Part shown: one piece after another, positions 1-64,000 of the stretch
Layout: the number at the start of each line of letters is the position of its first letter
How positions within the stretch are numbered: position 1 is the stretch's first letter
Source: a virus
Length of the DNA: 64,000 bases
IMG/VR virus record: IMGVR_UViG_3300027969_000058
Coordinates: 32,001 to 96,000 of that record
Strand: one strand, 5' to 3'
Translations under genes and position numbers: made by a program
Notes under the pieces: model-generated
The model's database searches: none
The model's input: only the letters and a program-made list of their open reading frames with translations
What the model was told of the DNA's origin: nothing

Positions 1-428
1 AATGTTCTACTAACCGTTGTGCAGATAGTACTGGCAGTGCCAATTGCACATAGTTTAGGACTAATTCTCGATTTCTTTTGTTCAAAGGCTTTCCAAATAT
101 CAAATTTTACATCAGATGAGCCTTCAAGAGTAGTGCCAATAACTGCGGTATTCTTAGGCAACTTTAACCCATGGCATGCACGTAGGGCAGTTAACACAGG
201 CAACTTAATTTGACGAGTCATGTATAATTCATTAAACCCCAATAACTGTAATTCTTTGTCAATTTCTTCAGTAGTAGCAGGTACATCATATTTGCTTAGG
301 CCGCTAACTTGCTCTTCGGTATATCTTGAAGAATTTGCAGCATTGCCTTTTTTGTAGTTAGCTACTGAATCTGTTAAATTTAATCCATTAGCGTCGATGA
401 TATCGAGTGCGTTAATAATTATAGTCAT
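1..428 (-). CDS. Partial ORF running off the left edge; beta-ketoacyl synthase (FabB/FabF) N-terminal-like protein
   Basis: Manual translation from ATG at 428 (MTIIINALDIID...YMTRQIKLPVLTALRAC...TAVIGTTLEG...KKSRISPKLCAIGTASTICTTVSRT) is open to the window edge and resembles the KAS N-terminal pattern (R..kl.l.Aa..A / gv.iGt..G / r.isP......n.....vs). Not in the ORF track; catalytic Cys lies outside the window. Confidence 0.45.
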   Translation of the reverse strand, partial: MTIIINALDIIDANGLNLTDSVANYKKGNAANSSRYTEEQVSGLSKYDVPATTEEIDKELQLLGFNELYMTRQIKLPVLTALRACHGLKLPKNTAVIGTTLEGSSDVKFDIWKAFEQKKSRISPKLCAIGTASTICTTVSRT

Positions 429-435
429 AGTAATA

Positions 436-1029
436 TTAGTTAGGAATGCCCACAGATTGCTTAATAGTATTCATAGTTTGAATAGGGTCGGTTGAAAGTT
501 TAATTTTTCTACTCCACTTGTTCCATTGTATTTCTGATGCAAGTAGGAAGTGATTATATGTGCCAGTTTTGATTTCGTACTCAGCAATGGCAATCGGTAA
601 ATCATCGGCAGTATCAACCAAACTGTTTAACAGTTCGCCCACTTCTCCAGTTTCTTTATACTTGTCAATTTCTTTACGATACATTGGCACAAGGTCAACA
701 CGACCAAACATATTAGTTGCACGTACAAATCGCATACCTGCTACAATTCGAGAAAATTGCTCAAGACATTCTGCTCGGTCACTTAGCAATTTAATTTTAG
801 ATTTAGCGTCATCTGAAAGATCTGATTGAGCCGACTTAAATTGTCTTGTAATTTTAAGTTCCCACATGTGTATGTTTTCTTCAAATCCTGGTGGAAACAT
901 TTTCCTTGACATAATCTGCCACGAAAATTCTTCTAACTCAGCAGGGCAAGTCAGTGCTGTGTAATCAGCTATCCTTGCTACCCTGCCAGTGTCTATGTCT
1001 ACATAGACTATCTGCATATCTGTTGCCAT
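436..1029 (-). CDS. Hypothetical protein (197 aa)
   Basis: Long ORF abutting its neighbours; no motif recognised. Confidence 0.7.
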   Translation of the reverse strand: MATDMQIVYVDIDTGRVARIADYTALTCPAELEEFSWQIMSRKMFPPGFEENIHMWELKITRQFKSAQSDLSDDAKSKIKLLSDRAECLEQFSRIVAGMRFVRATNMFGRVDLVPMYRKEIDKYKETGEVGELLNSLVDTADDLPIAIAEYEIKTGTYNHFLLASEIQWNKWSRKIKLSTDPIQTMNTIKQSVGIPN

Positions 1030-2055
1030 TTAATTTTCCTTCATTCTTTCTATTGTTTGATCTTTATTTAAAAAATTCCATTCTTCATCAATTGCCCAAT
1101 TAAAATCATTGCTGATGAATAAATTTTGCAAACTGGGTAATTTTAATTTATTCATGAACGATTGATCTTTAGTGTAGTCTACTACATATTCTTTTGCAAT
1201 GTACTTATAGCTGTGCCACGAAGTTTTAATTTTTTTATCGTGATTATGTATGCTCCAAACTTGGAAATCCGCAGTATCAAAAAAATGCAATAATTTGTGC
1301 TGCCATTTACCGGGATTAGTCCACGACTTGCTTGCAAATATTCTTAATTGCACATGTTGCCATTTTTGCGTAATATTTAACCACCAGCAAAAATCAAATA
1401 CGGTTTTAATTTTAAAAGGAGCTTCATCGACTATGGGTCTATGTTTATCAAAGTATTCGAGCGCAGTAGCACGGTCAATTGCGGAGTACATCTTTGGTGC
1501 GCCAGTTTCATAATCTTCAAATAGTATTTCTTCGCCTTGCTTGGCTGTACTGATTGGAACATCGGATCCTAAAATTTGATCACCTAATTCACCGGTTACT
1601 ACATGCCCAGATGCTAACAATGGTTCTATTTTATCCGTGCTTATTTCAATTTTAAATTTTTTTGCAATAACTATAAAGAAGTTTTTGTTTTCTTTAATAC
1701 TATCGTTGTTACACAGTACAGTTACTCTTTCTAAATCAGCAGTAGGCCAGGTCCTAAGGATTGCAGTAATTACAACCGTGCTGTCTATTCCTCCGCTCCA
1801 CATAACATATAACTTACCGGGCAATTTTAGTAATTCCATTGCTCGTTCGTCACATGCTGTTGCAAACGTTTTGTTATGGTTTGGTATTTTTAATATATCA
1901 GAGATTGGGGACGACAGGCATTTAAAATGAAATGCATCAGGTTTGTAATTTAATCTACTAACTCCTGTGAATAATGGGAAGACTGGCATATGCCCTTTCG
2001 GTAACATGCCAGGTAGTTCAACAGGATTAAGATATAGTAATAACTTAGTCGTCAT
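1030..2055 (-). CDS. PP-loop (asparagine synthase / adenine nucleotide alpha-hydrolase-like) ATP pyrophosphatase
   Basis: VMWSGGIDST PP-loop and VTGELGDQI motif as in asparagine synthase C-terminal domains. Confidence 0.65.
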   Translation of the reverse strand: MTTKLLLYLNPVELPGMLPKGHMPVFPLFTGVSRLNYKPDAFHFKCLSSPISDILKIPNHNKTFATACDERAMELLKLPGKLYVMWSGGIDSTVVITAILRTWPTADLERVTVLCNNDSIKENKNFFIVIAKKFKIEISTDKIEPLLASGHVVTGELGDQILGSDVPISTAKQGEEILFEDYETGAPKMYSAIDRATALEYFDKHRPIVDEAPFKIKTVFDFCWWLNITQKWQHVQLRIFASKSWTNPGKWQHKLLHFFDTADFQVWSIHNHDKKIKTSWHSYKYIAKEYVVDYTKDQSFMNKLKLPSLQNLFISNDFNWAIDEEWNFLNKDQTIERMKEN

Positions 2056-2107
2056 ACTAATAGTTATCTTATTAACTATTCAGTACCTTATTAACTGAAT
2101 TACTGCC

Positions 2108-2133
2108 AAAAAAATAGACCCCGAAGGGTCTAT
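2108..2133 (-). terminator. Rho-independent terminator after tmRNA
   Basis: ATAGACCC-TTCG-GGGTCTAT followed by a T run on the minus strand. Confidence 0.9.
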
Positions 2134-2521
2134 GGTTGTTTATTTTACAAGGTAAGTCCTACCCCGGAGTTGCAGTTTCTTAGGCTGCTAATTCAAAACC
2201 TTCGTTATTGCTTGCGAAAACATTAACGTTGGTTTCAAAATACTCGAATGTATTTGCTGTTGCATTTACTTTGATTTGCTTGATTTAGAGTCATCGCCTA
2301 CTCAGTTGCCGTCTCTAACTATTTGCCCAATCGATTACCAGAGCAGGCCCAACTAAGTAGTCTCGCACCAACTGGTGGATATAGCGAGAATCGACCTCGC
2401 ATTTTATAGATTCGGAATCCATCTGTCCTACTTGGACGATATACCCGACACTACTTAGGTGGACCTGGCGAGATTCGAACTCGCGTCTTGAACACATCCT
2501 TTTTGAAGGGATTACAACTAT
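2134..2521 (-). ncRNA. ssrA: Circularly permuted (two-piece) tmRNA
   Basis: The acceptor piece comes first (T-arm GCGAG-TTCGAAT-CTCGC, then CAGGTCC-A-CC, ending ~2458). After an intervening segment, the coding piece starts GGGCCTG at 2350 and pairs with CAGGTCC including G3.U70. Tag frame 2263-2180 follows TAAAT-GCA and encodes ATANTFEYFETNVNVFASNNEGFELAA-stop. Confidence 0.88.
2373..2446 (-). tRNA. tRNA-Arg(CCG)-like gene nested in the tmRNA intervening segment
   Basis: Cloverleaf: acceptor GGGTATA/TATATCC + ACCA, D stem GTCC/GGAC, anticodon stem ATGGA/TCTAT with loop TTCCGAA, T stem GCGAG/CTCGC with atypical loop GTCGATT. Confidence 0.7.
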
Positions 2522-2527
2522 ACGCTT

Positions 2528-2556
2528 ATTATAGCGCATTGTATTTAGCGTGTCAA
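2528..2556 (-). promoter_or_regulatory. Consensus sigma70 promoter for tmRNA/tRNA (also contains a TAAATA box)
   Basis: TTGACA-17 nt-TATAAT exactly. Confidence 0.9.
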
Positions 2557-2557
2557 C

Positions 2558-3199
2558 TTATTGTTTTGTCAAAAGCTGGACAAAGTCTAACAGTAGTTCG
2601 TGATGTTGACCAAGATGATACTTGCCCTGCATCCAGCTATAGCCGTCATACCAAAACTGTTCGCTTTCAGGATGAGCACCTATTAAGCCTATACGGTTCT
2701 GTATAATAGCCATTGGGTCATCATTAGCATACTTGGCAATGGTGTCATAGTAGCCTGCGCCTGTAAAAGCACAACCGTCATACCAGAACATGGTCATTGG
2801 TTTGCCTAACCATTCTATCTTTATGTTCTTAGCATGTGGTCTGCGGGTATCTGTATTTGGTTGTGTAATATACTGTACTGCATCTACACCTTCTAATATA
2901 TCAAAGTAGTGTTTGCCTGCCCAATAGGCGCCCATACATATGCCAAGGTAATAGCCGCCATCAGCTATAAACTGTTTAATGCGTTCGCCACTGTATTTAA
3001 ATGCTCGATCAAAGCTACCAGCGTCGCCAAAGCCGCCAGGAACTGCTACAATGTCTACATCATCAAAAAAACCGTCTTCTAACTCGTTGATACCAAAGAT
3101 TTTAAAATTATAATGGTCCCTAAGAGCTCGGATAATACCATTGCCTGACTGTACTGAACATTTCGGATCATACAAAAACAGGGCAATAGTAGGTTTCAT
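2558..3199 (-). CDS. Class I glutamine amidotransferase-like protein (biotin-protein ligase N-terminal, BPL_N type)
   Basis: VAVPGG, GGYYLGICMGAY nucleophile elbow and HPE motif. Confidence 0.75.
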   Translation of the reverse strand: MKPTIALFLYDPKCSVQSGNGIIRALRDHYNFKIFGINELEDGFFDDVDIVAVPGGFGDAGSFDRAFKYSGERIKQFIADGGYYLGICMGAYWAGKHYFDILEGVDAVQYITQPNTDTRRPHAKNIKIEWLGKPMTMFWYDGCAFTGAGYYDTIAKYANDDPMAIIQNRIGLIGAHPESEQFWYDGYSWMQGKYHLGQHHELLLDFVQLLTKQ

Positions 3200-3200
3200 A

Positions 3201-3344
3201 CTACTTGGTTAGTAGCTTAAACAATGCAAGTTCTCTTGCATCTTCCTTTGCGCTTAACGCAACTTCTTCTGCGCTTGGTGTCCAGGCTGATACACAAGCT
3301 GATGCAAATACTGCAACGACAAATATAAATGATGTTAATTTCAT
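3201..3344 (-). CDS. Small signal-peptide-bearing protein (47 aa)
   Basis: MKLTSFIFVVAVFASACVSAWTPSAEE...; AGGAG upstream; exactly fills the intergenic gap. Confidence 0.55.
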   Translation of the reverse strand: MKLTSFIFVVAVFASACVSAWTPSAEEVALSAKEDARELALFKLLTK

Positions 3345-3345
3345 A

Positions 3346-4047
3346 TTAACTCCTTTTGAATTGTTTGATAGCAGATTTAACTAAACTATCAATGCTATTT
3401 ATTAGTGGGATATTACCCTGCTGAGATTCTCTCACTGCTAACGGTATCTCTGTACAGCCTAACACAACTGCGGTTGCTCCGCGAGTAATTAGACTATCTA
3501 CTACAGACATCAACATTGCGTGTGATTTAATCATGTCACCTGCTTTGACTAAATCTATAGCAGGCTGTACCAATGTATCCATTTCTTCTTTAGTGGGTAC
3601 TATACAATCCCAACCTTGTTTATTAAGTTTGTATTGATACAATCCTAACTCAATAGTTGCCTGTGTGCCCATTAGTCCAACTGTAGAATTTGTTACATTT
3701 ACATCTCTTAATGCATCAGCAACGCTGTCTACAATGTGTATGATAGTAACTCGAGGATTTTGTCTAACTAATTCACTATACCAAAAATGTGCGGTATTAC
3801 ATGGAATAACAATTAAGTTGCAACCTGCAGAAAATAGCCCCTTAATTCCAGCTAATAGATAAGGTAACGGCTTGTCATCTTTATTAAGTAAACTTGTGCT
3901 GCGATCTGGAACAATAGGGTCACTCCATAACACAAAAGGTATGTGGTCTTGGTCACAGGTAGCAGGAGTTTGTTGGATCAATCTAACAACATACTCGGCA
4001 CTGGCAGCAGGACCCATTCCGCCAAGTATGCCTAATCGTTTAGTCAT
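3346..4047 (-). CDS. Aspartate/glutamate racemase (PLP-independent)
   Basis: LGILGGMGPAAS, IPCNTAH and LGCTEIP catalytic Cys motifs; start reassigned to MTKRLG at 4047. Confidence 0.92.
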   Translation of the reverse strand: MTKRLGILGGMGPAASAEYVVRLIQQTPATCDQDHIPFVLWSDPIVPDRSTSLLNKDDKPLPYLLAGIKGLFSAGCNLIVIPCNTAHFWYSELVRQNPRVTIIHIVDSVADALRDVNVTNSTVGLMGTQATIELGLYQYKLNKQGWDCIVPTKEEMDTLVQPAIDLVKAGDMIKSHAMLMSVVDSLITRGATAVVLGCTEIPLAVRESQQGNIPLINSIDSLVKSAIKQFKRS

Positions 4048-4099
4048 AATACAATCAATATGATTATTAAAATACCAACGGCTATGACTGTAGGGAGTC

Positions 4100-4702
4100 T
4101 CATTTTTTGAATAACAATGATGAAGCAATGATCAGTGCTGTTTGTGCGGCTTCTACATCAGTGGGCTGTTCTTTCCACCCTACACTAATTTGTCCAATGA
4201 ATACACCAGGTTCTGCCGGCACACTAATACGACACATATAGTTAACACCATTGTCTTTGTAGGTAAACCCAATAAGACTCTGTGGTTTTGTATACGGACT
4301 ACAGGGAATTTTACCAGACATTAGGCCAATGACATCATTGTTGTTATCGTAGTTTTTACTAAACAACCCAACATCTAAGCCATTGTGGTCTTTTATCTTC
4401 CCACCATTGCGTGTGGCCAAGAACGCAATTTTTCTTGTATTTGATAGAGTGTTAACTTCCATGATAGACACAAGTTCTATGTCTGTATGTTTTATTAGAA
4501 AGTTGTATGCTTCTTCATATTTGCCATTCATCTTTGGCATGGCTTGTTGAGCACGGTAGCTGGCCATAAAGGCATCTTTTTCGCTGTAGGCTACCCATCC
4601 TAAAAAAGTGAATAGGCAAAGGAATACAACAGTGAATAGGCGAAATGGACTTTCGCCTATATAAGTCAGTAACCCAAAGAAAAAATCTTTAAGTTTGTCC
4701 AT
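4100..4702 (-). CDS. Single-TM protein with periplasmic domain, T4 gpT holin-like
   Basis: N-terminal TM followed by ~160 aa; the C-terminus (NYMCRISVP..PGVFIGQISVGW....AAQTALIIASSLL) parallels the T4 T C-terminal GAF-like domain as recalled. Confidence 0.5.
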   Translation of the reverse strand: MDKLKDFFFGLLTYIGESPFRLFTVVFLCLFTFLGWVAYSEKDAFMASYRAQQAMPKMNGKYEEAYNFLIKHTDIELVSIMEVNTLSNTRKIAFLATRNGGKIKDHNGLDVGLFSKNYDNNNDVIGLMSGKIPCSPYTKPQSLIGFTYKDNGVNYMCRISVPAEPGVFIGQISVGWKEQPTDVEAAQTALIIASSLLFKK

Positions 4703-5963
4703 CCGCAGTTACCTCTTTATCGCAGACAAATGCTGTAACTGCTACGTTGCCGTGTACGTGACTTGCTGTGCGAATCATATCCATCAATGGGTCAACTGCA
4801 ATTAACAATACCAATACTGCTTCGCTTGGTAATTTTAACAAATCACAGACAACTGCCACTGTGGCAACTGTGAGAATACCTGTTGTACCTGCTGATGCTA
4901 AACCTGCTAAGATACTGCCAAACAACACCACCAACAATCCAGTAACTCCCATAGGTGCACCGTAGATGTTGGCAATAAACACTGTGGCAATTGCGTAATA
5001 AACAATACTGCCAATGCGGTTAACTGTGAAACTTAGTGGCACAGTTAATTCTACACCAGTTCTTTCAAACTTTAACTTGTGTAGTGCTTCTTGTGCGTAT
5101 GGGATACAGGCTAAACTACTGCGTGAACTAATAGCAACAATCAGCGTTTCCTTAGTTTCTTTAATAACAGTCATTAGGCTCAGGCCCGAACGTTGCCAAA
5201 TAACAATAGTACCAGCAATGATAACCAGTAATCCACCAATGGCCTGTTGCATGATAAACTCAACCATGGTCAAGAAAATACCAACACCCACTTTACCAAC
5301 TTGGCTACTGATCATTGCTAACAGTGCAAACGGTAGAAAATAGTTTAAGAACTTAAAAATACTGATACTGGCCTGTTGAACGCTTTTCAACATGTCCACT
5401 AATATTTCCTGTCCTGTACTTTTAATGTTGCCTAAAGCAATACCAAAGATTAAACAGAAGATAACAATCTTCAAACTTTCACCAGCGGCTAATGTATTAA
5501 AGATATTTTCTGGAATAAACTTCTGTGCCATTTGCATTGGGTCAACGTGCGGTGTAACGGGCATCGGTTCTTTTAATGTAATGTTAAGATCACTTCCAGA
5601 TTCTTTGTCGTTAACAATTGAACCAAGCTGTGCTTGTTTTGCAGGAGTCATTTCGCTACCAGTCAACGCAACAGTACCAACACCAATAACTGCGGCGAGG
5701 AACATACTGCCAACAAAGCCAATGATAATTTTGCGTATCATTGCGGCACTGCCTTCTTTTTGTAGTAGACTAATAACACCAACTAAAATAGTTGCAAGTA
5801 AGAAAGGTATTACCACAACTTTAAGCAAGCTGATGTAAATTCCCCCAACACTTTCAAAGTTCATACTTTGTGCAGGTGCATACACTCCTGCCAATACTCC
5901 AAGTATGATTGACCCTAAAATAGTCCACGGACTTGATAAGAAGTTTTTTAAATTAAATTTCAT
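4689..5963 (-). CDS. Dicarboxylate/amino acid:cation symporter (DAACS, GltP-like)
   Basis: Multi-TM; IPENIF, SSRSSLACIP, PLSFTVNRIG and DPLMDMIRTASHVHGN motifs of the DAACS family. Confidence 0.9.
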   Translation of the reverse strand: MKFNLKNFLSSPWTILGSIILGVLAGVYAPAQSMNFESVGGIYISLLKVVVIPFLLATILVGVISLLQKEGSAAMIRKIIIGFVGSMFLAAVIGVGTVALTGSEMTPAKQAQLGSIVNDKESGSDLNITLKEPMPVTPHVDPMQMAQKFIPENIFNTLAAGESLKIVIFCLIFGIALGNIKSTGQEILVDMLKSVQQASISIFKFLNYFLPFALLAMISSQVGKVGVGIFLTMVEFIMQQAIGGLLVIIAGTIVIWQRSGLSLMTVIKETKETLIVAISSRSSLACIPYAQEALHKLKFERTGVELTVPLSFTVNRIGSIVYYAIATVFIANIYGAPMGVTGLLVVLFGSILAGLASAGTTGILTVATVAVVCDLLKLPSEAVLVLLIAVDPLMDMIRTASHVHGNVAVTAFVCDKEVTADGQT

Positions 5964-5975
5964 TTTGTTTCCTAA

Positions 5976-6827
5976 TTATTTCGTTACAGGAGCCGGAGTC
6001 TTTTTCTCAGCTTTGTATCGATCCATTAACTTCTTTGTGTCAATGTTACTGTATTCAGTTCTAATAACATAGTTAACTATGCTGAGTAGTTGTACTGAAT
6101 TAACATTTGCAGCCACAGCAATGTTATCAATGGAGTCGGAGATAGTCACTGTTTTGGTAGTGATTGCTGCCTCGGGCTTTTCAAATGAAATTTTCTTAAT
6201 TTCAAACTCATCTCTATAGCCAGCGGCAATTGCGCCGTTGGTTACATTATTGATAATTGTATCCCAACTATCTTCGGGAGTATATACAGCTTTGGGGAAA
6301 TTTGCACGGGCAAATGTATCATAACTTGAATTACGGACAAAAGATATCTTTCCGTTAAATGTTCTAATCACTTCATACACTTCTCGACCTTGTGAATTTT
6401 GACTCAACCAAAGACGATTAATAATCATTGCTTGTTTAAGTTTGATATAGGGATCGCTAAATCTAACAACTTGTAAACGTGGACCAGTTACAGATAATTT
6501 GCTCACAGCAAGATCTGCACGGCCGTCACGAACCTGTTCTACAACTTCGGCGAAACTCTCTGCGTCTCGTCTAAACTGTACAGGGACTCCGATAATTACA
6601 CCAATTCGGCGTGCAATTTCAACGTCAAGTCCTCGAATGTCGTCACCTTCACCACTGAAGAATGGAGGAACGTCTTTTTTAGTCATAGCAATGATTAAGA
6701 CGTTTTTCTTCTTAATTGCTGCAATGTCTGTGGGTAGTGGTACGGTTGAACCAGCCAGTTGGGCAACAGCGTGTGCTGAAGTAAGGCCGGTAACCAGTAC
6801 AAAGAGTAATGTGAGTAGTTTTTTCAT
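5976..6827 (-). CDS. Periplasmic polar amino-acid substrate-binding protein (SBP family 3)
   Basis: Signal peptide; PPF, GLDVEIA..I, GRADLAVS.LSVTGPR...VRFSDPY. Confidence 0.9.
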   Translation of the reverse strand: MKKLLTLLFVLVTGLTSAHAVAQLAGSTVPLPTDIAAIKKKNVLIIAMTKKDVPPFFSGEGDDIRGLDVEIARRIGVIIGVPVQFRRDAESFAEVVEQVRDGRADLAVSKLSVTGPRLQVVRFSDPYIKLKQAMIINRLWLSQNSQGREVYEVIRTFNGKISFVRNSSYDTFARANFPKAVYTPEDSWDTIINNVTNGAIAAGYRDEFEIKKISFEKPEAAITTKTVTISDSIDNIAVAANVNSVQLLSIVNYVIRTEYSNIDTKKLMDRYKAEKKTPAPVTK

Positions 6828-6888
6828 AGTAAGTTATTTATACTATAAAATCAAAGACTTATTTACAAATAGATTACGTGTAGCTGAA

Positions 6889-7488
6889 TTACTTGTTTGC
6901 TAATGGGTTATCTATAGCCTGTTTGATTTTCATATCAACTTCTGCTCTTAATGCTCTAATTTCAGATTGTTGTTCTTTTTGGTTCTTAACAAGTTCGCGA
7001 TTAATGTCTTTTAGTGTGGCATCAACATCACGCTTAATTTCCTTCACAGTTCCATCAACATCACGCTTGATTTCCTTCATGCCTGAATCAGTTAAACGTT
7101 GATCTGTCTTGCTTGAACGCTCAACATTTTCAACCACGCCCTCTAATCTACGAACATCGCCCTTTAAATCTATCTTGATGGTATCAGTATATTCAACCAT
7201 TTTGCTGGTGTTGGCATCCAACACTTCCATCTTTTTATAGATTTCAGTCAAGTCGGGTGTGACATATTTGGCAATTTTATCCTTCATGCCCATGTAGTCT
7301 TTGTACACTTCAAATACTCCATACAATCCACCCAGTAGTGAACTTACTAAGGTAGCTGCCACCATTAGTTTAGCTGGTGTGAATTCATACCCACCAATGC
7401 TGATGACTGTGTCTTTACTGGCATATTTCTTTACAGCCGCTTCAGCTTCGTCAATCTTTGTATTGACGTCTTTAATTTCTTCTGTCAT
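6889..7488 (-). CDS. Membrane-anchored coiled-coil hypothetical protein
   Basis: One TM followed by a heptad-rich region with a duplicated KEIKRDVD. Confidence 0.75.
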   Translation of the reverse strand: MTEEIKDVNTKIDEAEAAVKKYASKDTVISIGGYEFTPAKLMVAATLVSSLLGGLYGVFEVYKDYMGMKDKIAKYVTPDLTEIYKKMEVLDANTSKMVEYTDTIKIDLKGDVRRLEGVVENVERSSKTDQRLTDSGMKEIKRDVDGTVKEIKRDVDATLKDINRELVKNQKEQQSEIRALRAEVDMKIKQAIDNPLANK

Positions 7489-7653
7489 TTTTTGCTCCTA
7501 AATTTTGCTCTGCTAACATCTTGACCCATGCTTTTTTAGCTTCAAGCGTATCTTTAGCATTTTGTACTCGTATACTGCCTCTCGATATAATGCTTGATGA
7601 TGACAATCCTAATCCAATTCCTACAATTAAAAAAGCAATATAATATTCCATCG

Positions 7654-9612
7654 TTATTCTCCCATCTTGTATTGGCTGTCAACCATTCGCTTGTGTAAAC
7701 TATCACTGCTCAGTTGACGCAATACTTGTACATTGTCTACAACTCGCTGTGCTTTATAAATCTCTTTAGGTTCATAAAAAGCAGTGTCTCTTAACACAAT
7801 TGAATATGCACTAAATCCCACAGGAGTTGTTGCCATAGTGGCAATATCAACTCCACTGGCTAATTCATTTGACTGTACATTTCTATTCACAGTGCTGTTT
7901 TGTTGTGTATTTTCTTGCATCATTTCAAAACGCGGTTGTATCATCATATCTGATAGAGGATTACCAGCACGACCCGAGCCACCGACGCTGGCTACTTGTG
8001 TTGGCGGTGCTTCTACATCCACTGGTCTTGCTTCTGATCGAGGTTGATACACTGGTGCGGACTGTGTAGTTGGCGGTGCTATATTAGATACAGTAAATGA
8101 ACTTAGTGGGTTGTAGGCAAATGGATTAACATTAAGGGTCAATCCTGTACCGCTGGCTGTTTGCTGAGTTGTTTGAGTTGTTCTACTTACCTGTGTCTGT
8201 ACTGACGAAGCCTGTTGTGTAGTAAGTTGAGATTGTGTTGATTGCGTCATTGTCTGCTGACTGGTCTGTGTTGTTTGACTGGAAAACTGTGCGGCTGCTG
8301 TGGCACTGTTGGCACTCATATCTTGATTTATGCTAACTGCGGCATTACTGGCGGCGTTTGAACTTTGCACAGCACCTTCAAATGCTTTGGCTGCATTTTG
8401 CACAGCCGTTGCTTGTACTGCTTTGTCTTTTTCCTGTGCGGCACGAGCTACACTCAATGCTGCCCCCGGTGTCATCTTAGGACCATCATTTGATCTACCA
8501 GGTCCTGCTTGTTGTGGACCAGCTTGGCTTGGCCCCGAACTTGGCGGTGGTGCAGACTGTGCTTGTTGTGGAGGACCGCCTGCAGGTTGTGGACCAGCGG
8601 CTGGACCTTGTTGCGGACCTTGCGGGCCAGGCTGTGATGGACTATCTTGTGGCCCGCCGGAATTTTGATTTGGCTCTTGCCCTTGCGGGCCTGCTGCCGG
8701 ACCTTGTGGTCCTTGTGGTCCTACTTGTCCCATTGGGCCTTGCGGTCCTTGCGGCCCAGGTGCAGGGTTAGTAAAGTCAGTGCCTGTTAGTGCTGGGCCT
8801 GCTGCCGGTCCAGGAGACACTAATGCATAGTTAGTCACAGGCACAAACGATGTTGCAGATGCATTTGATACTGTGGATCCTAATATTGAATTTTTAACAG
8901 TGGCTAATGCATATCCTGGACAAGTGGGACTTGACAGTGGGTCAGCAATACACGGATCAGGCTTAACTGAATATTTTAAACTGAAGTTTACATTCATAAC
9001 TTCTGGGCCGTACGGTCCTACCCAATAATTGTTATCTCTACCAACAAATCCATATTGTACATTACCCATAGTTGATGCAGTATAAGGCGTGGCAAATGTT
9101 TCGCTAAAATTAAAAGTAGTCCAATTATACCTTCTATTAGTCTGACTTGTATAATCATAGGCAGCAACTTGATTGCCGCTACTGCCATATAATTTTACAT
9201 AGGCAGACAAATAATCCTGAGCACCATTATCCCAACCGTTGCCGTTTTTAGCAGTGAATCCAAAGTTGAATCCGCTAAGTTGCACTCCACTGCCGCCAAT
9301 AGACAATGCCTTGTTTATGTTGACCACTTGATTTAAGTCTACTGTGCCGTATGAAAAATTAATAACATTAGATCCAGCACCCCACGCACTTACTCGAGGA
9401 TTAGGGCCGCAATATCCAGGGTCTCCATATGACCAACATGTCAACTGTTGTCCCACACTGCCTGCATTATTCCAGACTGATGTTGTATCCGTGGGACTAC
9501 CGGTAAAATTTGTTAGATTACCAGTAACAGAGTCAGTTGTTTGACTATTAGAATAACTTGAACACAAGAGCCCCAAGCAGAGCACCAATGCCAACTTTCT
9601 TATAAGTGTCAT
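7654..9612 (-). CDS. Secreted protein with beta-rich N domain, Gly-Pro-Gln collagen-like stretch and Gln/Thr-rich region
   Basis: Signal peptide, GPQ repeats, low-complexity Q/T/S tract. Confidence 0.8.
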   Translation of the reverse strand: MTLIRKLALVLCLGLLCSSYSNSQTTDSVTGNLTNFTGSPTDTTSVWNNAGSVGQQLTCWSYGDPGYCGPNPRVSAWGAGSNVINFSYGTVDLNQVVNINKALSIGGSGVQLSGFNFGFTAKNGNGWDNGAQDYLSAYVKLYGSSGNQVAAYDYTSQTNRRYNWTTFNFSETFATPYTASTMGNVQYGFVGRDNNYWVGPYGPEVMNVNFSLKYSVKPDPCIADPLSSPTCPGYALATVKNSILGSTVSNASATSFVPVTNYALVSPGPAAGPALTGTDFTNPAPGPQGPQGPMGQVGPQGPQGPAAGPQGQEPNQNSGGPQDSPSQPGPQGPQQGPAAGPQPAGGPPQQAQSAPPPSSGPSQAGPQQAGPGRSNDGPKMTPGAALSVARAAQEKDKAVQATAVQNAAKAFEGAVQSSNAASNAAVSINQDMSANSATAAAQFSSQTTQTSQQTMTQSTQSQLTTQQASSVQTQVSRTTQTTQQTASGTGLTLNVNPFAYNPLSSFTVSNIAPPTTQSAPVYQPRSEARPVDVEAPPTQVASVGGSGRAGNPLSDMMIQPRFEMMQENTQQNSTVNRNVQSNELASGVDIATMATTPVGFSAYSIVLRDTAFYEPKEIYKAQRVVDNVQVLRQLSSDSLHKRMVDSQYKMGE

Positions 9613-10714
9613 CTATTTTTGCCTCATCTATTTTTGGTATTTTATCCAAGTTAGCTTCCCACTCAGCTTTGGCTTGTAAACCAATCTTACCTTCGTATGG
9701 GCAAGGAGTGCCAGCAGCCAACATAGCGTCAAAAACACGACGATCTTGACACATAGTAGCAACTGCGGCTACCTTCATACCCATATCATACAATGTTTTA
9801 CTTAACTTTAGTCGTTCACAATTCATATCGCGAACTGTTCCGCCGCCACTTACACCAAATATTTGTGTTTGTATACTTCCGCTTGTTCCTGTTGAGCATA
9901 AGTCGGCATTGCCGCCGCTCATCATTGCTGGGGCAACTGACGTAGGAGGAGGTTGGATTACTCGTTGTGTTATTTCAGTTTTGTTAATGTTAGTGTTGGT
10001 CATTTCACCACTGTTAATATTTTGATTAACGTTGGCATTTTGATTAACATTAGTACTGGTGTTAGTGTTATTATTGTTATTAGTCATTGTACCACTATTG
10101 GTATTTTGATTAATGTTAGTCATTGTACCACTATTAATGTTAGTGTTAGTGTTAGTGTTATTTGAGGTAGAAGTACTGTTATTAATATTACGGTTAGTCA
10201 TGTCGCCGGTATTAACATTATTGTTAGTATTTGTACTGGTACTGACATTATTGTTGTTATAGGTCATTGTACCACTGTTAATGTTATTGTTAGTATTAAC
10301 ATTATTAGATGTACTGGTACTGGTACTAATATTACGGTTAGTCATATCACCTGTGTTAACGTTGTTGTTGTTAAATGTTTGCGTACCGCTGTTAATGTTG
10401 TTGTTGTTATTGTTATTTGTATAGGTAACTGAACCACTCATAACATTGTTGTTATTATTGTTGTTGGTTACTGTGCCACTATTAACGTTGTTGTTGTTAT
10501 TAGTGTTGGTTGTGCCACCGCTTAATGCAGTGTTATTGTTAGTAGTGACTGTGCCACTATTAACGTTGTTAGTGTTGATCGTACTGGTACTGGTAGTAGT
10601 ACTATTAGTGTCAACCAGAGACTTTGAGTCGTAGGTACCCTGATTGATTAGTGTTTGTGCTTGTGCCGAAAGTGCAAGAAAGGCTATTATGCCCATTATT
10701 ACTTTTCTTTTCAT
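9548..10714 (-). CDS. Secreted Asn/Thr-rich repeat protein with Cys-rich C-terminal domain
   Basis: Signal peptide; about ten (N/T)n-(V/I)N(S/T)G(T/D/E) repeats; four Cys; C-terminal hydrophobic segment. Confidence 0.8.
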   Translation of the reverse strand: MKRKVIMGIIAFLALSAQAQTLINQGTYDSKSLVDTNSTTTSTSTINTNNVNSGTVTTNNNTALSGGTTNTNNNNNVNSGTVTNNNNNNNVMSGSVTYTNNNNNNNINSGTQTFNNNNVNTGDMTNRNISTSTSTSNNVNTNNNINSGTMTYNNNNVSTSTNTNNNVNTGDMTNRNINNSTSTSNNTNTNTNINSGTMTNINQNTNSGTMTNNNNNTNTSTNVNQNANVNQNINSGEMTNTNINKTEITQRVIQPPPTSVAPAMMSGGNADLCSTGTSGSIQTQIFGVSGGGTVRDMNCERLKLSKTLYDMGMKVAAVATMCQDRRVFDAMLAAGTPCPYEGKIGLQAKAEWEANLDKIPKIDEAKIDDTYKKVGIGALLGALVFKLF

Positions 10715-10820
10715 GTTTTTCGCTCCATGTGAGAAATTTGTTCACCTATATATTTACGTATAGATTTGCGGAAATTAAACTCCGATGTTATTTTTTTGTT
10801 AGGTGTAAATTTTTTAACAC

Positions 10821-10958
10821 CTAACGATCATTCGTAGGCTTAGGCGCTCGAACTCGGTCCTTAGATTCTTTCAGTATCTTTTCCGCTAATGGACTGGAGT
10901 GATGCGGGTGCTGCTTTGGGGGTGTTTTAGGTCTTGGCTTATGTTTGAACCAGCTCAT
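10821..10958 (-). CDS. Small basic Pro/Lys-rich protein (45 aa)
   Basis: MSWFKHKPRPKTPPKQHPHH...; SD AGGGAG and TAAATA box upstream. Confidence 0.55.
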   Translation of the reverse strand: MSWFKHKPRPKTPPKQHPHHSSPLAEKILKESKDRVRAPKPTNDR

Positions 10959-10963
10959 AAGAA

Positions 10964-11004
10964 ATCTCCCTGTTGTTGCAAATTATTTACAACTCGAGGG
11001 AGAT
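10964..11004 (-). promoter_or_regulatory. RBS-occluding hairpin enclosing a late TAAATA promoter
   Basis: ATCTCCCT/AGGGAGAT outer stem covers the SD; inner stem GTTGTAAA/TTTGCAAC has a G.U pair only on the minus strand. Confidence 0.55.
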
Positions 11005-11024
11005 GATTTATCTACAGCTATTAT

Positions 11025-12698
11025 TTAAGCAATGCCTACTTGCGGGCCAGCTTTACCTTGACTATCGTCAAAATCAATACCACCTGAAATAACTACACTG
11101 CTGTCACCAGATGTAAGCATGTCACCTGAGTTAATAACTGTGTAGTTGCCGTTAGTTGGGTTAAGAACTAAGATAATGCCAACATTGTCAGTTTGGCTGT
11201 AAATTTGATACCATGCGGCTGTTAGAATTGTTTTAAACTTTTCGTAGTCAATAGTACCATCTTCATTTGGAATACTTGCAATCATTTCTTCGTCAAAGAA
11301 TGGTCTTCCTTTTTCTGAAACAACTGCTCCTACCGCAGTGATTAAAAATTCTGCCACAGCACCTTGTGGATTTACGCCGCGCTTGCCTTGTAGACCTGGC
11401 GGTACTTGTGCATTAAAACTATCAAACCATTTAGGGCTTGTCATGCTTGTATGCTTAACAGAGCCAGTTTCTTTTGTCTTGCCTGTACCTACTTTAGTTT
11501 TCACACCTTTAACAGTTTTGTACTTAAATTCTTCGCTAAAGTTTTTACCAATGCTATTGGGATCAACACCTGCTGTGTCGCATAGTTTTTTTAGTGCAGG
11601 TATAAATGTTTTCTTACCAGCAGAACCTGCAAGGACTCCGCTACCGCCTAATCGACCACCACTGTTAGCGTTACGGCTGGCCTTAACTTCAACATCAACT
11701 GAATTACCGGTTGCATCAACACTGCTTAGATCGCCTTTGCCTTTAGATTTTGAAACTGGTTTGCAAAGAATGGATAATCCAAGTTCACCTGGACCCCAGG
11801 CGCCACCGCCTTGGCCTGCGTCTAACGCTAATAGCTTATCAAATATTTTTTCGTATATGTATGCTAAGTCGGGATCAGTAATTAGTAATGCAATATTTCC
11901 TTCTTTAAGATTAAGCAAATCATTAAACTCAACAATACCAGTCTCACATTGTTTCATAAAGTTTAAAATTTTAGGACTTTCTTTTTTAAAATTTCTTAAG
12001 TTAGGAGGTTGGTCTTTAAATCCCAAATCTTGGAAAATGTTTTCTAATGGGTATAGCAACTTTTGATAAAGTGCAGTTTGTGTAGGTTTTGGACGAGTAT
12101 TGTTCTCATCACGCTCACCTACACGTTTTGATTCATTAGAATACCAAACACGTAATTGATCTAATATACCCACTGCTTTACCTGCTAACAAGTCAGCAGA
12201 TTCTTTAACTTGTTTAAAGAATTGATCTACAGTTACTAATGCTTCTGTACCGCCAGCAGTAAATGATTTCTTAACAGCACTAACATGTCCTTTGTGAATC
12301 ATTCTCATAGAGTCTCGTAATGCTGGATCAGTACGCAAATTTGATAACATTTTTGCAGCAGCTTTGGGATCGCTCATCAATGCAACAAATGATTCGTACC
12401 ACGGTTCGTCGCCTGCTTCGACTGCTTCTGCTATTGGTTCTTCTTTAGCTGGCGCAGGTACTTGAGCTACAGGAGCTGGGGTTGTAACTTGCGGTTGAGC
12501 TGCTGGTGCAGCCGGCTCTTCTATCGATTGCTTAGTAGTTGAAACAAGATTCTTAATAACACCCATAGCAACACTATAAAGCGGATCGTTAGGATCAACA
12601 ATTTCAATAATGTTGCTTAGAATCTGAAGATCGTTTTCACCTTTGCCCGTAGGCGGTGCAAACTCTAATAGGATTGATTTAAATTCACTGTATCTCAT
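11025..12698 (-). CDS. Hypothetical protein with PD-(D/E)xK-like nuclease motif
   Basis: GPGELGLSIL...KGKGDL...VEVKA; N-terminus MRYSEFKSILLE. Confidence 0.6.
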   Translation of the reverse strand: MRYSEFKSILLEFAPPTGKGENDLQILSNIIEIVDPNDPLYSVAMGVIKNLVSTTKQSIEEPAAPAAQPQVTTPAPVAQVPAPAKEEPIAEAVEAGDEPWYESFVALMSDPKAAAKMLSNLRTDPALRDSMRMIHKGHVSAVKKSFTAGGTEALVTVDQFFKQVKESADLLAGKAVGILDQLRVWYSNESKRVGERDENNTRPKPTQTALYQKLLYPLENIFQDLGFKDQPPNLRNFKKESPKILNFMKQCETGIVEFNDLLNLKEGNIALLITDPDLAYIYEKIFDKLLALDAGQGGGAWGPGELGLSILCKPVSKSKGKGDLSSVDATGNSVDVEVKASRNANSGGRLGGSGVLAGSAGKKTFIPALKKLCDTAGVDPNSIGKNFSEEFKYKTVKGVKTKVGTGKTKETGSVKHTSMTSPKWFDSFNAQVPPGLQGKRGVNPQGAVAEFLITAVGAVVSEKGRPFFDEEMIASIPNEDGTIDYEKFKTILTAAWYQIYSQTDNVGIILVLNPTNGNYTVINSGDMLTSGDSSVVISGGIDFDDSQGKAGPQVGIA

Positions 12699-12708
12699 AG
12701 TGTAATAT

Positions 12709-13389
12709 TTAGCGTATTTCCGGGAAGAGACATTCCTGTACGAACACTGTTACATCTTCTTCGCTAAGGCCTAAGCTAACCATAACTTTAGGTGTGTGCG
12801 GATTTTGCTTTTGATTTTGTGCATAGTAGTTCTGTGCTGCCGATGTATCTACAGCAGTGTTATTAGTTTCGCCTACACATTCTGTATAGTGATTTACTAA
12901 AATACTTGCTAAAGATGCTATCTGCTTTAGTTCGCTTTCATCACTAACGTTTCCGGCTGCTACCATATTTTTACTAAAAATACGCTGAGCCCATTCTGGT
13001 AATGCACGTTGTTTGTTCCATTCGTAACGACTGACTTCATCGCCGAAGTATTCAATCATAGGATGTGCTGTGTCGCCTGCTGGGCTGTAGTCAATAAAAC
13101 AACCGGTAATCTTGTTTTTACCTGCGATTACGTCAAAGCCGAATATCGGAGCAGGATTATGCGTATGTGGGAAAATACAACAATGCATCATCCAAAGACC
13201 TTTAGTGTCACGAGCGTCTACAATATCGATGTGTGCTCGTCTATACAATTCGCCTGAATACACGCGGTTAACCCAACCGGGTTGGTTAAATCGATCCATT
13301 CCGGGCTCATTAACTAATGTGCCCGTTTTCTCAAAAGTCTGTTCGAATTTTTCAGCAATATCTTGCAGTGTTTCCCAAACGTTACTCAT
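12709..13389 (-). CDS. pcyX: Ferredoxin-dependent bilin reductase, PcyX type
   Basis: RAHIDIV, LWMMHCCIFP and PIFGFDV place Asp55, His69 and Asp86, matching the PcyX catalytic set as recalled (PcyA has Glu at the first position); C-terminal Q.YY...Q..NPHT; adjacent to heme oxygenase. Confidence 0.88.
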   Translation of the reverse strand: MSNVWETLQDIAEKFEQTFEKTGTLVNEPGMDRFNQPGWVNRVYSGELYRRAHIDIVDARDTKGLWMMHCCIFPHTHNPAPIFGFDVIAGKNKITGCFIDYSPAGDTAHPMIEYFGDEVSRYEWNKQRALPEWAQRIFSKNMVAAGNVSDESELKQIASLASILVNHYTECVGETNNTAVDTSAAQNYYAQNQKQNPHTPKVMVSLGLSEEDVTVFVQECLFPEIR

Positions 13390-13921
13390 TTCCTAATACT
13401 TTCATTAATTTAATTGCCCATTCAAATGCAACACGGGCTTCGTCGCCAAGGTCGTCTGTAAGCTCTGCACGAATGGCTGCTTTTAAATTATGTGCATCCT
13501 TGAATTCGTAGAACTTACCAGAGCCTGGGCATTTTTTAGCAATGATCTGTCCGCCAAATAAATCGCCCATATGACGGCAGTATAGGTGTGCCTTAACTAA
13601 GTGTTTACGAGAGTCGTCGTAATTTAGTGCTAACAAATACTGGTAGTATTCAATGGTTGCAGGCAGCCATCTAAGTTGATGGTGCGGCCCAACTAATTCT
13701 ATACAGTCTTGATATATCTTATGTGTACGTTCAATGTCTGGTAAGTTTTTTAACATACCTTGACTATTTGCCGCAGTTTCAATGCCGTTGTATACTAATA
13801 CCATTTGCCAAAGATAGTTAGCATACTCTTCTTTAGAAAAGGTTCCGCCAACTAACTTTTTAGCAAATAAAGTTTCTTCTGCTTTTTGATGTAGATCGTG
13901 TGTAATGTCTCGTAAGCTCAT
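13382..13921 (-). CDS. hemO: Heme oxygenase
   Basis: Proximal His in LRDITHDLHQKAE; distal helix HLYCRHMGDLFGGQ. Confidence 0.92.
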   Translation of the reverse strand: MSLRDITHDLHQKAEETLFAKKLVGGTFSKEEYANYLWQMVLVYNGIETAANSQGMLKNLPDIERTHKIYQDCIELVGPHHQLRWLPATIEYYQYLLALNYDDSRKHLVKAHLYCRHMGDLFGGQIIAKKCPGSGKFYEFKDAHNLKAAIRAELTDDLGDEARVAFEWAIKLMKVLGNE

Positions 13922-14220
13922 TCTTCTTCCATTTTAATTTGGAGTGGGAAACCACTTGCTCGGGCAAGCTGGGTAGCTTCGACTGCTTTTACTTCTGCAA
14001 TTTCGAAACTGTAAACTCCAGCAATTCCACTACCAGTACTATGTATCTGTATTGTAATATCTTTAGCTGTTTCTTGAGTGTGCTTAAAAATATCGGTTAA
14101 GATTCCAACTACAAAATCCATAGGAGTAGTATCGTCGTTGATGAGAACTACTTTCCAACGTTTAGGTTCTTGAATCTTTTGTTTGATTTTATCGTCAATT
14201 TGAATTTCAGATGTAGGCAT
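13918..14220 (-). CDS. clpS: ATP-dependent Clp protease adaptor ClpS
   Basis: KVVLINDDTTPMDFVV..L...F, IH..G.GIAGVY..EIAE.K, FPL motifs. Confidence 0.95.
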   Translation of the reverse strand: MPTSEIQIDDKIKQKIQEPKRWKVVLINDDTTPMDFVVGILTDIFKHTQETAKDITIQIHSTGSGIAGVYSFEIAEVKAVEATQLARASGFPLQIKMEEE

Positions 14221-14235
14221 AGTTATACTCTCTTT

Positions 14236-14270
14236 AAAAAGGGAGAAGTTGCCTCCTCCCGTATTATTTA
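14236..14270 (-). terminator. Terminator after hsp20 overlapped by a late TAAATA promoter
   Basis: TAAATA-ATAC-GGGAGGAG-GCAA-CTTCTCCC-TTTTT. Confidence 0.7.
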
Positions 14271-14273
14271 CAT

Positions 14274-14708
14274 TTATTTTACTTCAATTCTTCGAGGCTT
14301 AAGAGCGTCGGGAATTATAAGTGTAAGTTTAATATGAAGGATGCCGTTAGTCAACAATACGTCGCCCACTTCCATATACTGCGGAATAGTAAAGGCTCTT
14401 TCAAAGTTTCTTGCGGCGAGGCCTCGATGTATGTATTGAGCATCACTGTTTTCTATTTCAGGCTTGTAACCCTTAATAATTAACTGATCCTGGTCAACCT
14501 CGACTGATATATCAGGCTTGTCAAATCCTGCAACTGCAATCTCAATTTCGTAGTGTGTATCGTCAAATTTGAGTATATTGAACGGAGGGTAATTGATGTT
14601 GTTACCAATTCCTTTTGATTCGATGTTATTGAAAATACGATCAAATCCGATCAATGCTCTACTTAAATGGGCAAGAGCTGCCGCATCAATAGTTCTTAAT
14701 TGTGTCAT
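14274..14708 (-). CDS. Small heat-shock protein Hsp20 (IbpA-like)
   Basis: NYPPFNI, IEIAVAGF, YIHRGLAARNFERAF, NGIL.I.L, PRRIEV. Confidence 0.95.
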   Translation of the reverse strand: MTQLRTIDAAALAHLSRALIGFDRIFNNIESKGIGNNINYPPFNILKFDDTHYEIEIAVAGFDKPDISVEVDQDQLIIKGYKPEIENSDAQYIHRGLAARNFERAFTIPQYMEVGDVLLTNGILHIKLTLIIPDALKPRRIEVK

Positions 14709-14760
14709 TTTATTTCTCCTTAATAAGCAAGAACTGCGTAGGGCCCCGAAGGCGCCCTAC
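14709..14760 (-). promoter_or_regulatory. ROSE-like RNA thermometer, hsp20 5' UTR
   Basis: TTCTTGCT pairs with AGGAGAA with a bulged G (the U-U-G-C-U ROSE motif opposite the SD), preceded by a GC-rich UUCG hairpin. Confidence 0.75.
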
Positions 14761-14775
14761 TTTAAAAATACTATC

Positions 14776-16695
14776 TTATTTTCTATCTTTAAAGATTTCT
14801 TCAAACTCTGCGTTTGTTTCAGCGGTGGTAGGTGTCTTACCTTCGTTTTTACTATTTTGTAAATCACCACGGACTTTCATGATTGGTTCTGCTATTTTTA
14901 CAAGTTCCGTAGCCGCTTTATTAATTACATCGGTATCTTCACCTGCTAACGCTTCTTCAACTGCTGTTACACCTGCAAGGAATGCATCTCTATCTTCCTG
15001 AGTGATTTTATCTTTAAACTCTTCACTTTCTTCAACGTCTTTAAGATCAGATTTTAGACTGTTAACCAATGCTTCGGCTTGGTTTCGCTCTTCAATAAGA
15101 GTTCGAAGTTTTTTATCTGACTCTGCATTAGCTTCAGCATCTTGTACCATACGCTCGATTTCTTCTGGTGTAAGACCGCTGTTACCTTGGATGGTAATTT
15201 TGTTTTCTTTACCAGTTAGTTGATCTTTAGCAGATACATGCATAATACCATTAGCATCAATATCGAGTGTTACTTCAACTTGTGGCTGGCCTCTACGGCT
15301 TGGCGTTGGGATCCCTTCAAGATTAAACTCGCCTAACAATTTGTTATACTGAGTAAACTCACGTTCTCCCTGGAAACATCTAATAGTAACAGCCTGTTGA
15401 TTATCTTCAGCAGTTGTAAAATTCTGGCTTGTCTTAGTTGGGATAGTGGAGTTTTTAGCAATTAGCTTTGCCATCACGCCACCTTGGGTTTCAATACCAA
15501 GACTCAACGGAGTAACGTCTAATAGCAATACATCATTACGATCGCCTTTTAATACTGCGCCCTGGATTGCCGCGCCTGCCGCCACAGCTTCGTCTGGATT
15601 AACGTCTTTGCGTGGAGCCTTGCCAAATAGCTTTTCAACAGCTTCTTGCACCTTGGGCATACGTGTCATACCACCAACAAGAATAACATCACTGATGTCA
15701 GATGCTTGTAAGCCTGCGTCTGCTAATGCTGTACGGCATGGAGCCAAAGATCTCTGAATCAATGCATCTACTAAACTTTCAAATTTAGATCGGCTAATAG
15801 TAACATTTAAGTGCTTAGGTCCTGTGGCGTCAGCTGTGATATATGGTAAATTCACTGATGTGCTCTGTGTACTTGACAATTCAATCTTGGCTTTTTCAGC
15901 GGCTTCTTTCAAACGCTGTAATGCCAACATATCCTTAGTTAAGTCGATGCCTTGTTCTTTCTTGAACTCATCAACGATGTAATCCATAATACGTTGGTCA
16001 AAGTCTTCGCCGCCAAGGAATGTATCACCATTGGTAGACATTACTTCAATTTGTTTGTCGCCCTCAACTTCTGAAATTTCAATAATAGAAATATCAAATG
16101 TTCCGCCGCCAAGATCATAAACTGCAATCTTGCAGTCTGTTTTTTCTTGTTTGTCAACACCATAGGCAAGTGCGGCCGCTGTTGGCTCGTTGATAATACG
16201 CAGAACGTCAAGTCCTGCAATTTTGCCAGCATCTTTTGTTGCCTGTCTCTGGCTATCATTAAAGTATGCAGGAACAGTAATAACTGCTTCAGTTACTGCA
16301 TAACCAAGATAGTCTTCTGCAGTCTGTTTCATTTTACGTAAAACTTCCGCTGAGATTTGTGGCGGTGCTAATTCTTTATCATTAACCTTAACCCATGCAT
16401 CGCCGTTTTCAGCTTCTATAATAGTGTATGGCATTAGGCCAATATCTTTCTGTACAGCTTCTTCTTTGAATTTACGACCAATTAAACGCTTTGATGCGTA
16501 GATTGTGTTTTTTGGGTTAGTGACTGCTTGTCGTTTTGCTGTTGCACCTACAAGAATTTCCGTATCTGTATATGCAATGATTGAGGGTGTTGTACGTGCG
16601 CCTTCGCTATTTTCAATAACTTTAGTAACGCCATTTTCAATAATGGCTACACACGAATTTGTTGTACCGAGATCGATACCGATGACTTTGCTCAT
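14776..16695 (-). CDS. dnaK: Chaperone DnaK (Hsp70)
   Basis: [40 protein letters not shown]; full length. Confidence 0.98.
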
Positions 16696-16752
16696 AATAG
16701 TTTCTCCTTAGTTAAGCAAGAATTTGTAGGCCCTTACGGCGCTCTACAAATT
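16696..16752 (-). promoter_or_regulatory. ROSE-like RNA thermometer, dnaK 5' UTR
   Basis: Same TTCTTGCTTA..TAAGGAGAAA SD hairpin and same upstream GTAG..GCGCC-tetraloop-GGGC..CTAC hairpin as hsp20. Confidence 0.7.
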
Positions 16753-16755
16753 TAT

Positions 16756-17340
16756 TTATCTTTTTCCACTTAACGGTGTGATTAATGTACCGTCAAATTT
16801 TGTAGTGCCTTGTAGTGTTTTAAACACATTCTGCACTCCTACTGCTTGATTCCACGCATCTTCAAGAGCATGGTGTTTTAGTACGGGAGGCCTGTTAGGA
16901 TTGATACCAATATCAAACAGTGTACGGGTATCACGAACTTCCCAAAAACTCCACGGAATTGCTTTGCCGATTTTACGAAAAATATGCTCACAAATAACAA
17001 TATCAAATGTTGCACCGTGGCTCCAAACTCGTTTGGCTCCCCAACAGAATTTATAAAGTTGATGCATAGCGTCTACTATATCAACTCTATCAGTTTCTCC
17101 AAATGCTTCATCTTGGGCTTCTTTGCTTTGATTAGCCCACCAAGCAATTGTATCGTCGTTGGTGACTAAGCCTATTTTGTCGCAACTATCTAAATCAACT
17201 CTTGTATAGAACTTTGTACATTTTGGATCATTAACATCATCACCGAACGGATCAAACTTAACAGCGCCAATTGTAAGAATGGCAGCATCTGGGGATGTTG
17301 CCAAAGTTTCCAAGTCAATCATAATATCTGTATTTGCCAT
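16756..17340 (-). CDS. DEDDh 3'-5' exo(ribo)nuclease, Rv2179c-like
   Basis: MIDLETL, WSHGATFD, RDTRT, HHALEDA. Confidence 0.88.
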   Translation of the reverse strand: MANTDIMIDLETLATSPDAAILTIGAVKFDPFGDDVNDPKCTKFYTRVDLDSCDKIGLVTNDDTIAWWANQSKEAQDEAFGETDRVDIVDAMHQLYKFCWGAKRVWSHGATFDIVICEHIFRKIGKAIPWSFWEVRDTRTLFDIGINPNRPPVLKHHALEDAWNQAVGVQNVFKTLQGTTKFDGTLITPLSGKR

Positions 17341-17367
17341 TATATTCTTTCTTTATTAAGAACTAAC

Positions 17368-17396
17368 ATTATAGCATAATACAGATCATATGTCAA
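17368..17396 (-). promoter_or_regulatory. Consensus sigma70 promoter
   Basis: TTGACA-17 nt-TATAAT. Confidence 0.88.
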
Positions 17397-17641
17397 TACA
17401 TTTTCTTAGGTAGTTCTTGTTCTCTGAGCTTTTTAGCCCAACGACTTTTGGCTGCGGCTGCTTTGCGCTTTCGAGCTGTTGTGGGTTTCTCGTAAAACTC
17501 TTTCTTTTGTAAATCCTTGAGTTTATTACTGTCCTCAATTTTATTTTTGAATTTACGTAGGGCACGATTAACATCGTCACCATCTCTAAGAAATACGGTT
17601 GATCCGTATAATCTAATTGCGTTATTGTCCTTCATCTTCAT
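17393..17641 (-). CDS. rpsU: Ribosomal protein bS21
   Basis: ALRKFKNK...KEFYEKPTTARKRK motif. Confidence 0.9.
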   Translation of the reverse strand: MKMKDNNAIRLYGSTVFLRDGDDVNRALRKFKNKIEDSNKLKDLQKKEFYEKPTTARKRKAAAAKSRWAKKLREQELPKKMY

Positions 17642-18053
17642 CCTCTTCTGGTTCTTCTTTGTCTTTGAATGCTTCTAAAATCCAATCAAGATTAAATATC
17701 CTGTTTCTACTAATTAGATTCCAGGGCGTTAGCTCATCATTGGTCATATAGTATGCATTTGGTTGTGCTAATATAAAACTAACAAAATTTTTAGTTATCT
17801 CATCGCAGTTGTCAATATCTATAATAACAAAGTCCGAGTTATTGGCTGCATTAAGCATCCAGGCAATATCTACTTCATCTGTGTCATATATGTATACATT
17901 TATATCATCAGGGCAAGCACTAAGTAAAGTCTGAAATTGCATCTTTACTTTAGTGCTGGGTTTTACTAACAGATATCCGGGGTTCAAATTAAACAGCGTA
18001 TCTGGTGGAGTGATAAGATTAATTTTTCCTAAGTTCATAAATTCTTTGTGCAA
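17622..18053 (-). CDS. Hypothetical protein
   Basis: ORF overlapping both neighbours; start may be MNLGK. Confidence 0.7.
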   Translation of the reverse strand: MHKEFMNLGKINLITPPDTLFNLNPGYLLVKPSTKVKMQFQTLLSACPDDINVYIYDTDEVDIAWMLNAANNSDFVIIDIDNCDEITKNFVSFILAQPNAYYMTNDELTPWNLISRNRIFNLDWILEAFKDKEEPEEDEDEGQ

Positions 18054-18228
18054 AATAGTCTAATTGATCAATACTGTAGATGCTGAACTTAGGACCCTTT
18101 TCTTGAATTCGTTTTACAAATTCAGCTAACTCAGGCTCTTGTGTCTCATCAACTACAATATTTTTAAATTCGTGTTCGCTGTACTCTTTATATAGTCTAT
18201 CTGAAGAACGCATTTGATCTTTTTTCAT
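18019..18228 (-). CDS. Hypothetical ORF; probably the -1 frameshift extension of 18279..19448
   Basis: Frame is open upstream to the A9G run at 18336-18345; no SD before its ATG. Confidence 0.6.
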   Translation of the reverse strand: MKKDQMRSSDRLYKEYSEHEFKNIVVDETQEPELAEFVKRIQEKGPKFSIYSIDQLDYFAQRIYELRKN

Positions 18229-18278
18229 TATGCGTTGCCAAAGTGTTGTTTCACCTTGTTCAGCATTTTGAACATAGG

Positions 18279-19448
18279 TTAGTTCTTCTTCTCTTTGAGC
18301 TTCTGCTGCCCCTCTTCCTTGATCATGTAAGTTGTCTTTTTTTTTAGATCTTCTGTAAGTTCAGGAAGAATTTGATAAGTTGATGAGTTCACTGTGAGAT
18401 CCACAGTGTCAACTGTAGTAGGTTCAGTTTCTTCAACCTTGGGGGTAGCAGGAACAAATTCTACTACGGCAGTGACAGCGATATTCGGTGATTGAATTTC
18501 AATCGGTGTGTCAAGTTTTGCAACTATTGGATCTAAATTTTCAAAATGAGCAAATGGTTGATTCAAGTATGGATGTTTATCTAATACAGATTCGTCTGGT
18601 AAAACAGTTTCTTTGATCTGCTCAACCTGAGCGTCAGTTAACGGTCCATCGTCTGGCTCGTAAGTTGGCACTGGTACTACTTTTAGTTTTTCTTCTTTTA
18701 ACCAGCCAAACGTCATTTGAGCTGCCAATAGCATGATAACTGCCAAAGGATCAAATACAACCACAATTAAAATAATTACCCATGTAACGGCTTTTTCAAG
18801 AAGATTAGCATCTGGGTTGTCACCGTAGACAAAAGCCGCGATGTATTTGATTGGTCCTACTTCGGCTTCTACTTTACGTACCTCAGCGGCAATAGGCGCC
18901 CTCTCTTCAGATAGTTGACTAATAGTTTTCTGTTCGGCAGTGATCTCAGATTGGAGACGAGTACGTTCTTTTTGCTGTCCTCTTCGAATCGAAACTGCTT
19001 TGTCGGCACCCTTTTCATCTTGGCTTCGGCCCATGACTTGGTCCACAGCCTCATCCATCTGTTTAAGCGCCTTACGGTTCGCATCTATATTATCCTTTGC
19101 TGTCTTAATCTTTTCGTCATAGATGGCAATCTTACTTGTTACGTCGCCGCCGACTAAAGTTTGATCGGTATGTGCCTTACTTAAGAATCCAAAGATACCC
19201 ATGCTGGTTATAAACATTAGTACAATGATTGCAACCAACATGTAACTGCGTATAAAGTTAGGAGCTCGTTCCCAGTTAGCTTTAAGCCATGAAGCGCATA
19301 CTAATTTTGCTATTTCTAAACTACCTCCCATAATATAGATAGGAATAGTTGCGGCTGCAAAAATAGCGGCCAAGCCAATAACACTATAATAGATGGCCAC
19401 TCCGGAGATGACAAGGCCAGTAAGGAGTAATAAAGACGCCAGTATCAT
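18279..19448 (-). CDS. Multi-TM coiled-coil membrane protein
   Basis: Three N-terminal TMs, long coiled coil, further TM, acidic Pro-rich tail. Confidence 0.85.
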   Translation of the reverse strand: MILASLLLLTGLVISGVAIYYSVIGLAAIFAAATIPIYIMGGSLEIAKLVCASWLKANWERAPNFIRSYMLVAIIVLMFITSMGIFGFLSKAHTDQTLVGGDVTSKIAIYDEKIKTAKDNIDANRKALKQMDEAVDQVMGRSQDEKGADKAVSIRRGQQKERTRLQSEITAEQKTISQLSEERAPIAAEVRKVEAEVGPIKYIAAFVYGDNPDANLLEKAVTWVIILIVVVFDPLAVIMLLAAQMTFGWLKEEKLKVVPVPTYEPDDGPLTDAQVEQIKETVLPDESVLDKHPYLNQPFAHFENLDPIVAKLDTPIEIQSPNIAVTAVVEFVPATPKVEETEPTTVDTVDLTVNSSTYQILPELTEDLKKKTTYMIKEEGQQKLKEKKN

Positions 19449-19451
19449 TAA

Positions 19452-20075
19452 TTAAACAGTAGAAACTATTTCCGTTCCGTCTAAAATTTGAACAGAAACA
19501 TCATCATATACATCGCCATCGGTATCAGGCCGTTGAATTGTAATTGATGACAGTACGCCTGCTGTTCCTACAGTGTCGTATGTATTCCATTTACGTGTAT
19601 AGCCTGAGGTGCCGCCACGTTGAATACCTTGTGCTACAAGATAACGTATTGCTTTTGCTGTAGTGTCGATTGTAACAGCGGCACCTGTAGTAGGTGCAAA
19701 TGTTGTAGCAACTTTTTGAACTGCACCTAATACAAAATCATCTCTGTCATATTTTACAGTAAATGCAATGTTAGTAGGAACATTGTTAGCATCTGTTGCG
19801 CCGGCGCTGGTTACTTCTACATCAATAATTTGAGCATCACTATGCTTAGATAACTCTTCAATAATTGCTTGCCAGCGCATATTGCCACGACTTAATCGTA
19901 GTGAGTTTACTTCAGATGAAGGTAATGTAGTGTAGCTATCCCAATTGTAGGGGTTTACTGCGCCATTAGCAGGTGCTGCCGCTGTCCATGTAGCAGTGCC
20001 ACCGGTCATTGTAATTACCACACGATAAAAATCTGGTGATAGTTGGTTTGTGTCTTGTTGAAATCCTGAGGCCAT
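19452..20075 (-). CDS. Hypothetical, probable virion structural protein
   Basis: Thr/Ala/Gly-rich beta composition; TAAATA box and SD upstream. Confidence 0.7.
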   Translation of the reverse strand: MASGFQQDTNQLSPDFYRVVITMTGGTATWTAAAPANGAVNPYNWDSYTTLPSSEVNSLRLSRGNMRWQAIIEELSKHSDAQIIDVEVTSAGATDANNVPTNIAFTVKYDRDDFVLGAVQKVATTFAPTTGAAVTIDTTAKAIRYLVAQGIQRGGTSGYTRKWNTYDTVGTAGVLSSITIQRPDTDGDVYDDVSVQILDGTEIVSTV

Positions 20076-20096
20076 TTTTTAGCTTCCTATGTTATT

Positions 20097-20513
20097 CTAA
20101 TATTTATCAACAAAAGTCCAAGTCCTTCTATTAGTATTAAGACATGCGGTGTCTTGATAGCTATTAGCTTTGTCATTTATACGTATAAAACTATAAATTC
20201 TTCTACATACTGTGCCGCTGGCTGGCCACGTATAAACAATTCTTACTTGTCCGTCTGCGTCGTCAATCATACTGCGCCATGTGACAGTTTCACCGTTGTC
20301 AAGATTATTTAGCGCATGATTAACGGCTTGTTTATGATTATCTAAATCTTGTTTAGATAATGATGTACCAAACCATTTGTTCATTACCCATGCAATGCCT
20401 ACAGTTTGTGATTCAAACGCAGGACTTTGTGCATATACAGGATTAAGGACTAACAGTAGGCACAATTTCCCAAGTACCGTCCCATTTTTTACACGCATAA
20501 GTACGTCTTTCAA
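20097..20513 (-). CDS. 17-kDa surface antigen-like (RT0821/Lpp0805-type) protein
   Basis: AL....NGETVTW...G.V......CR.......ACL....W pattern. Confidence 0.65.
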   Translation of the reverse strand: MKDVLMRVKNGTVLGKLCLLLVLNPVYAQSPAFESQTVGIAWVMNKWFGTSLSKQDLDNHKQAVNHALNNLDNGETVTWRSMIDDADGQVRIVYTWPASGTVCRRIYSFIRINDKANSYQDTACLNTNRRTWTFVDKY

Positions 20514-20760
20514 CTGTTTGTCCCCTTAAATTAGTAAGGTATCTAAATTCTCCGCAATCTGACGAGATTCCAGTTCGTGCCATAACTATTCGATCAACTG
20601 GGTCGTCGGAGCAGATAACAGTAGTTTTACTTGAAACATCACTGCCGTTATCTACTTCTACTATCTTCTTTGTATGACAAAATTGTCCTGCTACTTTTTT
20701 AGGTGATGAGCTACAGCCTGCGGCTGTAATTATCACTGCAAGAACAATTAGCCATTTCAT
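20443..20760 (-). CDS. Lipoprotein
   Basis: Lipobox AAGC; ends in ACKKWDGTWEIV. Confidence 0.75.
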   Translation of the reverse strand: MKWLIVLAVIITAAGCSSSPKKVAGQFCHTKKIVEVDNGSDVSSKTTVICSDDPVDRIVMARTGISSDCGEFRYLTNLRGQTVERRTYACKKWDGTWEIVPTVSP

Positions 20761-21230
20761 TGCTTTCTCGCTTTAGATTCTGCAATAAGTTGATCAAATG
20801 TAGATTTAGGCATCTCAAGTCTAACAAATGTATAATGTTTCCCGCCCATGGTAAAATGTGCAGTTTCAGTACGCAGATGTTCGCGGATAGTAGTATCTTT
20901 TACCACATACGAAATTCGAGTTCGTGTGGACTTTTTATCGTTTACAAAGTTAATCTCAGTTTCACTATTAACTTCACTGTTAATACGCTTGGCAAAGTTG
21001 TTCATCGCAATAGCGTACATCTGTTCTTCGGCAGCCTGTGCATAAACACTTTCTCCACCGCCGCAGGCATTGGCAAATTCTTTCTTCCACCAAAACCAAC
21101 CTTTAACTGAACTCTGCTGGCATTCTGTATACCAATCTGGCATTGCATAGGCTTTGCGTTCTTCTACGGTCTTCATGCCTGAGCAGGCAGTTAGTGCGGC
21201 TATGATAGGAATTAAAATAAACTTTTTCAT
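20757..21230 (-). CDS. Lipoprotein (LPP20-like)
   Basis: Lipobox LTAC, PDWY motif. Confidence 0.75.
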   Translation of the reverse strand: MKKFILIPIIAALTACSGMKTVEERKAYAMPDWYTECQQSSVKGWFWWKKEFANACGGGESVYAQAAEEQMYAIAMNNFAKRINSEVNSETEINFVNDKKSTRTRISYVVKDTTIREHLRTETAHFTMGGKHYTFVRLEMPKSTFDQLIAESKARKQ

Positions 21231-21355
21231 TTTGCCATCTCCTGTGAGTGTGTTTTAATAGTGTCGACTCCTCGGTCAAGCATACGAGCAACGCCCGAGA
21301 ATCCTACGGTAGCAAGTATTAGTCCAAAGACTGCGCCAATAACAAAGTTTTTCAT
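21227..21355 (-). CDS. Small membrane protein (42 aa)
   Basis: MKNFVIGAVFGLILATVGFSGVARMLDRGVDTIK...; ATGA overlap with the next gene. Confidence 0.6.
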   Translation of the reverse strand: MKNFVIGAVFGLILATVGFSGVARMLDRGVDTIKTHSQEMAK

Positions 21356-21401
21356 ATTTGCCTTTCTGTGTGTGTGAAATTAAAAAGCCTCTGTAGCATG
21401 T

Positions 21402-21430
21402 ATTATACTATCAGAGGCATTGTTAGTCAA
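21402..21430 (-). promoter_or_regulatory. sigma70 promoter with inverted repeat around the -10
   Basis: TTGACT-17 nt-TATAAT; GCCTCTG/CAGAGGC inverted repeat at 21387-21418. Confidence 0.8.
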
Positions 21431-21440
21431 TGATATTTGG

Positions 21441-21743
21441 TTACTTAAAGAATATCAAAACCATCAATACGCTTTGGATGATAAATCCTACGCCAATTGT
21501 GATGACATTGAGCATATCCTTTTGGACTGCGGCTTTGACAAACATCAAAGTCAATCCTGTCCACATTAACAATATAATGTCTGCGCTGGGCATCTTATCA
21601 GTAAGCCCTGCCATCACAGCCAACAAACTTGGAATGGTTGCTGAATGGATTACAATTACTGCTAACCAACCCAAAGTTTCGGCAGATACATGGGCGACTT
21701 TTTCTCGCACAAATGTTCTAACTGTTTCAACATTAAAATCCAT
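21441..21743 (-). CDS. Small three-TM membrane protein
   Basis: Three hydrophobic segments. Confidence 0.75.
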   Translation of the reverse strand: MDFNVETVRTFVREKVAHVSAETLGWLAVIVIHSATIPSLLAVMAGLTDKMPSADIILLMWTGLTLMFVKAAVQKDMLNVITIGVGFIIQSVLMVLIFFK

Positions 21744-21745
21744 GA

Positions 21746-22285
21746 TTATTCCTTATAAAAAATATGACGACCAATTTTACCAATTACTGGCTTACCCCAA
21801 CCTGGATTAACGTAGTCGGCATGATAGAACATGGCCTTCTTCATTGTGTCCAAACGGAATCCTTCTAATAGAACTTTTTTAGCAACTTCATAACTTTCAT
21901 TATATGCTGCCGTGTTCTTAATAATTGCTTTGCCACCATTTAGGCAGTACCAGCTAAATTGGCAAACTACTTTTTCCATAAACACATTCTTTTGGTAAAC
22001 AACGCCGCAGACATCGCTGGGAAATTTTCCAGATGCTGCTCGATTCATTGTTACCTGTGCTACTGCTACTTTACCTTCGAAGGACTCATATCCTGCTTCG
22101 TGGTAAATGTTTTTGGCTAAACAATCTAATTGTCTTTCTCTATCTTTGGCTGTTATAATTTCTGTCGAAGCCATAGCTTCTAAATTTTCCAGAGACGAAA
22201 ATTTCCTGGCTGTCACGGTTTGTATCAAACCTGCTATTAGAATGAAGCTAATAACAAAGATACTGAAACGTATCATTTTTTCCAT
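21746..22285 (-). CDS. Cell wall hydrolase, SleB/Hydrolase_2 family
   Basis: CLAKNIYHEA, VAVAQVTMNR, CQFSW, FYHADYVNPGW, IGRHIFY. Confidence 0.92.
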   Translation of the reverse strand: MEKMIRFSIFVISFILIAGLIQTVTARKFSSLENLEAMASTEIITAKDRERQLDCLAKNIYHEAGYESFEGKVAVAQVTMNRAASGKFPSDVCGVVYQKNVFMEKVVCQFSWYCLNGGKAIIKNTAAYNESYEVAKKVLLEGFRLDTMKKAMFYHADYVNPGWGKPVIGKIGRHIFYKE

Positions 22286-22327
22286 AGTTTTCTCCTTAAG
22301 TAAGTAGTTATCTCGAATAGATTCGAG

Positions 22328-22723
22328 TTATCTACGCATTTTGCTAATATCAATAGCTTCTTCGTCGCTAAACACCGGTACTGCATTGCTTTTATGCATT
22401 GTTGCAATACCTTTAACTTTAGTTCCGGTATAGACCTTAGCTGGTGCTAATGTAGCAACACCATTATCCTGCCCTAAACTTTTAATATGGGTTGTTGTTC
22501 GGTTAGCAGGAATACTTAGCGAGTAATTCCCTGTTAAGGGTTCGGCGCACAATGCTCGCTTGCGCTTCTTTTCTTCAGCTTCTACTCCCCATCGTTTTTG
22601 AAGCTCTTTCCAATCTTTATCCAATTGCTCGCTTTTCCTTTTTGCTTCTGCGCTGGCAAATTTTACTTTACCTTTCTTCTTGCCTGTGGTACTGAGCCAC
22701 GGGCCTTCTAAATGCATTGTCAT
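22328..22723 (-). CDS. Conserved-type phage hypothetical protein
   Basis: Ends YTG..VKGIATMHKSNAVPVF; own sigma70 promoter. Confidence 0.75.
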   Translation of the reverse strand: MTMHLEGPWLSTTGKKKGKVKFASAEAKRKSEQLDKDWKELQKRWGVEAEEKKRKRALCAEPLTGNYSLSIPANRTTTHIKSLGQDNGVATLAPAKVYTGTKVKGIATMHKSNAVPVFSDEEAIDISKMRR

Positions 22724-22753
22724 ATTTTCACCAAAAGTTAAAACACAAGCTAT

Positions 22754-22782
22754 AGTATATAGCCTTGTTCGACTTCTGTCAA
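22754..22782 (-). promoter_or_regulatory. sigma70 promoter
   Basis: TTGACA-17 nt-TATACT. Confidence 0.8.
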
Positions 22783-23103
22783 CTAAAACGAGTTAGCTAC
22801 CATTTCGAGCAATTCTTCATGCTCGAAATATGCATATTCTGGATTAAATTCATAAATGCCATCTTCTATGCTTTGCCAGTTTTCTATGCCTAAGATTTCA
22901 AAAATCTCATGCTTGCTTAACGGTTCGTCTCGCATATGGCTAACCCAGGCAGCTGTCATCACAGCACAGGCAAATACAACACGATCGCTGTAGACATCAT
23001 TGGCTTCACACCATTCAACTGTGCGTCGAAGATAATACTCTATATCTTCAATTCTGTGTTCTAATTGAGAAATCCAAAGTTTAGTTTGATTTCTTGACCA
23101 CAT
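22783..23103 (-). CDS. Hypothetical protein
   Basis: Start reassigned to MWSRN directly after the iscA stop. Confidence 0.65.
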   Translation of the reverse strand: MWSRNQTKLWISQLEHRIEDIEYYLRRTVEWCEANDVYSDRVVFACAVMTAAWVSHMRDEPLSKHEIFEILGIENWQSIEDGIYEFNPEYAYFEHEELLEMVANSF

Positions 23104-23104
23104 A

Positions 23105-23431
23105 TTATATCCTAAAAGATTCGCCGCACCCGCAACGGTCACGCTCATTTGGGTTTGAAAAGTCGAATCCTTCGTTGAGTCCTTCACGGACCCAATCCAT
23201 GGTTATTCCAGTTAAGTAAACTAAACTTTTAGCATCTATTAATACTACAAAGTCTTTTTGAGCAAAGTTAGTAACACCTTCTTCATATTTGTACTCGTCA
23301 ACATATTCTAAGGTATAGGCTAAGCCGCTACAGCCAGTAGTTCTTACACCGACACGGATGCCTACGCCTTTGCCACGGCGCTCTAACGTTTGCTTAATCT
23401 TTTTATACGCTGTGTCGGTTACGGTAATCAT
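23105..23431 (-). CDS. iscA: Fe-S cluster A-type carrier IscA
   Basis: GCSGLAY and CGCGESF. Confidence 0.95.
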   Translation of the reverse strand: MITVTDTAYKKIKQTLERRGKGVGIRVGVRTTGCSGLAYTLEYVDEYKYEEGVTNFAQKDFVVLIDAKSLVYLTGITMDWVREGLNEGFDFSNPNERDRCGCGESFRI

Positions 23432-23789
23432 TTACGGCTGCTTTGATAGCATCTTCTGCTAAAATTGAACAATGTATCTTAACCGGCGGCAGGGCTAATT
23501 CTTCGGCAATTTCGGAGTTTTTAATTTCTCCGGCTTTATCGATGTGCATTCCTTTGACCCACTCTGTAATGAGGCTCGAACTCGCGATAGCCGATCCGCA
23601 GCCATACGTTTTAAATTTCGCATCTGTAATAATACCTGTATCATGATCCACCTTTATCTGTAGCTTCATTACGTCGCCACAAGCAGGTGCGCCAACCATA
23701 CCAGTACCAATATCAGGATCACCCTTGTCAAAAGATCCGACATTACGAGGGTTTTCGTAGTGGTCTATCACCTTATTGCTGTATGCCAT
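23403..23789 (-). CDS. iscU: Fe-S scaffold IscU
   Basis: HYENPRNVG, GAPACGD, GCGSAIASSS, LPPVKIHCS. Confidence 0.97.
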   Translation of the reverse strand: MAYSNKVIDHYENPRNVGSFDKGDPDIGTGMVGAPACGDVMKLQIKVDHDTGIITDAKFKTYGCGSAIASSSLITEWVKGMHIDKAGEIKNSEIAEELALPPVKIHCSILAEDAIKAAVNDYRNRHSV

Positions 23790-23843
23790 TTTTGTTACTC
23801 ACTAAATATAAAGTATTTATAACCCCGATTGCATATATTCTTA

Positions 23844-24449
23844 TTAAACGTAAATAACGTAGTCTGGATATTTTTGTATACTATCTGTTAATACAGATGC
23901 TAAAGATTCTTTAATCAATCCTTGATACATAATTAATTGTTTGCTGTGGCCTGGATTAAAGTCTGTAGCATGTTTTACTCTTAGATCATGATACCACCAA
24001 GTATTAGTCTCTTCCGGTAATTTTAGATAGTGCTTATTACTATTACTATCTTCATACCACCAAGTTTGCGTTGGATTAGTATCAATTAGTATACTTCTTA
24101 TTGAATTGAATTCAGTGCTCGCTGCAAAATCATGATGAGCACCGACCGTATTAACACTTTGCAACACTCGAACTACATGAACTTCCATGGGAAGTTTATC
24201 TAAGTTATCAAATAACAACGGAAATAATTCAGGACAGTTCACATTGTTACATGTGTACGGCATGATATCACCTGGATCTATACCTGTTTTAACGTAGATA
24301 TCGAATCCTTTCCAATAAACTTGTCTTGCGTTTTTTGTCCGTGATGACTTGGTCACAAATTTTTTATTTTGATCCCATACTTTATTCCATACTTCCCAGT
24401 CTTTAGGCTGGACTTTGGGGAAAATTAATGGAACTGATACTGGAATCAT
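23844..24449 (-). CDS. Hypothetical protein, possible HxD...H double-stranded beta-helix fold
   Basis: GAHHD...KHAT spacing is suggestive only. Confidence 0.55.
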   Translation of the reverse strand: MIPVSVPLIFPKVQPKDWEVWNKVWDQNKKFVTKSSRTKNARQVYWKGFDIYVKTGIDPGDIMPYTCNNVNCPELFPLLFDNLDKLPMEVHVVRVLQSVNTVGAHHDFAASTEFNSIRSILIDTNPTQTWWYEDSNSNKHYLKLPEETNTWWYHDLRVKHATDFNPGHSKQLIMYQGLIKESLASVLTDSIQKYPDYVIYV

Positions 24450-24482
24450 ATTCTACCCCTGTATTAGTAGGGGCCCTTTGAT

Positions 24483-24683
24483 TTATTTCTTGTCTGCAGG
24501 CTTACGTTCGTTTTTAACTGCGGTAACATCGTTACGAGTTTCTTTGCACAACTTAGCCAAATCTTGGCAATGTTTACGAACACGGGTGCCGGCAGCGCCA
24601 ACTTCCTTGTCATAGAACTTTTCGAAGTCTGCCTCCATGGCCTCTACGATTTTTGTGAACTCTTGATATTTGTTTGCTGACAT
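24483..24683 (-). CDS. Histone H1-like Hc1 family protein
   Basis: EKFYDKEVGAAGTRVRK....LAKL.KE.R motif. Confidence 0.7.
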   Translation of the reverse strand: MSANKYQEFTKIVEAMEADFEKFYDKEVGAAGTRVRKHCQDLAKLCKETRNDVTAVKNERKPADKK

Positions 24684-24710
24684 AATAGTCTCCTTTTGTT
24701 ATATTAGTTA

Positions 24711-24902
24711 TTACCAGTGATGTAATGTGTTTGCAATAATGAAACAACATGTTATCACATGTATGATCACCCAGAACGTCTTTAAAAACAACGCTATACG
24801 TGCTTCTCTTAAAGAAAGTATAGGTATATCCGGACGATCTTCGTCTGTTTGGCCCATTAAATGACCTGTTGCTCTTGCCCAAACTTTCTCTAAACTATTC
24901 AT
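24711..24902 (-). CDS. Small membrane protein
   Basis: ATGA overlap with the upstream gene; C-terminal TM. Confidence 0.65.
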   Translation of the reverse strand: MNSLEKVWARATGHLMGQTDEDRPDIPILSLREARIALFLKTFWVIIHVITCCFIIANTLHHW

Positions 24903-25396
24903 AGTATAGGAAATTGTCCGTCAAGCCAGGCTTTGCAGTCTGACCAATTTTTATAAATGTGTGATTTTCCACCAGCTTCGATCCATTCTCGACAATTAGA
25001 GTGTCTATCGTCAATTAGGATATCTTCAGGACTTTTGCAGTATCGCCACTTGTCGTGACTAAATGGTCCAAAGAACACTGGAATACCGGGAAAGTGAGAA
25101 TTTGCCCACCACACTTTATCCTGTGCCGCAAATGGCATTGAGTAATCATGTGGTAATGCTGTTAAGAAATATAGTCCACATCCTGTCTTAGCATGATGTG
25201 TTCTACACCAATTAACTAATTCAGTAGCGCCGGCCATCAACGGCAAGTTACGATAGAAACGCATGTCGTCTTTAACTTTATCCCATTGTTCTTGTGGAAT
25301 ACGATCACCATCTTTGTTCCATCGTAGTTTAAGAACTTGTTGTGCGTGGGCATGCCAATCAGCAACAACATCGTCCATGTCTAAATAAATGTTCAT
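24899..25396 (-). CDS. HAD-family 5'(3')-deoxyribonucleotidase
   Basis: YLDMDDVVAD motif I; LIDDR motif. Confidence 0.85.
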   Translation of the reverse strand: MNIYLDMDDVVADWHAHAQQVLKLRWNKDGDRIPQEQWDKVKDDMRFYRNLPLMAGATELVNWCRTHHAKTGCGLYFLTALPHDYSMPFAAQDKVWWANSHFPGIPVFFGPFSHDKWRYCKSPEDILIDDRHSNCREWIEAGGKSHIYKNWSDCKAWLDGQFPIL

Positions 25397-25402
25397 GTAA
25401 AC

Positions 25403-25431
25403 ATTATGCTTTCATCTGATAAAAAGATCAA
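25403..25431 (-). promoter_or_regulatory. sigma70 promoter, probably leaderless transcript
   Basis: TTGATC-17 nt-CATAAT, 6 nt before ATG, no SD. Confidence 0.6.
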
Positions 25432-25432
25432 G

Positions 25433-25738
25433 TTAATTGGCAAACACGTCCGGTGAACCAGCAGTAATTGCACCGCTGTCAGTTGAGTCGCCTACTCGTG
25501 CAACTGCAATGTTACCAACAAACACACTGCCTGAGCCAGCGTTAATTGCGGCAGAATGTGCAACACATCGTCTTCCACTTTTAATAGTATGAGCTGCTGT
25601 AGGATTTCCTACACATTCAACTGGAATACCATTGGCAAAGACATTAGCGCCTGCACCTGTTGGTCCTGTAACCGTAGTAGAACCGTCACAGCTATGTCCT
25701 GTAGTTGTTGGGTCTCCGTCTCTGGCTATTGCTGGCAT
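25433..25738 (-). CDS. PAAR-repeat spike tip protein (T4 gp5.4-like)
   Basis: PAIARDGD..TGH, VFANG, VARVGD, GS.DVF. Confidence 0.92.
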   Translation of the reverse strand: MPAIARDGDPTTTGHSCDGSTTVTGPTGAGANVFANGIPVECVGNPTAAHTIKSGRRCVAHSAAINAGSGSVFVGNIAVARVGDSTDSGAITAGSPDVFAN

Positions 25739-25743
25739 ATTGA

Positions 25744-26058
25744 TTAGGTAATTATACTGCCTGCTGATACTGGTTGAATACCAGTTGTTTGAAACAAGTA
25801 CTGTTCAGCAATTTCTTTTACGGTTGTTCCACTTAGCATCACGGCTGCTTTATTTATAGTATAGTCAGCTTCCGGAGTAACTGTCATCATCACTGGTGCC
25901 ATGGCCGGACCGTTTTTAGTCATAGCCAGCATAACCGGCCTTGCTATAGTGAAACTGGTCATGTCTTCTTTGACATATTTTCCAATGAGTTCATCGCCGG
26001 TGATTATTTTTAAACTTACGATATCACCCGCATCAAATTTTGATTTTTCTAATAGCAT
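25744..26058 (-). CDS. Hypothetical protein (Sm-like beta barrel possible)
   Basis: IVSLKIITGDELIGK pattern; start reassigned to MLLEK. Confidence 0.7.
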   Translation of the reverse strand: MLLEKSKFDAGDIVSLKIITGDELIGKYVKEDMTSFTIARPVMLAMTKNGPAMAPVMMTVTPEADYTINKAAVMLSGTTVKEIAEQYLFQTTGIQPVSAGSIIT

Positions 26059-26059
26059 A

Positions 26060-26302
26060 TTAACCTTTAAGTGTGTTAAAAAATTCTTCGTCTTTATCAG
26101 CAAGGCCTTGAAAGCCTCCGGGCAATAGCACGCCGTCTTTAAAAATTTGTGGAACTGAGCGTAGTCCTTGATCTACTAAAAACTCTCGGGCACCAGGTTC
26201 ATCTTCCATTTTAATTACAGTAAATGGAATTTCTTTGCTTTCTAATAGTGCTTTTGTTCTGTCGCAAAATGGACAGTTATTTTTTGAATATACAGTTATC
26301 AT
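26060..26302 (-). CDS. Glutaredoxin
   Basis: CPFC, SVPQIF, GGF. Confidence 0.95.
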   Translation of the reverse strand: MITVYSKNNCPFCDRTKALLESKEIPFTVIKMEDEPGAREFLVDQGLRSVPQIFKDGVLLPGGFQGLADKDEEFFNTLKG

Positions 26303-26319
26303 ATGATCTCCTTGTTAGA

Positions 26320-36622: not shown

Positions 36623-36970
36623 TTATAAGCCGAGGAACTTTAATACATGTGGGAAGTTAATAGCGTTGATCCAGCCTGCGCCTGCGGCAAACGCTAAACC
36701 TGCCATAGCATACAGTGTGACTTTGTTTTTGATTTTTTCTAAACCGTTGATCTTTTCAAAGATCTCGTCGTGTTGCTTGTTGCTGGCATCTGCCATCTCA
36801 CACAGTTTCTTGTCCAGCAAGTCACGGGTGTTGTCCAAACAATCGTGCATGTCTTTGACGTCTGCCTTGAGTTCGTCAAGTTTACTTTCTATTTGGTGTA
36901 CTTTGGTTTCAACTACCGCTACACGCTCTGGTAACGTAGCCAATTGTGCTACTGCTTCTTTTGTGGCCAT
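36623..36970 (-). CDS. Coiled-coil protein with C-terminal TM (XhlA/holin-like architecture)
   Basis: ERVAVVETKV... heptads followed by a TM; start reassigned to MATKE with SD GGAG. Confidence 0.6.
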   Translation of the reverse strand: MATKEAVAQLATLPERVAVVETKVHQIESKLDELKADVKDMHDCLDNTRDLLDKKLCEMADASNKQHDEIFEKINGLEKIKNKVTLYAMAGLAFAAGAGWINAINFPHVLKFLGL

Positions 36971-37070
36971 AATTAGGCATTCTCCAATGTTATAAGTCAG
37001 GGGTTCGCTCAGAACCATGTGCCTACTGTATGATTGAAATGCCTAATGTGTAAAATGCCTACTGTTATAT

Positions 37071-37478
37071 TTAGCTTCTTAAGTAAAAAACAATATTTCG
37101 AGATGCCCCATCGGTTACAAATACATTGTAGTTTTGTTCAATACTTTCGCTAAGTCCTGCGATATACGGTACTCCGTTAAAGTCAGTTATCATATAGCCT
37201 ACAGGATTCTCGTTATGTTCAAATAATCGATCACGTTCTGTATAAAAGTCAAATGCCCATATTCTAATAATTTCGTTAGTATTAAATCCTAATGCAGTGC
37301 CAACGCTGTTGATTAACTGTGGCGGAGTAGTAAACGATATATTTGCCCTAATACCAAGTGTTTGTATAACTGTTTGAAAGTTTTGTTCTTTCCAGCGTAA
37401 TTCTTCTTTGCCCAGTTCGCTTCTATATTGCCCGGTATGTGTAATATCAACTGTGGTGTATAAACTGTAATTCATCAC
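37071..37478 (-). CDS. Hypothetical protein
   Basis: TTVDIT.TG...Q.NFQT..Q.LGIRAN. Confidence 0.7.
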   Translation of the reverse strand: MMNYSLYTTVDITHTGQYRSELGKEELRWKEQNFQTVIQTLGIRANISFTTPPQLINSVGTALGFNTNEIIRIWAFDFYTERDRLFEHNENPVGYMITDFNGVPYIAGLSESIEQNYNVFVTDGASRNIVFYLRS

Positions 37479-37493
37479 GTATTTAACAGAGGT

Positions 37494-37520
37494 AAAAAAG
37501 CCTGCTATAAAAGCAGGCTT
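37494..37520 (-). terminator. Rho-independent terminator
   Basis: AAGCCTGCT-TTTAT-AGCAGGCTT followed by TTTT. Confidence 0.8.
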
Positions 37521-37549
37521 AGTCTTCCCATCCCGGGGTAAGTCGTTAA

Positions 37550-37918
37550 TTACTTAGCTGGTGTAAAGATTGCTTCGATACTAACAGTAACACCTGCAAT
37601 AGCCATGTCAGCATCAGCAACTGTTAGGTCGCCTGTGCCTTGAACACGCAAGAATACATTGTCAGTTGTTCCGCTAACGAAAGCTGAACCGTCTGCTGTA
37701 CCAACTGCTGCAACTGTGAATGCTGAATCACCTGTTCCACCAGAACCGTGTGCAGTTGTGATGTAACCAATGATTGAAGACAAGTCAGCGTCTGTTAAGT
37801 TTGTACCTGCAACCTTAACGATCAGCTCGCGGCCGACGTCAGCTTGGTTGATTTGGTGCTTTAAATAATTTGCGCCAACTGTTGTTGCGCCTACTACTAC
37901 TGAAATATTTGATGGCAT
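37550..37918 (-). CDS. Small probable capsid decoration/structural protein
   Basis: Ala/Gly/Thr/Val-rich; strong SD AGGAG, own TAAATA box and terminator. Confidence 0.7.
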   Translation of the reverse strand: MPSNISVVVGATTVGANYLKHQINQADVGRELIVKVAGTNLTDADLSSIIGYITTAHGSGGTGDSAFTVAAVGTADGSAFVSGTTDNVFLRVQGTGDLTVADADMAIAGVTVSIEAIFTPAK

Positions 37919-38029
37919 AATAATTCTCCTCTGGATATGCTATTCAACTACTCACACTCTGTGAGCCTTTGTAATAATATTTATCCAAACTCTGGAAAAA
38001 TGTTCAGTAAGAGTACAGTTTTAGTGACT

Positions 38030-38683
38030 TTATTTTAATGGGTTTGACAGTACTTGATCAATATCTTGTAGTAGGTCAAATTGCGGCATATATGTTCTAT
38101 ATGCATTTAAAATGCGGGCGGCAGTGTTTGATACGTCACTATCCACTGGATTATTGTAGCTTAATAATCTGCGTATTTCTTTGTAAAGTGCTGTGTTAAT
38201 TCCCAGAGCCTGTTCAAGCTGCATTAAAAAATAAACATTGCGACTGCTTTCGCTGTTAATGGTGTATAACCATCCATTTAGTGCCATGGTAGGTAAATGT
38301 ATGCGTTCACGAGCTTTACGTGCATCTGATGAATGGAATATTTGTTCAACTCGTCGAGGGTCTGCTTGTACAAAATATACTAAATTATGCAGGTCAGTTG
38401 CACCGGATCTAAACTCTGTATAGTTACTATACATACAGGTAGTCTTAGCATATCTTTCTGCAATTTTTTTACCGTTCTTTAATCTTGATAAGAATTCAAT
38501 GGTAAGCACAGTAAGGTACAATAATTCGCAGGCACCACTGTAGGTTAATTTTAGATCGCTTTCACTGCGTAGCATTCGAGCTTCTTTTAATTCTTTGATA
38601 AAGCTCATCATGCCTGTAGGTTTTGATTCATAGTCTAAACTATGGCCGCCTGCCATTAACGCTCTTTCCATTTCTGTAAACAT
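38030..38683 (-). CDS. Hypothetical protein
   Basis: ME.ALM.GGHSL N-terminus; coupled to the upstream gene. Confidence 0.7.
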   Translation of the reverse strand: MFTEMERALMAGGHSLDYESKPTGMMSFIKELKEARMLRSESDLKLTYSGACELLYLTVLTIEFLSRLKNGKKIAERYAKTTCMYSNYTEFRSGATDLHNLVYFVQADPRRVEQIFHSSDARKARERIHLPTMALNGWLYTINSESSRNVYFLMQLEQALGINTALYKEIRRLLSYNNPVDSDVSNTAARILNAYRTYMPQFDLLQDIDQVLSNPLK

Positions 38684-39834
38684 TATGTAGGTGTCCAGCG
38701 TTTACGAGGTACAAGTTTAACGTTGCCAAATTGTTTGTTTTTATCGGCATAGCGTACACGCCCTTCACCTTCAGTATCCCAAATTTCTCCTTGGGCACCG
38801 CTTTCAATTTGTTGTATAACGTCGTCTTTAAGTTCCATTATCTGAGTAACAAGACTAAACACAGCTTCTAATGCATTTTGATTTAGCTGTGCTAACTCTT
38901 TAATCTTGGTCTGCTTATTAGTACTGACCTTGCTGGTAGTAAGCCAATTAAAGAAGGCATTAGCATTTAGATTAGCGAGCTGTTTGGCCTTAGCAGTTTG
39001 GTTAACAAAGGTATAGAGTATATTTTTAAGGTCGCCAAGTCCTGGAGTTTCTTGTAAAAAACTATCTATACCCTTAGCGTTCTGTTTAAGATATGCTTCA
39101 ACTGCTGCGATTTTATCGCTGCCGACACTCACAGGTGAGGAATTATAAACTGGGCCTTGTACAATTAATTGTGCCGTGCCGTTAAACATGCTGAAGTCGT
39201 CTAATGGCTTTTGTTCATCGTCTGGCATGCCAAACTGTGGAAAAAATGCATGTCCCACAACCATTACCTGTGCGTTGGCAATACGTTGCCCAAGTTCACT
39301 GTCTGCTCTTACGTGATAGCAAGTCTTTGATTTAGGATTAGGACAGAATGTATAAACACCTTGTTGATCTACTGCTGGTTGTTGTAAAAATAATCCGTCA
39401 GCGTAGACAAAGCCCACAAAGTCACGGGGTGTAGCTTTGTCAAATAACGGATATAGCGATGCAAATTGTTTGGCAAATTGATCACGTGCTCGCTTGTCTT
39501 CTGGGGTCTTAGGTGTACCGCTTTTGTTAGCAATAAAATCTTCTACTTCTTCTGGGCTTGTGGTCATTGCACCACGGCTCCAACCATTATGTCCAGCTAA
39601 CACTAACGGGCCGCCTCGCGTTGCACGGCCCCAATATATTTGAGGATTACCGTCCCATTTCATACGTACAGTTTGACTGCCTTCTTCTGTGGCAATTTCT
39701 CTAACGTGTGCAAGAGCTTCAAGCGTTCCATTACTGCCATGGAAGAATACGAGATCTTCCAGATGGTTAAATGCACGGCCAAGTTTTTTCTTGGCAGCTA
39801 CCTCTGCTTCTTTTAAGAATTCATTTGCTCTCAT
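38683..39834 (-). CDS. KxDG-motif ligase-like protein (DUF6267-like)
   Basis: HLEDL, MKWDGNPQIYWG, EGEG.V and KLV.R resemble covalent nucleotidyltransferase motifs I, IV and V. Confidence 0.6.
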   Translation of the reverse strand: MRANEFLKEAEVAAKKKLGRAFNHLEDLVFFHGSNGTLEALAHVREIATEEGSQTVRMKWDGNPQIYWGRATRGGPLVLAGHNGWSRGAMTTSPEEVEDFIANKSGTPKTPEDKRARDQFAKQFASLYPLFDKATPRDFVGFVYADGLFLQQPAVDQQGVYTFCPNPKSKTCYHVRADSELGQRIANAQVMVVGHAFFPQFGMPDDEQKPLDDFSMFNGTAQLIVQGPVYNSSPVSVGSDKIAAVEAYLKQNAKGIDSFLQETPGLGDLKNILYTFVNQTAKAKQLANLNANAFFNWLTTSKVSTNKQTKIKELAQLNQNALEAVFSLVTQIMELKDDVIQQIESGAQGEIWDTEGEGRVRYADKNKQFGNVKLVPRKRWTPT

Positions 39835-40583
39835 ATTTTATTCAACACGTTACGGAACCATTCTTGTGGTCCTTCTTCGGCAACTTTATCTTGCTTTTTT
39901 GGACTCCAATTAGGATCCTCTTCGGCTCGGGCAAGTAATGCCTGTGCTTGCTCTTCAGGCAATGATTTCAATATAGCTTCTACACTACCAAGACTCTTTG
40001 ATGTTGCCTTTGGACTAATAAGTCGCTGTGCTATTTCATCAAGGTCATCGCTGACAAATTCGCCTTTTTTACCTTCAGCGGTTCTACTGAACAAGCCTTG
40101 CCAAGCTGACCACATATAACCTTTTTGTTTGGCCAAGATGGCCATGACCAACTGTTTGTTTACACCTTTATATGGGCTTTTATCTGGAATATCATGTGTG
40201 TGAAATTTACTGATTCTGTCTGCCTTAGGAGTAATCATTATATCTACTTGGTGGGCTTCGGTACCAACTGGCACACGAACATGTACGTTGATACCAGTTT
40301 GTGCAGTTTGTAAACCCTGAGCTGAAATAAAATCACTTAACGCTCTACGTGCAGATTTGGCATCTTTTGATTTAAAAAAATTAACTACTTGTTCTTCGTC
40401 AGCAATAACATCCATGTCACCACTTTTCTTGCCAGCTTTTGGAGTAGCTGCTGATCCAACTGGGATCACAGAAAGGCCTGCGCCTGCTACTGCTCGTTGT
40501 ACTTTATTTAAAATCTCTGGCACCAATGCGTGATCAAATGGTGTAACATCCGGAAATACATTTCCGCCTTCAAGCAGTATCAT
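39831..40583 (-). CDS. Pol-beta superfamily nucleotidyltransferase
   Basis: VGSAA....KSGDMDV and QVDIM. Confidence 0.72.
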   Translation of the reverse strand: MILLEGGNVFPDVTPFDHALVPEILNKVQRAVAGAGLSVIPVGSAATPKAGKKSGDMDVIADEEQVVNFFKSKDAKSARRALSDFISAQGLQTAQTGINVHVRVPVGTEAHQVDIMITPKADRISKFHTHDIPDKSPYKGVNKQLVMAILAKQKGYMWSAWQGLFSRTAEGKKGEFVSDDLDEIAQRLISPKATSKSLGSVEAILKSLPEEQAQALLARAEEDPNWSPKKQDKVAEEGPQEWFRNVLNKI

Positions 40584-40830
40584 CTCTGTTTTCCTGTATT
40601 TTTTTAATGCCGCGCTTAAATTTCGCTGGCTCTGCTGTTCTAATAGCGTTTATAAATCGACGCTCAAGCTCGGCTGCTGTTTCAAGGTCGTAATTTTCTC
40701 TAATTAACGATAATAAGTTAATTGCACTTTCAATAAGGTTAGAACCGCGACTTTCGATTACTAAATCTTTGTTACGATTTACACCTAAATCACTCAATTC
40801 TTGTAGGATTGACCTTGTACTTTTTCTCAT
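40570..40830 (-). CDS. Hypothetical protein
   Basis: TRSILQEL...IESR..NLIESAINL...; first gene of the leftward block. Confidence 0.7.
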   Translation of the reverse strand: MRKSTRSILQELSDLGVNRNKDLVIESRGSNLIESAINLLSLIRENYDLETAAELERRFINAIRTAEPAKFKRGIKKIQENRDDTA

Positions 40831-40961
40831 GTTTCAGCATTCCTTTGCTATATTTACCGTTTTTGCAAAGTAAAATAAAAATGTTGCAATGCCAGGTAAA
40901 AAGACTAAATATATTAGTAGAAACCATGAGTCTCTACACACACTTACACAAGGATTATAGC

Positions 40962-41141
40962 ATGAAATTCATATCAGAGCAAATGATTAGAGTAATGGAA
41001 CGTTTATCAGAAATGTTTCCAGGATCTAATTATCAAAGCAGCTTAGACGCTTATCTAAGCACCAAAGGCATTACCGATGCCGCCCAGTTGGAAAACTATA
41101 TCCAACAATACCACTATTCTCAAAAGGAAAAAAATATATGA
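40962..41141 (+). CDS. Small protein (59 aa, DUF3563-like)
   Basis: ACACAAGGA SD; LDAYLS.K...DAAQLE..I pattern. Confidence 0.6.
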   Translation: MKFISEQMIRVMERLSEMFPGSNYQSSLDAYLSTKGITDAAQLENYIQQYHYSQKEKNI

Positions 41142-41242
41142 AAAAAATTATCAACACAATTTACGAAGGTCTAATTAACTGGGCAGAAATGATCCATGAG
41201 TATCGTCAAAGCTCTGCAAGCAGATATCATTATTGGAAGTAA
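41138..41242 (+). CDS. Microprotein (34 aa)
   Basis: MKKIINTIYEGLINWAEMIHEYRQ...; ATGA overlap and AAGGA SD. Confidence 0.55.
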   Translation: MKKIINTIYEGLINWAEMIHEYRQSSASRYHYWK

Positions 41243-41244
41243 TC

Positions 41245-41328
41245 ATGGACATAGAATTAGTAGCAATTCAGATTATTGTGTTTGGCATAATAATTCTTGT
41301 ATACATGACGCAGGAGTTTTTTAAATGA
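41245..41328 (+). CDS. Single-TM microprotein (27 aa)
   Basis: MDIELVAIQIIVFGIIILVYMTQEFFK; 2 nt after the previous stop. Confidence 0.5.
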   Translation: MDIELVAIQIIVFGIIILVYMTQEFFK

Positions 41329-41423
41329 ATTTTATAGAAACTCTCATAATGTTACTACGCTGGAAACAAGAAGGATGGGAAGTACATCCTATTATCACTG
41401 GCGAGTTCGAAGGCTGGGTTTAA
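41325..41423 (+). CDS. Microprotein (32 aa)
   Basis: MNFIETLIMLLRWKQEGWEVHP...; AGGAG SD and ATGA overlap. Confidence 0.55.
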   Translation: MNFIETLIMLLRWKQEGWEVHPIITGEFEGWV

Positions 41424-41436
41424 ATCACCATATCGC

Positions 41437-41470
41437 TTTACAGACACTACAGTTGTCTGTATAATAAATA
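41437..41470 (+). promoter_or_regulatory. sigma70 promoter with 8-bp palindromic operator-like repeat and overlapping TAAATA
   Basis: TTTACA-17 nt-TATAAT-AAATA; TACAGACA-N7-TGTCTGTA. Confidence 0.7.
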
Positions 41471-41500
41471 CATTACACATATACACACAAGGAGAATAAT

Positions 41501-41776
41501 ATGTTCACACCAGATTTCTACATTGATTTATTTCAATCATCAAAGCGTCAGTTAACCAACCAAGTTTACAAAGACGACACACTTAACAAAGCCTGCAATG
41601 CATTTATCGACGCTCAAACAGCGTTTGCTAAAATGATGGTTAAAAATTACATTGATTTATCTGCACACAGTGCGGACGCTATCAGTAAAGTTTTGTTCCC
41701 TAAAAAGGAAGAAACAGTCAAGTCCAAGACTGCTAAAAAATCAGACAATACAGACATTAACACACAAGGAGAATAA
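41501..41776 (+). CDS. Phasin-like helical protein
   Basis: Amphipathic helix, FIDAQTAFAK; strong SD. Confidence 0.55.
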   Translation: MFTPDFYIDLFQSSKRQLTNQVYKDDTLNKACNAFIDAQTAFAKMMVKNYIDLSAHSADAISKVLFPKKEETVKSKTAKKSDNTDINTQGE

Positions 41777-41777
41777 T

Positions 41778-42041
41778 ATGTCATTTGAAACAAAATTACC
41801 AGAAGTTAAATTCAACAAGAACGGCTACGAAATCCGCACAGATATCTTGGGTATGGCCAAGGATTTAGTTAGCGATGACTTTCATGTCAAGTTCCAGGGT
41901 TGGGAAATGACTGCCGCTCGTGACGAAAAGACTGGTCAGATCGTTACCACAGTGGGCATGCCAAGCCACCCAGGTCTTGAGAAAGTTTTGGAAACAGCAG
42001 AGAAAATGTACGCCTTTGTCAATACTGGCGCTAAAAAATAA
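41778..42041 (+). CDS. Hypothetical protein (87 aa)
   Basis: NGYEIRTDILGMAKD...AEKMYAFV; RBS identical to that of the previous gene. Confidence 0.7.
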   Translation: MSFETKLPEVKFNKNGYEIRTDILGMAKDLVSDDFHVKFQGWEMTAARDEKTGQIVTTVGMPSHPGLEKVLETAEKMYAFVNTGAKK

Positions 42042-42081
42042 TTATATACGCTTATAGAGCAAACTATATTATACTATAAAC

Positions 42082-42108
42082 AAAAAGGACTCTTCGGAGT
42101 CCTTTTTT
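42082..42108. terminator. Bidirectional terminator between convergent genes
   Basis: AAAAAGGACTC-TTCG-GAGTCCTTTTTT. Confidence 0.92.
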
Positions 42109-42742
42109 ATTGCCACGCTACCATTTTAAATCGTTCACGTGGAATATTGAAATAGTCACACTTCCAATGGCTCTGTTCAAAGAAGTCCAAGTGATGCCAC
42201 TTGTCCTTATGTTCAAGTATTTGCTGTGCCGCATCATCCCAGTCTATAGTAGCCAGTTTAGCCTGTACCTGTAGTTTGCGTACTTGCACTTCTTCATAGT
42301 CAAAGCCATCGTATTCCCAGTGTAGGACTTCAAAAGCGTTACCTGCTCTATCTACATAATCCATTGAAAAGTCTAAACCCCACTTGGGTCGCAGGGCTAT
42401 TAACTTATTAACTAACGGAATAGTCTTGGCCCAGAACCGTAACTCTGCCAATGCTTCACCTGCGTAGGCCTTGCGTTCAAACAGTAGGCTGTGATTTAAT
42501 ACAGCACCTTCAACACGATCTAACTGTGTAAACCAATCTTGTTTGACTGCACGGATATGTTCTCTATGTTTCTTAGGTTTAACCCAGTTGCCGTAGGCAA
42601 AGTGTTGTTCAATAACAGTTAGATCATAACCGTTTTGATCAAACAGGGCAAGATCCTCTGGTGTTGGAAGATATACTAACTTGGCTATGGGCTTGTCCCA
42701 GTAACCGTTTGGATTTAACAGATTATCTGTTAAGTGAATCAT
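42107..42742 (-). CDS. Hypothetical protein
   Basis: FDQNGYDL, PKWGLDFSMDY; aromatic-rich. Confidence 0.75.
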   Translation of the reverse strand: MIHLTDNLLNPNGYWDKPIAKLVYLPTPEDLALFDQNGYDLTVIEQHFAYGNWVKPKKHREHIRAVKQDWFTQLDRVEGAVLNHSLLFERKAYAGEALAELRFWAKTIPLVNKLIALRPKWGLDFSMDYVDRAGNAFEVLHWEYDGFDYEEVQVRKLQVQAKLATIDWDDAAQQILEHKDKWHHLDFFEQSHWKCDYFNIPRERFKMVAWQ

Positions 42743-42747
42743 TTAAC

Positions 42748-42960
42748 TTAGGTAGTTGTAGTCCAAGGACGACCTTCAACAAGTCCACCGGTGTTGGCAT
42801 TGTCTGTAACAGCATTGCCTGTGTATTGTGTGGGCAATTGTGTAATATTGTAGGTTGCTCGAGGATTGCCATCTGCCGCACGTTTGGTCGCTGCCAAATC
42901 AAGTTTAGCCTTTTGACGTAATTCTTTAGTTGATAATGTTGATATGCCGTTAAGTGCCAT
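42748..42960 (-). CDS. Small probable virion protein
   Basis: MALNGISTL...; TAAATA box and GAGG SD upstream. Confidence 0.7.
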   Translation of the reverse strand: MALNGISTLSTKELRQKAKLDLAATKRAADGNPRATYNITQLPTQYTGNAVTDNANTGGLVEGRPWTTTT

Positions 42961-42980
42961 GTTATACCTCTTCCTAATAT

Positions 42981-45900
42981 TTATCCTATCCAAATCTGCT
43001 TAGAAGATCCCGAACCTGCTATCACTCGTACTTCGCCAGACTCACCGCCCAACTTCAACGATGCAGGTTCATTCGAGTACTCTTGTTTGAACAGTGTATA
43101 GCCCTTGGTGAAACTGTAGCCCATAATATCACCAACGTGATTTACAGGATAGTACATTCGAGTTACACCAAGATTGTCAATTAGATCAAGATCTACATAT
43201 GAACTATTGATGTCACTTCTACTGCTCTGTGTTAGATAATCAGCAGTAATGTTAATTGTAGGATCTTGAACTATGTTAGATACTATGGTGTTGCTGGCTT
43301 CAGCCATCAAGTCTGACACAGTGACATTGCTCACTGCCATAGTCATACTTGTTGCCACTTCTGCACCTAACTGATTGACTGAGAACACTTCAACAAAGTT
43401 GAATATCTGCTCAATGGCAGTGTCAATGTTGTAAGTAACAAACGGTATGTCATTGAAGTTGTACTTGACAGATGTACTGAAAATAGTAATCACTGCCAAT
43501 ACTGCATCATTGACATTGTTACTGATAATAGTATTAGATGCTACACTGCTCAGTTCGTTATCGCTTGTTGATGCAACTGAGATAATAACTGCCACTTGAA
43601 CATCAGCATCGAACACCAACGCTGTGGTATCAACGAAGTTGAATATTTGGACAATGGCTTCTTCGGCAACTAACTCAACAAACTGTACAGTTTCAACGTT
43701 ACTGGTTATCTCATTGCTGACAATGTCTACTACAGCCAAGTTAGTTGTGTCAGTGTATGAGTATACTACTGCTACTTGTACATCAGCGTCAACTTCATTA
43801 TTTGAAACATCAACGACATTGAATGATTGTATGACTATGTCTTCAGCAACTAACTCAACAAACTGTACAGTTTCAACATTGCTGGTTATTTCAGTGCTGA
43901 CAATGTCAACCACAGCAAGGTTAGCACTATCGTCATAGGCATATACTATTGATACTTGTACTTCGGCTGCTATTTCATTATCTGAAATATTAACAACATT
44001 GTATGATTGTATGACTATGTCTTCAGCAACTAACTCAACAAACTGTACAGTTTCAACATCGCTGGTTATTTCAGTGCTGACAATGTCTACTACAGCAAGG
44101 ACGGCACTATCAACTACATTAACTGCTCTGCTGATCAATACAGTAGCATCTATCTCACTGTCGGAAGTATCAACATAGTTGAATATCAGTTGAATTAGAT
44201 CTTCTGCGGCAACTTCTACGTCAGCATCAGAAACAACAAAACTTGTTATGGCGTTATCGCCTGTTGCACCAATGTCGGCAATGTATCCAAATTCTGCGCC
44301 GAGGTTGTGTATCTGTACAATGCCAAGGTCTGTTACGTTGGTATTATCTAACAACAGGCCTGTACCAGTGACATATGGTCCATCAGTTGGGCCATTTAGT
44401 GCATCTGATACAGATATTGTTATTGTATAAGAACTGTCTGGCTGTTCTTCTACAACTATATCACTGATAGTTCCATAATAGACAAACGGTGAGCCGTCAA
44501 TTAACAATCGCTGGCCACGGTTTGGAGCAAATACTTTATCTTCTATGGCTTTGAGCAGTGCGGCCACATCGCCAGGTTGTCCATCACTTCTGTCTTCACC
44601 TGCCAGCACAACGTCTGCCGTGTCACCAATCTTGGCATATTCGAACGGCACTTGTGGTACTGCCAACCGTACTTTGATGGCTTTGTCGTAGAGATCCAGA
44701 TCAGCGGATTCTGGATAATTGAATATTCGTTTCTCAATTGCTGTTGCAGCCAACTCGAAGAACTGTATAGTTTCTACATTGCTGGTTATCTCATTGCTGA
44801 CAATGTCTACTACAGCCAATACAGCAGTGTCATAATATACATGTACTAATTTTACTACTACATCTGCATCTAATTCAACATCAACAGTGTTATCAACAAC
44901 GAATATCTGCTGGATAGTATCTGTAGCAGCCAATTCAAAGAACTGTACAGTATCAACGTTGCTGGTTATCTCGTTACTGACAATATCTACCAAGGCCAAT
45001 ACAGCAGTGTCATCAATGCTGAATGACTTGCTGATTACCACTGTGGCATCAATTTCTAAGGCTGTACTATCAACATAGTTAAATCGTTGTTCAATGGCTT
45101 CTGTAGCAGCAAGATCTAAGAATGAACTGTCTTGTACATTGCTGGTTATCTCATTGCTGACAATATCTACTACAGCCAACACAGCATTGTCACTGAACGA
45201 GTAGGCATTTGATATAACAACAGTAGATTCAATTTCTAAATCAGTTGTGTCTACATAATTGAATCGCTGTTCAATTGCTTCATTGACACCCATGTCAAGT
45301 GCTATGGTATTGTCAAGTTCAGTTATGTACTCAATGCTCTGTATGTCTACCAATGCCAACACAGCACTGTCGTCAACTGCATAGATTGCCGATGTAGTAA
45401 ATGTTGATGTTATCTCAATGTCTGCTGAATCGGCAATATTGGATACTTTTATAATGGCGTCAGTAGCAGTTAAGTCTAAGAATGAACTGTCTTGTACGTT
45501 ACTTGTGTATTCAATGCTCTGTATGTCTACTAATGCCAACACAGCACTATCAGCAAATACATATGCTAATGATATTACAGTTGTTGCGGCTATTTCTGTG
45601 TTGGCACTGTCAACATAATTAAATCTCTGCTCAACTGCTTCTGTAGCGGCAAGATCCAAGAATGAACTGTCTTGAACAGTGCTGGTTATCTCATTGCTGA
45701 CAATATCTACTACAGCCAACACAGCACTATCTGCAAATACATATGCTAATGAAACTACCGTTGTGGCATCAATTTCTAATGCTGTACTATCAACATAGTT
45801 GAATCTCTGCTCAACTGCTTCTGTAGCGGCAAGATCCAAGAATGAACTGTCTTGTACATTGCTTGTGTATTCAATACTCTGTATATCTACCAGGGCCAAT

Positions 45901-48900
45901 ACAGCACTGTCAACATATATGAACAACTGGCTAATTACCACTGTAGATTCAATCTCTACAGCAGCATTGTCAACATAGTTGAATCTCTGTTCAATAGCAG
46001 TAGTAGCAGCCAACTCTATGAATGAACTATCTTGAACGTTACTTGTGTATTCAATGCTCTGTATGTCTACCAGTGCCAACACAGCACTATCAGCAAATAC
46101 ATACGCTAATGATATTACAGTTGTGGCTGCTATTTCAACAGCAATTGTATCAGCATAACTAACTTTCTGTTCAATAACAGTAGTGGCAGTTAAGTCTAAG
46201 AATGAACTGTCTTCAATGTTACTGATGTATTCGATACTGTGAATATCTACAACAGCAAGGGTAGCACTATCAGCAAATACATATGCCAATGATATAACAG
46301 TTGTTGCGTCTATCTCTACCGCAGTTGTATCAGCATAATTGAATCGCTGTTCAATAGCAGTGGTAGCGGCAAGTTCAAGTCCTACAGTATTATCAAGTTC
46401 AGTTATGTACTCAATTGATTGTATATCTACAACAGCAAGATTGGCGCTGTCAACATAGTTGAATCTTTGTTTGACTGTGTCAGTGGCTGTGATCTCTACA
46501 GCAGTAGTATCAATATAACTAATCTTCTGTTCAATAGCAGTGGTAGCGGCGAGATCTAAGAATGAACTATCTTGAACGTTACTCGAGTAGGCAATACTCT
46601 GTATATCTACCAAGGCCAATACAGCACTGCTGTTAATTGTAACTATTCGTGTTACTACATCAGTAGCGGCAAATTCACAGAACTCTATATCATCAAAATT
46701 ACGTTTAGATGATGTAGATACAATATCAACTAATGCCAATACAGCACTGTCTGCAATAGTAACTACTCGCTTGACTGCGGCAGTGGCTGTGATCTCAAGT
46801 GCTAACGTATTGGCAATCACACTGGCTAACGAAGTAGCATCACTATCAGCAATCACCACTGTGGCCGTGCTATCAAAGACAAAACGTTGTTCAACAACAG
46901 TTGTTGCTGTTAACTCAAGTGCTACGTTATTATTAACGTTGCTGGCTATCTCAACACTTTGTATATCAACAATGGCTAAGTTGGCTGTGTTAACAACTCC
47001 ACGTGTTGAACTTGTTACAGAACTATCAGATACTGCTAATGCAGCTTCTGTAGCATAGACTCTTATTTTACTTACTACATCAGTAGCCGCAAGTTCAATT
47101 GCTACATCATTATCAACGTTGCTGGCTATTTCATTGCTGACAATATCTACCAGAGCCAACACAGCAGTGCTATTAATAGCACGGATGCGTTTAACAGTGG
47201 TTGTTGCCGCAATCTCAAGTTCTACTGTGTTGTCAATATTTCTCTTTACTTCAGTGCTTTGAATATCAACTACAGCCAATACCGCAGTTTCATCCAGTAC
47301 AACAATCTGTTTGACTGTTGAGGTTGCGTTAAGTTCAAGATCAGTTACGCTGACTAATACAAATAGTTTAATTACTACAGCCGATGCCGCAATTTCAATA
47401 GCAACTGTATCATCAATGACAGTTACATATTTGACTACGTCAGTAACACCCATTTCAAGTGCTATGGTATTATCAAGTTCAGTGATGTACTCAATTGATT
47501 GTATGTCAACAACAGCCAATACCGCAGTGCTGTTAATTGCATAAACGTGTTTGATTACATCTGTAACTACAAATTCACTGAACTCTACATCATTGATATT
47601 ATGTTTAGATGACGTAGATACAATATCAACTAATGCCAATGTGACAGAGTCGTCAAGTACAACAATTTGTTTAACCGCTGAAGTAATACCAAGTTCTATT
47701 GATCCAACTGTGATACGTGACAGCGATCGTTTCTCAACTGCTGTTGCTGTAATTTCTACAGCAATCGTATCATCAATAACAGTTACGTACTTGACTACGT
47801 CAGTGACACCTATTTCAAGTGCTACGGTGTTGTCAAGTTCAGTGATGTACTCGATACTTTGTATATCAACTACAGCCAATACAGCAGTGCTATTGATTAC
47901 TGATACTTGTTTGATTACATCAGTGATTATGAATTCACAGAATTCTACATCATTAATGTTGTGTTTAGATGACGTAGATACAATGTCTACCAATGCTAAC
48001 TCAGCATCGTCATCAACAATGAATATCTGTTGAATTGCTGAAGTAATACCAAGTTCTATTGATCCAACTGTGATACGTGACAGCGATCGTTTCTCAACTG
48101 CTGATGCTGTAACCTCAAGTGCTGTTGTTTCAACTGACGTAACCACATGGGCAATAACATCAGTTACAGCAACTTCCAGTGCTATGGTATTGTCAATCTC
48201 TGTTGAGTATTCAATGCTCTGTATATCTACCAGGGCCAACACGGCAGTGGCAATACGTGCAAATACTCGTTTCTCAACTGCGGTTGCTGTAATCTCAAGT
48301 GCTGTTGTTTCAACTGATGTAACCACATAGGCAACGGCATCAGTAACACCCATTTCAAGTGCTATGGTATTATCAAGTTCAGTGATGTACTCAATTGATT
48401 GTACGTCAACAACAGCCAATACCGCAGTGCTGACAATTGCGTAAGCATGTTTGATTACATCAGTAACTTCGAATTCAAAGAATTCTACATCGGCAAAGTT
48501 GCGTTTAGATGACGTAGATACAATATCAACTAATGCCAATACAGCATCGTCGTCAACAATGAATCTCTGCTGTATTAATGAAGTTGCAGTAATTTCAAGT
48601 GGTGCTGTGGCAATACGTGCAAATACTCGTTTCTCAACTGTGGTTGCCGCAATCTCAAGTGCTGTTGTTTCAACTGATTTGAATACTGCGGTTACCACAT
48701 CAGTAACAGCAAGTTCAAGTGCTATGGTATTATCAAGTTCAGTGATGTACTCAATTGATTGTATATCAACCAGAGCCAATACCGCAGTATCGTCAAATAC
48801 TCTAACATACTTAACTACTTCGTTTCTATTAACTTCTAAAGGTATTGTAGCAACATTGTTACTGACTATGCTGTTAGATGTTACACCAAATATCTTGTAC

Positions 48901-51851
48901 GGACGCGGTGTTATTACAACACTATTAGAAACTATGCTGTTTGATGCCGTAGCGCCAAGTTCAACACTGCCTGTTGAACTACGTGCAAATACACGTTTCT
49001 CAACTGCTGTTGCCGCTAACTCAATGAATACCGCATTACCAGTGAATACTATAGTTCTGCTAATTACAGATGTTACACCAAAGGCCAATGCCACTGTGTT
49101 ATTAACATTGCTGGCTATCTCAACTGATTGTATATCAACAACAGCAAGGTTGGCAGTGGTTACAACAGCAAATGATCTCTTAACAACTGATGTTGCTTCA
49201 ATTTCAAGCGCAACGGTATTCTCTTTAACAAATCTAACCTTGGTAGCATCAATGTCTACTACTGCCAAGTTGGCAGTGCTTACAACATTGACTATCTGCT
49301 TGACAGTGGTTGTGGCAGCAATCTCATTATTGAAAGTGCTGGACAACGTAAACGACTTACTTACTTGAGTTGTTGCCGATAGGTTAACTGCTGCCGTAGC
49401 AGTGTTCTCACTTCTTATGGTATTGGCAGTTGTGCCGGCAACATTCAGTGCAGTTGTTGTGATACGTTCATAGCCACGTGTTACTACCGATGTGGCAGCA
49501 ACTTCAATTGCACCAACAGTGATGCGAGACATTGAACGTCTTTCAAGTGCGGTGGCTGCAATCTCAAGTGCTAATGTATTCTCTCTAACAAATCTAACTT
49601 TAGTAGCATCAATATCTACCACTGCCAAGTTGGCTGTACTTGCAACATTAACTATGCGTTTGAATGTAGTTGTGGCAGCAATCTCATTGTTAACTGTGCT
49701 TGATACTACATATGGTTTAATTACAATAGCACTGGCTGATACTACCAATGCTGTTGTAGTCGAAACAACGACTTTTCTTTGAACTGCGGTAGTAGCACTG
49801 ATTGCCAACGCCGCTGTAGAAGCAACTTTGACTATACGCTTGTTTGTAGAAGTGGCAGCAATTTCCAACGGCAATACTGTGATACGTGATAGCGATCGTC
49901 TTTCAACTGAACTGGCTGCGATTTCAATAGGTGCTGTTGAACTACGTGCAAATGCTCGTTTTACTACAGAAGTTGCTGCTACTTGCAATGCGGTTGTAGT
50001 GACAAATGCTGTTGTTTTCTTAATTGTGAACGTGGCAGCAATTTCAATTGGTGCTGTTGCACTACGTGCATATACTCGTTTTATTACAGAAGTGGCTGCA
50101 ATTTCAAGTGCTAACGTATTTGCTCTTGCAAGTATAACTTTGGTAGCATCAATATCTACTACAGCAAGATTGGCTGCGCTTACAACGTTGACTATCTGTT
50201 TAAACTCACTTGCGGCAGTGATTTCTAACGGGCAAACAGTAGCATTTAAGAAGATTGGACTTGGCAGTATGTCTACTGATTCTGCTGTGATAAACAACTT
50301 TGCTTTTGTTACAAGGGCAAAGAATGGTTGAGGATATTCTGAGGCTGTGTAATGTAACTCTGTAATGGCCGCAGTTGATATAGGACCAACTGGAATTGGC
50401 ACACCACGTTCAGGGTCTGCACTTGGGAACGCATAGTGTACTTCATCACATCTAATGGTCAGTACTGCTGGATCTGTTACATTTAGCCTTACTGCATCAC
50501 GTTTAACTACAACATCTACACTGTCAATAACATACTGTAGTGTTAGGTCAACTGGAACAATAAATCTTCTGCGCTCAACAAATACAGCATCAATGTTTAA
50601 TGGAGCAGGGTCTCTGTTCCAATGATTGAACTGATGGCCAATGAACTGCTCTTGGGCAATTGAGTTAACTGATATAGGACCAACAGGAACGCCTGGACTT
50701 CGTTGTGCATCCGAACCTTGGAACAAGTAATGTAATTCAGTAACTGCTACATTGAGAGTAATTGTATCAACAACATTTAATCTTACTGCTTCACGATAGA
50801 CTGCTGTGCCCGTTAATCCAAGTTGTAAAGGTGCCAGTTCACTATTGAATCCTCTTATACTCTCTTGAACAGTTGCATCACCAATAATGAACGGAGCAGG
50901 ATCTCTATTCCAATGGACGTTTTGATAGCCAATGAACTGCTCTTGGGCAATTGAGTTAACTGATATAGGACCAAATGGTATACCTGGACTTATTGTTCTG
51001 TCTGGGTCAGCAAAGAAATAGTTTAGTTCATTGACTACCAGATCAAGAGCAATTGTATCGATAACATTTAATCTAATGGCATCTCGTTTATAGGCAAAGA
51101 AAGTTACACCAATTTGTAAAGGTGCTACTTCGTAATTGAATCCTCTTACACGTTTTTCAACCGCAGAGCCGCCTATTTCTAATTCTGCAGGTTCTCTATT
51201 CCAACGAACATTTTGATATCCAATGAACTGTTCTTGTGCAATAGAGTTAATTGATACGGGACCAAATGGTATACCTGGACTGATTGTTCTATCTGGATCA
51301 GCAAAGAAGTAATGTAATTCAGTAAATTGAACATTGAGAGCAATGGTATCATTGACTCTTAATCTAATGGCTTCACGATAAACAGCAGTGCCAGTTAGAT
51401 TAATTTGTAAAGGTGCAACTTCGTAATTGTATCCTTTTACACGTTTTTCAACAGCAGATGCGCCAATAACGAATTCTGCAGGATCTCTATTCCAATGTGT
51501 GTTCTGATATCCAATGAATTGCTCATCACCGAGAGTGTTAACTGATATTGGTCCGAGAGGAATACCTGGAGCAACTGTTATTTGCTCCGGAGTTAGTTTA
51601 TTAAACTCGTAGGCAACGCCGGACTCGCCAGCATACATTACTGCTGGAGAGATATAAACGTGTCTATTGGAAGTTGTAGCAGTAACGTTTACTACAAGAG
51701 GCGCGGATTCTGTAAAGAACTCACGTAGTGCGTAACGGACTGTAACTACGTCCGTGCCGCCTATTTCTAATTCTGCAAAATAAACAGTAAAGGCATCTGG
51801 TTCTGTAGCTAAAGGAGATTCAGCAACTGTGCTTTGTGATATCGCTGACAC
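42981..51851 (-). CDS. Giant (2956 aa) beta-repeat fibre-like virion protein
   Basis: AGGAGG SD before GTG; V/I/A/T/D/S-rich tandem repeats; lies in the tail gene block. Confidence 0.85.
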   Translation of the reverse strand: MSAISQSTVAESPLATEPDAFTVYFAELEIGGTDVVTVRYALREFFTESAPLVVNVTATTSNRHVYISPAVMYAGESGVAYEFNKLTPEQITVAPGIPLGPISVNTLGDEQFIGYQNTHWNRDPAEFVIGASAVEKRVKGYNYEVAPLQINLTGTAVYREAIRLRVNDTIALNVQFTELHYFFADPDRTISPGIPFGPVSINSIAQEQFIGYQNVRWNREPAELEIGGSAVEKRVRGFNYEVAPLQIGVTFFAYKRDAIRLNVIDTIALDLVVNELNYFFADPDRTISPGIPFGPISVNSIAQEQFIGYQNVHWNRDPAPFIIGDATVQESIRGFNSELAPLQLGLTGTAVYREAVRLNVVDTITLNVAVTELHYLFQGSDAQRSPGVPVGPISVNSIAQEQFIGHQFNHWNRDPAPLNIDAVFVERRRFIVPVDLTLQYVIDSVDVVVKRDAVRLNVTDPAVLTIRCDEVHYAFPSADPERGVPIPVGPISTAAITELHYTASEYPQPFFALVTKAKLFITAESVDILPSPIFLNATVCPLEITAASEFKQIVNVVSAANLAVVDIDATKVILARANTLALEIAATSVIKRVYARSATAPIEIAATFTIKKTTAFVTTTALQVAATSVVKRAFARSSTAPIEIAASSVERRSLSRITVLPLEIAATSTNKRIVKVASTAALAISATTAVQRKVVVSTTTALVVSASAIVIKPYVVSSTVNNEIAATTTFKRIVNVASTANLAVVDIDATKVRFVRENTLALEIAATALERRSMSRITVGAIEVAATSVVTRGYERITTTALNVAGTTANTIRSENTATAAVNLSATTQVSKSFTLSSTFNNEIAATTTVKQIVNVVSTANLAVVDIDATKVRFVKENTVALEIEATSVVKRSFAVVTTANLAVVDIQSVEIASNVNNTVALAFGVTSVISRTIVFTGNAVFIELAATAVEKRVFARSSTGSVELGATASNSIVSNSVVITPRPYKIFGVTSNSIVSNNVATIPLEVNRNEVVKYVRVFDDTAVLALVDIQSIEYITELDNTIALELAVTDVVTAVFKSVETTALEIAATTVEKRVFARIATAPLEITATSLIQQRFIVDDDAVLALVDIVSTSSKRNFADVEFFEFEVTDVIKHAYAIVSTAVLAVVDVQSIEYITELDNTIALEMGVTDAVAYVVTSVETTALEITATAVEKRVFARIATAVLALVDIQSIEYSTEIDNTIALEVAVTDVIAHVVTSVETTALEVTASAVEKRSLSRITVGSIELGITSAIQQIFIVDDDAELALVDIVSTSSKHNINDVEFCEFIITDVIKQVSVINSTAVLAVVDIQSIEYITELDNTVALEIGVTDVVKYVTVIDDTIAVEITATAVEKRSLSRITVGSIELGITSAVKQIVVLDDSVTLALVDIVSTSSKHNINDVEFSEFVVTDVIKHVYAINSTAVLAVVDIQSIEYITELDNTIALEMGVTDVVKYVTVIDDTVAIEIAASAVVIKLFVLVSVTDLELNATSTVKQIVVLDETAVLAVVDIQSTEVKRNIDNTVELEIAATTTVKRIRAINSTAVLALVDIVSNEIASNVDNDVAIELAATDVVSKIRVYATEAALAVSDSSVTSSTRGVVNTANLAIVDIQSVEIASNVNNNVALELTATTVVEQRFVFDSTATVVIADSDATSLASVIANTLALEITATAAVKRVVTIADSAVLALVDIVSTSSKRNFDDIEFCEFAATDVVTRIVTINSSAVLALVDIQSIAYSSNVQDSSFLDLAATTAIEQKISYIDTTAVEITATDTVKQRFNYVDSANLAVVDIQSIEYITELDNTVGLELAATTAIEQRFNYADTTAVEIDATTVISLAYVFADSATLAVVDIHSIEYISNIEDSSFLDLTATTVIEQKVSYADTIAVEIAATTVISLAYVFADSAVLALVDIQSIEYTSNVQDSSFIELAATTAIEQRFNYVDNAAVEIESTVVISQLFIYVDSAVLALVDIQSIEYTSNVQDSSFLDLAATEAVEQRFNYVDSTALEIDATTVVSLAYVFADSAVLAVVDIVSNEITSTVQDSSFLDLAATEAVEQRFNYVDSANTEIAATTVISLAYVFADSAVLALVDIQSIEYTSNVQDSSFLDLTATDAIIKVSNIADSADIEITSTFTTSAIYAVDDSAVLALVDIQSIEYITELDNTIALDMGVNEAIEQRFNYVDTTDLEIESTVVISNAYSFSDNAVLAVVDIVSNEITSNVQDSSFLDLAATEAIEQRFNYVDSTALEIDATVVISKSFSIDDTAVLALVDIVSNEITSNVDTVQFFELAATDTIQQIFVVDNTVDVELDADVVVKLVHVYYDTAVLAVVDIVSNEITSNVETIQFFELAATAIEKRIFNYPESADLDLYDKAIKVRLAVPQVPFEYAKIGDTADVVLAGEDRSDGQPGDVAALLKAIEDKVFAPNRGQRLLIDGSPFVYYGTISDIVVEEQPDSSYTITISVSDALNGPTDGPYVTGTGLLLDNTNVTDLGIVQIHNLGAEFGYIADIGATGDNAITSFVVSDADVEVAAEDLIQLIFNYVDTSDSEIDATVLISRAVNVVDSAVLAVVDIVSTEITSDVETVQFVELVAEDIVIQSYNVVNISDNEIAAEVQVSIVYAYDDSANLAVVDIVSTEITSNVETVQFVELVAEDIVIQSFNVVDVSNNEVDADVQVAVVYSYTDTTNLAVVDIVSNEITSNVETVQFVELVAEEAIVQIFNFVDTTALVFDADVQVAVIISVASTSDNELSSVASNTIISNNVNDAVLAVITIFSTSVKYNFNDIPFVTYNIDTAIEQIFNFVEVFSVNQLGAEVATSMTMAVSNVTVSDLMAEASNTIVSNIVQDPTINITADYLTQSSRSDINSSYVDLDLIDNLGVTRMYYPVNHVGDIMGYSFTKGYTLFKQEYSNEPASLKLGGESGEVRVIAGSGSSKQIWIG
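43300..50250 (-). repeat. Degenerate 20-aa tandem units, often in 40/60-aa super-repeats
   Basis: e.g. ADSAVLALVDIQSIEYTSNV/QDSSFLDLAATEAVEQRFNY/VDSTALEIDATTVVSLAYVF; boundaries approximate. Confidence 0.85.
50380..51580 (-). repeat. About four 97-aa (291-nt) repeats
   Basis: PGIPFGPISVNSIAQEQFIGYQN.HWNRDPA recurs; DNA copies at ~50968 and ~51259 are 291 nt apart. Confidence 0.85.
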
Positions 51852-51866
51852 AGCAGCCTACCTCCT

Positions 51867-54800
51867 TTATGCTTGTGATTCAGACCATGTAATACGAGCC
51901 GAACAGTTAAATGGTACTGTAGCGTTAACCTCTGAAGTGTTAATAACTTTAATTGCCAGTGTTAGTACGTCAGGTCCATTTGGAAACACTCCGTCGCCGC
52001 CTAAGATACAATTACCCATGTCAGTAATCTGGCTTAGATCCACGTTGGTAACATTGTTCAAACGTTTAGTACCAACACCACCAGATTGTCCACCACCTTG
52101 TGCTCTAAAACTGAATATCTTAGTACCACCAACTACAGTGTCTCCCACTGTGTGGTTAACCAAGTTACTCAATGAAGGTGATGTAACTTTCTGCCAGTTA
52201 ATATTACTTAAACTCGGATTTAGAATCAAGTTAATTTCACAATCATGTGTCAACACCATACCAGCCTGCTGTAACTGCAATTGCATACGGTTGATAATAT
52301 CGCGTTCACCAATGTTACCAGTAACACCGTTGTCAACTGACGGAGACAATCGAATACTAATCAATGGAATATCACTAAACAATAGACCGGCTGTGTCACC
52401 AGCGGCCGGTGTACCAATGTTAACCACTACACCACTGCCAACAACTGGATAGCCTGTTGGGAACGAGTTCTGCGTTGCATAGTATATGCGCACAAGATAG
52501 TTACTGCCTGAATACTGCGCTTGGTTAACCGTCTGTCCTTTCAGTTGATTGTCAGCCGTGTATAGCGGAGTACCAGTACTAAACTTGGCAGCATCACTTG
52601 TGGCAAAACTTAACTGTACAAACCAATCATAATTACGCTTGGTTTGATTGTAAACATAAATCAACGAACTGGCTTGGTTAGTTGTTGCTGTGGCAGTCTG
52701 TCCATTGGTAAATGTCAATGTATCGCTGGCAGCAGTAAACAAGTAGGCCTTGTCATCGTCAAATCTACCATCCATAATAACTGAAGTACCCCAGTGGAAT
52801 AGTTTAGGTTGATATGTTGCTACGCCTGTGTTTTCAACTTCGTAACGTGCAGGAATGTTACCAGAACGCATATAAGCCTCTGTTTCCTTGTTGTTATGAA
52901 TAAACTCATGTACATAGATCACGTGACCGTATGTGTCTTTAAATCCAAAGCGGATCTTACCAGCACCGTACCATGAATAGTCCATATAGGCCATCTGAAT
53001 CTTGGTCTTGTCAAGCAAGAAATTACTTGGTCCGTTGCCGTCGCAAATGTCAATGTTCCATTGACTTTGTGGTATTTTAAGATCGAAAGTCTTAGTAACA
53101 ATAACACCACTTGCTGATGCACCTTTGTACTTAGGCTGAATGATCATGTTGTCTTTACCAGTAATAGCAATGACCTTGTAAGTCTGTCCTCGTAGTACAA
53201 CTCTGTCGCCCGCCGCCACCTGTCCAACGAAGTTGGTGTTAGTGCCAAGAACTATGTTGCTATCCTTGCTGCAGGTAACCGTACCGCTTAACTGATTTGT
53301 ACTGTTTCTTCTTACTGCATACAGAACTTGTCCGTCAAAGGCAAAATAAAAACCGTTTTGGAAGTCAAACATACCGCAACGTGTTTCAGCGTTCTGCCAT
53401 CCGTCAATAGTGAATTGTATTGTGCCACCTGGGGAAATAGTTGTAGGAATATTGGCCAATGAATACTGGAAGGAGAATGCATCAAACACTTGACAAACAG
53501 TTTGGGAACCATTGTACTCGCCGGCTGATGAACCACTAACTGTAATTCTTGATCCTGCTGGTATACCATGTGGATATTTGGTAGTAATCAGTGCTGCCTT
53601 AGTTACTGACAATGCAGTCTTGGCTGCACCAATTGCTGTGGCAGCGGCCTGGATGCCGGCAGTGGCCCAAGCGTAAGTTGGTGCTGTCCGTGTGTAACTG
53701 GCAAGTCCTGCTGTAACACCCAGATTAACCACGTCTGTGGTAAGTTGTACAAGATTCTGTACAATGGTAGCATCACCGGAACTTGCATTATTACCAGTAG
53801 TTACCTGCGCTGTAACGTTACCAGCACTCCGTGTTACTGATGCACCTTGTACAATCTGTCCTACAATAACTTTCAGTCTGTTATAAGCAGCCACTGTGGC
53901 AACTTTGTGTGATGCGGCAATACCTGTAGTAGAACCATCGCCGTTACCCAGCGCATAGTCAAAGAATTTTGCCTGTGTATAGTTGGCAAAGTTTCCGCCA
54001 TACAATATGTCAAAGCAAAGAGCACGTACAGCATACTTAATGTCACGTGTACATTTTGCCACGTTGTGGTCTGCACTTGGATAAGTCACAGCAACATAGG
54101 CATTGATTTCATCTTCAATAAACGTCAAGTTGGCCAGCAATTTATCCTTGGCAGCAATTTGACTGGTAGTTGCTGTGCTGGGATTAGCAAATGTAGGATT
54201 GCTGGCCGCAGTTCTACCATTGGTCAAGCAGGTTGTTATCTCTGTGAAATAAGCATTGATTCTTGAGATAGCAGTGGCATCTGCAGCCACTTGCGTCAAT
54301 GCTAATATTTCTGCCTTGGCTCTTAGAATACGAGCAGTAACTACAGGACTCAAAAACTTTGAATTGGTTTCTGCAATACCATTAAACACACCAAAGTATG
54401 TTGAACCAGTGGCTATGTCATATTGAGCACCGTCAACAATGTAGCCAATGTCACGTTCGCACTTGACGTCTGTAATGGCTGCCATTGTTTCCACTGGAAT
54501 AGGTGGATTAAAGTTAATGGCCAAACTGATCTGAATACCTTTACCAGACTGGTAACGGAAATACTTACGTGTTTGACGCACAATTTGACTGTTTGGCGCT
54601 GTTCCTGCTTGTATTTCAACACCACCGTCGAATGGTCGGTGATTAGTAGCACCGTCAGGTCTTACGTAGACCTTAGTTGGAATTAAGTGTGTTGTAGTGG
54701 CCGCGGTAAATGTACAAGGCGTTGTCAATGCCAATGAAGTATCACTGACCACACTGCTGATTGTAAATGGTAACAATGAGCCTGGTGTTGAGTTATTGTT

Positions 54801-57800
54801 CTTGACATAGAAGATATCGCCTGGCTTGTAATAAGTCAGGAACAGACTGTCATCAGATCCTTTAACAACTGCACTACCGTTGGTAACTGCAACAGTACCA
54901 ATAGATGTGATCATACCATTTACTGTACTGCTGGTAAAGATGTGTGTACTTGTTGCCTGCGCACTCCAAGTTATGTCAATACCTGTACCGTTATTATAAT
55001 TGGCTATACTGCTGGCCAGTTTAATATAAGTTTCGTCTGCTAAGATTACATAGTATGTACTACCATTAGAGAAACCAGTAAAATCAGCGTTTCCGTTGTT
55101 ACTGTAAACAATTGGAGTACCAGCCGCCAAATAATGGCCGCCTGGAAACTTGAAAAAGTTGTTGGTATCTTGACTGAGTTTGACCAGCGATAGTGATTTC
55201 TTACCGGCTTTGAAAGCAAGGCCAAAGTCAAACGTATTTGAACTGGTTATTGCTGTCGCAGTATACACTCCGTCTAACGCACCAAACTGGTTGGTAACGT
55301 CCAACATTGCTATTGCGGCAGGGTCAGTATTGGTGTCAATTGTGCCGGCCATTGCACCTGCATGATTTGCACACACATAGTATAGTATATCAGGCGCATT
55401 AGTAGGAACTGCAAAAATCACTGTGCCACCTTGAGTACCGTTGTTGGTCACACCTGTAGCATAGGCGTCTGCTGTGCCTGATGTCTTTAGTGTTTTAATA
55501 TAGAATGGGTGGCCTGTTGCTGCCACTGTAAATGAATAGGTATAACCTTTCTTCAAATACAGTGTGGGATTAACCGTAGTTCCATGATTGATTACCCAGT
55601 TAGTACTTCCGTTGTTAGTAACCGTAAATGCTGACTGTCCTTGTGGGCCAGAAGTGCCTGTATCAGTAATGTCAATTTCAACGCCGGCTGTGGAATTTAA
55701 ACTAAATCTGTTTTCATCAACAACTTTTGCTTTATAATTCTGTCCAGATACCAATGATGGCAATGTCCAACCTGTGGCCAATGTGTCCATAATTTTCTTA
55801 TCTAAGTTTAATAGATACGTTGCATTGACTGTGATTGATGATGGAACACGAATCAAGAAACTCACAGTGATCATGTTGTAGCTAAAGTTGTACAAAAACG
55901 CATAGTATGTACTGTATGATGAAGTTTGACTATAGTATCCATATGGATCCCATGACTCTTTTCGTATCTTCATCTGTACATAGATAATTTGATCACGGCC
56001 GGCCTGTTGCCAGTATTGTGCAATACGTGTGTATCTCCAATCAGTTAACGTAGCAGTAGTAGTTGTATAGAACGGAGGTGTAGTGTTAATGTTGACCTGA
56101 TCAATACTATAACTGTACGATGAACTGTGGTTCATGTAGAAATACGTTTCAGCATATCTGTTTAAAGGATGCGCATGTAGTACAAGATAGTAGTCAATTT
56201 GTTTATCTTTTACATAGGTAGGCATGATAATGATATGACCTGAACTGGCCACGGATGTACCTCTACCAAAATCTTCTGCCTGCCCAGTATCCCATGGATG
56301 TCCTGGTGCATAACTTGGGTACCAGTAACCGTACTGATTATCATAAACACGACTGTAAAAACTCCAACCACCTTGGAAGTTGGTAATATCACTGGCAGCA
56401 CCGTATAAGAATGGCTGGCTGTTATTTGGTCCGTCCATGAACAGTTTGGCCGTTGAGCCTTGTGTGCTCAACCATGCGGCAATGCCTGACCCTATGATCT
56501 TATAGAATGTTTCAAAGTTAGTATTGCTACCAGTAAAACTAATTGCGCCCGAGGTAGTTGTTGGCAATACCGCACCGTTGTCTGCGGTAACGGTCAATTG
56601 ATTATCATCTACCAAGCCGTGTTTAGAAACATAGAAAGTGTTTCTTGTCAATCTATTTCTTGAACCAGCAAATGTGTAACTGCCGTTGGCAGCAGAAATT
56701 CTAACAGGAGTAGTGCCAGTTCTAATTCTAAATCTGGAGGCACTTACACGTTCAATGGTATAAGTTCCACCGGCCAATGTACTTGGTGTAAAGGAAGTAG
56801 AAAAATCACCTGCACCGTGTGTATAATAATAAATTGGTAATCCACTTGTGCTTAATGTTATGCTTTGTCCTGTGATAAATCCATGATTGGCGGCATAAAA
56901 ACTGTCATTTTCTGGATCGTCGTTCAATGGTACAAAGAACATCTCACCTCTGGAGAAGTACCAACTTGAGTTGAATGTATAGTAGTAGTGGTTGTTATAG
57001 TGAAGGATCTGCGTTTGGTTCCAAATCAACACGTTGTTTGATGCTGGTGACTTAAAGTTGTTGTTAGATGAATAACGTGTCCAATCTTCAACAAAGTTAT
57101 GACTCTTTGGATATGTAGTATGCGGATCAGTACCCATGTTACCACTGTAGGTAGTTGAGTAATAGACACCATAGTTGTAGAATAGGTAGTTATAGGCATT
57201 AACGAAGCCGTTGTTTGTGCCTTTAAAGTAGGGAACAAAATAATCTGGTGCACGGCCCATCAAACCAACATAGCCGCCTGAACCTGAGTAGGCGCTTTTA
57301 TAGAATGCTTGAGTCTGTAAGTCCCAACCTGAACCTGAACCATAGGCAGCAGAAGCAAAGGTAAAGTAGGCAGTGTTATCCCAGAATGGAGAGTAACTAC
57401 TGTAGATTTCATAGGCAATCATAAACTCGCCACGACCGCCGTTGTAGGTGCCTGCGTTTGAGAATACTATGGGTATGCCGGAGGTGGAACTTTTCAACTG
57501 GAACGTGTTGGCAGTGGGGTTAGTAACAAAGTAAAATTCTAAGTTGACTAACGGAGTGATTGGGCCATCAACGCCGGCTGGTTTGCTGTACAACAGTACA
57601 TCGTTTTCTCTCAGTTGGTGATTAACCCAAGTAATGGTACTGGAAGCCACTGACACTGCACTGGCATTGAATTTTAAATAATAGGCACCTTGAACTGCTC
57701 TGGTTTCTGTCAGTGTTAGATCAGGACTGATTGTGGCACTTTCAGTGTCTGTAAAATCTACATAAGGAAAGCCGTCAGGTGCAGTAGTGCCACCAGTTAC

Positions 57801-58649
57801 AGTGATAGTCAACTGTTTCGGTGACACACTGTTGATCAAATAGAAGTTTGATCCTACTGAAAATCCGTGATCTGTAGGAGTCGACACTGTCAATGTACTT
57901 GGATTAAGCGCATTGGTACTAATACCGTTTGTGCTTACATAGGTAACATCACTACCTGCATAGAACTGTCCAGGTAAAATGGTCGTATATGGTGTTTTAA
58001 CGTTGGCTGAGGTGGATTGTACTGCACGAGCCTTATAGGTAAAAGTCAATGTATCTAACACACTGTTGACCAGGTATTTGCCTTCTGCTGTCAACGTACT
58101 TAGTCCACCTACGTCAATAGGGCTACCCTTGGCCAATCTGTGAGGATCAGATACTACCACAGTAATCAAGTTACTGTTGGCCAGTGTAGTGACTCGAGTA
58201 ATACCAATCAGTGTACTGTCTGCACTTTTGCCAAAGAAACTGGGGATGTTATTTGAAAGTTCAACTGTTTCCCACTTGGCAGTTTGTAAGCCATATTCAA
58301 AGTCAGTGTCAATCAAGTTCTCTGGAGCACTGATACGATATTTATTTACAGGATCAACAAATGATTCTTCTGGTCTGGTAGTGCCGTGGTCTTCTTCATA
58401 GAACGCTTGAATCTTATCCGTAGCACTCATCAAAGCACAATCATAGTCAAGAACGATTGTGGTCTTTCTTGTTTGTGTGTTTATCGAATGAGACAGGATA
58501 CCATTTACCGTGTCGTTAAAGGTAAACATGGTAACACCCGCTGTTACATTGGTTATCAATAACAATCGCTCTTGGTCGACTATACCATCTAACACTATGG
58601 TGTCAGTGCTGGGTGTAAATACGTAATTATGTGCTAATTTTTTTGACAT
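51867..58649 (-). CDS. Large (2260 aa) multidomain virion protein with a cupredoxin-like domain and two phycobiliprotein-like CxRD motifs
   Basis: Repeated H(G)(L/F)..G beta modules; HPFYI...YYVCANHAGAM; KCERDIGYIVD and AKCTRDIKYAVR...GG. Confidence 0.85.
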   Translation of the reverse strand: MSKKLAHNYVFTPSTDTIVLDGIVDQERLLLITNVTAGVTMFTFNDTVNGILSHSINTQTRKTTIVLDYDCALMSATDKIQAFYEEDHGTTRPEESFVDPVNKYRISAPENLIDTDFEYGLQTAKWETVELSNNIPSFFGKSADSTLIGITRVTTLANSNLITVVVSDPHRLAKGSPIDVGGLSTLTAEGKYLVNSVLDTLTFTYKARAVQSTSANVKTPYTTILPGQFYAGSDVTYVSTNGISTNALNPSTLTVSTPTDHGFSVGSNFYLINSVSPKQLTITVTGGTTAPDGFPYVDFTDTESATISPDLTLTETRAVQGAYYLKFNASAVSVASSTITWVNHQLRENDVLLYSKPAGVDGPITPLVNLEFYFVTNPTANTFQLKSSTSGIPIVFSNAGTYNGGRGEFMIAYEIYSSYSPFWDNTAYFTFASAAYGSGSGWDLQTQAFYKSAYSGSGGYVGLMGRAPDYFVPYFKGTNNGFVNAYNYLFYNYGVYYSTTYSGNMGTDPHTTYPKSHNFVEDWTRYSSNNNFKSPASNNVLIWNQTQILHYNNHYYYTFNSSWYFSRGEMFFVPLNDDPENDSFYAANHGFITGQSITLSTSGLPIYYYTHGAGDFSTSFTPSTLAGGTYTIERVSASRFRIRTGTTPVRISAANGSYTFAGSRNRLTRNTFYVSKHGLVDDNQLTVTADNGAVLPTTTSGAISFTGSNTNFETFYKIIGSGIAAWLSTQGSTAKLFMDGPNNSQPFLYGAASDITNFQGGWSFYSRVYDNQYGYWYPSYAPGHPWDTGQAEDFGRGTSVASSGHIIIMPTYVKDKQIDYYLVLHAHPLNRYAETYFYMNHSSSYSYSIDQVNINTTPPFYTTTTATLTDWRYTRIAQYWQQAGRDQIIYVQMKIRKESWDPYGYYSQTSSYSTYYAFLYNFSYNMITVSFLIRVPSSITVNATYLLNLDKKIMDTLATGWTLPSLVSGQNYKAKVVDENRFSLNSTAGVEIDITDTGTSGPQGQSAFTVTNNGSTNWVINHGTTVNPTLYLKKGYTYSFTVAATGHPFYIKTLKTSGTADAYATGVTNNGTQGGTVIFAVPTNAPDILYYVCANHAGAMAGTIDTNTDPAAIAMLDVTNQFGALDGVYTATAITSSNTFDFGLAFKAGKKSLSLVKLSQDTNNFFKFPGGHYLAAGTPIVYSNNGNADFTGFSNGSTYYVILADETYIKLASSIANYNNGTGIDITWSAQATSTHIFTSSTVNGMITSIGTVAVTNGSAVVKGSDDSLFLTYYKPGDIFYVKNNNSTPGSLLPFTISSVVSDTSLALTTPCTFTAATTTHLIPTKVYVRPDGATNHRPFDGGVEIQAGTAPNSQIVRQTRKYFRYQSGKGIQISLAINFNPPIPVETMAAITDVKCERDIGYIVDGAQYDIATGSTYFGVFNGIAETNSKFLSPVVTARILRAKAEILALTQVAADATAISRINAYFTEITTCLTNGRTAASNPTFANPSTATTSQIAAKDKLLANLTFIEDEINAYVAVTYPSADHNVAKCTRDIKYAVRALCFDILYGGNFANYTQAKFFDYALGNGDGSTTGIAASHKVATVAAYNRLKVIVGQIVQGASVTRSAGNVTAQVTTGNNASSGDATIVQNLVQLTTDVVNLGVTAGLASYTRTAPTYAWATAGIQAAATAIGAAKTALSVTKAALITTKYPHGIPAGSRITVSGSSAGEYNGSQTVCQVFDAFSFQYSLANIPTTISPGGTIQFTIDGWQNAETRCGMFDFQNGFYFAFDGQVLYAVRRNSTNQLSGTVTCSKDSNIVLGTNTNFVGQVAAGDRVVLRGQTYKVIAITGKDNMIIQPKYKGASASGVIVTKTFDLKIPQSQWNIDICDGNGPSNFLLDKTKIQMAYMDYSWYGAGKIRFGFKDTYGHVIYVHEFIHNNKETEAYMRSGNIPARYEVENTGVATYQPKLFHWGTSVIMDGRFDDDKAYLFTAASDTLTFTNGQTATATTNQASSLIYVYNQTKRNYDWFVQLSFATSDAAKFSTGTPLYTADNQLKGQTVNQAQYSGSNYLVRIYYATQNSFPTGYPVVGSGVVVNIGTPAAGDTAGLLFSDIPLISIRLSPSVDNGVTGNIGERDIINRMQLQLQQAGMVLTHDCEINLILNPSLSNINWQKVTSPSLSNLVNHTVGDTVVGGTKIFSFRAQGGGQSGGVGTKRLNNVTNVDLSQITDMGNCILGGDGVFPNGPDVLTLAIKVINTSEVNATVPFNCSARITWSESQA

Positions 58650-58655
58650 TGTTGT

Positions 58656-59021
58656 TTAACCTCCGAGGGCGATAGCAAGGGCAGTGGCTGCCGTTGAACC
58701 TCTATCGTACTCGATTAAAGACTCGCTGTTGATTGTGATAAAAATTTGTTTGTTGCCTGCGCCAAAGTTAGTCAATTGATTACTGTTGGAACTTGCAACG
58801 ACCTTGAGCCTCACTATAGAATTGGTAGCGGTGACATAGTAGCCGACACCAGTTTCCCATTCGGTAGTTCCTGGATTGGTTATAGCATAGTCGAATTGAC
58901 TGCCATTGACGCATACTGCTGAAAATGGAAGGAATCCACTACCGGATCCGACTAATGCCACTGTTCCCGTGCCTGTGGTTAAGAAAACTTCCTTAACCCT
59001 ATCTGAGCGAAGTTTTGCCAT
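58656..59021 (-). CDS. Virion/tail-associated protein
   Basis: DRVKE...TTGTG...WETGVG...; ends ALAIALGG. Confidence 0.75.
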   Translation of the reverse strand: MAKLRSDRVKEVFLTTGTGTVALVGSGSGFLPFSAVCVNGSQFDYAITNPGTTEWETGVGYYVTATNSIVRLKVVASSNSNQLTNFGAGNKQIFITINSESLIEYDRGSTAATALAIALGG

Positions 59022-59037
59022 TTCATTGACTCCTTAA

Positions 59038-59442
59038 TTAAGGATTGTTCAATGTAATTGTCAAAGTGATTCTTATCTCGTCACCGTTGTTAGCAATGTT
59101 AATTGGAGCATTACTGAATCTATTGGCAAACATCAACGCACCTGTGGTCTTCTGTGTTACGTAGTAACCATAAATGTTACCAGCGGCACCACTGAAACCA
59201 AATGTCTGTTGTGGGTAAGCGGCAGTTGATGGGTCACCATCTGTGAATACGAAGGTTGCTGGTAACAGTTCAATTGAAGCGTAACCATTACCTGATACTT
59301 CAGTATAGTCGCCTGCGATGTCTGTCTTAGCAGGTGTTTGGTCATCGCTATAAAGACGCAACACCAAATTCTCACCTGCGGTCTTGTTTAAAAATGCTTT
59401 TAGTGCAACTGTTTCAGCTGCGTTTGTGAATACTACGGCCAT
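59038..59442 (-). CDS. Virion/tail-associated protein
   Basis: LRLY.....P...D....YTE..G.GY, IYGYYV pattern. Confidence 0.75.
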   Translation of the reverse strand: MAVVFTNAAETVALKAFLNKTAGENLVLRLYSDDQTPAKTDIAGDYTEVSGNGYASIELLPATFVFTDGDPSTAAYPQQTFGFSGAAGNIYGYYVTQKTTGALMFANRFSNAPINIANNGDEIRITLTITLNNP

Positions 59443-59482
59443 GTTTTTGTTCCTTTAATGAAAGAGAATTCTCTATTCTTAT

Positions 59483-60364
59483 TTATACAAAAGAGTAGGT
59501 AAATTCCACTGACAGTCCCGAACCTCTGTTCTGGGCTCCAACTGTATTTATGTCCACAGTCAAGTAGTCGTCCGAAACCATAGAAATATCCACAACTTCA
59601 ACTTTCTTAACTGTGTTTTGGGCTATTAAAATAGTTTTAACAGCCACTCCTGTTTTTCTAATAACCACTGTAACTGTGTCATCAGCAACACTTGCGAGCC
59701 TTGTTATAATTTTATTAACTTTGATATTTGCGGGATTATGCCATCGTATTTGGCCTGTGGTTAGGGATAATTCCCCATCTTGATAGAGTATTACTGATTT
59801 ATCTTCTGCTGTTATTTTGATAGATTTTGGATCAGAACTTATATCTGTTGTGATCTTAATTCCCGAACCTGCTACAAATCGAATAGTATCCAGTCCGTTG
59901 GCAACAAGGTCTTGCTGGCCATCTACTTTCCAGTATTTGAAAGTAGAATTCATTCCCACTTTAACTGCGCCGTCACCCAGGTCAGTGATGTCAAAGCCGG
60001 CTTCGGTGTCAAACCTAATGGCTGTGATGTTATTAATAGTTCCGCTTACAATGTTGGCGCCGTCAATTACACTGACAGATAGTGGGTTTGCCACCACACC
60101 CGAAAGGTCTGCACTGATAACTCCGTTGACAATCTTAATGGTAGAGCCATCAATCTTAACACCACCCTTAGTGGTTGTACTGGCAGTGGGCAGTATGTAA
60201 CCGCCTGTGCCACCAGAACCTAAATGGATACCTCCAGGAGTTACACCATCACTTAGTCTAAAGTCTCCAGTTTCTATATCAAAGAATAAATTGCCTGATT
60301 GTCCGACAAATTCTTCAATGTCAATCTTGGTTAAACCCGCTTGTATTTTACGTAAAAATGCCAT
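59483..60364 (-). CDS. Tail-fibre-like protein
   Basis: N-terminal FVG..G.LFFD....LSDGVTPGG and LPTASTTTKGGVKID repeat. Confidence 0.75.
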   Translation of the reverse strand: MAFLRKIQAGLTKIDIEEFVGQSGNLFFDIETGDFRLSDGVTPGGIHLGSGGTGGYILPTASTTTKGGVKIDGSTIKIVNGVISADLSGVVANPLSVSVIDGANIVSGTINNITAIRFDTEAGFDITDLGDGAVKVGMNSTFKYWKVDGQQDLVANGLDTIRFVAGSGIKITTDISSDPKSIKITAEDKSVILYQDGELSLTTGQIRWHNPANIKVNKIITRLASVADDTVTVVIRKTGVAVKTILIAQNTVKKVEVVDISMVSDDYLTVDINTVGAQNRGSGLSVEFTYSFV

Positions 60365-60383
60365 TATCGCTCCTGGCTTTTAA

Positions 60384-60641
60384 TTATCTAAACATAGGGT
60401 TTTGTTTTTCTTCAGGTTCAGTTTCGTCTTGTGTTAAATTGTTAATAACAGGACTTACTTTGCCTGCTTCTGCTTTTTTAAGCTCTACATCTTGTTGTAG
60501 CGGAGGAACCATTACAGGATCAGGGTCTAACTCTGACGGATCTTTTGGATCATCTGCGCCTGGCATGTCGATTTCTGGATCGCCATCTCCATTGATTTTA
60601 ATTGTAATTGGTACGTTGATTGTAAATTCACGGGCTCGCAT
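60384..60641 (-). CDS. Small acidic protein (MRAREF...)
   Basis: MVPPLQQDVELKK; TAAATA and GAGG upstream. Confidence 0.7.
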   Translation of the reverse strand: MRAREFTINVPITIKINGDGDPEIDMPGADDPKDPSELDPDPVMVPPLQQDVELKKAEAGKVSPVINNLTQDETEPEEKQNPMFR

Positions 60642-60660
60642 ATATTTTATCCTCTACCAA

Positions 60661-60675
60661 TATTTATCTTAAATA
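60661..60675. promoter_or_regulatory. Back-to-back divergent late-type TAAATA boxes
   Basis: TATTTA (60661-66, minus strand) and TAAATA (60670-75, plus strand). Confidence 0.6.
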
Positions 60676-60682
60676 ACAGACT

Positions 60683-61882
60683 ATGATAGATAAACAACCA
60701 TTCGAAGCATTACTAAAAAACCTTAAAGATTCTGGCAAGTATCGTGTGTTTAACGATATTATGCGTGAAAACGGCAAGTTCCCCCAGGCCATATGGTATG
60801 GGCCATACGCTATAAAGAACATTGTAAACTGGTGCTCAAACGATTACTTGGGCATGGGTCAGCATAAGGTTGTTATAGATGCTATGCGTACAGCATTGGA
60901 CATGACAGGTGCTGGCTCAGGCGGTACTCGCAACATTGCAGGTACCAGTCACTATCACGTTGCGTTAGAACACGAGCTTGCAACACTGCATAAGAAAGAA
61001 CGGGCATTGTTATTCTCAAGTGCTTATGTGGCCAACGAGTGGACACTGATAGCACTGGCTAAGATCATTCCCAATATAGAATATATCAGCGACAGTAATA
61101 ATCACAACTCAATCATTGTGGGCATACAGCACAGTCGTGCAAAGAAAAGTATATTCAAACATAACGATATGCAGATGTTAGAGGAACTGTTGGAAGTCAG
61201 TGTGGCTGCAGGTAATAAACCCTGCATTGTATTTGAGTCAGTATACTCAATGGATGGCGATGTGGGCATGATCAAAGAGATATGTGACCTTGCTGATAAG
61301 TATGGTGCTATGACCTACATTGATGAAGTACATGCTGTGGGCCTGTATGGGGCAACAGGTGCAGGCAAAGTTGAGGAGTACGGGCTACAGGATCGTGTTG
61401 ACATAGTTAACGGTACACTTGGTAAAGCATTTGGAGTACAGGGCGGATACATTGCCTGTGACAGTATCGTAGCTGATGCTATCCGTAGTATTGCCGCTGG
61501 CTTTATCTTTACAACATCTATGAGTCCTGTAACCTGTGCTGGCGCACTGGCTGCTGTTAAGTACTTAAAAAGTCATGGTGAGCTACGTGAGCAACATCAA
61601 GACCGTGCCCGCAAGTTAAAATATAGATTGATCAAAGCTGGCATACCCGTTATGGCGTGTAGTACTACACACATTGTACCTGTGCTGGTTGGGGATGCTA
61701 AACGTGCCAAAGCAATGAGCGATGCATTGATTAACGATCACAACATCTATGTGCAGGCCATCAACTATCCCACAGTGGATGTGGGAACGGAGAGGTTGCG
61801 ATTTGCTCCCACTCCGTTTCACGATGATGGTATGATCGAAGACTTGGTTCAAGCCCTCGTCAAAGTGTTTAACACATACTGA
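60683..61882 (+). CDS. hemA: 5-aminolevulinate synthase (C4 pathway, PLP-dependent)
   Basis: [61 protein letters not shown]. Confidence 0.95.
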
Positions 61883-62102
61883 GAACTTGTGTAACACCAA
61901 ATACTAATGCAGCTCGTAACTGCAAGTCAGCGCCAGCAGATTCTAACTTCTCAGTGTTGATCAAGTCTTCAAGCAGGGCACGAGCTTCGTCTTGTGAAAC
62001 TTGTCCGTTCTGTAGAGCTTCTGCTATTTGTAGAGCATATTGAGCACGTTCAGCTGCCCAAGGTTGCCCACTGTTAATCACTTCATGCAGTACTGAGCTC
62101 AT
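61869..62102 (-). CDS. Hypothetical protein
   Basis: ATGA-coupled to the upstream ORF; start reassigned to MSSVL. Confidence 0.6.
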
Positions 62103-62986
62103 AGTCCGCTCGCGCCCATTGTTGCCCACTCACGTGCGCCATTTGGTAATGTCTGCTCACAAGCCAACTGTGCTACCATTGTTGTAACAATACCTGCTAC
62201 AACCGCTGCACAACTTTGTGGGACGATCATAGCACCAGCCGCTACATCAAACGATTTTGCCAACGAGAATGCAATGGCAAACGTTAGAATTTGTTTATTA
62301 GATTCACCGATTGCTTTACGCACATCTGGAGCCATCCAAATCAATTCAACAAATGCTGCTGCTGTTAAATCACAGGCTGCACCTAATGCTACTGCACCTA
62401 CAGTTTCTTTAGCTGCCAAATACATAATAGCAGTAGCACTTAGTGGTGCTGTTGCTGCCACTGTAGTTGCTTGACTGCTTGGCTCTGGACGATATAACAA
62501 CGCGGCAAATACTGTACCTAATGCAATGCTAACACCGATCTGGCAGTAGTTGGCTTGCACCCACTCAGCCATCAACTCACCACCACGTGCGACACCATAT
62601 ACACCTGCACGAGCACCTTGCTCCATGGCTCTAATAGCCAACTTGCTACCTGCATCAATATCACCAAGAGCGGCATCAGCTACTTTAGCAGACCACATAC
62701 CATGACGGGTGTAACCAATTTTTGCTTGTCCGGCGGCACTAACTCCGATACCGTGAACTGAGTTGATCGAGTTTCTCGCAAACTGTTCAGCTTGACCAGT
62801 AAGATTACCAGCCCCATCAGTGATCTGTTGACCTGCAACATTAATTGCTTTAGGTGTTTCTCTGATTACAGTATTGATTACATTAGTAGTAGGTGCTACT
62901 ACTGCGTTGTTAACTGTGTTTACTGCGCTGTTAAATGTATTTGTCACAGCCGTGTAGCTACTTTTCTTAAACGGATTCCATCCCAT
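62099..62986 (-). CDS. Ala-rich protein with hydrophobic C-terminal half
   Basis: AAGGAG SD; several hydrophobic helices and Cys residues. Confidence 0.7.
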   Translation of the reverse strand: MGWNPFKKSSYTAVTNTFNSAVNTVNNAVVAPTTNVINTVIRETPKAINVAGQQITDGAGNLTGQAEQFARNSINSVHGIGVSAAGQAKIGYTRHGMWSAKVADAALGDIDAGSKLAIRAMEQGARAGVYGVARGGELMAEWVQANYCQIGVSIALGTVFAALLYRPEPSSQATTVAATAPLSATAIMYLAAKETVGAVALGAACDLTAAAFVELIWMAPDVRKAIGESNKQILTFAIAFSLAKSFDVAAGAMIVPQSCAAVVAGIVTTMVAQLACEQTLPNGAREWATMGASGL

Positions 62987-63004
62987 AATTTAACTCCTTA
63001 ATAA

Positions 63005-63724
63005 TTATTTGGATTTTTCTAACTTAGCAATGTAGTTGGCCATCATGTGATCAAACACACCAATATACTTTTGCCCTTTTGATCTGGCTCTCAATCTACT
63101 GCGAACCATATCTTTCACACGCTGCCACGGAGTTAGGTCTCTAAACTCTCCATGGAAGTTCATGTACTTGTGTGTGCCATGATGATCAAATCCCATTAGT
63201 CTAAATGGAACTTTGGTTACATCATCACAGTTGTTTTGTACTCTGTAATGCTCTATTGTTAAGCTCTTAACAAACTCTGCATTGCCAACTCTTGGCGAAC
63301 CAAATGTTACCAATGCTGTTACACGATCCTGCATACGACTGGCAGCGATTGTGGCCATGGCAGCACCAAGACTGTGTCCAGTTACATATACATTACCTGG
63401 ATTGTCTGCAAGTGCGGCAGTGATGCTGGGCCATAGTTTGTTTATTTCGCCTTTGAATCCTACGTGTACTTTGCCGCCACAGGCTTCAATGTTCTTACCT
63501 GACTTTAGGTCTGCCAACACATCTGACTTCTCAGTTACTTCAGTACCTCTAAATGACAGCACTGTAATAGTACCATTGGTTAACAAGTATGCCTGTGCTC
63601 CGTCTATGTCAAAGAACTCTACAATGGTATAGCCTAAGGCTTTAAACTTACTTTTAGAATCTTTGGGATTGTCATAGGTAGTTTGCGCTATGTTAGCAAA
63701 CTCTAATAGTAGTTCTGTTTTCAT
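63005..63724 (-). CDS. Class 3 lipase
   Basis: FRGTE, VHVGF, GHSLGAAMA, TFGSPRVG, DDVTKVP, terminal DH. Confidence 0.92.
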   Translation of the reverse strand: MKTELLLEFANIAQTTYDNPKDSKSKFKALGYTIVEFFDIDGAQAYLLTNGTITVLSFRGTEVTEKSDVLADLKSGKNIEACGGKVHVGFKGEINKLWPSITAALADNPGNVYVTGHSLGAAMATIAASRMQDRVTALVTFGSPRVGNAEFVKSLTIEHYRVQNNCDDVTKVPFRLMGFDHHGTHKYMNFHGEFRDLTPWQRVKDMVRSRLRARSKGQKYIGVFDHMMANYIAKLEKSK

Positions 63725-64000
63725 TAGAATCTTCCTTGTGTTGTTTTAGCCAGCACGTCAGCTTGCTGTTTAATAATCTTGATCTTTATATCGCAATACA
63801 TAGGACTAACTGGTCCTGTCTTTAGGCGATCCTGATACTCGTTAACAGTGTTTGTTATTGTACCAGTTAGCTTGGCAATATCCTTAGTGGGTTTAGTCTT
63901 AGCATAGGTATCAAACCACTCTACATTCAATGCTAATGATTTAAGCTGTTGGGCTTGATCACCTCGACAATCAAAGTGATTAGTCTGTACCTGGATGTCT
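63724..64000 (-). CDS. Partial hypothetical protein (start beyond the window)
   Basis: Frame of 63724..63930 stays open to the window edge. Confidence 0.6.
   Translation of the reverse strand, partial: DIQVQTNHFDCRGDQAQQLKSLALNVEWFDTYAKTKPTKDIAKLTGTITNTVNEYQDRLKTGPVSPMYCDIKIKIIKQQADVLAKTTQGRF

What the first reader, a model, noticed from the sequence alone, without database searches (positions are those of the whole stretch)
2344..2490. A complete tRNA nested in the intervening segment of a permuted tmRNA
Seen: between the tmRNA 3' acceptor strand (ends ~2458) and 5' acceptor strand (starts 2350) lies a 74-nt cloverleaf ending in CCA (2446-2373). It is flanked by a perfect 9-bp inverted repeat (CTAAGTAGT at 2458-2450 / ACTACTTAG at 2361-2353) that extends the tmRNA acceptor helix. 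Known: in two-piece tmRNAs this segment is a short spacer removed by RNase P and 3' processing. Inference: one precursor gives two tmRNA pieces plus a tRNA, and tRNA processing may open the loop. I do not know of this arrangement being described.
Basis: partly seen in the sequence, partly recalled or inferred. Interest (0 to 1): 0.85.

Follow-up and report, generated by a model that had tools for sequence, protein, structure and literature searches.

The report
tRNA nested in phage tmRNA spacer
A large lake phage has a real, conserved CGG-reading tRNA gene inside the normally discarded spacer of its two-piece ribosome-rescue RNA (tmRNA) gene. Related phages fill the same spacer with other inserts, so it is an exchangeable cargo slot, not a new way of making tmRNA.

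Summary
ARAGORN and Rfam find a permuted, beta-type tmRNA gene on the minus strand (2107-2521). A 74-nt tRNA(CCG) lies at 2373-2446 inside its 107-nt intervening segment (tRNA model 45.5 bits, cut-off 29). A 12/12 sigma-70 promoter and one terminator bracket the whole unit.

The window is part of a jumbo-phage record from lake metagenomes. I found 13 distinct nested variants in viral and metagenome contigs. The cloverleaf covaries: 9 of 21 pairs carry compensatory changes and the anticodon loop is invariant.

On a tmRNA tree with the spacer removed, the nested tRNA needs at least 3-4 gains or losses. Close relatives have plain hairpins or tiny Shine-Dalgarno ORFs in the spacer. One lineage keeps the same tRNA free-standing in its tRNA array.

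One oddity remains. The tRNA has the alanine acceptor set (G1-C72, G2-C71, G3.U70, A73) and lacks A20. Yet CGG codons in these phages align with Arg or Lys, never Ala (0 of 104).

One published sentence reports a tRNA-Ala in a permuted tmRNA spacer. This scan has also noted nested tRNAs and spacer genes in other phages' tmRNAs. Verdict: a real new variant of a known kind, of moderate interest.

The parts
2528..2556 (-). sigma-70-type promoter, TTGACA-17-TATAAT
   Evidence: 12 of 12 consensus matches. TATAAT is kept in the related genes seen.
2458..2521 (-). tmRNA acceptor piece: P2 strand, T-arm, 3' acceptor strand CAGGUCC, A73 and CC. The terminal A is not encoded.
   Evidence: Rfam alignment starts at 2519. 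ARAGORN puts the 3' tRNA domain at 2495-2458. The 5' end is inferred from the promoter.
2351..2457 (-). intervening segment (IVS), 107 nt, absent from mature tmRNA
   Evidence: It lies between the two tRNA-like domain halves.
2447..2458 (-). 5' arm of the closing helix that extends the tmRNA acceptor stem
   Evidence: The helix covaries among the 13 variants.
2373..2446 (-). nested tRNA, anticodon CCG, encoded CCA, G3.U70 and A73, D-loop AAGUA, T-loop GUCGAUU
   Evidence: ARAGORN; RF00005 45.5 bits; covariation in 14 homologues.
2366..2378 (-). small hairpin CACC-AGUU-GGUG that pairs the tRNA 3' end (C72-C75) with its trailer
   Evidence: Predicted in the minimum-energy fold of 12 of 13 variants; L087 can form an equivalent UCCAC/GUGGA pairing. 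Loops vary and the complement is kept. Function unexplained.
2353..2365 (-). 3' arm of the closing helix
2107..2350 (-). tmRNA coding piece: 5' acceptor strand GGGCCUG from 2350, pseudoknot region, tag frame, 3' structures
   Evidence: ARAGORN puts the 5' tRNA domain at 2350-2323; Rfam. A 194-nt metatranscriptome contig is 100% identical to 2139-2332.
2180..2263 (-). tag reading frame, ATANTFEYFETNVNVFASNNEGFELAA plus TAA
   Evidence: ARAGORN tag at gene positions 287-370.
2107..2133 (-). intrinsic terminator: 8-bp stem, 4-nt loop, T7

Best explanation
This is a three-in-one stable-RNA gene of a freshwater jumbo phage. One host-type promoter drives a roughly 415-nt precursor made of tmRNA acceptor piece, spacer and tmRNA coding piece. 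The spacer is closed by a helix that continues the tmRNA acceptor stem, and it carries a complete tRNA as cargo. Inferred steps: host RNase P cuts 5' of G2446 (tRNA) and 5' of G2350 (coding piece). Host 3' exonucleases trim the tRNA trailer back to its encoded CCA and trim the 11-nt trailer of the acceptor piece back to CC. Host CCA-adding enzyme then supplies the missing A. The products are a two-piece tmRNA and a tRNA that reads CGG, the phage's rarest Arg codon. Codon evidence says this tRNA most likely inserts Arg, but its acceptor stem has alanine identity, so the amino acid remains untested. The tRNA is optional cargo: the spacer of this phage tmRNA family is an exchangeable slot that gives any insert transcription and processing for free.
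For: Shown by sequence.
- tmRNA and tRNA are each detected by two methods.
- There is a single 12/12 promoter and a single terminator.
- The arrangement recurs in 13 distinct variants from viral and metagenome contigs. They span two tmRNA acceptor types (GGGCCUG and GGGGGUG) and have both long and short tags.
- In 14 homologues the cloverleaf is 97.6% paired and 9 of 21 pairs carry compensatory changes. No shuffle of 500 reaches this, and slid controls give 34-52% paired.
- U33-CCG-A37 is invariant while the anticodon stem changes (ATGGA/TCTAT, GCAAA/TTTGT, ATAAA/TTTAT, ATGGG/CCTAT), which argues that the anticodon is used.
- The same tRNA stands free in the tRNA array of another lineage (L079:3905-3978, 60.8 bits).
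- The closing helix covaries.
- It is the only CCG tRNA among the 33 tRNAs of the record.
- Residues aligned to CGG codons are R 0.68, K 0.12, A 0.00 (n = 104), the same profile as CGA and AGG.
- A lake metatranscriptome holds a 194-nt contig identical to 2139-2332, inside the coding piece. It has no matching contig on the gene at 1030-2055 and only a 38-nt, 3-mismatch piece (3137-3174) on the gene at 2558-3199.
- No phage SmpB or CCA-adding enzyme is found, so host factors are implied.
Cargo-slot reading: on a tree of the tmRNA without the spacer the trait needs 4 changes, at least 3 of them forced. tRNA types I and II are incongruent with that tree.
Against: - No RNA ends are mapped. The transcriptome evidence is a single contig, which cannot show processing and does not cover the tRNA.
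- The tRNA elbow is non-canonical: the D-loop has no G18G19 and T-loop positions 54-56 vary (GUC, UGC, UCU, UUU). ARAGORN misses the L025 copy and the free-standing L079 copy.
- The leader of the nested tRNA is base-paired up to position -1, and its CCA can be sequestered in a hairpin. Both are unfavourable for RNase P by textbook rules.
- By the bacterial identity rules (PMC9976931), G3.U70, A73 and G2-C71 predict alanylation, and the main Arg determinant A20 is absent from the window's form.
- CGG is used only 1.2 times per 1000 codons, and a tRNA-Arg(UCG) is also encoded, so demand for this tRNA is small.
Confidence: 0.7

Rival explanations
1. The nested RNA is an alanine-accepting CGG decoder. 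AlaRS charges it through G3.U70, and it inserts Ala at Arg CGG codons. This would be deliberate mistranslation that hits a CGG-richer host proteome harder than the CGG-poor phage, or a dual Arg/Ala tRNA.
For: G1-C72, G2-C71, G3.U70 and A73 are invariant in 14 of 14 homologues, while the neighbouring 4-69 pair switches among UA, AU and GC. Among 184 unique tRNAs of these loci, this full set occurs only in tRNA-Ala and this tRNA. The phage's three canonical tRNA-Arg have the AAUGGAUA-type D-loop with A20; the window's tRNA has AAGUA. The rules are in PMC9976931 Table 1. CGG is the rarest Arg codon in the phage, at 1.2 per 1000.
Against: CGG codons in phages that carry the tRNA sit at conserved Arg positions. 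For example, they align with CGT in 6-9 homologues at 83-91% identity, and none of 104 aligned pairs is Ala. Ala insertion would therefore damage phage proteins too. The L023 and L079 forms have a D-loop (AAUGAYA) that looks like the Arg type minus one G, so they may keep A20. C35 and G36 are present. The host and its synthetases are unknown.
Confidence: 0.2
2. The cloverleaf is only a processing handle (tRNA punctuation). It recruits RNase P to make the 3' end of the acceptor piece and is then degraded; it never decodes.
For: The elbow is non-canonical (no G18G19, variable positions 54-56). All 13 nested genes end the acceptor piece with CC|U rather than the encoded CCA of spacers without a tRNA, so maturation differs when the tRNA is present.
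Against: The anticodon loop is invariant over covarying stems. CCA is encoded. A free-standing homologue sits in a tRNA array far from any tmRNA end. Close relatives mature their tmRNA without any tRNA.
Confidence: 0.07
3. The tRNA is a decaying hitch-hiker or a chance cloverleaf with no function.
For: The tRNA scores are modest (45-49 bits nested against 61 free-standing). L023 has two mismatches in its anticodon stem.
Against: 9 of 21 pairs carry compensatory changes, 97.6% of cells are paired, and the anticodon and acceptor end are invariant across 13 nested variants in two tmRNA clades.
Confidence: 0.03

Closest known systems
Permuted tmRNA with an intact tRNA-Ala gene in its intervening sequence (GCA-2688965 sp002688965.2; PMC11915505, 2025)
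   Same: A complete, high-scoring tRNA gene lies between the acceptor piece and the coding piece of a circularly permuted tmRNA gene.
   Different: That is a single case, called 'unique' among 97,179 tmRNA sequences, from a nominally archaeal MAG, with a tRNA-Ala. Here there is a family of at least 13 variants in lake phages, the anticodon is CCG, and there is evidence of cassette exchange.
Two-piece (permuted) tmRNA of Betaproteobacteria, Rfam RF01850 / RF04321 (Sharkady and Williams 2004; Keiler et al. 2000)
   Same: Same gene order (acceptor piece, spacer, coding piece), a G3.U70 acceptor, a tag ending in LAA, and scores above both curated cut-offs.
   Different: It is phage-encoded, the tag is long (27 aa), and the spacer is 107 nt against about 23 in the model and holds a tRNA.
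Phage-encoded two-piece tmRNAs, e.g. OM43 phage Melnitz (PMC9004378)
   Same: Aquatic phages carry permuted ssrA next to tRNA genes. That paper counted 53 two-piece phage tmRNAs by ARAGORN.
   Different: No nested tRNA is reported there. The Melnitz gene is of alphaproteobacterial type and carries a glutamine riboswitch.
Spacer tRNAs of bacterial rRNA operons (tRNA-Ile/Ala between 16S and 23S); from textbook knowledge
   Same: tRNAs ride in the discarded spacer of a stable-RNA precursor whose ends form a long processing helix, and RNase P releases them.
   Different: The host RNA is different, and here the tRNA sits inside a helix that continues a tRNA-like acceptor stem. A role for RNase III is not tested here.

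Membership tests
Permuted (two-piece) tmRNA, RF04321 / RF01850 | Covariance-model score above the curated cut-off | tested here: met
   96.4 bits against 47, and 96.3 bits against 84.
Permuted (two-piece) tmRNA, RF04321 / RF01850 | Permuted order: T-arm and 3' acceptor strand lie upstream of the 5' acceptor strand, with a G3.U70 acceptor stem and A73 | tested here: met
   GGGCCUG (from 2350) pairs with CAGGUCC (2467-2461), and A2460 is the discriminator.
Permuted (two-piece) tmRNA, RF04321 / RF01850 | Tag reading frame that starts at a resume codon and ends in a hydrophobic Ala-Ala terminus plus a stop | tested here: met
   GCA at 2263 through ...FELAA and TAA at 2182-2180.
Permuted (two-piece) tmRNA, RF04321 / RF01850 | Precursor is cleaved into two base-paired RNAs that act with SmpB | not testable with these tools
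   The only RNA evidence is one contig inside the coding piece. No phage SmpB was found.
tRNA (RF00005) | Cloverleaf scoring above the cut-off, a 7-nt anticodon loop with U33, and a 3' CCA | tested here: met
   45.5 bits against 29; loop UUCCGAA; CCA at 2375-2373.
tRNA (RF00005) | Stems maintained by compensatory change in homologues | tested here: met
   9 of 21 pairs, 0 of 500 shuffles.
tRNA (RF00005) | Canonical elbow nucleotides G18 G19 and T54-Psi55-C56 | tested here: not met
   The D-loop is AAGUA. T-loop positions 54-56 are GUC here and UGC, UCU or UUU in homologues.
Bacterial tRNA-Arg identity (PMC9976931) | C35, G/U36 and A/G73 | tested here: met
   Anticodon CCG and A73.
Bacterial tRNA-Arg identity (PMC9976931) | A20 in the D-loop (the major determinant) | tested here: not met
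   The window's D-loop AAGUA has no A20 by standard numbering. The phage's other three tRNA-Arg have AAUGGA(U/A)A. The L023 and L079 forms (AAUGAYA) may keep it.
Bacterial tRNA-Arg identity (PMC9976931) | The codon it reads means Arg in the genome | tested here: met
   CGG aligns with R 68%, K 12% and A 0%.
Bacterial tRNA-Ala identity (PMC9976931) | G3.U70, A73 and G2-C71 | tested here: met
   Invariant in 14 of 14.
Bacterial tRNA-Ala identity (PMC9976931) | G4-C69, G20 and an Ala anticodon (NGC) | tested here: not met
   The 4-69 pair is U-A here (G-C only in the free-standing L079 form), there is no G20, and the anticodon is CCG.

The most novel reading that the evidence does not exclude
The nested RNA is a natural tRNA of hybrid identity: host AlaRS charges it through G3.U70 and it reads the Arg codon CGG. 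Co-produced one-to-one with the alanine-charged tmRNA, it would let a CGG-poor phage mistranslate a CGG-richer host proteome, or feed Ala into some non-ribosomal reaction. This would be a first case of a phage-encoded sense-codon mistranslator.
Probability: 0.15. Interest if true: 0.9.

Novelty: new variant of a known kind. Interest (0 to 1): 0.55.

Why it matters
The spacer of two-piece tmRNA genes has been treated as throw-away sequence. Here it is a conserved expression slot in lake jumbo phages. It holds a selected tRNA in some genomes, tiny membrane-peptide ORFs in others and plain hairpins in the rest, and it is exchanged between tmRNA genes whose flanks are nearly identical. That has three consequences.
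- It gives a natural system for studying how RNase P and 3' trimming handle two stacked tRNA-like substrates in one helix.
- It warns annotators that a tRNA call overlapping a tmRNA call need not be a false positive.
- It yields a tRNA with an Arg anticodon and a textbook alanine acceptor stem, whose charging can be tested directly.

Tried and rejected
- blastn of the locus against 50,697 GenBank phage records found no match.
- The search for related loci with the downstream 341-aa ORF found no relatives.
- I tested CGG-to-Ala recoding through PDB alignments of the phage ALA synthase and ketoacyl synthase. The CGG sites fall at non-conserved positions, so the test was uninformative. I replaced it with the codon-substitution test.
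- The junction pattern in 185,579 species' genomes gave one hit, and it is a chance match with no tmRNA or tRNA there.
- I looked for Fem-type aminoacyl-tRNA transferases (PF02388, PF13480) as a possible non-ribosomal use. None is present in G000, G001, G002, G003 or G005.
- No phage SmpB or CCA-adding enzyme was found. The records are fragments except G001.
- The supplement of PMC11915505 does not hold the published tRNA-Ala case as text, so I could not compare the sequences.
- The RNA run X20 gives no cover over the tRNA or the acceptor piece, apart from a 33-nt piece with mismatches. Contigs cannot show absence.
- A literature search for G3.U70 with phage and mistranslation found nothing.

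Full report
WHAT IS THERE. On the minus strand, ARAGORN finds a permuted tmRNA (c[2089,2549]) and, inside it, tRNA-Arg(CCG) at c[2373,2446]. Rfam agrees: tmRNA_permuted scores 96.4 bits and beta_tmRNA 96.3 bits, both above their cut-offs, and the intervening stretch is 101 nt where the model expects 23. Searched alone, the inner stretch scores 45.5 bits on the tRNA model (cut-off 29). In the whole-window search this hit was hidden because tRNA and tmRNA belong to one Rfam clan.

A perfect TTGACA-17-TATAAT promoter lies at 2556-2528 and an intrinsic terminator at 2133-2114. Nothing comparable lies between them. It is part of a 22-nt pair of arms (2344-2365 and 2446-2467, 86% complementary) that continues the tmRNA acceptor stem.

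CONTEXT. The window is bases 32001-96000 of a 114,735-base IMG/VR virus record that CheckV rates 33% complete. A complete relative, G001, has 383,411 bases, so this is a jumbo phage. The record holds 32 more tRNA genes at 17.1-30.4 kb, all on the same strand. They include Arg UCG, UCU and ACG, so the nested gene is the only CCG tRNA. DNA runs holding the locus at high share are freshwater or lake metagenomes. Neither SmpB nor a CCA-adding enzyme is encoded in G000 or in the complete G001, so maturation and function must use host factors.

IS THE tRNA REAL? Pattern scans of IMG/VR and JGI metagenomes found 13 distinct nested variants. They also found one free-standing homologue in the tRNA array of another phage lineage (L079:3905-3978, 60.8 bits). 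On the 14-sequence alignment A2, the cloverleaf is 97.6% paired and 9 of 21 pairs show compensatory changes. No shuffle of 500 reaches this, and slid controls give 34-52% paired. U33, the anticodon CCG and A37 never change, although the stem beneath them changes on both sides in several lineages. This is the signature of a decoding tRNA, not of a mere processing handle.

The RNA is not canonical, though. The D-loop is AAGUA, without G18G19. T-loop positions 54-56 vary (GUC, UGC, UCU, UUU). ARAGORN misses some copies.

THE SPACER IS A CARGO SLOT. About 45 phage loci carry permuted tmRNA genes with the same T-arm and acceptor end. Their spacers run from 52 to 183 nt and appear, by inspection, to be closed by an inverted repeat that extends the acceptor helix. 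I built a maximum-likelihood tree of 33 unique genes with the spacer removed.
- The nested tRNA occurs in two separated clades. In the long-tag clade (100/100 support), the window, L023, L025 and L013 have it, while L064, L052, L026, L012, L047 and L056 do not. The other clade is L075 plus L088 (98/92).
- The trait needs 4 changes on the tree, and well-supported branches force at least 3.
- Within the tight clade of the window, L023, L025 and L064, the spacers hold a type I tRNA (D-loop AAGUA), a type II tRNA (D-loop AAUGACA, 4-69 A-U) or no tRNA at all.
- The distant L075 record (35% GC) shares with this phage, at nucleotide level, only the 126 nt around the tRNA.

This is best explained by replacement of the spacer through recombination in the near-invariant flanks. 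Two lake DNA runs (X1, X2) add support: they hold contigs that match the flanks up to 2351 and 2458 and then diverge or skip across the spacer.

All tRNA-bearing spacers share their borders. The acceptor piece ends CC|U instead of the encoded CCA of the other spacers, and the spacer ends UUAGUU or UUAGGU before G1. So they look like one cassette type. In all 13, a short complement of the tRNA 3' end follows the CCA (CACC-loop-GGUG, or UCCAC/GUGGA in L087), and the minimum-energy fold shows it as a hairpin in 12 of them. I have no explanation for this hairpin.

HOW IT MOST LIKELY WORKS. Shown: there is one promoter and one terminator, and the folded precursor has a continuous helix (tmRNA acceptor stem, A73-U, one mismatch, then 9-12 further pairs). 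From that helix the cloverleaf and the small hairpin branch.

Inferred from the established maturation of two-piece tmRNA and of tRNA:
- RNase P cuts 5' of G2350 and 5' of G2446.
- Exonucleases trim the 22-nt tRNA trailer back to CCA and the 11-nt trailer of the acceptor piece back to CC.
- CCA-adding enzyme adds the A.

The tRNA is not required to open the loop, since relatives lack it. It does move an RNase P cut to within 11 nt of the acceptor piece's end. RNase III cleavage of the roughly 20-bp helix is an untested alternative first step.

The only expression evidence is a 194-nt contig in a lake metatranscriptome. It is identical to 2139-2332, inside the coding piece. The run has no matching contig on the gene at 1030-2055 and only a 38-nt, 3-mismatch piece on the gene at 2558-3199. 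This is a weak hint that the tmRNA accumulates, and it says nothing about the tRNA.

WHICH AMINO ACID? The acceptor stem is G1-C72, G2-C71, G3.U70 with A73, in all 14 homologues. This is the bacterial alanine identity set. The main arginine determinant, A20, is missing from the window's form, although the phage's three other tRNA-Arg have it. Among 184 unique tRNAs in the collected loci, the full alanine set occurs only in tRNA-Ala and in this tRNA.

I tested whether CGG is recoded. CGG is the rarest Arg codon, with 41 in 33,784 codons. In protein alignments between related phage records, residues opposite CGG are Arg 68%, Lys 12% and Ala 0% (0 of 104 pairs). CGA gives 71/14/2 and AGG gives 70/13/0. 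Several CGG sites align with CGT in six to nine homologues. So CGG means arginine to these genomes.

Either the tRNA is charged with Arg despite G3.U70, or it mistranslates at a low cost to a CGG-poor phage. Only a charging assay can tell. No Fem-type transferase that might use it outside the ribosome is encoded.

COMPARISON AND NOVELTY. Two-piece tmRNAs are well known, and phage copies have been reported (PMC9004378). A tRNA inside the spacer has been published once, in a single sentence, as a 'unique feature' (a tRNA-Ala in a nominally archaeal MAG; PMC11915505).

Earlier notes of this scan (AI notes, which I did not check) report nested tRNA-Tyr, Asn, Asp and Trp and small protein genes in the spacers of other phages' tmRNAs. 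They also hold a separate note on this tRNA's G3.U70. My results agree with them independently for this family.

The locus is therefore a new variant of a known kind. It is a recurrent, selected tRNA(CCG) cassette in beta-type phage tmRNA genes, with evidence of cassette exchange and an unusual hybrid identity.

Noticed in passing
L026, L065, L012, L047, L021, L058 (spacers of related phage tmRNA genes): Instead of a tRNA, these spacers hold a Shine-Dalgarno sequence right after the tmRNA CCA and a tiny ORF that fills the whole spacer. The ORF stops at the conserved TGA just before G1 of the coding piece. Some are 24-25-aa hydrophobic peptides (e.g. MDDDLARFAMGIVAVIIVGALILF) and some are 49-56 aa. 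L012 and L047 differ by about five synonymous and four conservative changes.
   Followed up: partly
L073, L079, L081, L082, L085: In this lineage a tRNA-Trp ends about 40 nt upstream of the tmRNA acceptor piece, and ARAGORN's calls overlap. The tmRNA therefore looks co-transcribed with the tRNA array. The CCG tRNA homologue stands free 2.6 kb upstream, and ARAGORN does not call it.
   Followed up: partly
window 2366-2378, and the same place in all 13 nested variants: The tRNA trailer always begins with a complement of the tRNA's own 3' end (CACC-loop-GGUG). This can sequester C72-C75 and competes with the G1-C72 pair. Its purpose is unknown.
   Followed up: partly
G000:C1:101800-114500 (beyond the window's end): 16 of the record's 41 CGG codons lie in this 13-kb block of small genes on the far side of the strand switch. 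That is roughly five times the density elsewhere.
   Followed up: no
window 2558-6827: Directly upstream of the tmRNA are host-like metabolic genes: a BPL_N/GATase-like protein, a glutamate racemase (PF01177), a sodium:dicarboxylate symporter (PF00375) and a family-3 solute-binding protein. Elsewhere in the record are an ALA synthase, a ketoacyl synthase, a tryptophan-halogenase-like protein and an S11 D-Ala-D-Ala carboxypeptidase.
   Followed up: no
L098 (G001:C1:375621-375905) and L041: The spacer of the complete 383-kb relative is 62 nt and consists of two tandem copies of an 18-19-nt unit (UAAAUUUACUUUGGUAUU). It has no tRNA.
   Followed up: no
G002:C1:13687-14026 (L025): ARAGORN misses both the tmRNA and the nested tRNA here, although Infernal scores the tmRNA at 99 bits. 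ARAGORN-only surveys will undercount this arrangement.
   Followed up: yes

Follow-up and report, generated by a model that had tools for sequence, protein, structure and literature searches.

A conserved A9G slip site predicted to give a phage membrane protein two alternative C-termini

A gene for an integral membrane protein of a giant, uncultured aquatic phage is predicted to be decoded into two proteins, of 389 and 476 amino acids, which share their first 371 residues and differ at their C-termini as a result of slippage on a run of nine A residues. Programmed recoding of some kind is very probably real and selected at this site. The fuller statement, in which the two isoforms arise by recoding and the main route is slippage of RNA polymerase on the A run, we regard as evenly balanced. 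The window analysed here is a stretch of 64,000 nucleotides (positions 32,001 to 96,000 of IMG/VR virus record IMGVR_UViG_3300027969_000058). The record to which it belongs is 114,735 bp long and was judged 33% complete, which corresponds to a genome of roughly 350 kb. Genes found in the window include those for HSP70, HSP20, ribonucleotide reductase, bS21, heme oxygenase and bilin reductase, as well as ORFs of 2956 and 2260 amino acids.

The slip site and its two predicted products

The run of nine A residues occupies positions 18345..18337 of the minus strand and is followed by a G at 18336, in the context GAT CTA AAA AAA AAG ACA. Since AAG is a 0-frame codon of the ORF extending from 19448 to 18279, both the heptamer A_AAA_AAG and the heptamer A_AAA_AAA, located one codon earlier, are in the phase required for a -1 shift. 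The 0 frame stops 18 residues past the slip site (TTYMIKEEGQQKLKEKKN). Read from G18336, the -1 frame stays free of stops for 105 codons, as far as position 18022, and enters an ORF annotated at 18228..18019; the long product would therefore consist of 371 + 105 = 476 residues. The first-pass annotation had described the site, the 18-residue tail, the open -1 frame and the two product lengths, and all of them can be read directly from the sequence. It had also noted that ORF 18019..18228 lacks a Shine-Dalgarno sequence, and none was found ahead of its ATG at 18228. The features of the locus are as follows.

18336..18345, minus strand: slip site A9G (CTA AAA AAA AAG), consisting of tandem in-phase heptamers A_AAA_AAA and A_AAA_AAG and also forming a 9-nt homopolymer
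18279..19448, minus strand: 0-frame ORF encoding the short isoform, 389 aa plus stop; close relatives (91-99% identity) are all 389 aa long
18678..19448, minus strand: conserved core, residues 1-257, with three N-terminal transmembrane helices, a helical-hairpin coiled coil of ca. 110 residues and a fourth transmembrane helix, from an AF2 model and invariant columns
18279..18335, minus strand: 0-frame Lys-rich tail, 18 codons plus stop, overlapping the -1 linker; family consensus KKKTYMiKD..G.iq.K.Re, then stop
18019..18336, minus strand: -1 extension, 105 codons plus stop, leading to the predicted 476-aa long isoform; compared in alignment A3 of 55 extensions
18229..18276, minus strand: invariant -1 motif Y.QN.EQ....W.RI, in which Y21, Q23, N24, E26, Q27 and W33 are invariant in A3
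18022..18207, minus strand: four-helix C-terminal domain (..LYKEY..F..PEL..FV..GPKF..Y..L.YFA.RIYELRKN), reached only via a -1 shift

The number of A9G motifs in the window is not significant (2 seen versus 0.75 expected, with 17 of 100 shuffles reaching 2), and the significance of the site comes from comparison with relatives rather than from motif count. In the 114.7-kb record, the two A9 sites are the only runs of eight or more A or T residues, which is neither a significant depletion nor a significant enrichment of such runs (2 observed, 4.6 +/- 2.3 expected). Four further in-phase A_AAA_AAG heptamers, with six A's, are located inside ORFs of the record, but their -1 frames are short; long -1 ORFs follow only the two A9 sites.

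Conservation of the run and selection on both frames

Relatives of the locus were sampled in three ways, with the membrane core, with the DNA pattern in viral and metagenome contigs, and with the extension domain. The sequences compared are kin, and the counts given below are not counts of independent events. Among 119 non-redundant contexts, A9G in phase 0 was present in 105 and A8G in phase 0 in 12; a single context (L182) had an in-frame A10G, and another (L043) had a phase-shifted A9 that was also in frame. The 52 non-redundant loci picked by the extension domain only, a choice that is blind to the slip site, comprised 47 with A9G in phase 0, two with A8G, three with in-frame A10G and none with a phase-shifted A9. 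When the 80 nearest loci were considered, the slip site was present in roughly a third of them.

The shortest run among the relatives contains eight A's, while the surrounding linker is otherwise hypervariable. An in-phase A_AAA_AAG was kept in 117 of the 119 contexts, including all 12 A8 variants, which represent at least six lineages; in the A9 forms, A_AAA_AAA is in phase as well. The preceding codon supplies the ninth A as its wobble base, and this A persists in codons that specify six different amino acids (TCA 92, CTA 5, CCA 5, GCA 2, CAA 1, GTA 1 and TTA 1; the other preceding codons are TCT, found 11 times, and TTC, found once).

Run length was the same in every pair of near-identical sequences: none of 296 pairs at 97% identity or more, 65 of which were non-identical, differed in it. 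Mis-assembly of the homopolymer, which the first-pass annotation had named as a possible refutation, is excluded by this agreement and by the prevalence of A9G among the relatives. The in-frame A10G variants form three lineages (L329, identical to L330; L182, identical to L368; and L395), one of which was assembled identically in two samples. These lineages, and L043, keep both the run and an intact, open frame for the Lys-rich tail. Identity between the A10 lineages and their closest A9 relatives is only 82-84%, indicating that the A10 lineages are separate and stable rather than products of rapid switching.

These data bear on the possibility that the two isoforms come from different subpopulations of phage, with replication slippage switching genomes between A9 and A10. 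Such phase variation at the DNA level would account for the A10G in-frame variants among the extension-chosen loci and for long in-frame forms, which make up ca. 5% of the database homologues. The constancy of run length in near-identical pairs and the distance between A10 lineages and their nearest A9 relatives argue against it, as does the purifying selection on the extension within A9 lineages, and we consider it very improbable.

To see which frame is constrained, column entropies were calculated at each codon position. Between the slip site and the 0-frame stop, mean entropy was 0.72, 0.73 and 1.20 at 0-frame codon positions 1, 2 and 3, respectively (81 relatives with the commonest tail length). 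The 0-frame tail is thus the constrained reading in the overlap, which the -1 reading crosses as a linker. Starting at the Y of Y.QN.EQ, the entropy (0.94, 0.81 and 1.32) follows -1-frame positions instead. Both tails are therefore under selection, the frame of selection switching at the 0-frame stop. Because the 0-frame peptide is constrained while the -1 reading passes as a linker, dual coding is seen here in a clear-cut form. The same pattern was seen in the closest relative, L323 (90% nucleotide identity): its tail is identical, both differences in the overlap are synonymous in the 0 frame, and beyond the overlap 7 of 11 differences fall at third positions of the -1 frame. As a check on the original reading, it had been proposed to see whether homologues conserve the 0-frame tail and also the -1 Y.QN.EQ...W segment, and they conserve both. 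Stops in the -1 frame of close relatives, the other outcome that would have spoken against recoding, were not found; the frame is open and conserved down to ca. 40% identity.

The distance from the 0-frame stop to the Y codon of the motif is always 2-11 nt. Ahead of the motif, 116 of the 119 relatives have no ATG, GTG or TTG in the -1 frame. A long extension (103-116 aa) is present in 94 of these 119, and in the other 25 it ends soon after the motif; in 81 of the 94 long extensions, no Met is present between the motif and the helical domain. In some relatives the two parts are joined without any slip site: L016, L028 and L048 carry a C-terminal Y.QNAEQ..W.RI in frame without an A run, and in L045, L046 and L063 the helical domain is fused in frame, again without a run. 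Long proteins in the database are likewise continuous through ..KKKELHDQ..YVQN... We conclude from these comparisons that the extension is not a separate gene.

An absence of recoding, with the locus explained by homopolymer sequencing error, by a decaying pseudogene or by two independently translated genes, is contradicted by the comparisons and very improbable. Runs of nine A's are error-prone in sequencing, and the downstream ORF in the window does happen to begin with an ATG at 18228. Yet run length and phase are the same in more than 100 independent assemblies, purifying selection acts on the 0-frame tail with the selected frame switching exactly at its stop, start codons are lacking in the -1 frame of nearly all relatives, and in-frame fusions exist. 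Programmed recoding in a membrane-protein gene, as the first-pass annotation had proposed, is supported by the conservation of the site and its phase, by selection on both frames, by the lack of an own start and by the in-frame fusions.

Polymerase slippage and ribosomal slippage

Standard decoding would yield the 389-aa form with its conserved Lys-rich tail, and a one-base backward shift on the A run would yield the 476-aa form with the Y.QN.EQ...W motif and the four-helix domain. In the reading we prefer, RNA polymerase would add a non-templated A on the nine-A run and the resulting A10 mRNA would be read normally; this would be the larger contributor. Ribosomal -1 slippage on A_AAA_AAA/A_AAA_AAG would yield the same protein, and probably contributes too. 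As both levels of slippage predict an identical long protein (..S/L-K-K-K-D..), sequence alone cannot separate them, and we lean slightly towards the polymerase.

That leaning comes from the run never being shorter than eight A's, from the retention of the ninth A as a wobble base, and from the lack of conserved stimulators. A run of nine A or T residues is reported to give efficient slippage by bacterial RNA polymerase, for example in Thermus dnaX (PMC5009743), and in tssM, an inner-membrane protein gene, transcriptional slippage on an A11 run produces two length variants, both of which are required (PMC4256274). Natural ribosomal sites usually combine a heptamer with stimulators, while A9-or-longer sites without stimulators make up the transcriptional class (PMC5009743).

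Stimulators were sought at the membrane-gene site by comparison of relatives. RNAalifold predicted 0 conserved pairs between -30 and +100 in 30 diverse sequences. Folding z-scores in 94 sequences averaged 0.08 downstream and -0.08 upstream of the site, and an SD-like motif was absent from the 22 nt upstream in 77 of these 94. A conserved upstream element, GA.GA.TCA, has codon periodicity and encodes Glu/Asp-Glu/Asp-Ser. In the window, the site lies within a local hairpin (z -2.1), which is not common to relatives. The comparison thus bears out the earlier remark that neither a clear stimulatory hairpin nor an upstream SD is present.

Alternatively, the long form could be made purely or mainly by ribosomal -1 frameshifting, with Lys-tRNAs slipping on the tandem heptamers at a low, set efficiency and without dedicated stimulators. 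We hold this to be a substantial possibility, if somewhat short of an even chance. The in-phase heptamer, which is kept in nearly all relatives and in every A8 variant, is the most shift-prone heptamer in bacteria (PMC5009743). The ninth A makes a second in-phase heptamer with the same product; the tandem-heptamer model hence also accounts for the retention of this base, which counts against a polymerase-led reading. The A8 lineages count against the polymerase route too, since polymerase slippage should be weaker there. Other features weigh against ribosomal slippage. The lack of a conserved hairpin or SD-like element would place the site in the transcriptional class described above, and other in-phase A6G heptamers are tolerated inside genes of the same record. 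The shiftiness of A_AAA_AAG has been tied to the reading of AAG by a single tRNA-Lys(UUU) (PMC5009743), whereas the phage record encodes both tRNA-Lys(CUU) and tRNA-Lys(UUU), and the former may blunt the shiftiness of the heptamer. Under ribosomal slippage, moreover, in-frame A10 lineages would lose the Lys-rich form, yet its frame stays open in them; under polymerase slippage, both forms could still be produced by the A10 and L043 variants. The conserved G does not discriminate; with any other base, the run would lengthen, or Lys in frame 0 or Asp or Glu in frame -1 would be lost. Together with the first AAA codon, it fits a dual-coding constraint and a heptamer requirement equally well.

A second A9G site in the same phage carries a ribosomal signature. 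At 33506..33497, a 305-aa gene, whose product has a weak PHROG match to a virion structural protein, ends in TCA AAA AAA AAG TAA, and the -1 frame continues for 109 codons. Motif, stop and -1 frame are kept in six relatives, down to 42% identity, one of which has A10. A 10-bp hairpin (33488..33465) lies 8 nt downstream of this A9G, and four of its pairs show compensatory changes. L322, the relative at 42% identity, has a stem at this position too, with a sequence that is unrelated. The arrangement resembles those in E. coli dnaX and IS3/IS911. Given that the hairpin is a ribosomal signature, ribosomal slippage on the A9G motif is evidently used by the phage, which adds to the case for ribosomal frameshifting at the membrane gene. 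The first-pass annotation had spoken of a reused device, and conservation of the second site agrees with this; the device is apparently used with different settings at the two sites.

A more far-reaching version of the polymerase reading is that the A run serves as an evolvable, bidirectional rheostat of RNA polymerase slippage. A8, A9 and A10 lineages would then all make both isoforms and a rapidly terminated third product, irrespective of the frame encoded in the genome, the ratio being set by run length and phase, and the phage tRNA-Lys pair and bS21 could tune any ribosomal part in the course of infection. We consider this proposal rather doubtful. Were it true, no programmed transcriptional slippage site known from DNA viruses would be more widely conserved. 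The A8, A9, A10, in-frame and run-free members of the family, in any case, form a naturally occurring set in which transcriptional and ribosomal slippage could be told apart, and the second site with its hairpin in the same genome adds to it.

The membrane protein, its extension and known recoding systems

In the AF2 model of the membrane protein, helices span residues 2-58, 64-94, 98-141, 145-208 and 216-257. Helices 2-58, 64-94 and 216-257 surround the helical hairpin (98-208), and the C-terminal region that follows them is disordered. From the positive-inside rule, we infer that both termini are cytoplasmic and that the coiled coil is periplasmic. The part shared by the two isoforms comprises the membrane core and an acidic linker, and the C-terminus in which they differ would be cytoplasmic. 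The extension was modelled by AF2 as four helices, with pLDDT of 78-90 across residues 41-105. The long form may bear a cytoplasmic docking motif and domain, and could be the rarer, adaptor-bearing subunit in a mixture with the short form at a set ratio, as in tau/gamma or G/GT.

Searches with the extension domain returned no match in Pfam, PHROG or NCBIfam, none for its fold in the PDB (Foldseek E>5; best Z of 4.8 in a VIA search), and none by tblastn among isolated phages. For the membrane protein itself, a match to Pfam DUF4407 was sub-threshold (18.6 bits against a gathering threshold of 31.3; E=0.0012) and covered residues 103-243 only; the likeness is one of architecture, not of family membership. 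A Pfam tetraspanin match was likewise weak and sub-threshold, and NCBIfam gave a weak coiled-coil match only. PHROGs gave no match, the ESM Atlas returned viral hypothetical clusters only, and Foldseek with the 389-aa model found generic coiled coils only (E of at least 0.04).

Among tailed phages, most known cases of conserved recoding concern tail chaperones, with a few capsid genes besides. The present gene is not a tail assembly chaperone of the G/GT type: it encodes four transmembrane helices and a coiled coil, it has no PHROG match, and its neighbours are hypothetical genes, bS21 and HSP70. Its description in the first-pass annotation as a membrane protein outside the tail chaperones is therefore correct. 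The likeness to G/GT lies in conserved phage recoding with overlapping frames, the short form presumably predominating over a C-terminally extended one; the differences lie in its position outside a tail module, in the slip motif and in the lack of conserved stimulators.

The mechanism is of known kinds, transcriptional as in Thermus dnaX and tssM or ribosomal as in E. coli dnaX and IS3. The site is like that of Thermus thermophilus dnaX (PMC5009743) in having a nine-residue A/T run, no RNA stimulator, and a shared N-terminus followed by two C-termini whose ratio would be set by slippage. The Thermus product is a clamp-loader subunit, whereas the gene here encodes an integral membrane protein of a phage; the predicted slippage would lengthen the product, and the tail read without a shift is itself a conserved peptide. 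The products of Citrobacter rodentium tssM1 and Yersinia pseudotuberculosis tssM3 are likewise inner-membrane proteins; a poly-A run lies just ahead of a premature stop in the gene, and the short and long variants are both needed at a set ratio (PMC4256274). Retention of the run in an in-frame Yersinia tssM relative (PMC4256274) is matched by the A10 and L043 lineages. In tssM, the run is A11, is found in two genes only and is not widely conserved, whereas conservation of A9G spans a large phage family; TssM and the phage protein are unrelated.

With E. coli dnaX and IS3/IS911, the membrane-gene site shares an identical A_AAA_AAG in the correct phase and a -1 shift that leads to an alternative C-terminus. 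At the E. coli dnaX and IS3/IS911 sites, the run is limited to six A's, and frameshifting requires an SD-like element upstream and a hairpin downstream; unlike them, the membrane-gene site has no conserved element of either kind. The literature search returned no description of recoding in this membrane-protein family, nor of the family itself; as far as could be found, this gene family, conservation on such a scale and a 0-frame tail under selection have not been described before.

With the membrane-gene site, phage recoding extends to a very large membrane-protein family of uncultured aquatic phages. Database searches with the membrane protein gave more than 8000 homologues, on contigs of up to 383 kb. 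Gene callers give a protein of 380-410 aa and either an orphan ORF or nothing, so that the long isoform, with its C-terminal motif and domain, is missed. No split of the gene was found in isolated phages with the membrane core. These isolates are jumbo and T4-like phages, including Pelagibacter phage Mosig, XacN1, Xoo-sp13, RsoM2USA and SCTP-2; they share the N-terminal core only, and it is always annotated as hypothetical.

A second A9G site and bare heptamers

A further run of nine A's followed by G is present in the window, as are two in-phase A_AAA_AAG heptamers with six A's only.

33168-34411, minus strand: region of the second A9G site (slip site 33497-33506, hairpin 33465-33488)
39900, minus strand: six-A heptamer within a 250-aa ORF
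32381, minus strand: six-A heptamer within a 647-aa ORF

At the second A9G site, a gene of 305 aa, whose weak PHROG match is to a virion structural protein, closes with TCA AAA AAA AAG TAA. The -1 frame stays open over another 109 codons; this arrangement is kept in six relatives. The site looks like a ribosomal -1 frameshift of the dnaX type, since a 10-bp hairpin, four of whose pairs have compensatory changes, is placed 8 nt downstream of it. The -1 frames at the six-A heptamers end within 1-2 codons, so ordinary genes of the phage tolerate the bare heptamer.

C-termini of the membrane protein family

The C-termini of the recoded membrane protein's family are modular. The -1 extension carries an invariant motif, Y.QN.EQ....W.RI, and a four-helix C-terminal domain; in some lineages the helical domain is fused in frame and the motif is lacking, and others have the motif only (IMG/VR loci L045, L046, L063, L016, L028 and L048). 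A third large group, which lacks an A run, ends in ..GEYDPDLLSDAEREQIE...

Translation-related genes

The phage encodes its own bS21, ca. 400 nt downstream of the recoded membrane protein gene, and has a predicted permuted tmRNA with a tag peptide ending in ..GFELAA (ARAGORN call), within which tRNA-Arg(CCG) was also called (2373-2446).

17393-17641, minus strand: ribosomal protein bS21 (Pfam PF01165, E=2.5e-14)
16756-17340: Rv2179c-like 3'-5' exoribonuclease, adjoining the bS21 gene
2089-2549, minus strand: predicted permuted (two-piece) tmRNA

Upstream of the window, at ca. 17151-29000 of the 114,735-bp genome record (G000:C1), there is a tRNA gene array with no fewer than 34 members. It includes adjoining tRNA-Lys(UUU) and tRNA-Lys(CUU) genes (28841-28992 of the record), a pair relevant to how prone AAG is to shifting during infection.

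Other genes in the window

Auxiliary genes form a block at 12709-16695 on the minus strand, and further ORFs lie elsewhere.

12709-13389, minus strand: ferredoxin-dependent bilin reductase
13382-13921, minus strand: heme oxygenase
14274-14708, minus strand: HSP20
14776-16695, minus strand: full-length HSP70/DnaK
20097-20760, minus strand: two small overlapping ORFs, upstream of the recoded gene
42981-58649, minus strand: two giant ORFs side by side (2956 and 2260 aa)

The small ORFs, with one lipobox-like (..ITAAGCSS) and one signal-peptide-like N-terminus, may encode envelope proteins.

Follow-up and report, generated by a model that had tools for sequence, protein, structure and literature searches.

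Phycobiliprotein-like repeat units with a retained chromophore site in a virion protein of an uncultured jumbo phage that encodes bilin-pathway genes

The virion structural protein P0001 of an uncultured jumbo phage harbours two units that are homologous to phycobiliproteins by sequence and fold, and that keep the CxRD chromophore site. P0001 is encoded in the 64,000-nucleotide stretch analysed here (the window; positions 32,001 to 96,000 of IMG/VR record IMGVR_UViG_3300027969_000058, which spans 114.7 kb and is ~33% complete). We consider it an evenly balanced question whether residues 1395-1694 form two tandem phycobiliprotein-type globin units that covalently carry, on their candidate Cys sites, a bilin made by the phage pathway. 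The features on which this reading rests are listed in Table 1.

P0001 matches phrog_5838, 'virion structural protein', in five stretches (E 5.8e-181, the best at residues 1669-1944), as well as phrog_1645 (E 4.4e-49), and its homologues in cyanophages carry the annotation virion structural protein. A PHROG scan of neighbouring genes gave no informative names. A first, sequence-only reading had described an Ala-rich helical insert with two CxRD motifs in this protein. Both elements were recovered: alanine accounts for 15-21% of residues 1401-1700 against 2-12% elsewhere, the confident structural model is helical, and both Cys codons were located. The motif KCERDIGYIVD begins at residue 1396 and AKCTRDIKYAVRALCFDILYGG at residue 1531, and Cys1397 and Cys1533 belong to the only two C.RD motifs of the protein. 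Leu replaces the second Cys in two of the eleven closest two-unit modules. A search for loci related to the insert, performed with the single insert sequence, returned no match.

Table 1. Coordinates (window numbering) of the virion protein, its phycobiliprotein-like units and the bilin-pathway genes.
Feature	Position	Strand	Basis
Bilin reductase dependent on ferredoxin (FDBR), PcyA/PcyX type	12709..13389	-	PF05996 E 1.1e-14, above cut-off
Heme oxygenase	13382..13921	-	PF01126 E 4.2e-19, above cut-off
ClpS	13918..14220	-	
Virion structural protein P0001, 2260 aa	51867..58649	-	ORF and translation; phrog_5838 and phrog_1645 matches
Phycobiliprotein-like unit 2, residues 1531-1694, KCTRD at start	53568..54059	-	Repeat profile E 4.2e-21
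Stretch superposing on entire phycobiliprotein globin domain, residues ~1488-1648	53706..54188	-	VIA-align model range 104-264; hhalign
Cys1533 codon, candidate bilin-attachment site 2, aligns with phycocyanin Cys84	54051..54053	-	Kept in 9/11 closest modules
Phycobiliprotein-like unit 1, residues 1395-1525, KCERD at start	54075..54467	-	Repeat profile E 5.6e-20; model helices 10-93
Cys1397 codon, candidate bilin-attachment site 1	54459..54461	-	Kept in 11/11 closest two-unit modules
5-Aminolevulinate synthase	60683..61882	+	TIGR01821 571 bits vs cut-off 338.55; PF00155

The resemblance of the second motif to the phycocyanin Cys84 site, pointed out beforehand, reflects homology and not coincidence. 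In a family-profile search of PDB sequences the top matches were phycocyanin alpha chains (E 0.011-0.5), with KCxRD placed on C84/R86/D87. PF00502 is by far the most frequent Pfam match of the family (found in 37 of the 126 members, with E values down to 2.4e-7), and one repeat relative exceeds the cut-off of 22.2 bits with 24.2 bits over profile positions 72-154. The P0001 module itself stays under this cut-off (14.9 bits, E 0.026), and its match lies in unit 2, at module residues 143-168. The hhalign comparison with ten real phycobiliproteins gave E 2e-5 over 98 columns, at a probability of 77% (not >95%), spanning phycobiliprotein columns 35-145 with Cys on Cys84. A six-frame PF00502 search of the whole record of this phage detected nothing at E <= 10; that search is less sensitive, since the module on its own reaches E 0.026 in hmmscan.

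The fold agrees with the sequence matches. The AlphaFold model of the module reached pLDDT 89.4 and pTM 0.89. Comparison with phycobiliprotein globins, suggested earlier as a check, revealed a phycobiliprotein-type fold: the best eight VIA-align matches among 48,161 chains were all phycobiliproteins, with Z 11.7-14.5 (e.g. rmsd 2.1 A over 116 residues); the note that comes with the tool states that helical models may score ~13 by chance. The VIA-align matches include phycoerythrin, allophycocyanin and ApcE, and Foldseek against phycoerythrin beta and ApcE gave probability 1.00 and TM 0.55-0.69. The superposing stretch combines A/B-like helices from the end of unit 1 with the E-to-H helices of unit 2.

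Contrary to the emphasis of the earlier reading, the insert is not confined to P0001: it belongs to a very large family of phage repeats and forms a mobile module of two units, inserted in tail, baseplate and other virion proteins. The phmmer search with the P0001 insert revealed 565 representative proteins of at most 6382 aa with at most 30 stretches each, and 150 of them contain a total of 1364 C.RD motifs. The repeat consensus is F.Y[DN]..KC.RD.G.I.DA...D..YGGN. With a motif-blind profile, from which the motif columns were omitted, CxRD was found to precede 1345 of 1440 units (93%), which are otherwise only ~20-30% identical to each other. The family is confined to phage or phage-like contigs; giant fibre proteins contain tandem arrays of 10-30 units, and among relatives the module is placed in differing structural proteins. 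No description of such a family came up in a literature search on phycobiliprotein-like domains in fibres or virions of phages. BBAG-2 globins retain the fold and lack the CxRD motif (PMC10151467); the fold is therefore independent of the motif, and the conservation of CxRD points to a function. Since each unit contains a single conserved Cys, a disulfide role for this residue was deemed unlikely.

ALA synthase, heme oxygenase and a bilin reductase had been predicted in the window, and all three are present, the reductase as a PcyA/PcyX-type enzyme. Its nearest NCBIfam model is PcyA (E 1e-25, under the model cut-off), and its relatives occur on 383 viral contigs, being 72-80% identical among the 80 matches listed. 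PcyX, with the catalytic Asp55, converts biliverdin to phycoerythrobilin (PEB), and the product of PcyA is PCB. An enzyme of this group from a freshwater phage turned out to be a true PcyA (PMC11480375). As anticipated from the window, bilin lyases of the T-type and S-type were not detected in the 114.7-kb record, which is itself about one third complete. TAAATA boxes, which had been taken as late-type signals, do lie 14 nt upstream of hemA and 50 nt upstream of clpS, the latter ahead of a terminator-like hairpin. The same box stands upstream of 13 of 57 genes and therefore has little discriminating value, so that it is a weak argument for late expression. The statement that the bilin acceptor in non-cyanobacterial phages is unexplained agrees with the literature, which calls the purpose and acceptor of the bilin made by phages of heterotrophs enigmatic (PMC11480375).

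Across near-complete phage genomes, the CxRD repeats go together with a supply of bilin, a co-occurrence that had been proposed as a check and that is supported here. Six records with a reductase have a completeness of at least 59%, and every one of them possesses repeats; these records are close relatives, as the identity of their reductases indicates. Four repeat carriers reach a completeness of 90% or more, and each has a bilin source: two encode heme oxygenase and reductase without psbA, and the other two encode psbA, one of them together with CpeT. The presence of psbA implies a cyanobacterial, and therefore bilin-making, host. The near-complete genomes behind the association are few and represent two or three lineages. 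In fragmentary repeat-bearing records (12-52% complete) FDBR, HO and psbA were all undetected, which is uninformative owing to incompleteness.

Cyanophages P-HM1, P-HM2 and S-PM2 require light for adsorption (PMC6628666). The repeat profile matched four, three and nine times in these phages, respectively, in ORFs of 3340-4458 aa, and two of these ORFs that were looked up are annotated as gp7 baseplate wedge subunit and as tail fibre protein. P-SSM2 and P-SSP7, which both adsorb in the dark, gave zero matches to the profile; the comparison comprises five phages, two of them near-identical. P-SSM2 carries bilin genes yet has no repeats, and bilin genes therefore do not require them.

The same record also encodes a soluble protein of 372 aa (G000:C1:8302-9420) in which a phycobiliprotein-like domain with FCRRD is joined to a nitroreductase domain. 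Globin-nitroreductase fusions were found in ~22 protein clusters and in both domain orders, and the CxRD motif is kept in 14 of 15 aligned N-terminal fusions. The particle and the soluble fusion are not mutually exclusive as acceptors.

In the proposed scheme, ALA synthase would raise the heme supply during infection, heme oxygenase would open the heme ring to biliverdin, and the reductase would convert biliverdin to phycoerythrobilin or phycocyanobilin. A thioether bond would join the bilin to Cys1397 and Cys1533 and, as phycobiliproteins do, the units would hold its propionates and pyrrole nitrogens by Arg and Asp. Attachment would probably be lyase-free, by analogy with the BBAG-1/-3 globins and ApcE. 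More speculatively, the pigmented module on the particle might be a light sensor gating adsorption or ejection, and not an antenna. We regard as improbable the wider proposal that the virion is a biliprotein photoreceptor, in which bilin on fibre or baseplate domains lets light gate adsorption or DNA ejection. Phages of heterotrophs would make this bilin by their own ALAS-HemO-reductase pathway, and cyanophages would obtain it from their host. If true, the proposal would account for bilin synthesis by non-cyanobacterial phages, and for light-only cyanophage adsorption independent of host photosynthesis.

Other explanations of the units were weighed. A chance resemblance of the two CxRD motifs within an Ala-rich helical stretch would fit the single-sequence PDB search, which reached only E 0.5, and the single-sequence AlphaFold model of the insert, which was too poor to be usable (pLDDT 42). 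However, both units match the repeat profile (Table 1), and the Pfam and hhalign statistics and the fold match contradict this explanation, which was rejected and has a probability close to nil. Rather unlikely, in our view, is a structural role only, in which phages recruited an ancestral phycobiliprotein-like globin to act in fibres as a rigid helical spacer or hinge with no chromophore, and CxRD serves packing or inter-unit contacts. The long tandem arrays in giant fibre proteins do resemble a spacer, and the shifting of the module between different structural proteins, the Leu in place of Cys in some orthologous modules and the lack of a lyase in the incomplete record would suit such a role. 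Nevertheless, what structural repeats usually conserve is glycines and the hydrophobic residues of the core rather than a polar Cys-x-Arg-Asp triad; here the triad persists in nearly all units despite their low identity, and the same triad provides the chromophore ligands in the homologous phycobiliproteins. The constant bilin source in near-complete carriers would also be left unexplained.

It is likewise unlikely that the phage bilin pathway serves a target outside the particle, with the virion domains binding nothing or another ligand. Candidates for this target are the soluble globin-nitroreductase fusion, a host photoreceptor, heme iron release and general heme supply. The fusion, with its FCRRD, is present in the same phage, and its recurrence with a well-kept motif speaks for such a target. 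The bilin genes of cyanophages are thought to serve host antennae, which also favours it, and the role of the cassette has been proposed in print (PMC11480375) to concern heme supply, iron, phytochrome or BBAGs. Nonetheless, a target outside the particle explains neither the conserved CxRD site of the virion units nor the virion repeats in every sufficiently complete reductase-bearing relative.

The ALAS-HemO-PcyA/X cassette is already published. New are the occurrence of CxRD repeats and bilin genes together on one contig and the soluble globin-nitroreductase fusion that this phage encodes. A virion domain of the phycobiliprotein type with an intact chromophore site is a concrete and directly testable candidate acceptor for phage bilin. 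Should it bind bilin, this would be the first phage particle with a pigment and possibly a viral photoreceptor; it would also open a mechanistic lead on light-dependent cyanophage adsorption, add a new branch to phycobiliprotein evolution and provide a new scaffold for fluorescent tags based on bilins.

Similar to the light-harvesting phycobiliproteins (CpcA/B, ApcA/B, CpeA/B; PF00502), the phage units have a globin-type fold without C/D helices, with the helix E KCxRD on Cys84/Arg86/Asp87, and share a hydrophobic residue at 92, Tyr97 and Gly102. In contrast, the N-terminal X-Y hairpin of alpha/beta heterodimers is unmatched in the phage units, whose alignments begin at about residue 26-49, and an Asp at +14 that is 99% conserved in phage units is no phycobiliprotein feature. 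The phage units are tandem or nested in giant virion proteins and occur only on phage or phage-like contigs, whereas light-harvesting phycobiliproteins are free subunits of 17-20 kDa. ApcE, which attaches its bilin autocatalytically and is among the best structural matches (4xxi_A, Z 13.0; 7eyd, 9wg7 and 7sc7, Z 11.7-12.3), resembles P0001 in that a phycobiliprotein domain is embedded in a large multidomain protein. However, ApcE has one such domain and another attachment Cys, and belongs to the phycobilisome rather than to a virion.

BBAG-1 and BBAG-3 (Rockwell et al. 2023, PMC10151467) are phycobiliprotein paralogues outside photosynthesis, from genomes with heme oxygenase and a reductase of the PcyA family, and BBAG globins with CXRD attach bilin independently of lyases in E. 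coli (PMC10151467). They share with the phage units CXRD and the co-encoded heme oxygenase and PcyA-family reductase. However, BBAGs are small, soluble, single-domain proteins whose genes adjoin the reductase gene, whereas the phage units lie in a 2260-aa virion protein ~40 kb from hemO-pcyA/X. The 'broken cassette' of phages, ALAS-HemO-PcyA/X (Wegner et al. 2024, PMC11480375), comprises the same three genes, hemO lying next to the reductase gene and alaS at another place on the contig. Its authors left open what hemO and the reductase are for and did not mention virion globins; in the present record a candidate acceptor is encoded on the same contig.

The 2260-aa protein P0001 has cyanophage virion structural proteins as homologues (35-45% identity, spanning one third of P0001), and KCERD at Cys1397 and KCTRD at Cys1533 are its only C.RD motifs. 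Translation of the ORF placed both cysteine codons where the sequence-only reading had them, and the Ala-rich insert it described was borne out, with 15-21% Ala at residues 1401-1700 vs 2-12% elsewhere. We consider it highly probable that this observation is right and that the two-unit module (residues 1395-1694) is homologous to phycobiliproteins. P0001 also contains a cupredoxin-like segment at residues about 1030-1110, in which GHPF ... C-x2-H-x4-M could plausibly supply type-1 copper ligands; the segment's sole Pfam match was PF00127 plastocyanin/azurin, sub-threshold at E 0.11 (profile positions 18-97 of 99). A 2956-aa ORF follows immediately downstream of P0001, and neither PHROG matches nor repeat units were found in it.

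Features of the window and its record (window coordinates unless stated)
Feature	Position	Strand	Evidence
Ferredoxin-dependent bilin reductase	12709-13389	-	
Heme oxygenase	13382-13921	-	
ClpS	13918-14220	-	
HSP20	14274-14708	-	
DnaK/Hsp70, full-length	14776-16695	-	E 4.4e-250
Chaperone/proteolysis-adaptor cluster	13918-16695	-	
Rv2179c-like 3'-5' exoribonuclease	16756-17340	-	E 1.4e-39
2956-aa ORF	42981-51851	-	
P0001, virion structural protein gene, 2260 aa	51867-58649	-	phrog_5838 'virion structural protein', E 5.8e-181
Codon of Cys1533	54051-53	-	translation of ORF
Codon of Cys1397	54459-61	-	translation of ORF
Repeat unit 1	P0001 residues 1395-1525	-	unit profile, E 5.6e-20
Repeat unit 2	P0001 residues 1531-1694	-	unit profile, E 4.2e-21
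Cupredoxin-like segment of P0001	55320-55562	-	
5-Aminolevulinate synthase (hemA)	60683-61882	+	TIGR01821, 571 bits, above cut-off
Class 3 lipase	63005-63724	-	E 2.6e-20
Globin-nitroreductase fusion, soluble, 372 aa	G000:C1:8302-9420 = L201:1803-2921 (same record, outside window)	+	

Searching PDB with the insert as a single sequence gave phycocyanin alpha as the only match (E 0.5), and with A1, a profile from 126 two-unit segments, phycocyanin alpha accounted for all but one of the top five matches and all but one of the top 14 (E 0.011-0.5). The A1-PDB alignment spans helices B to E and sets KCxRD on Cys84/Arg86/Asp87, in agreement with the proposed likeness to the Cys84 chromophore site. 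PF00502 'Phycobilisome protein' was by far the commonest Pfam match (37 of 126 A1 members, best E 2.4e-7; runner-up family, 5 of 126); one member exceeded the curated PF00502 cut-off of 22.2 bits, with 24.2 bits over profile positions 72-154 (helix E to helix H), and the window's module scored a sub-threshold 14.9 bits. Against ten bona fide phycobiliproteins of one Synechococcus genome, hhalign matched A1 across 98 columns, corresponding to phycobiliprotein columns 35-145, with the Cys aligned (E 2e-5, probability 77%).

The AlphaFold model built on A1 reached pLDDT 89.4 and pTM 0.89. Its top eight matches among 48,161 PDB representatives were phycobiliprotein entries, namely allophycocyanin, phycoerythrin and the core-membrane linker ApcE, as expected for the anticipated globin fold, at Z 11.7-14.5 on a scale where, by the tool's own note, about 13 is reachable by chance for helical models; the smallest rmsd was 2.1 A, for 116 residues. 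Next in rank were globin-coupled sensors and photocobilins, and Foldseek assigned phycobiliprotein families probability 1.00 (TM 0.55-0.69). The PDB sequence search, Pfam, profile-profile and structure tests, four independent lines, all agree on the relation. One whole globin superposes on residues 1488-1648, where the last part of unit 1 supplies the A/B-like helices; in the model the first CxRD helix directly follows the upstream region and an A/B-like pair closes the module. We infer that the module ends would pack together in a permuted or nested arrangement.

Among 1.8 billion representative proteins, 565 matched the insert at E <= 0.001, many of them very long (2000-6400 aa) and containing as many as 30 matching stretches. 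The best 150 contain 1364 C.RD motifs, one per 100-170 residues (consensus F.Y[DN]..KC.RD.G.I.DA...D..YGGN..S..AG..Y). A 154-position unit profile detected 733 units in 128 ORFs among the 120 IMG/VR loci listed, out of at least 120 retrieved via a back-translated motif pattern, and exactly two units in the window, both in P0001. With the K-C-x-R-D columns left out to guard against circularity, CxRD still stood immediately upstream of 1345 of 1440 units (93%), and most of the others retain C..D or.RD. Of the 11 closest two-unit modules (37-55% identity), every one keeps the first motif and nine keep the second, Leu replacing Cys in the other two. The best full-length homologues of P0001, MW202722.1 and S-BM3, are not among the 33 phage records matching the module, and the module is therefore an insertion mobile between structural proteins. 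Its cyanophage carriers are annotated as short tail fibre, tail fibre or gp7 baseplate wedge, and its BFVD structural neighbours are cyanophage tail/tail-fibre and uncultured Caudovirales proteins, none with a phycobiliprotein-like annotation. In 596 Gb of prokaryote genomes the motif pattern gave 16 loci, 13 with real repeats, all in metagenome bins and including phage-genome-like contigs of 194 kb and 335 kb. Such arrays in public metagenome-assembled 'bacterial' genomes, L203 (PBPT01000016.1, 335 kb), L210 (JBJBBP010000001.1, 194 kb) and L213-L215 (Rhodobacteraceae Water_Bin34), look by size like phage genomes binned with cells.

The bilin-pathway genes attributed to the window, for reductase, heme oxygenase and 5-aminolevulinate synthase, are all present. 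This ALAS-HemO-PcyA/X 'broken cassette' is published (PMC11480375), and a freshwater phage enzyme from the group of the window's reductase proved a true PcyA (PMC11480375); therefore, the window's enzyme is only putatively PcyX. The purpose of hemO and reductase has been called enigmatic, bilin biosynthesis-associated globins (BBAGs) being raised as one possibility (PMC11480375). No T-type or S-type lyase was found in the 114.7-kb record (~33% complete), as had been noted for the window. CXRD-bearing BBAG-1/-3 globins attach bilin without lyases, and BBAG-2 lacks the motif (Rockwell et al., PMC10151467); the missing lyase is therefore no strong objection. Directly upstream of hemO-pcyA/X is a cluster of ClpS, HSP20 and DnaK, with a terminator-like hairpin between hsp20 and clpS. 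Other phage-encoded enzymes include an exoribonuclease and a lipase.

Late TAAATA boxes had been claimed for both bilin loci; that of hemA lies 14 nt upstream, and that of clpS 50 nt upstream and before the terminator-like hairpin. TAAATA precedes 13 of 57 genes vs about 3% expected from strand density, and full TATAAATA lies upstream of the operon containing the virion gene. These placements fit late co-expression but do not establish it. T4 late promoter-like NTAAATAA boxes are enriched ahead of genes, occurring before 13 of the 57 minus-strand genes (for example 6827, 23789, 34411, 36603, 59442) and hemA, often 7-14 nt or 30-43 nt from the start codon, and may be a promoter motif used by the phage.

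Repeats and bilin reductase share one contig in the window's own record. Four repeat carriers reach 90% completeness or more. Two of them, G012 (328 kb) and G035 (364 kb), possess heme oxygenase and reductase without psbA; the other two, G015 (258 kb, with terminal repeats) and G037 (186 kb), show the reverse, and psbA indicates that these two are cyanophages with bilin-making hosts. The lyase-like CpeT also occurs in G037 and, with psbA, in the repeat carrier G024 (70% complete). Relatives of the reductase occur in 383 viral contigs, the best 80 of 383 being 72-80% identical. The suggested co-occurrence held from the reductase side, with repeats in all five further records at least 59% complete plus G035, an association drawn from few near-complete genomes and one reductase lineage, fragments being uninformative; there, repeat presence drops with contig size, as expected.

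Units were also present in the light-requiring cyanophages P-HM1, P-HM2 and S-PM2 (4, 3 and 9 A1-profile matches, every one within an ORF of 3340-4458 aa), including P-HM2 gp7 baseplate wedge subunit (NC_015284.1 46318-59682) and S-PM2 p091 tail fibre protein (NC_006820.1 53491-63507). In darkness P-HM1 and P-HM2 fail to adsorb and P-SSM2 and P-SSP7 succeed, and S-PM2 likewise needs light for adsorption (Liu et al., PMC6628666); the A1 profile had zero matches in the P-SSM2 and P-SSP7 genomes. This contrast, across five phages of which two are near-identical, is a lead, not a result.

The particle is not the sole candidate bilin acceptor, since the same record encodes a soluble fusion of a phycobiliprotein-like N-terminal half (repeat profile E 9.4e-17, FCRRD motif) and a nitroreductase domain (PF00881, E 5.5e-11). 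This fusion is common to about 22 protein clusters, with the motif kept in 14 of 15 aligned N-terminal fusions; its relative P0218 has the opposite domain order, and two independent orders argue for a functional link. Stand-alone nitroreductases of about 217 aa outnumber the fusions. Whether the virion module binds bilin we regard as evenly balanced, and a photoreceptor role as unlikely.

We found no description in the literature of phycobiliprotein-like domains in phage structural proteins. True antenna phycobiliprotein subunits possess an N-terminal X-Y hairpin, to which nothing in the phage module matched; with the fold matched but the hairpin unmatched, the phage units are best described, from alignment and model, as probable phycobiliprotein-type globins rather than antenna subunits.
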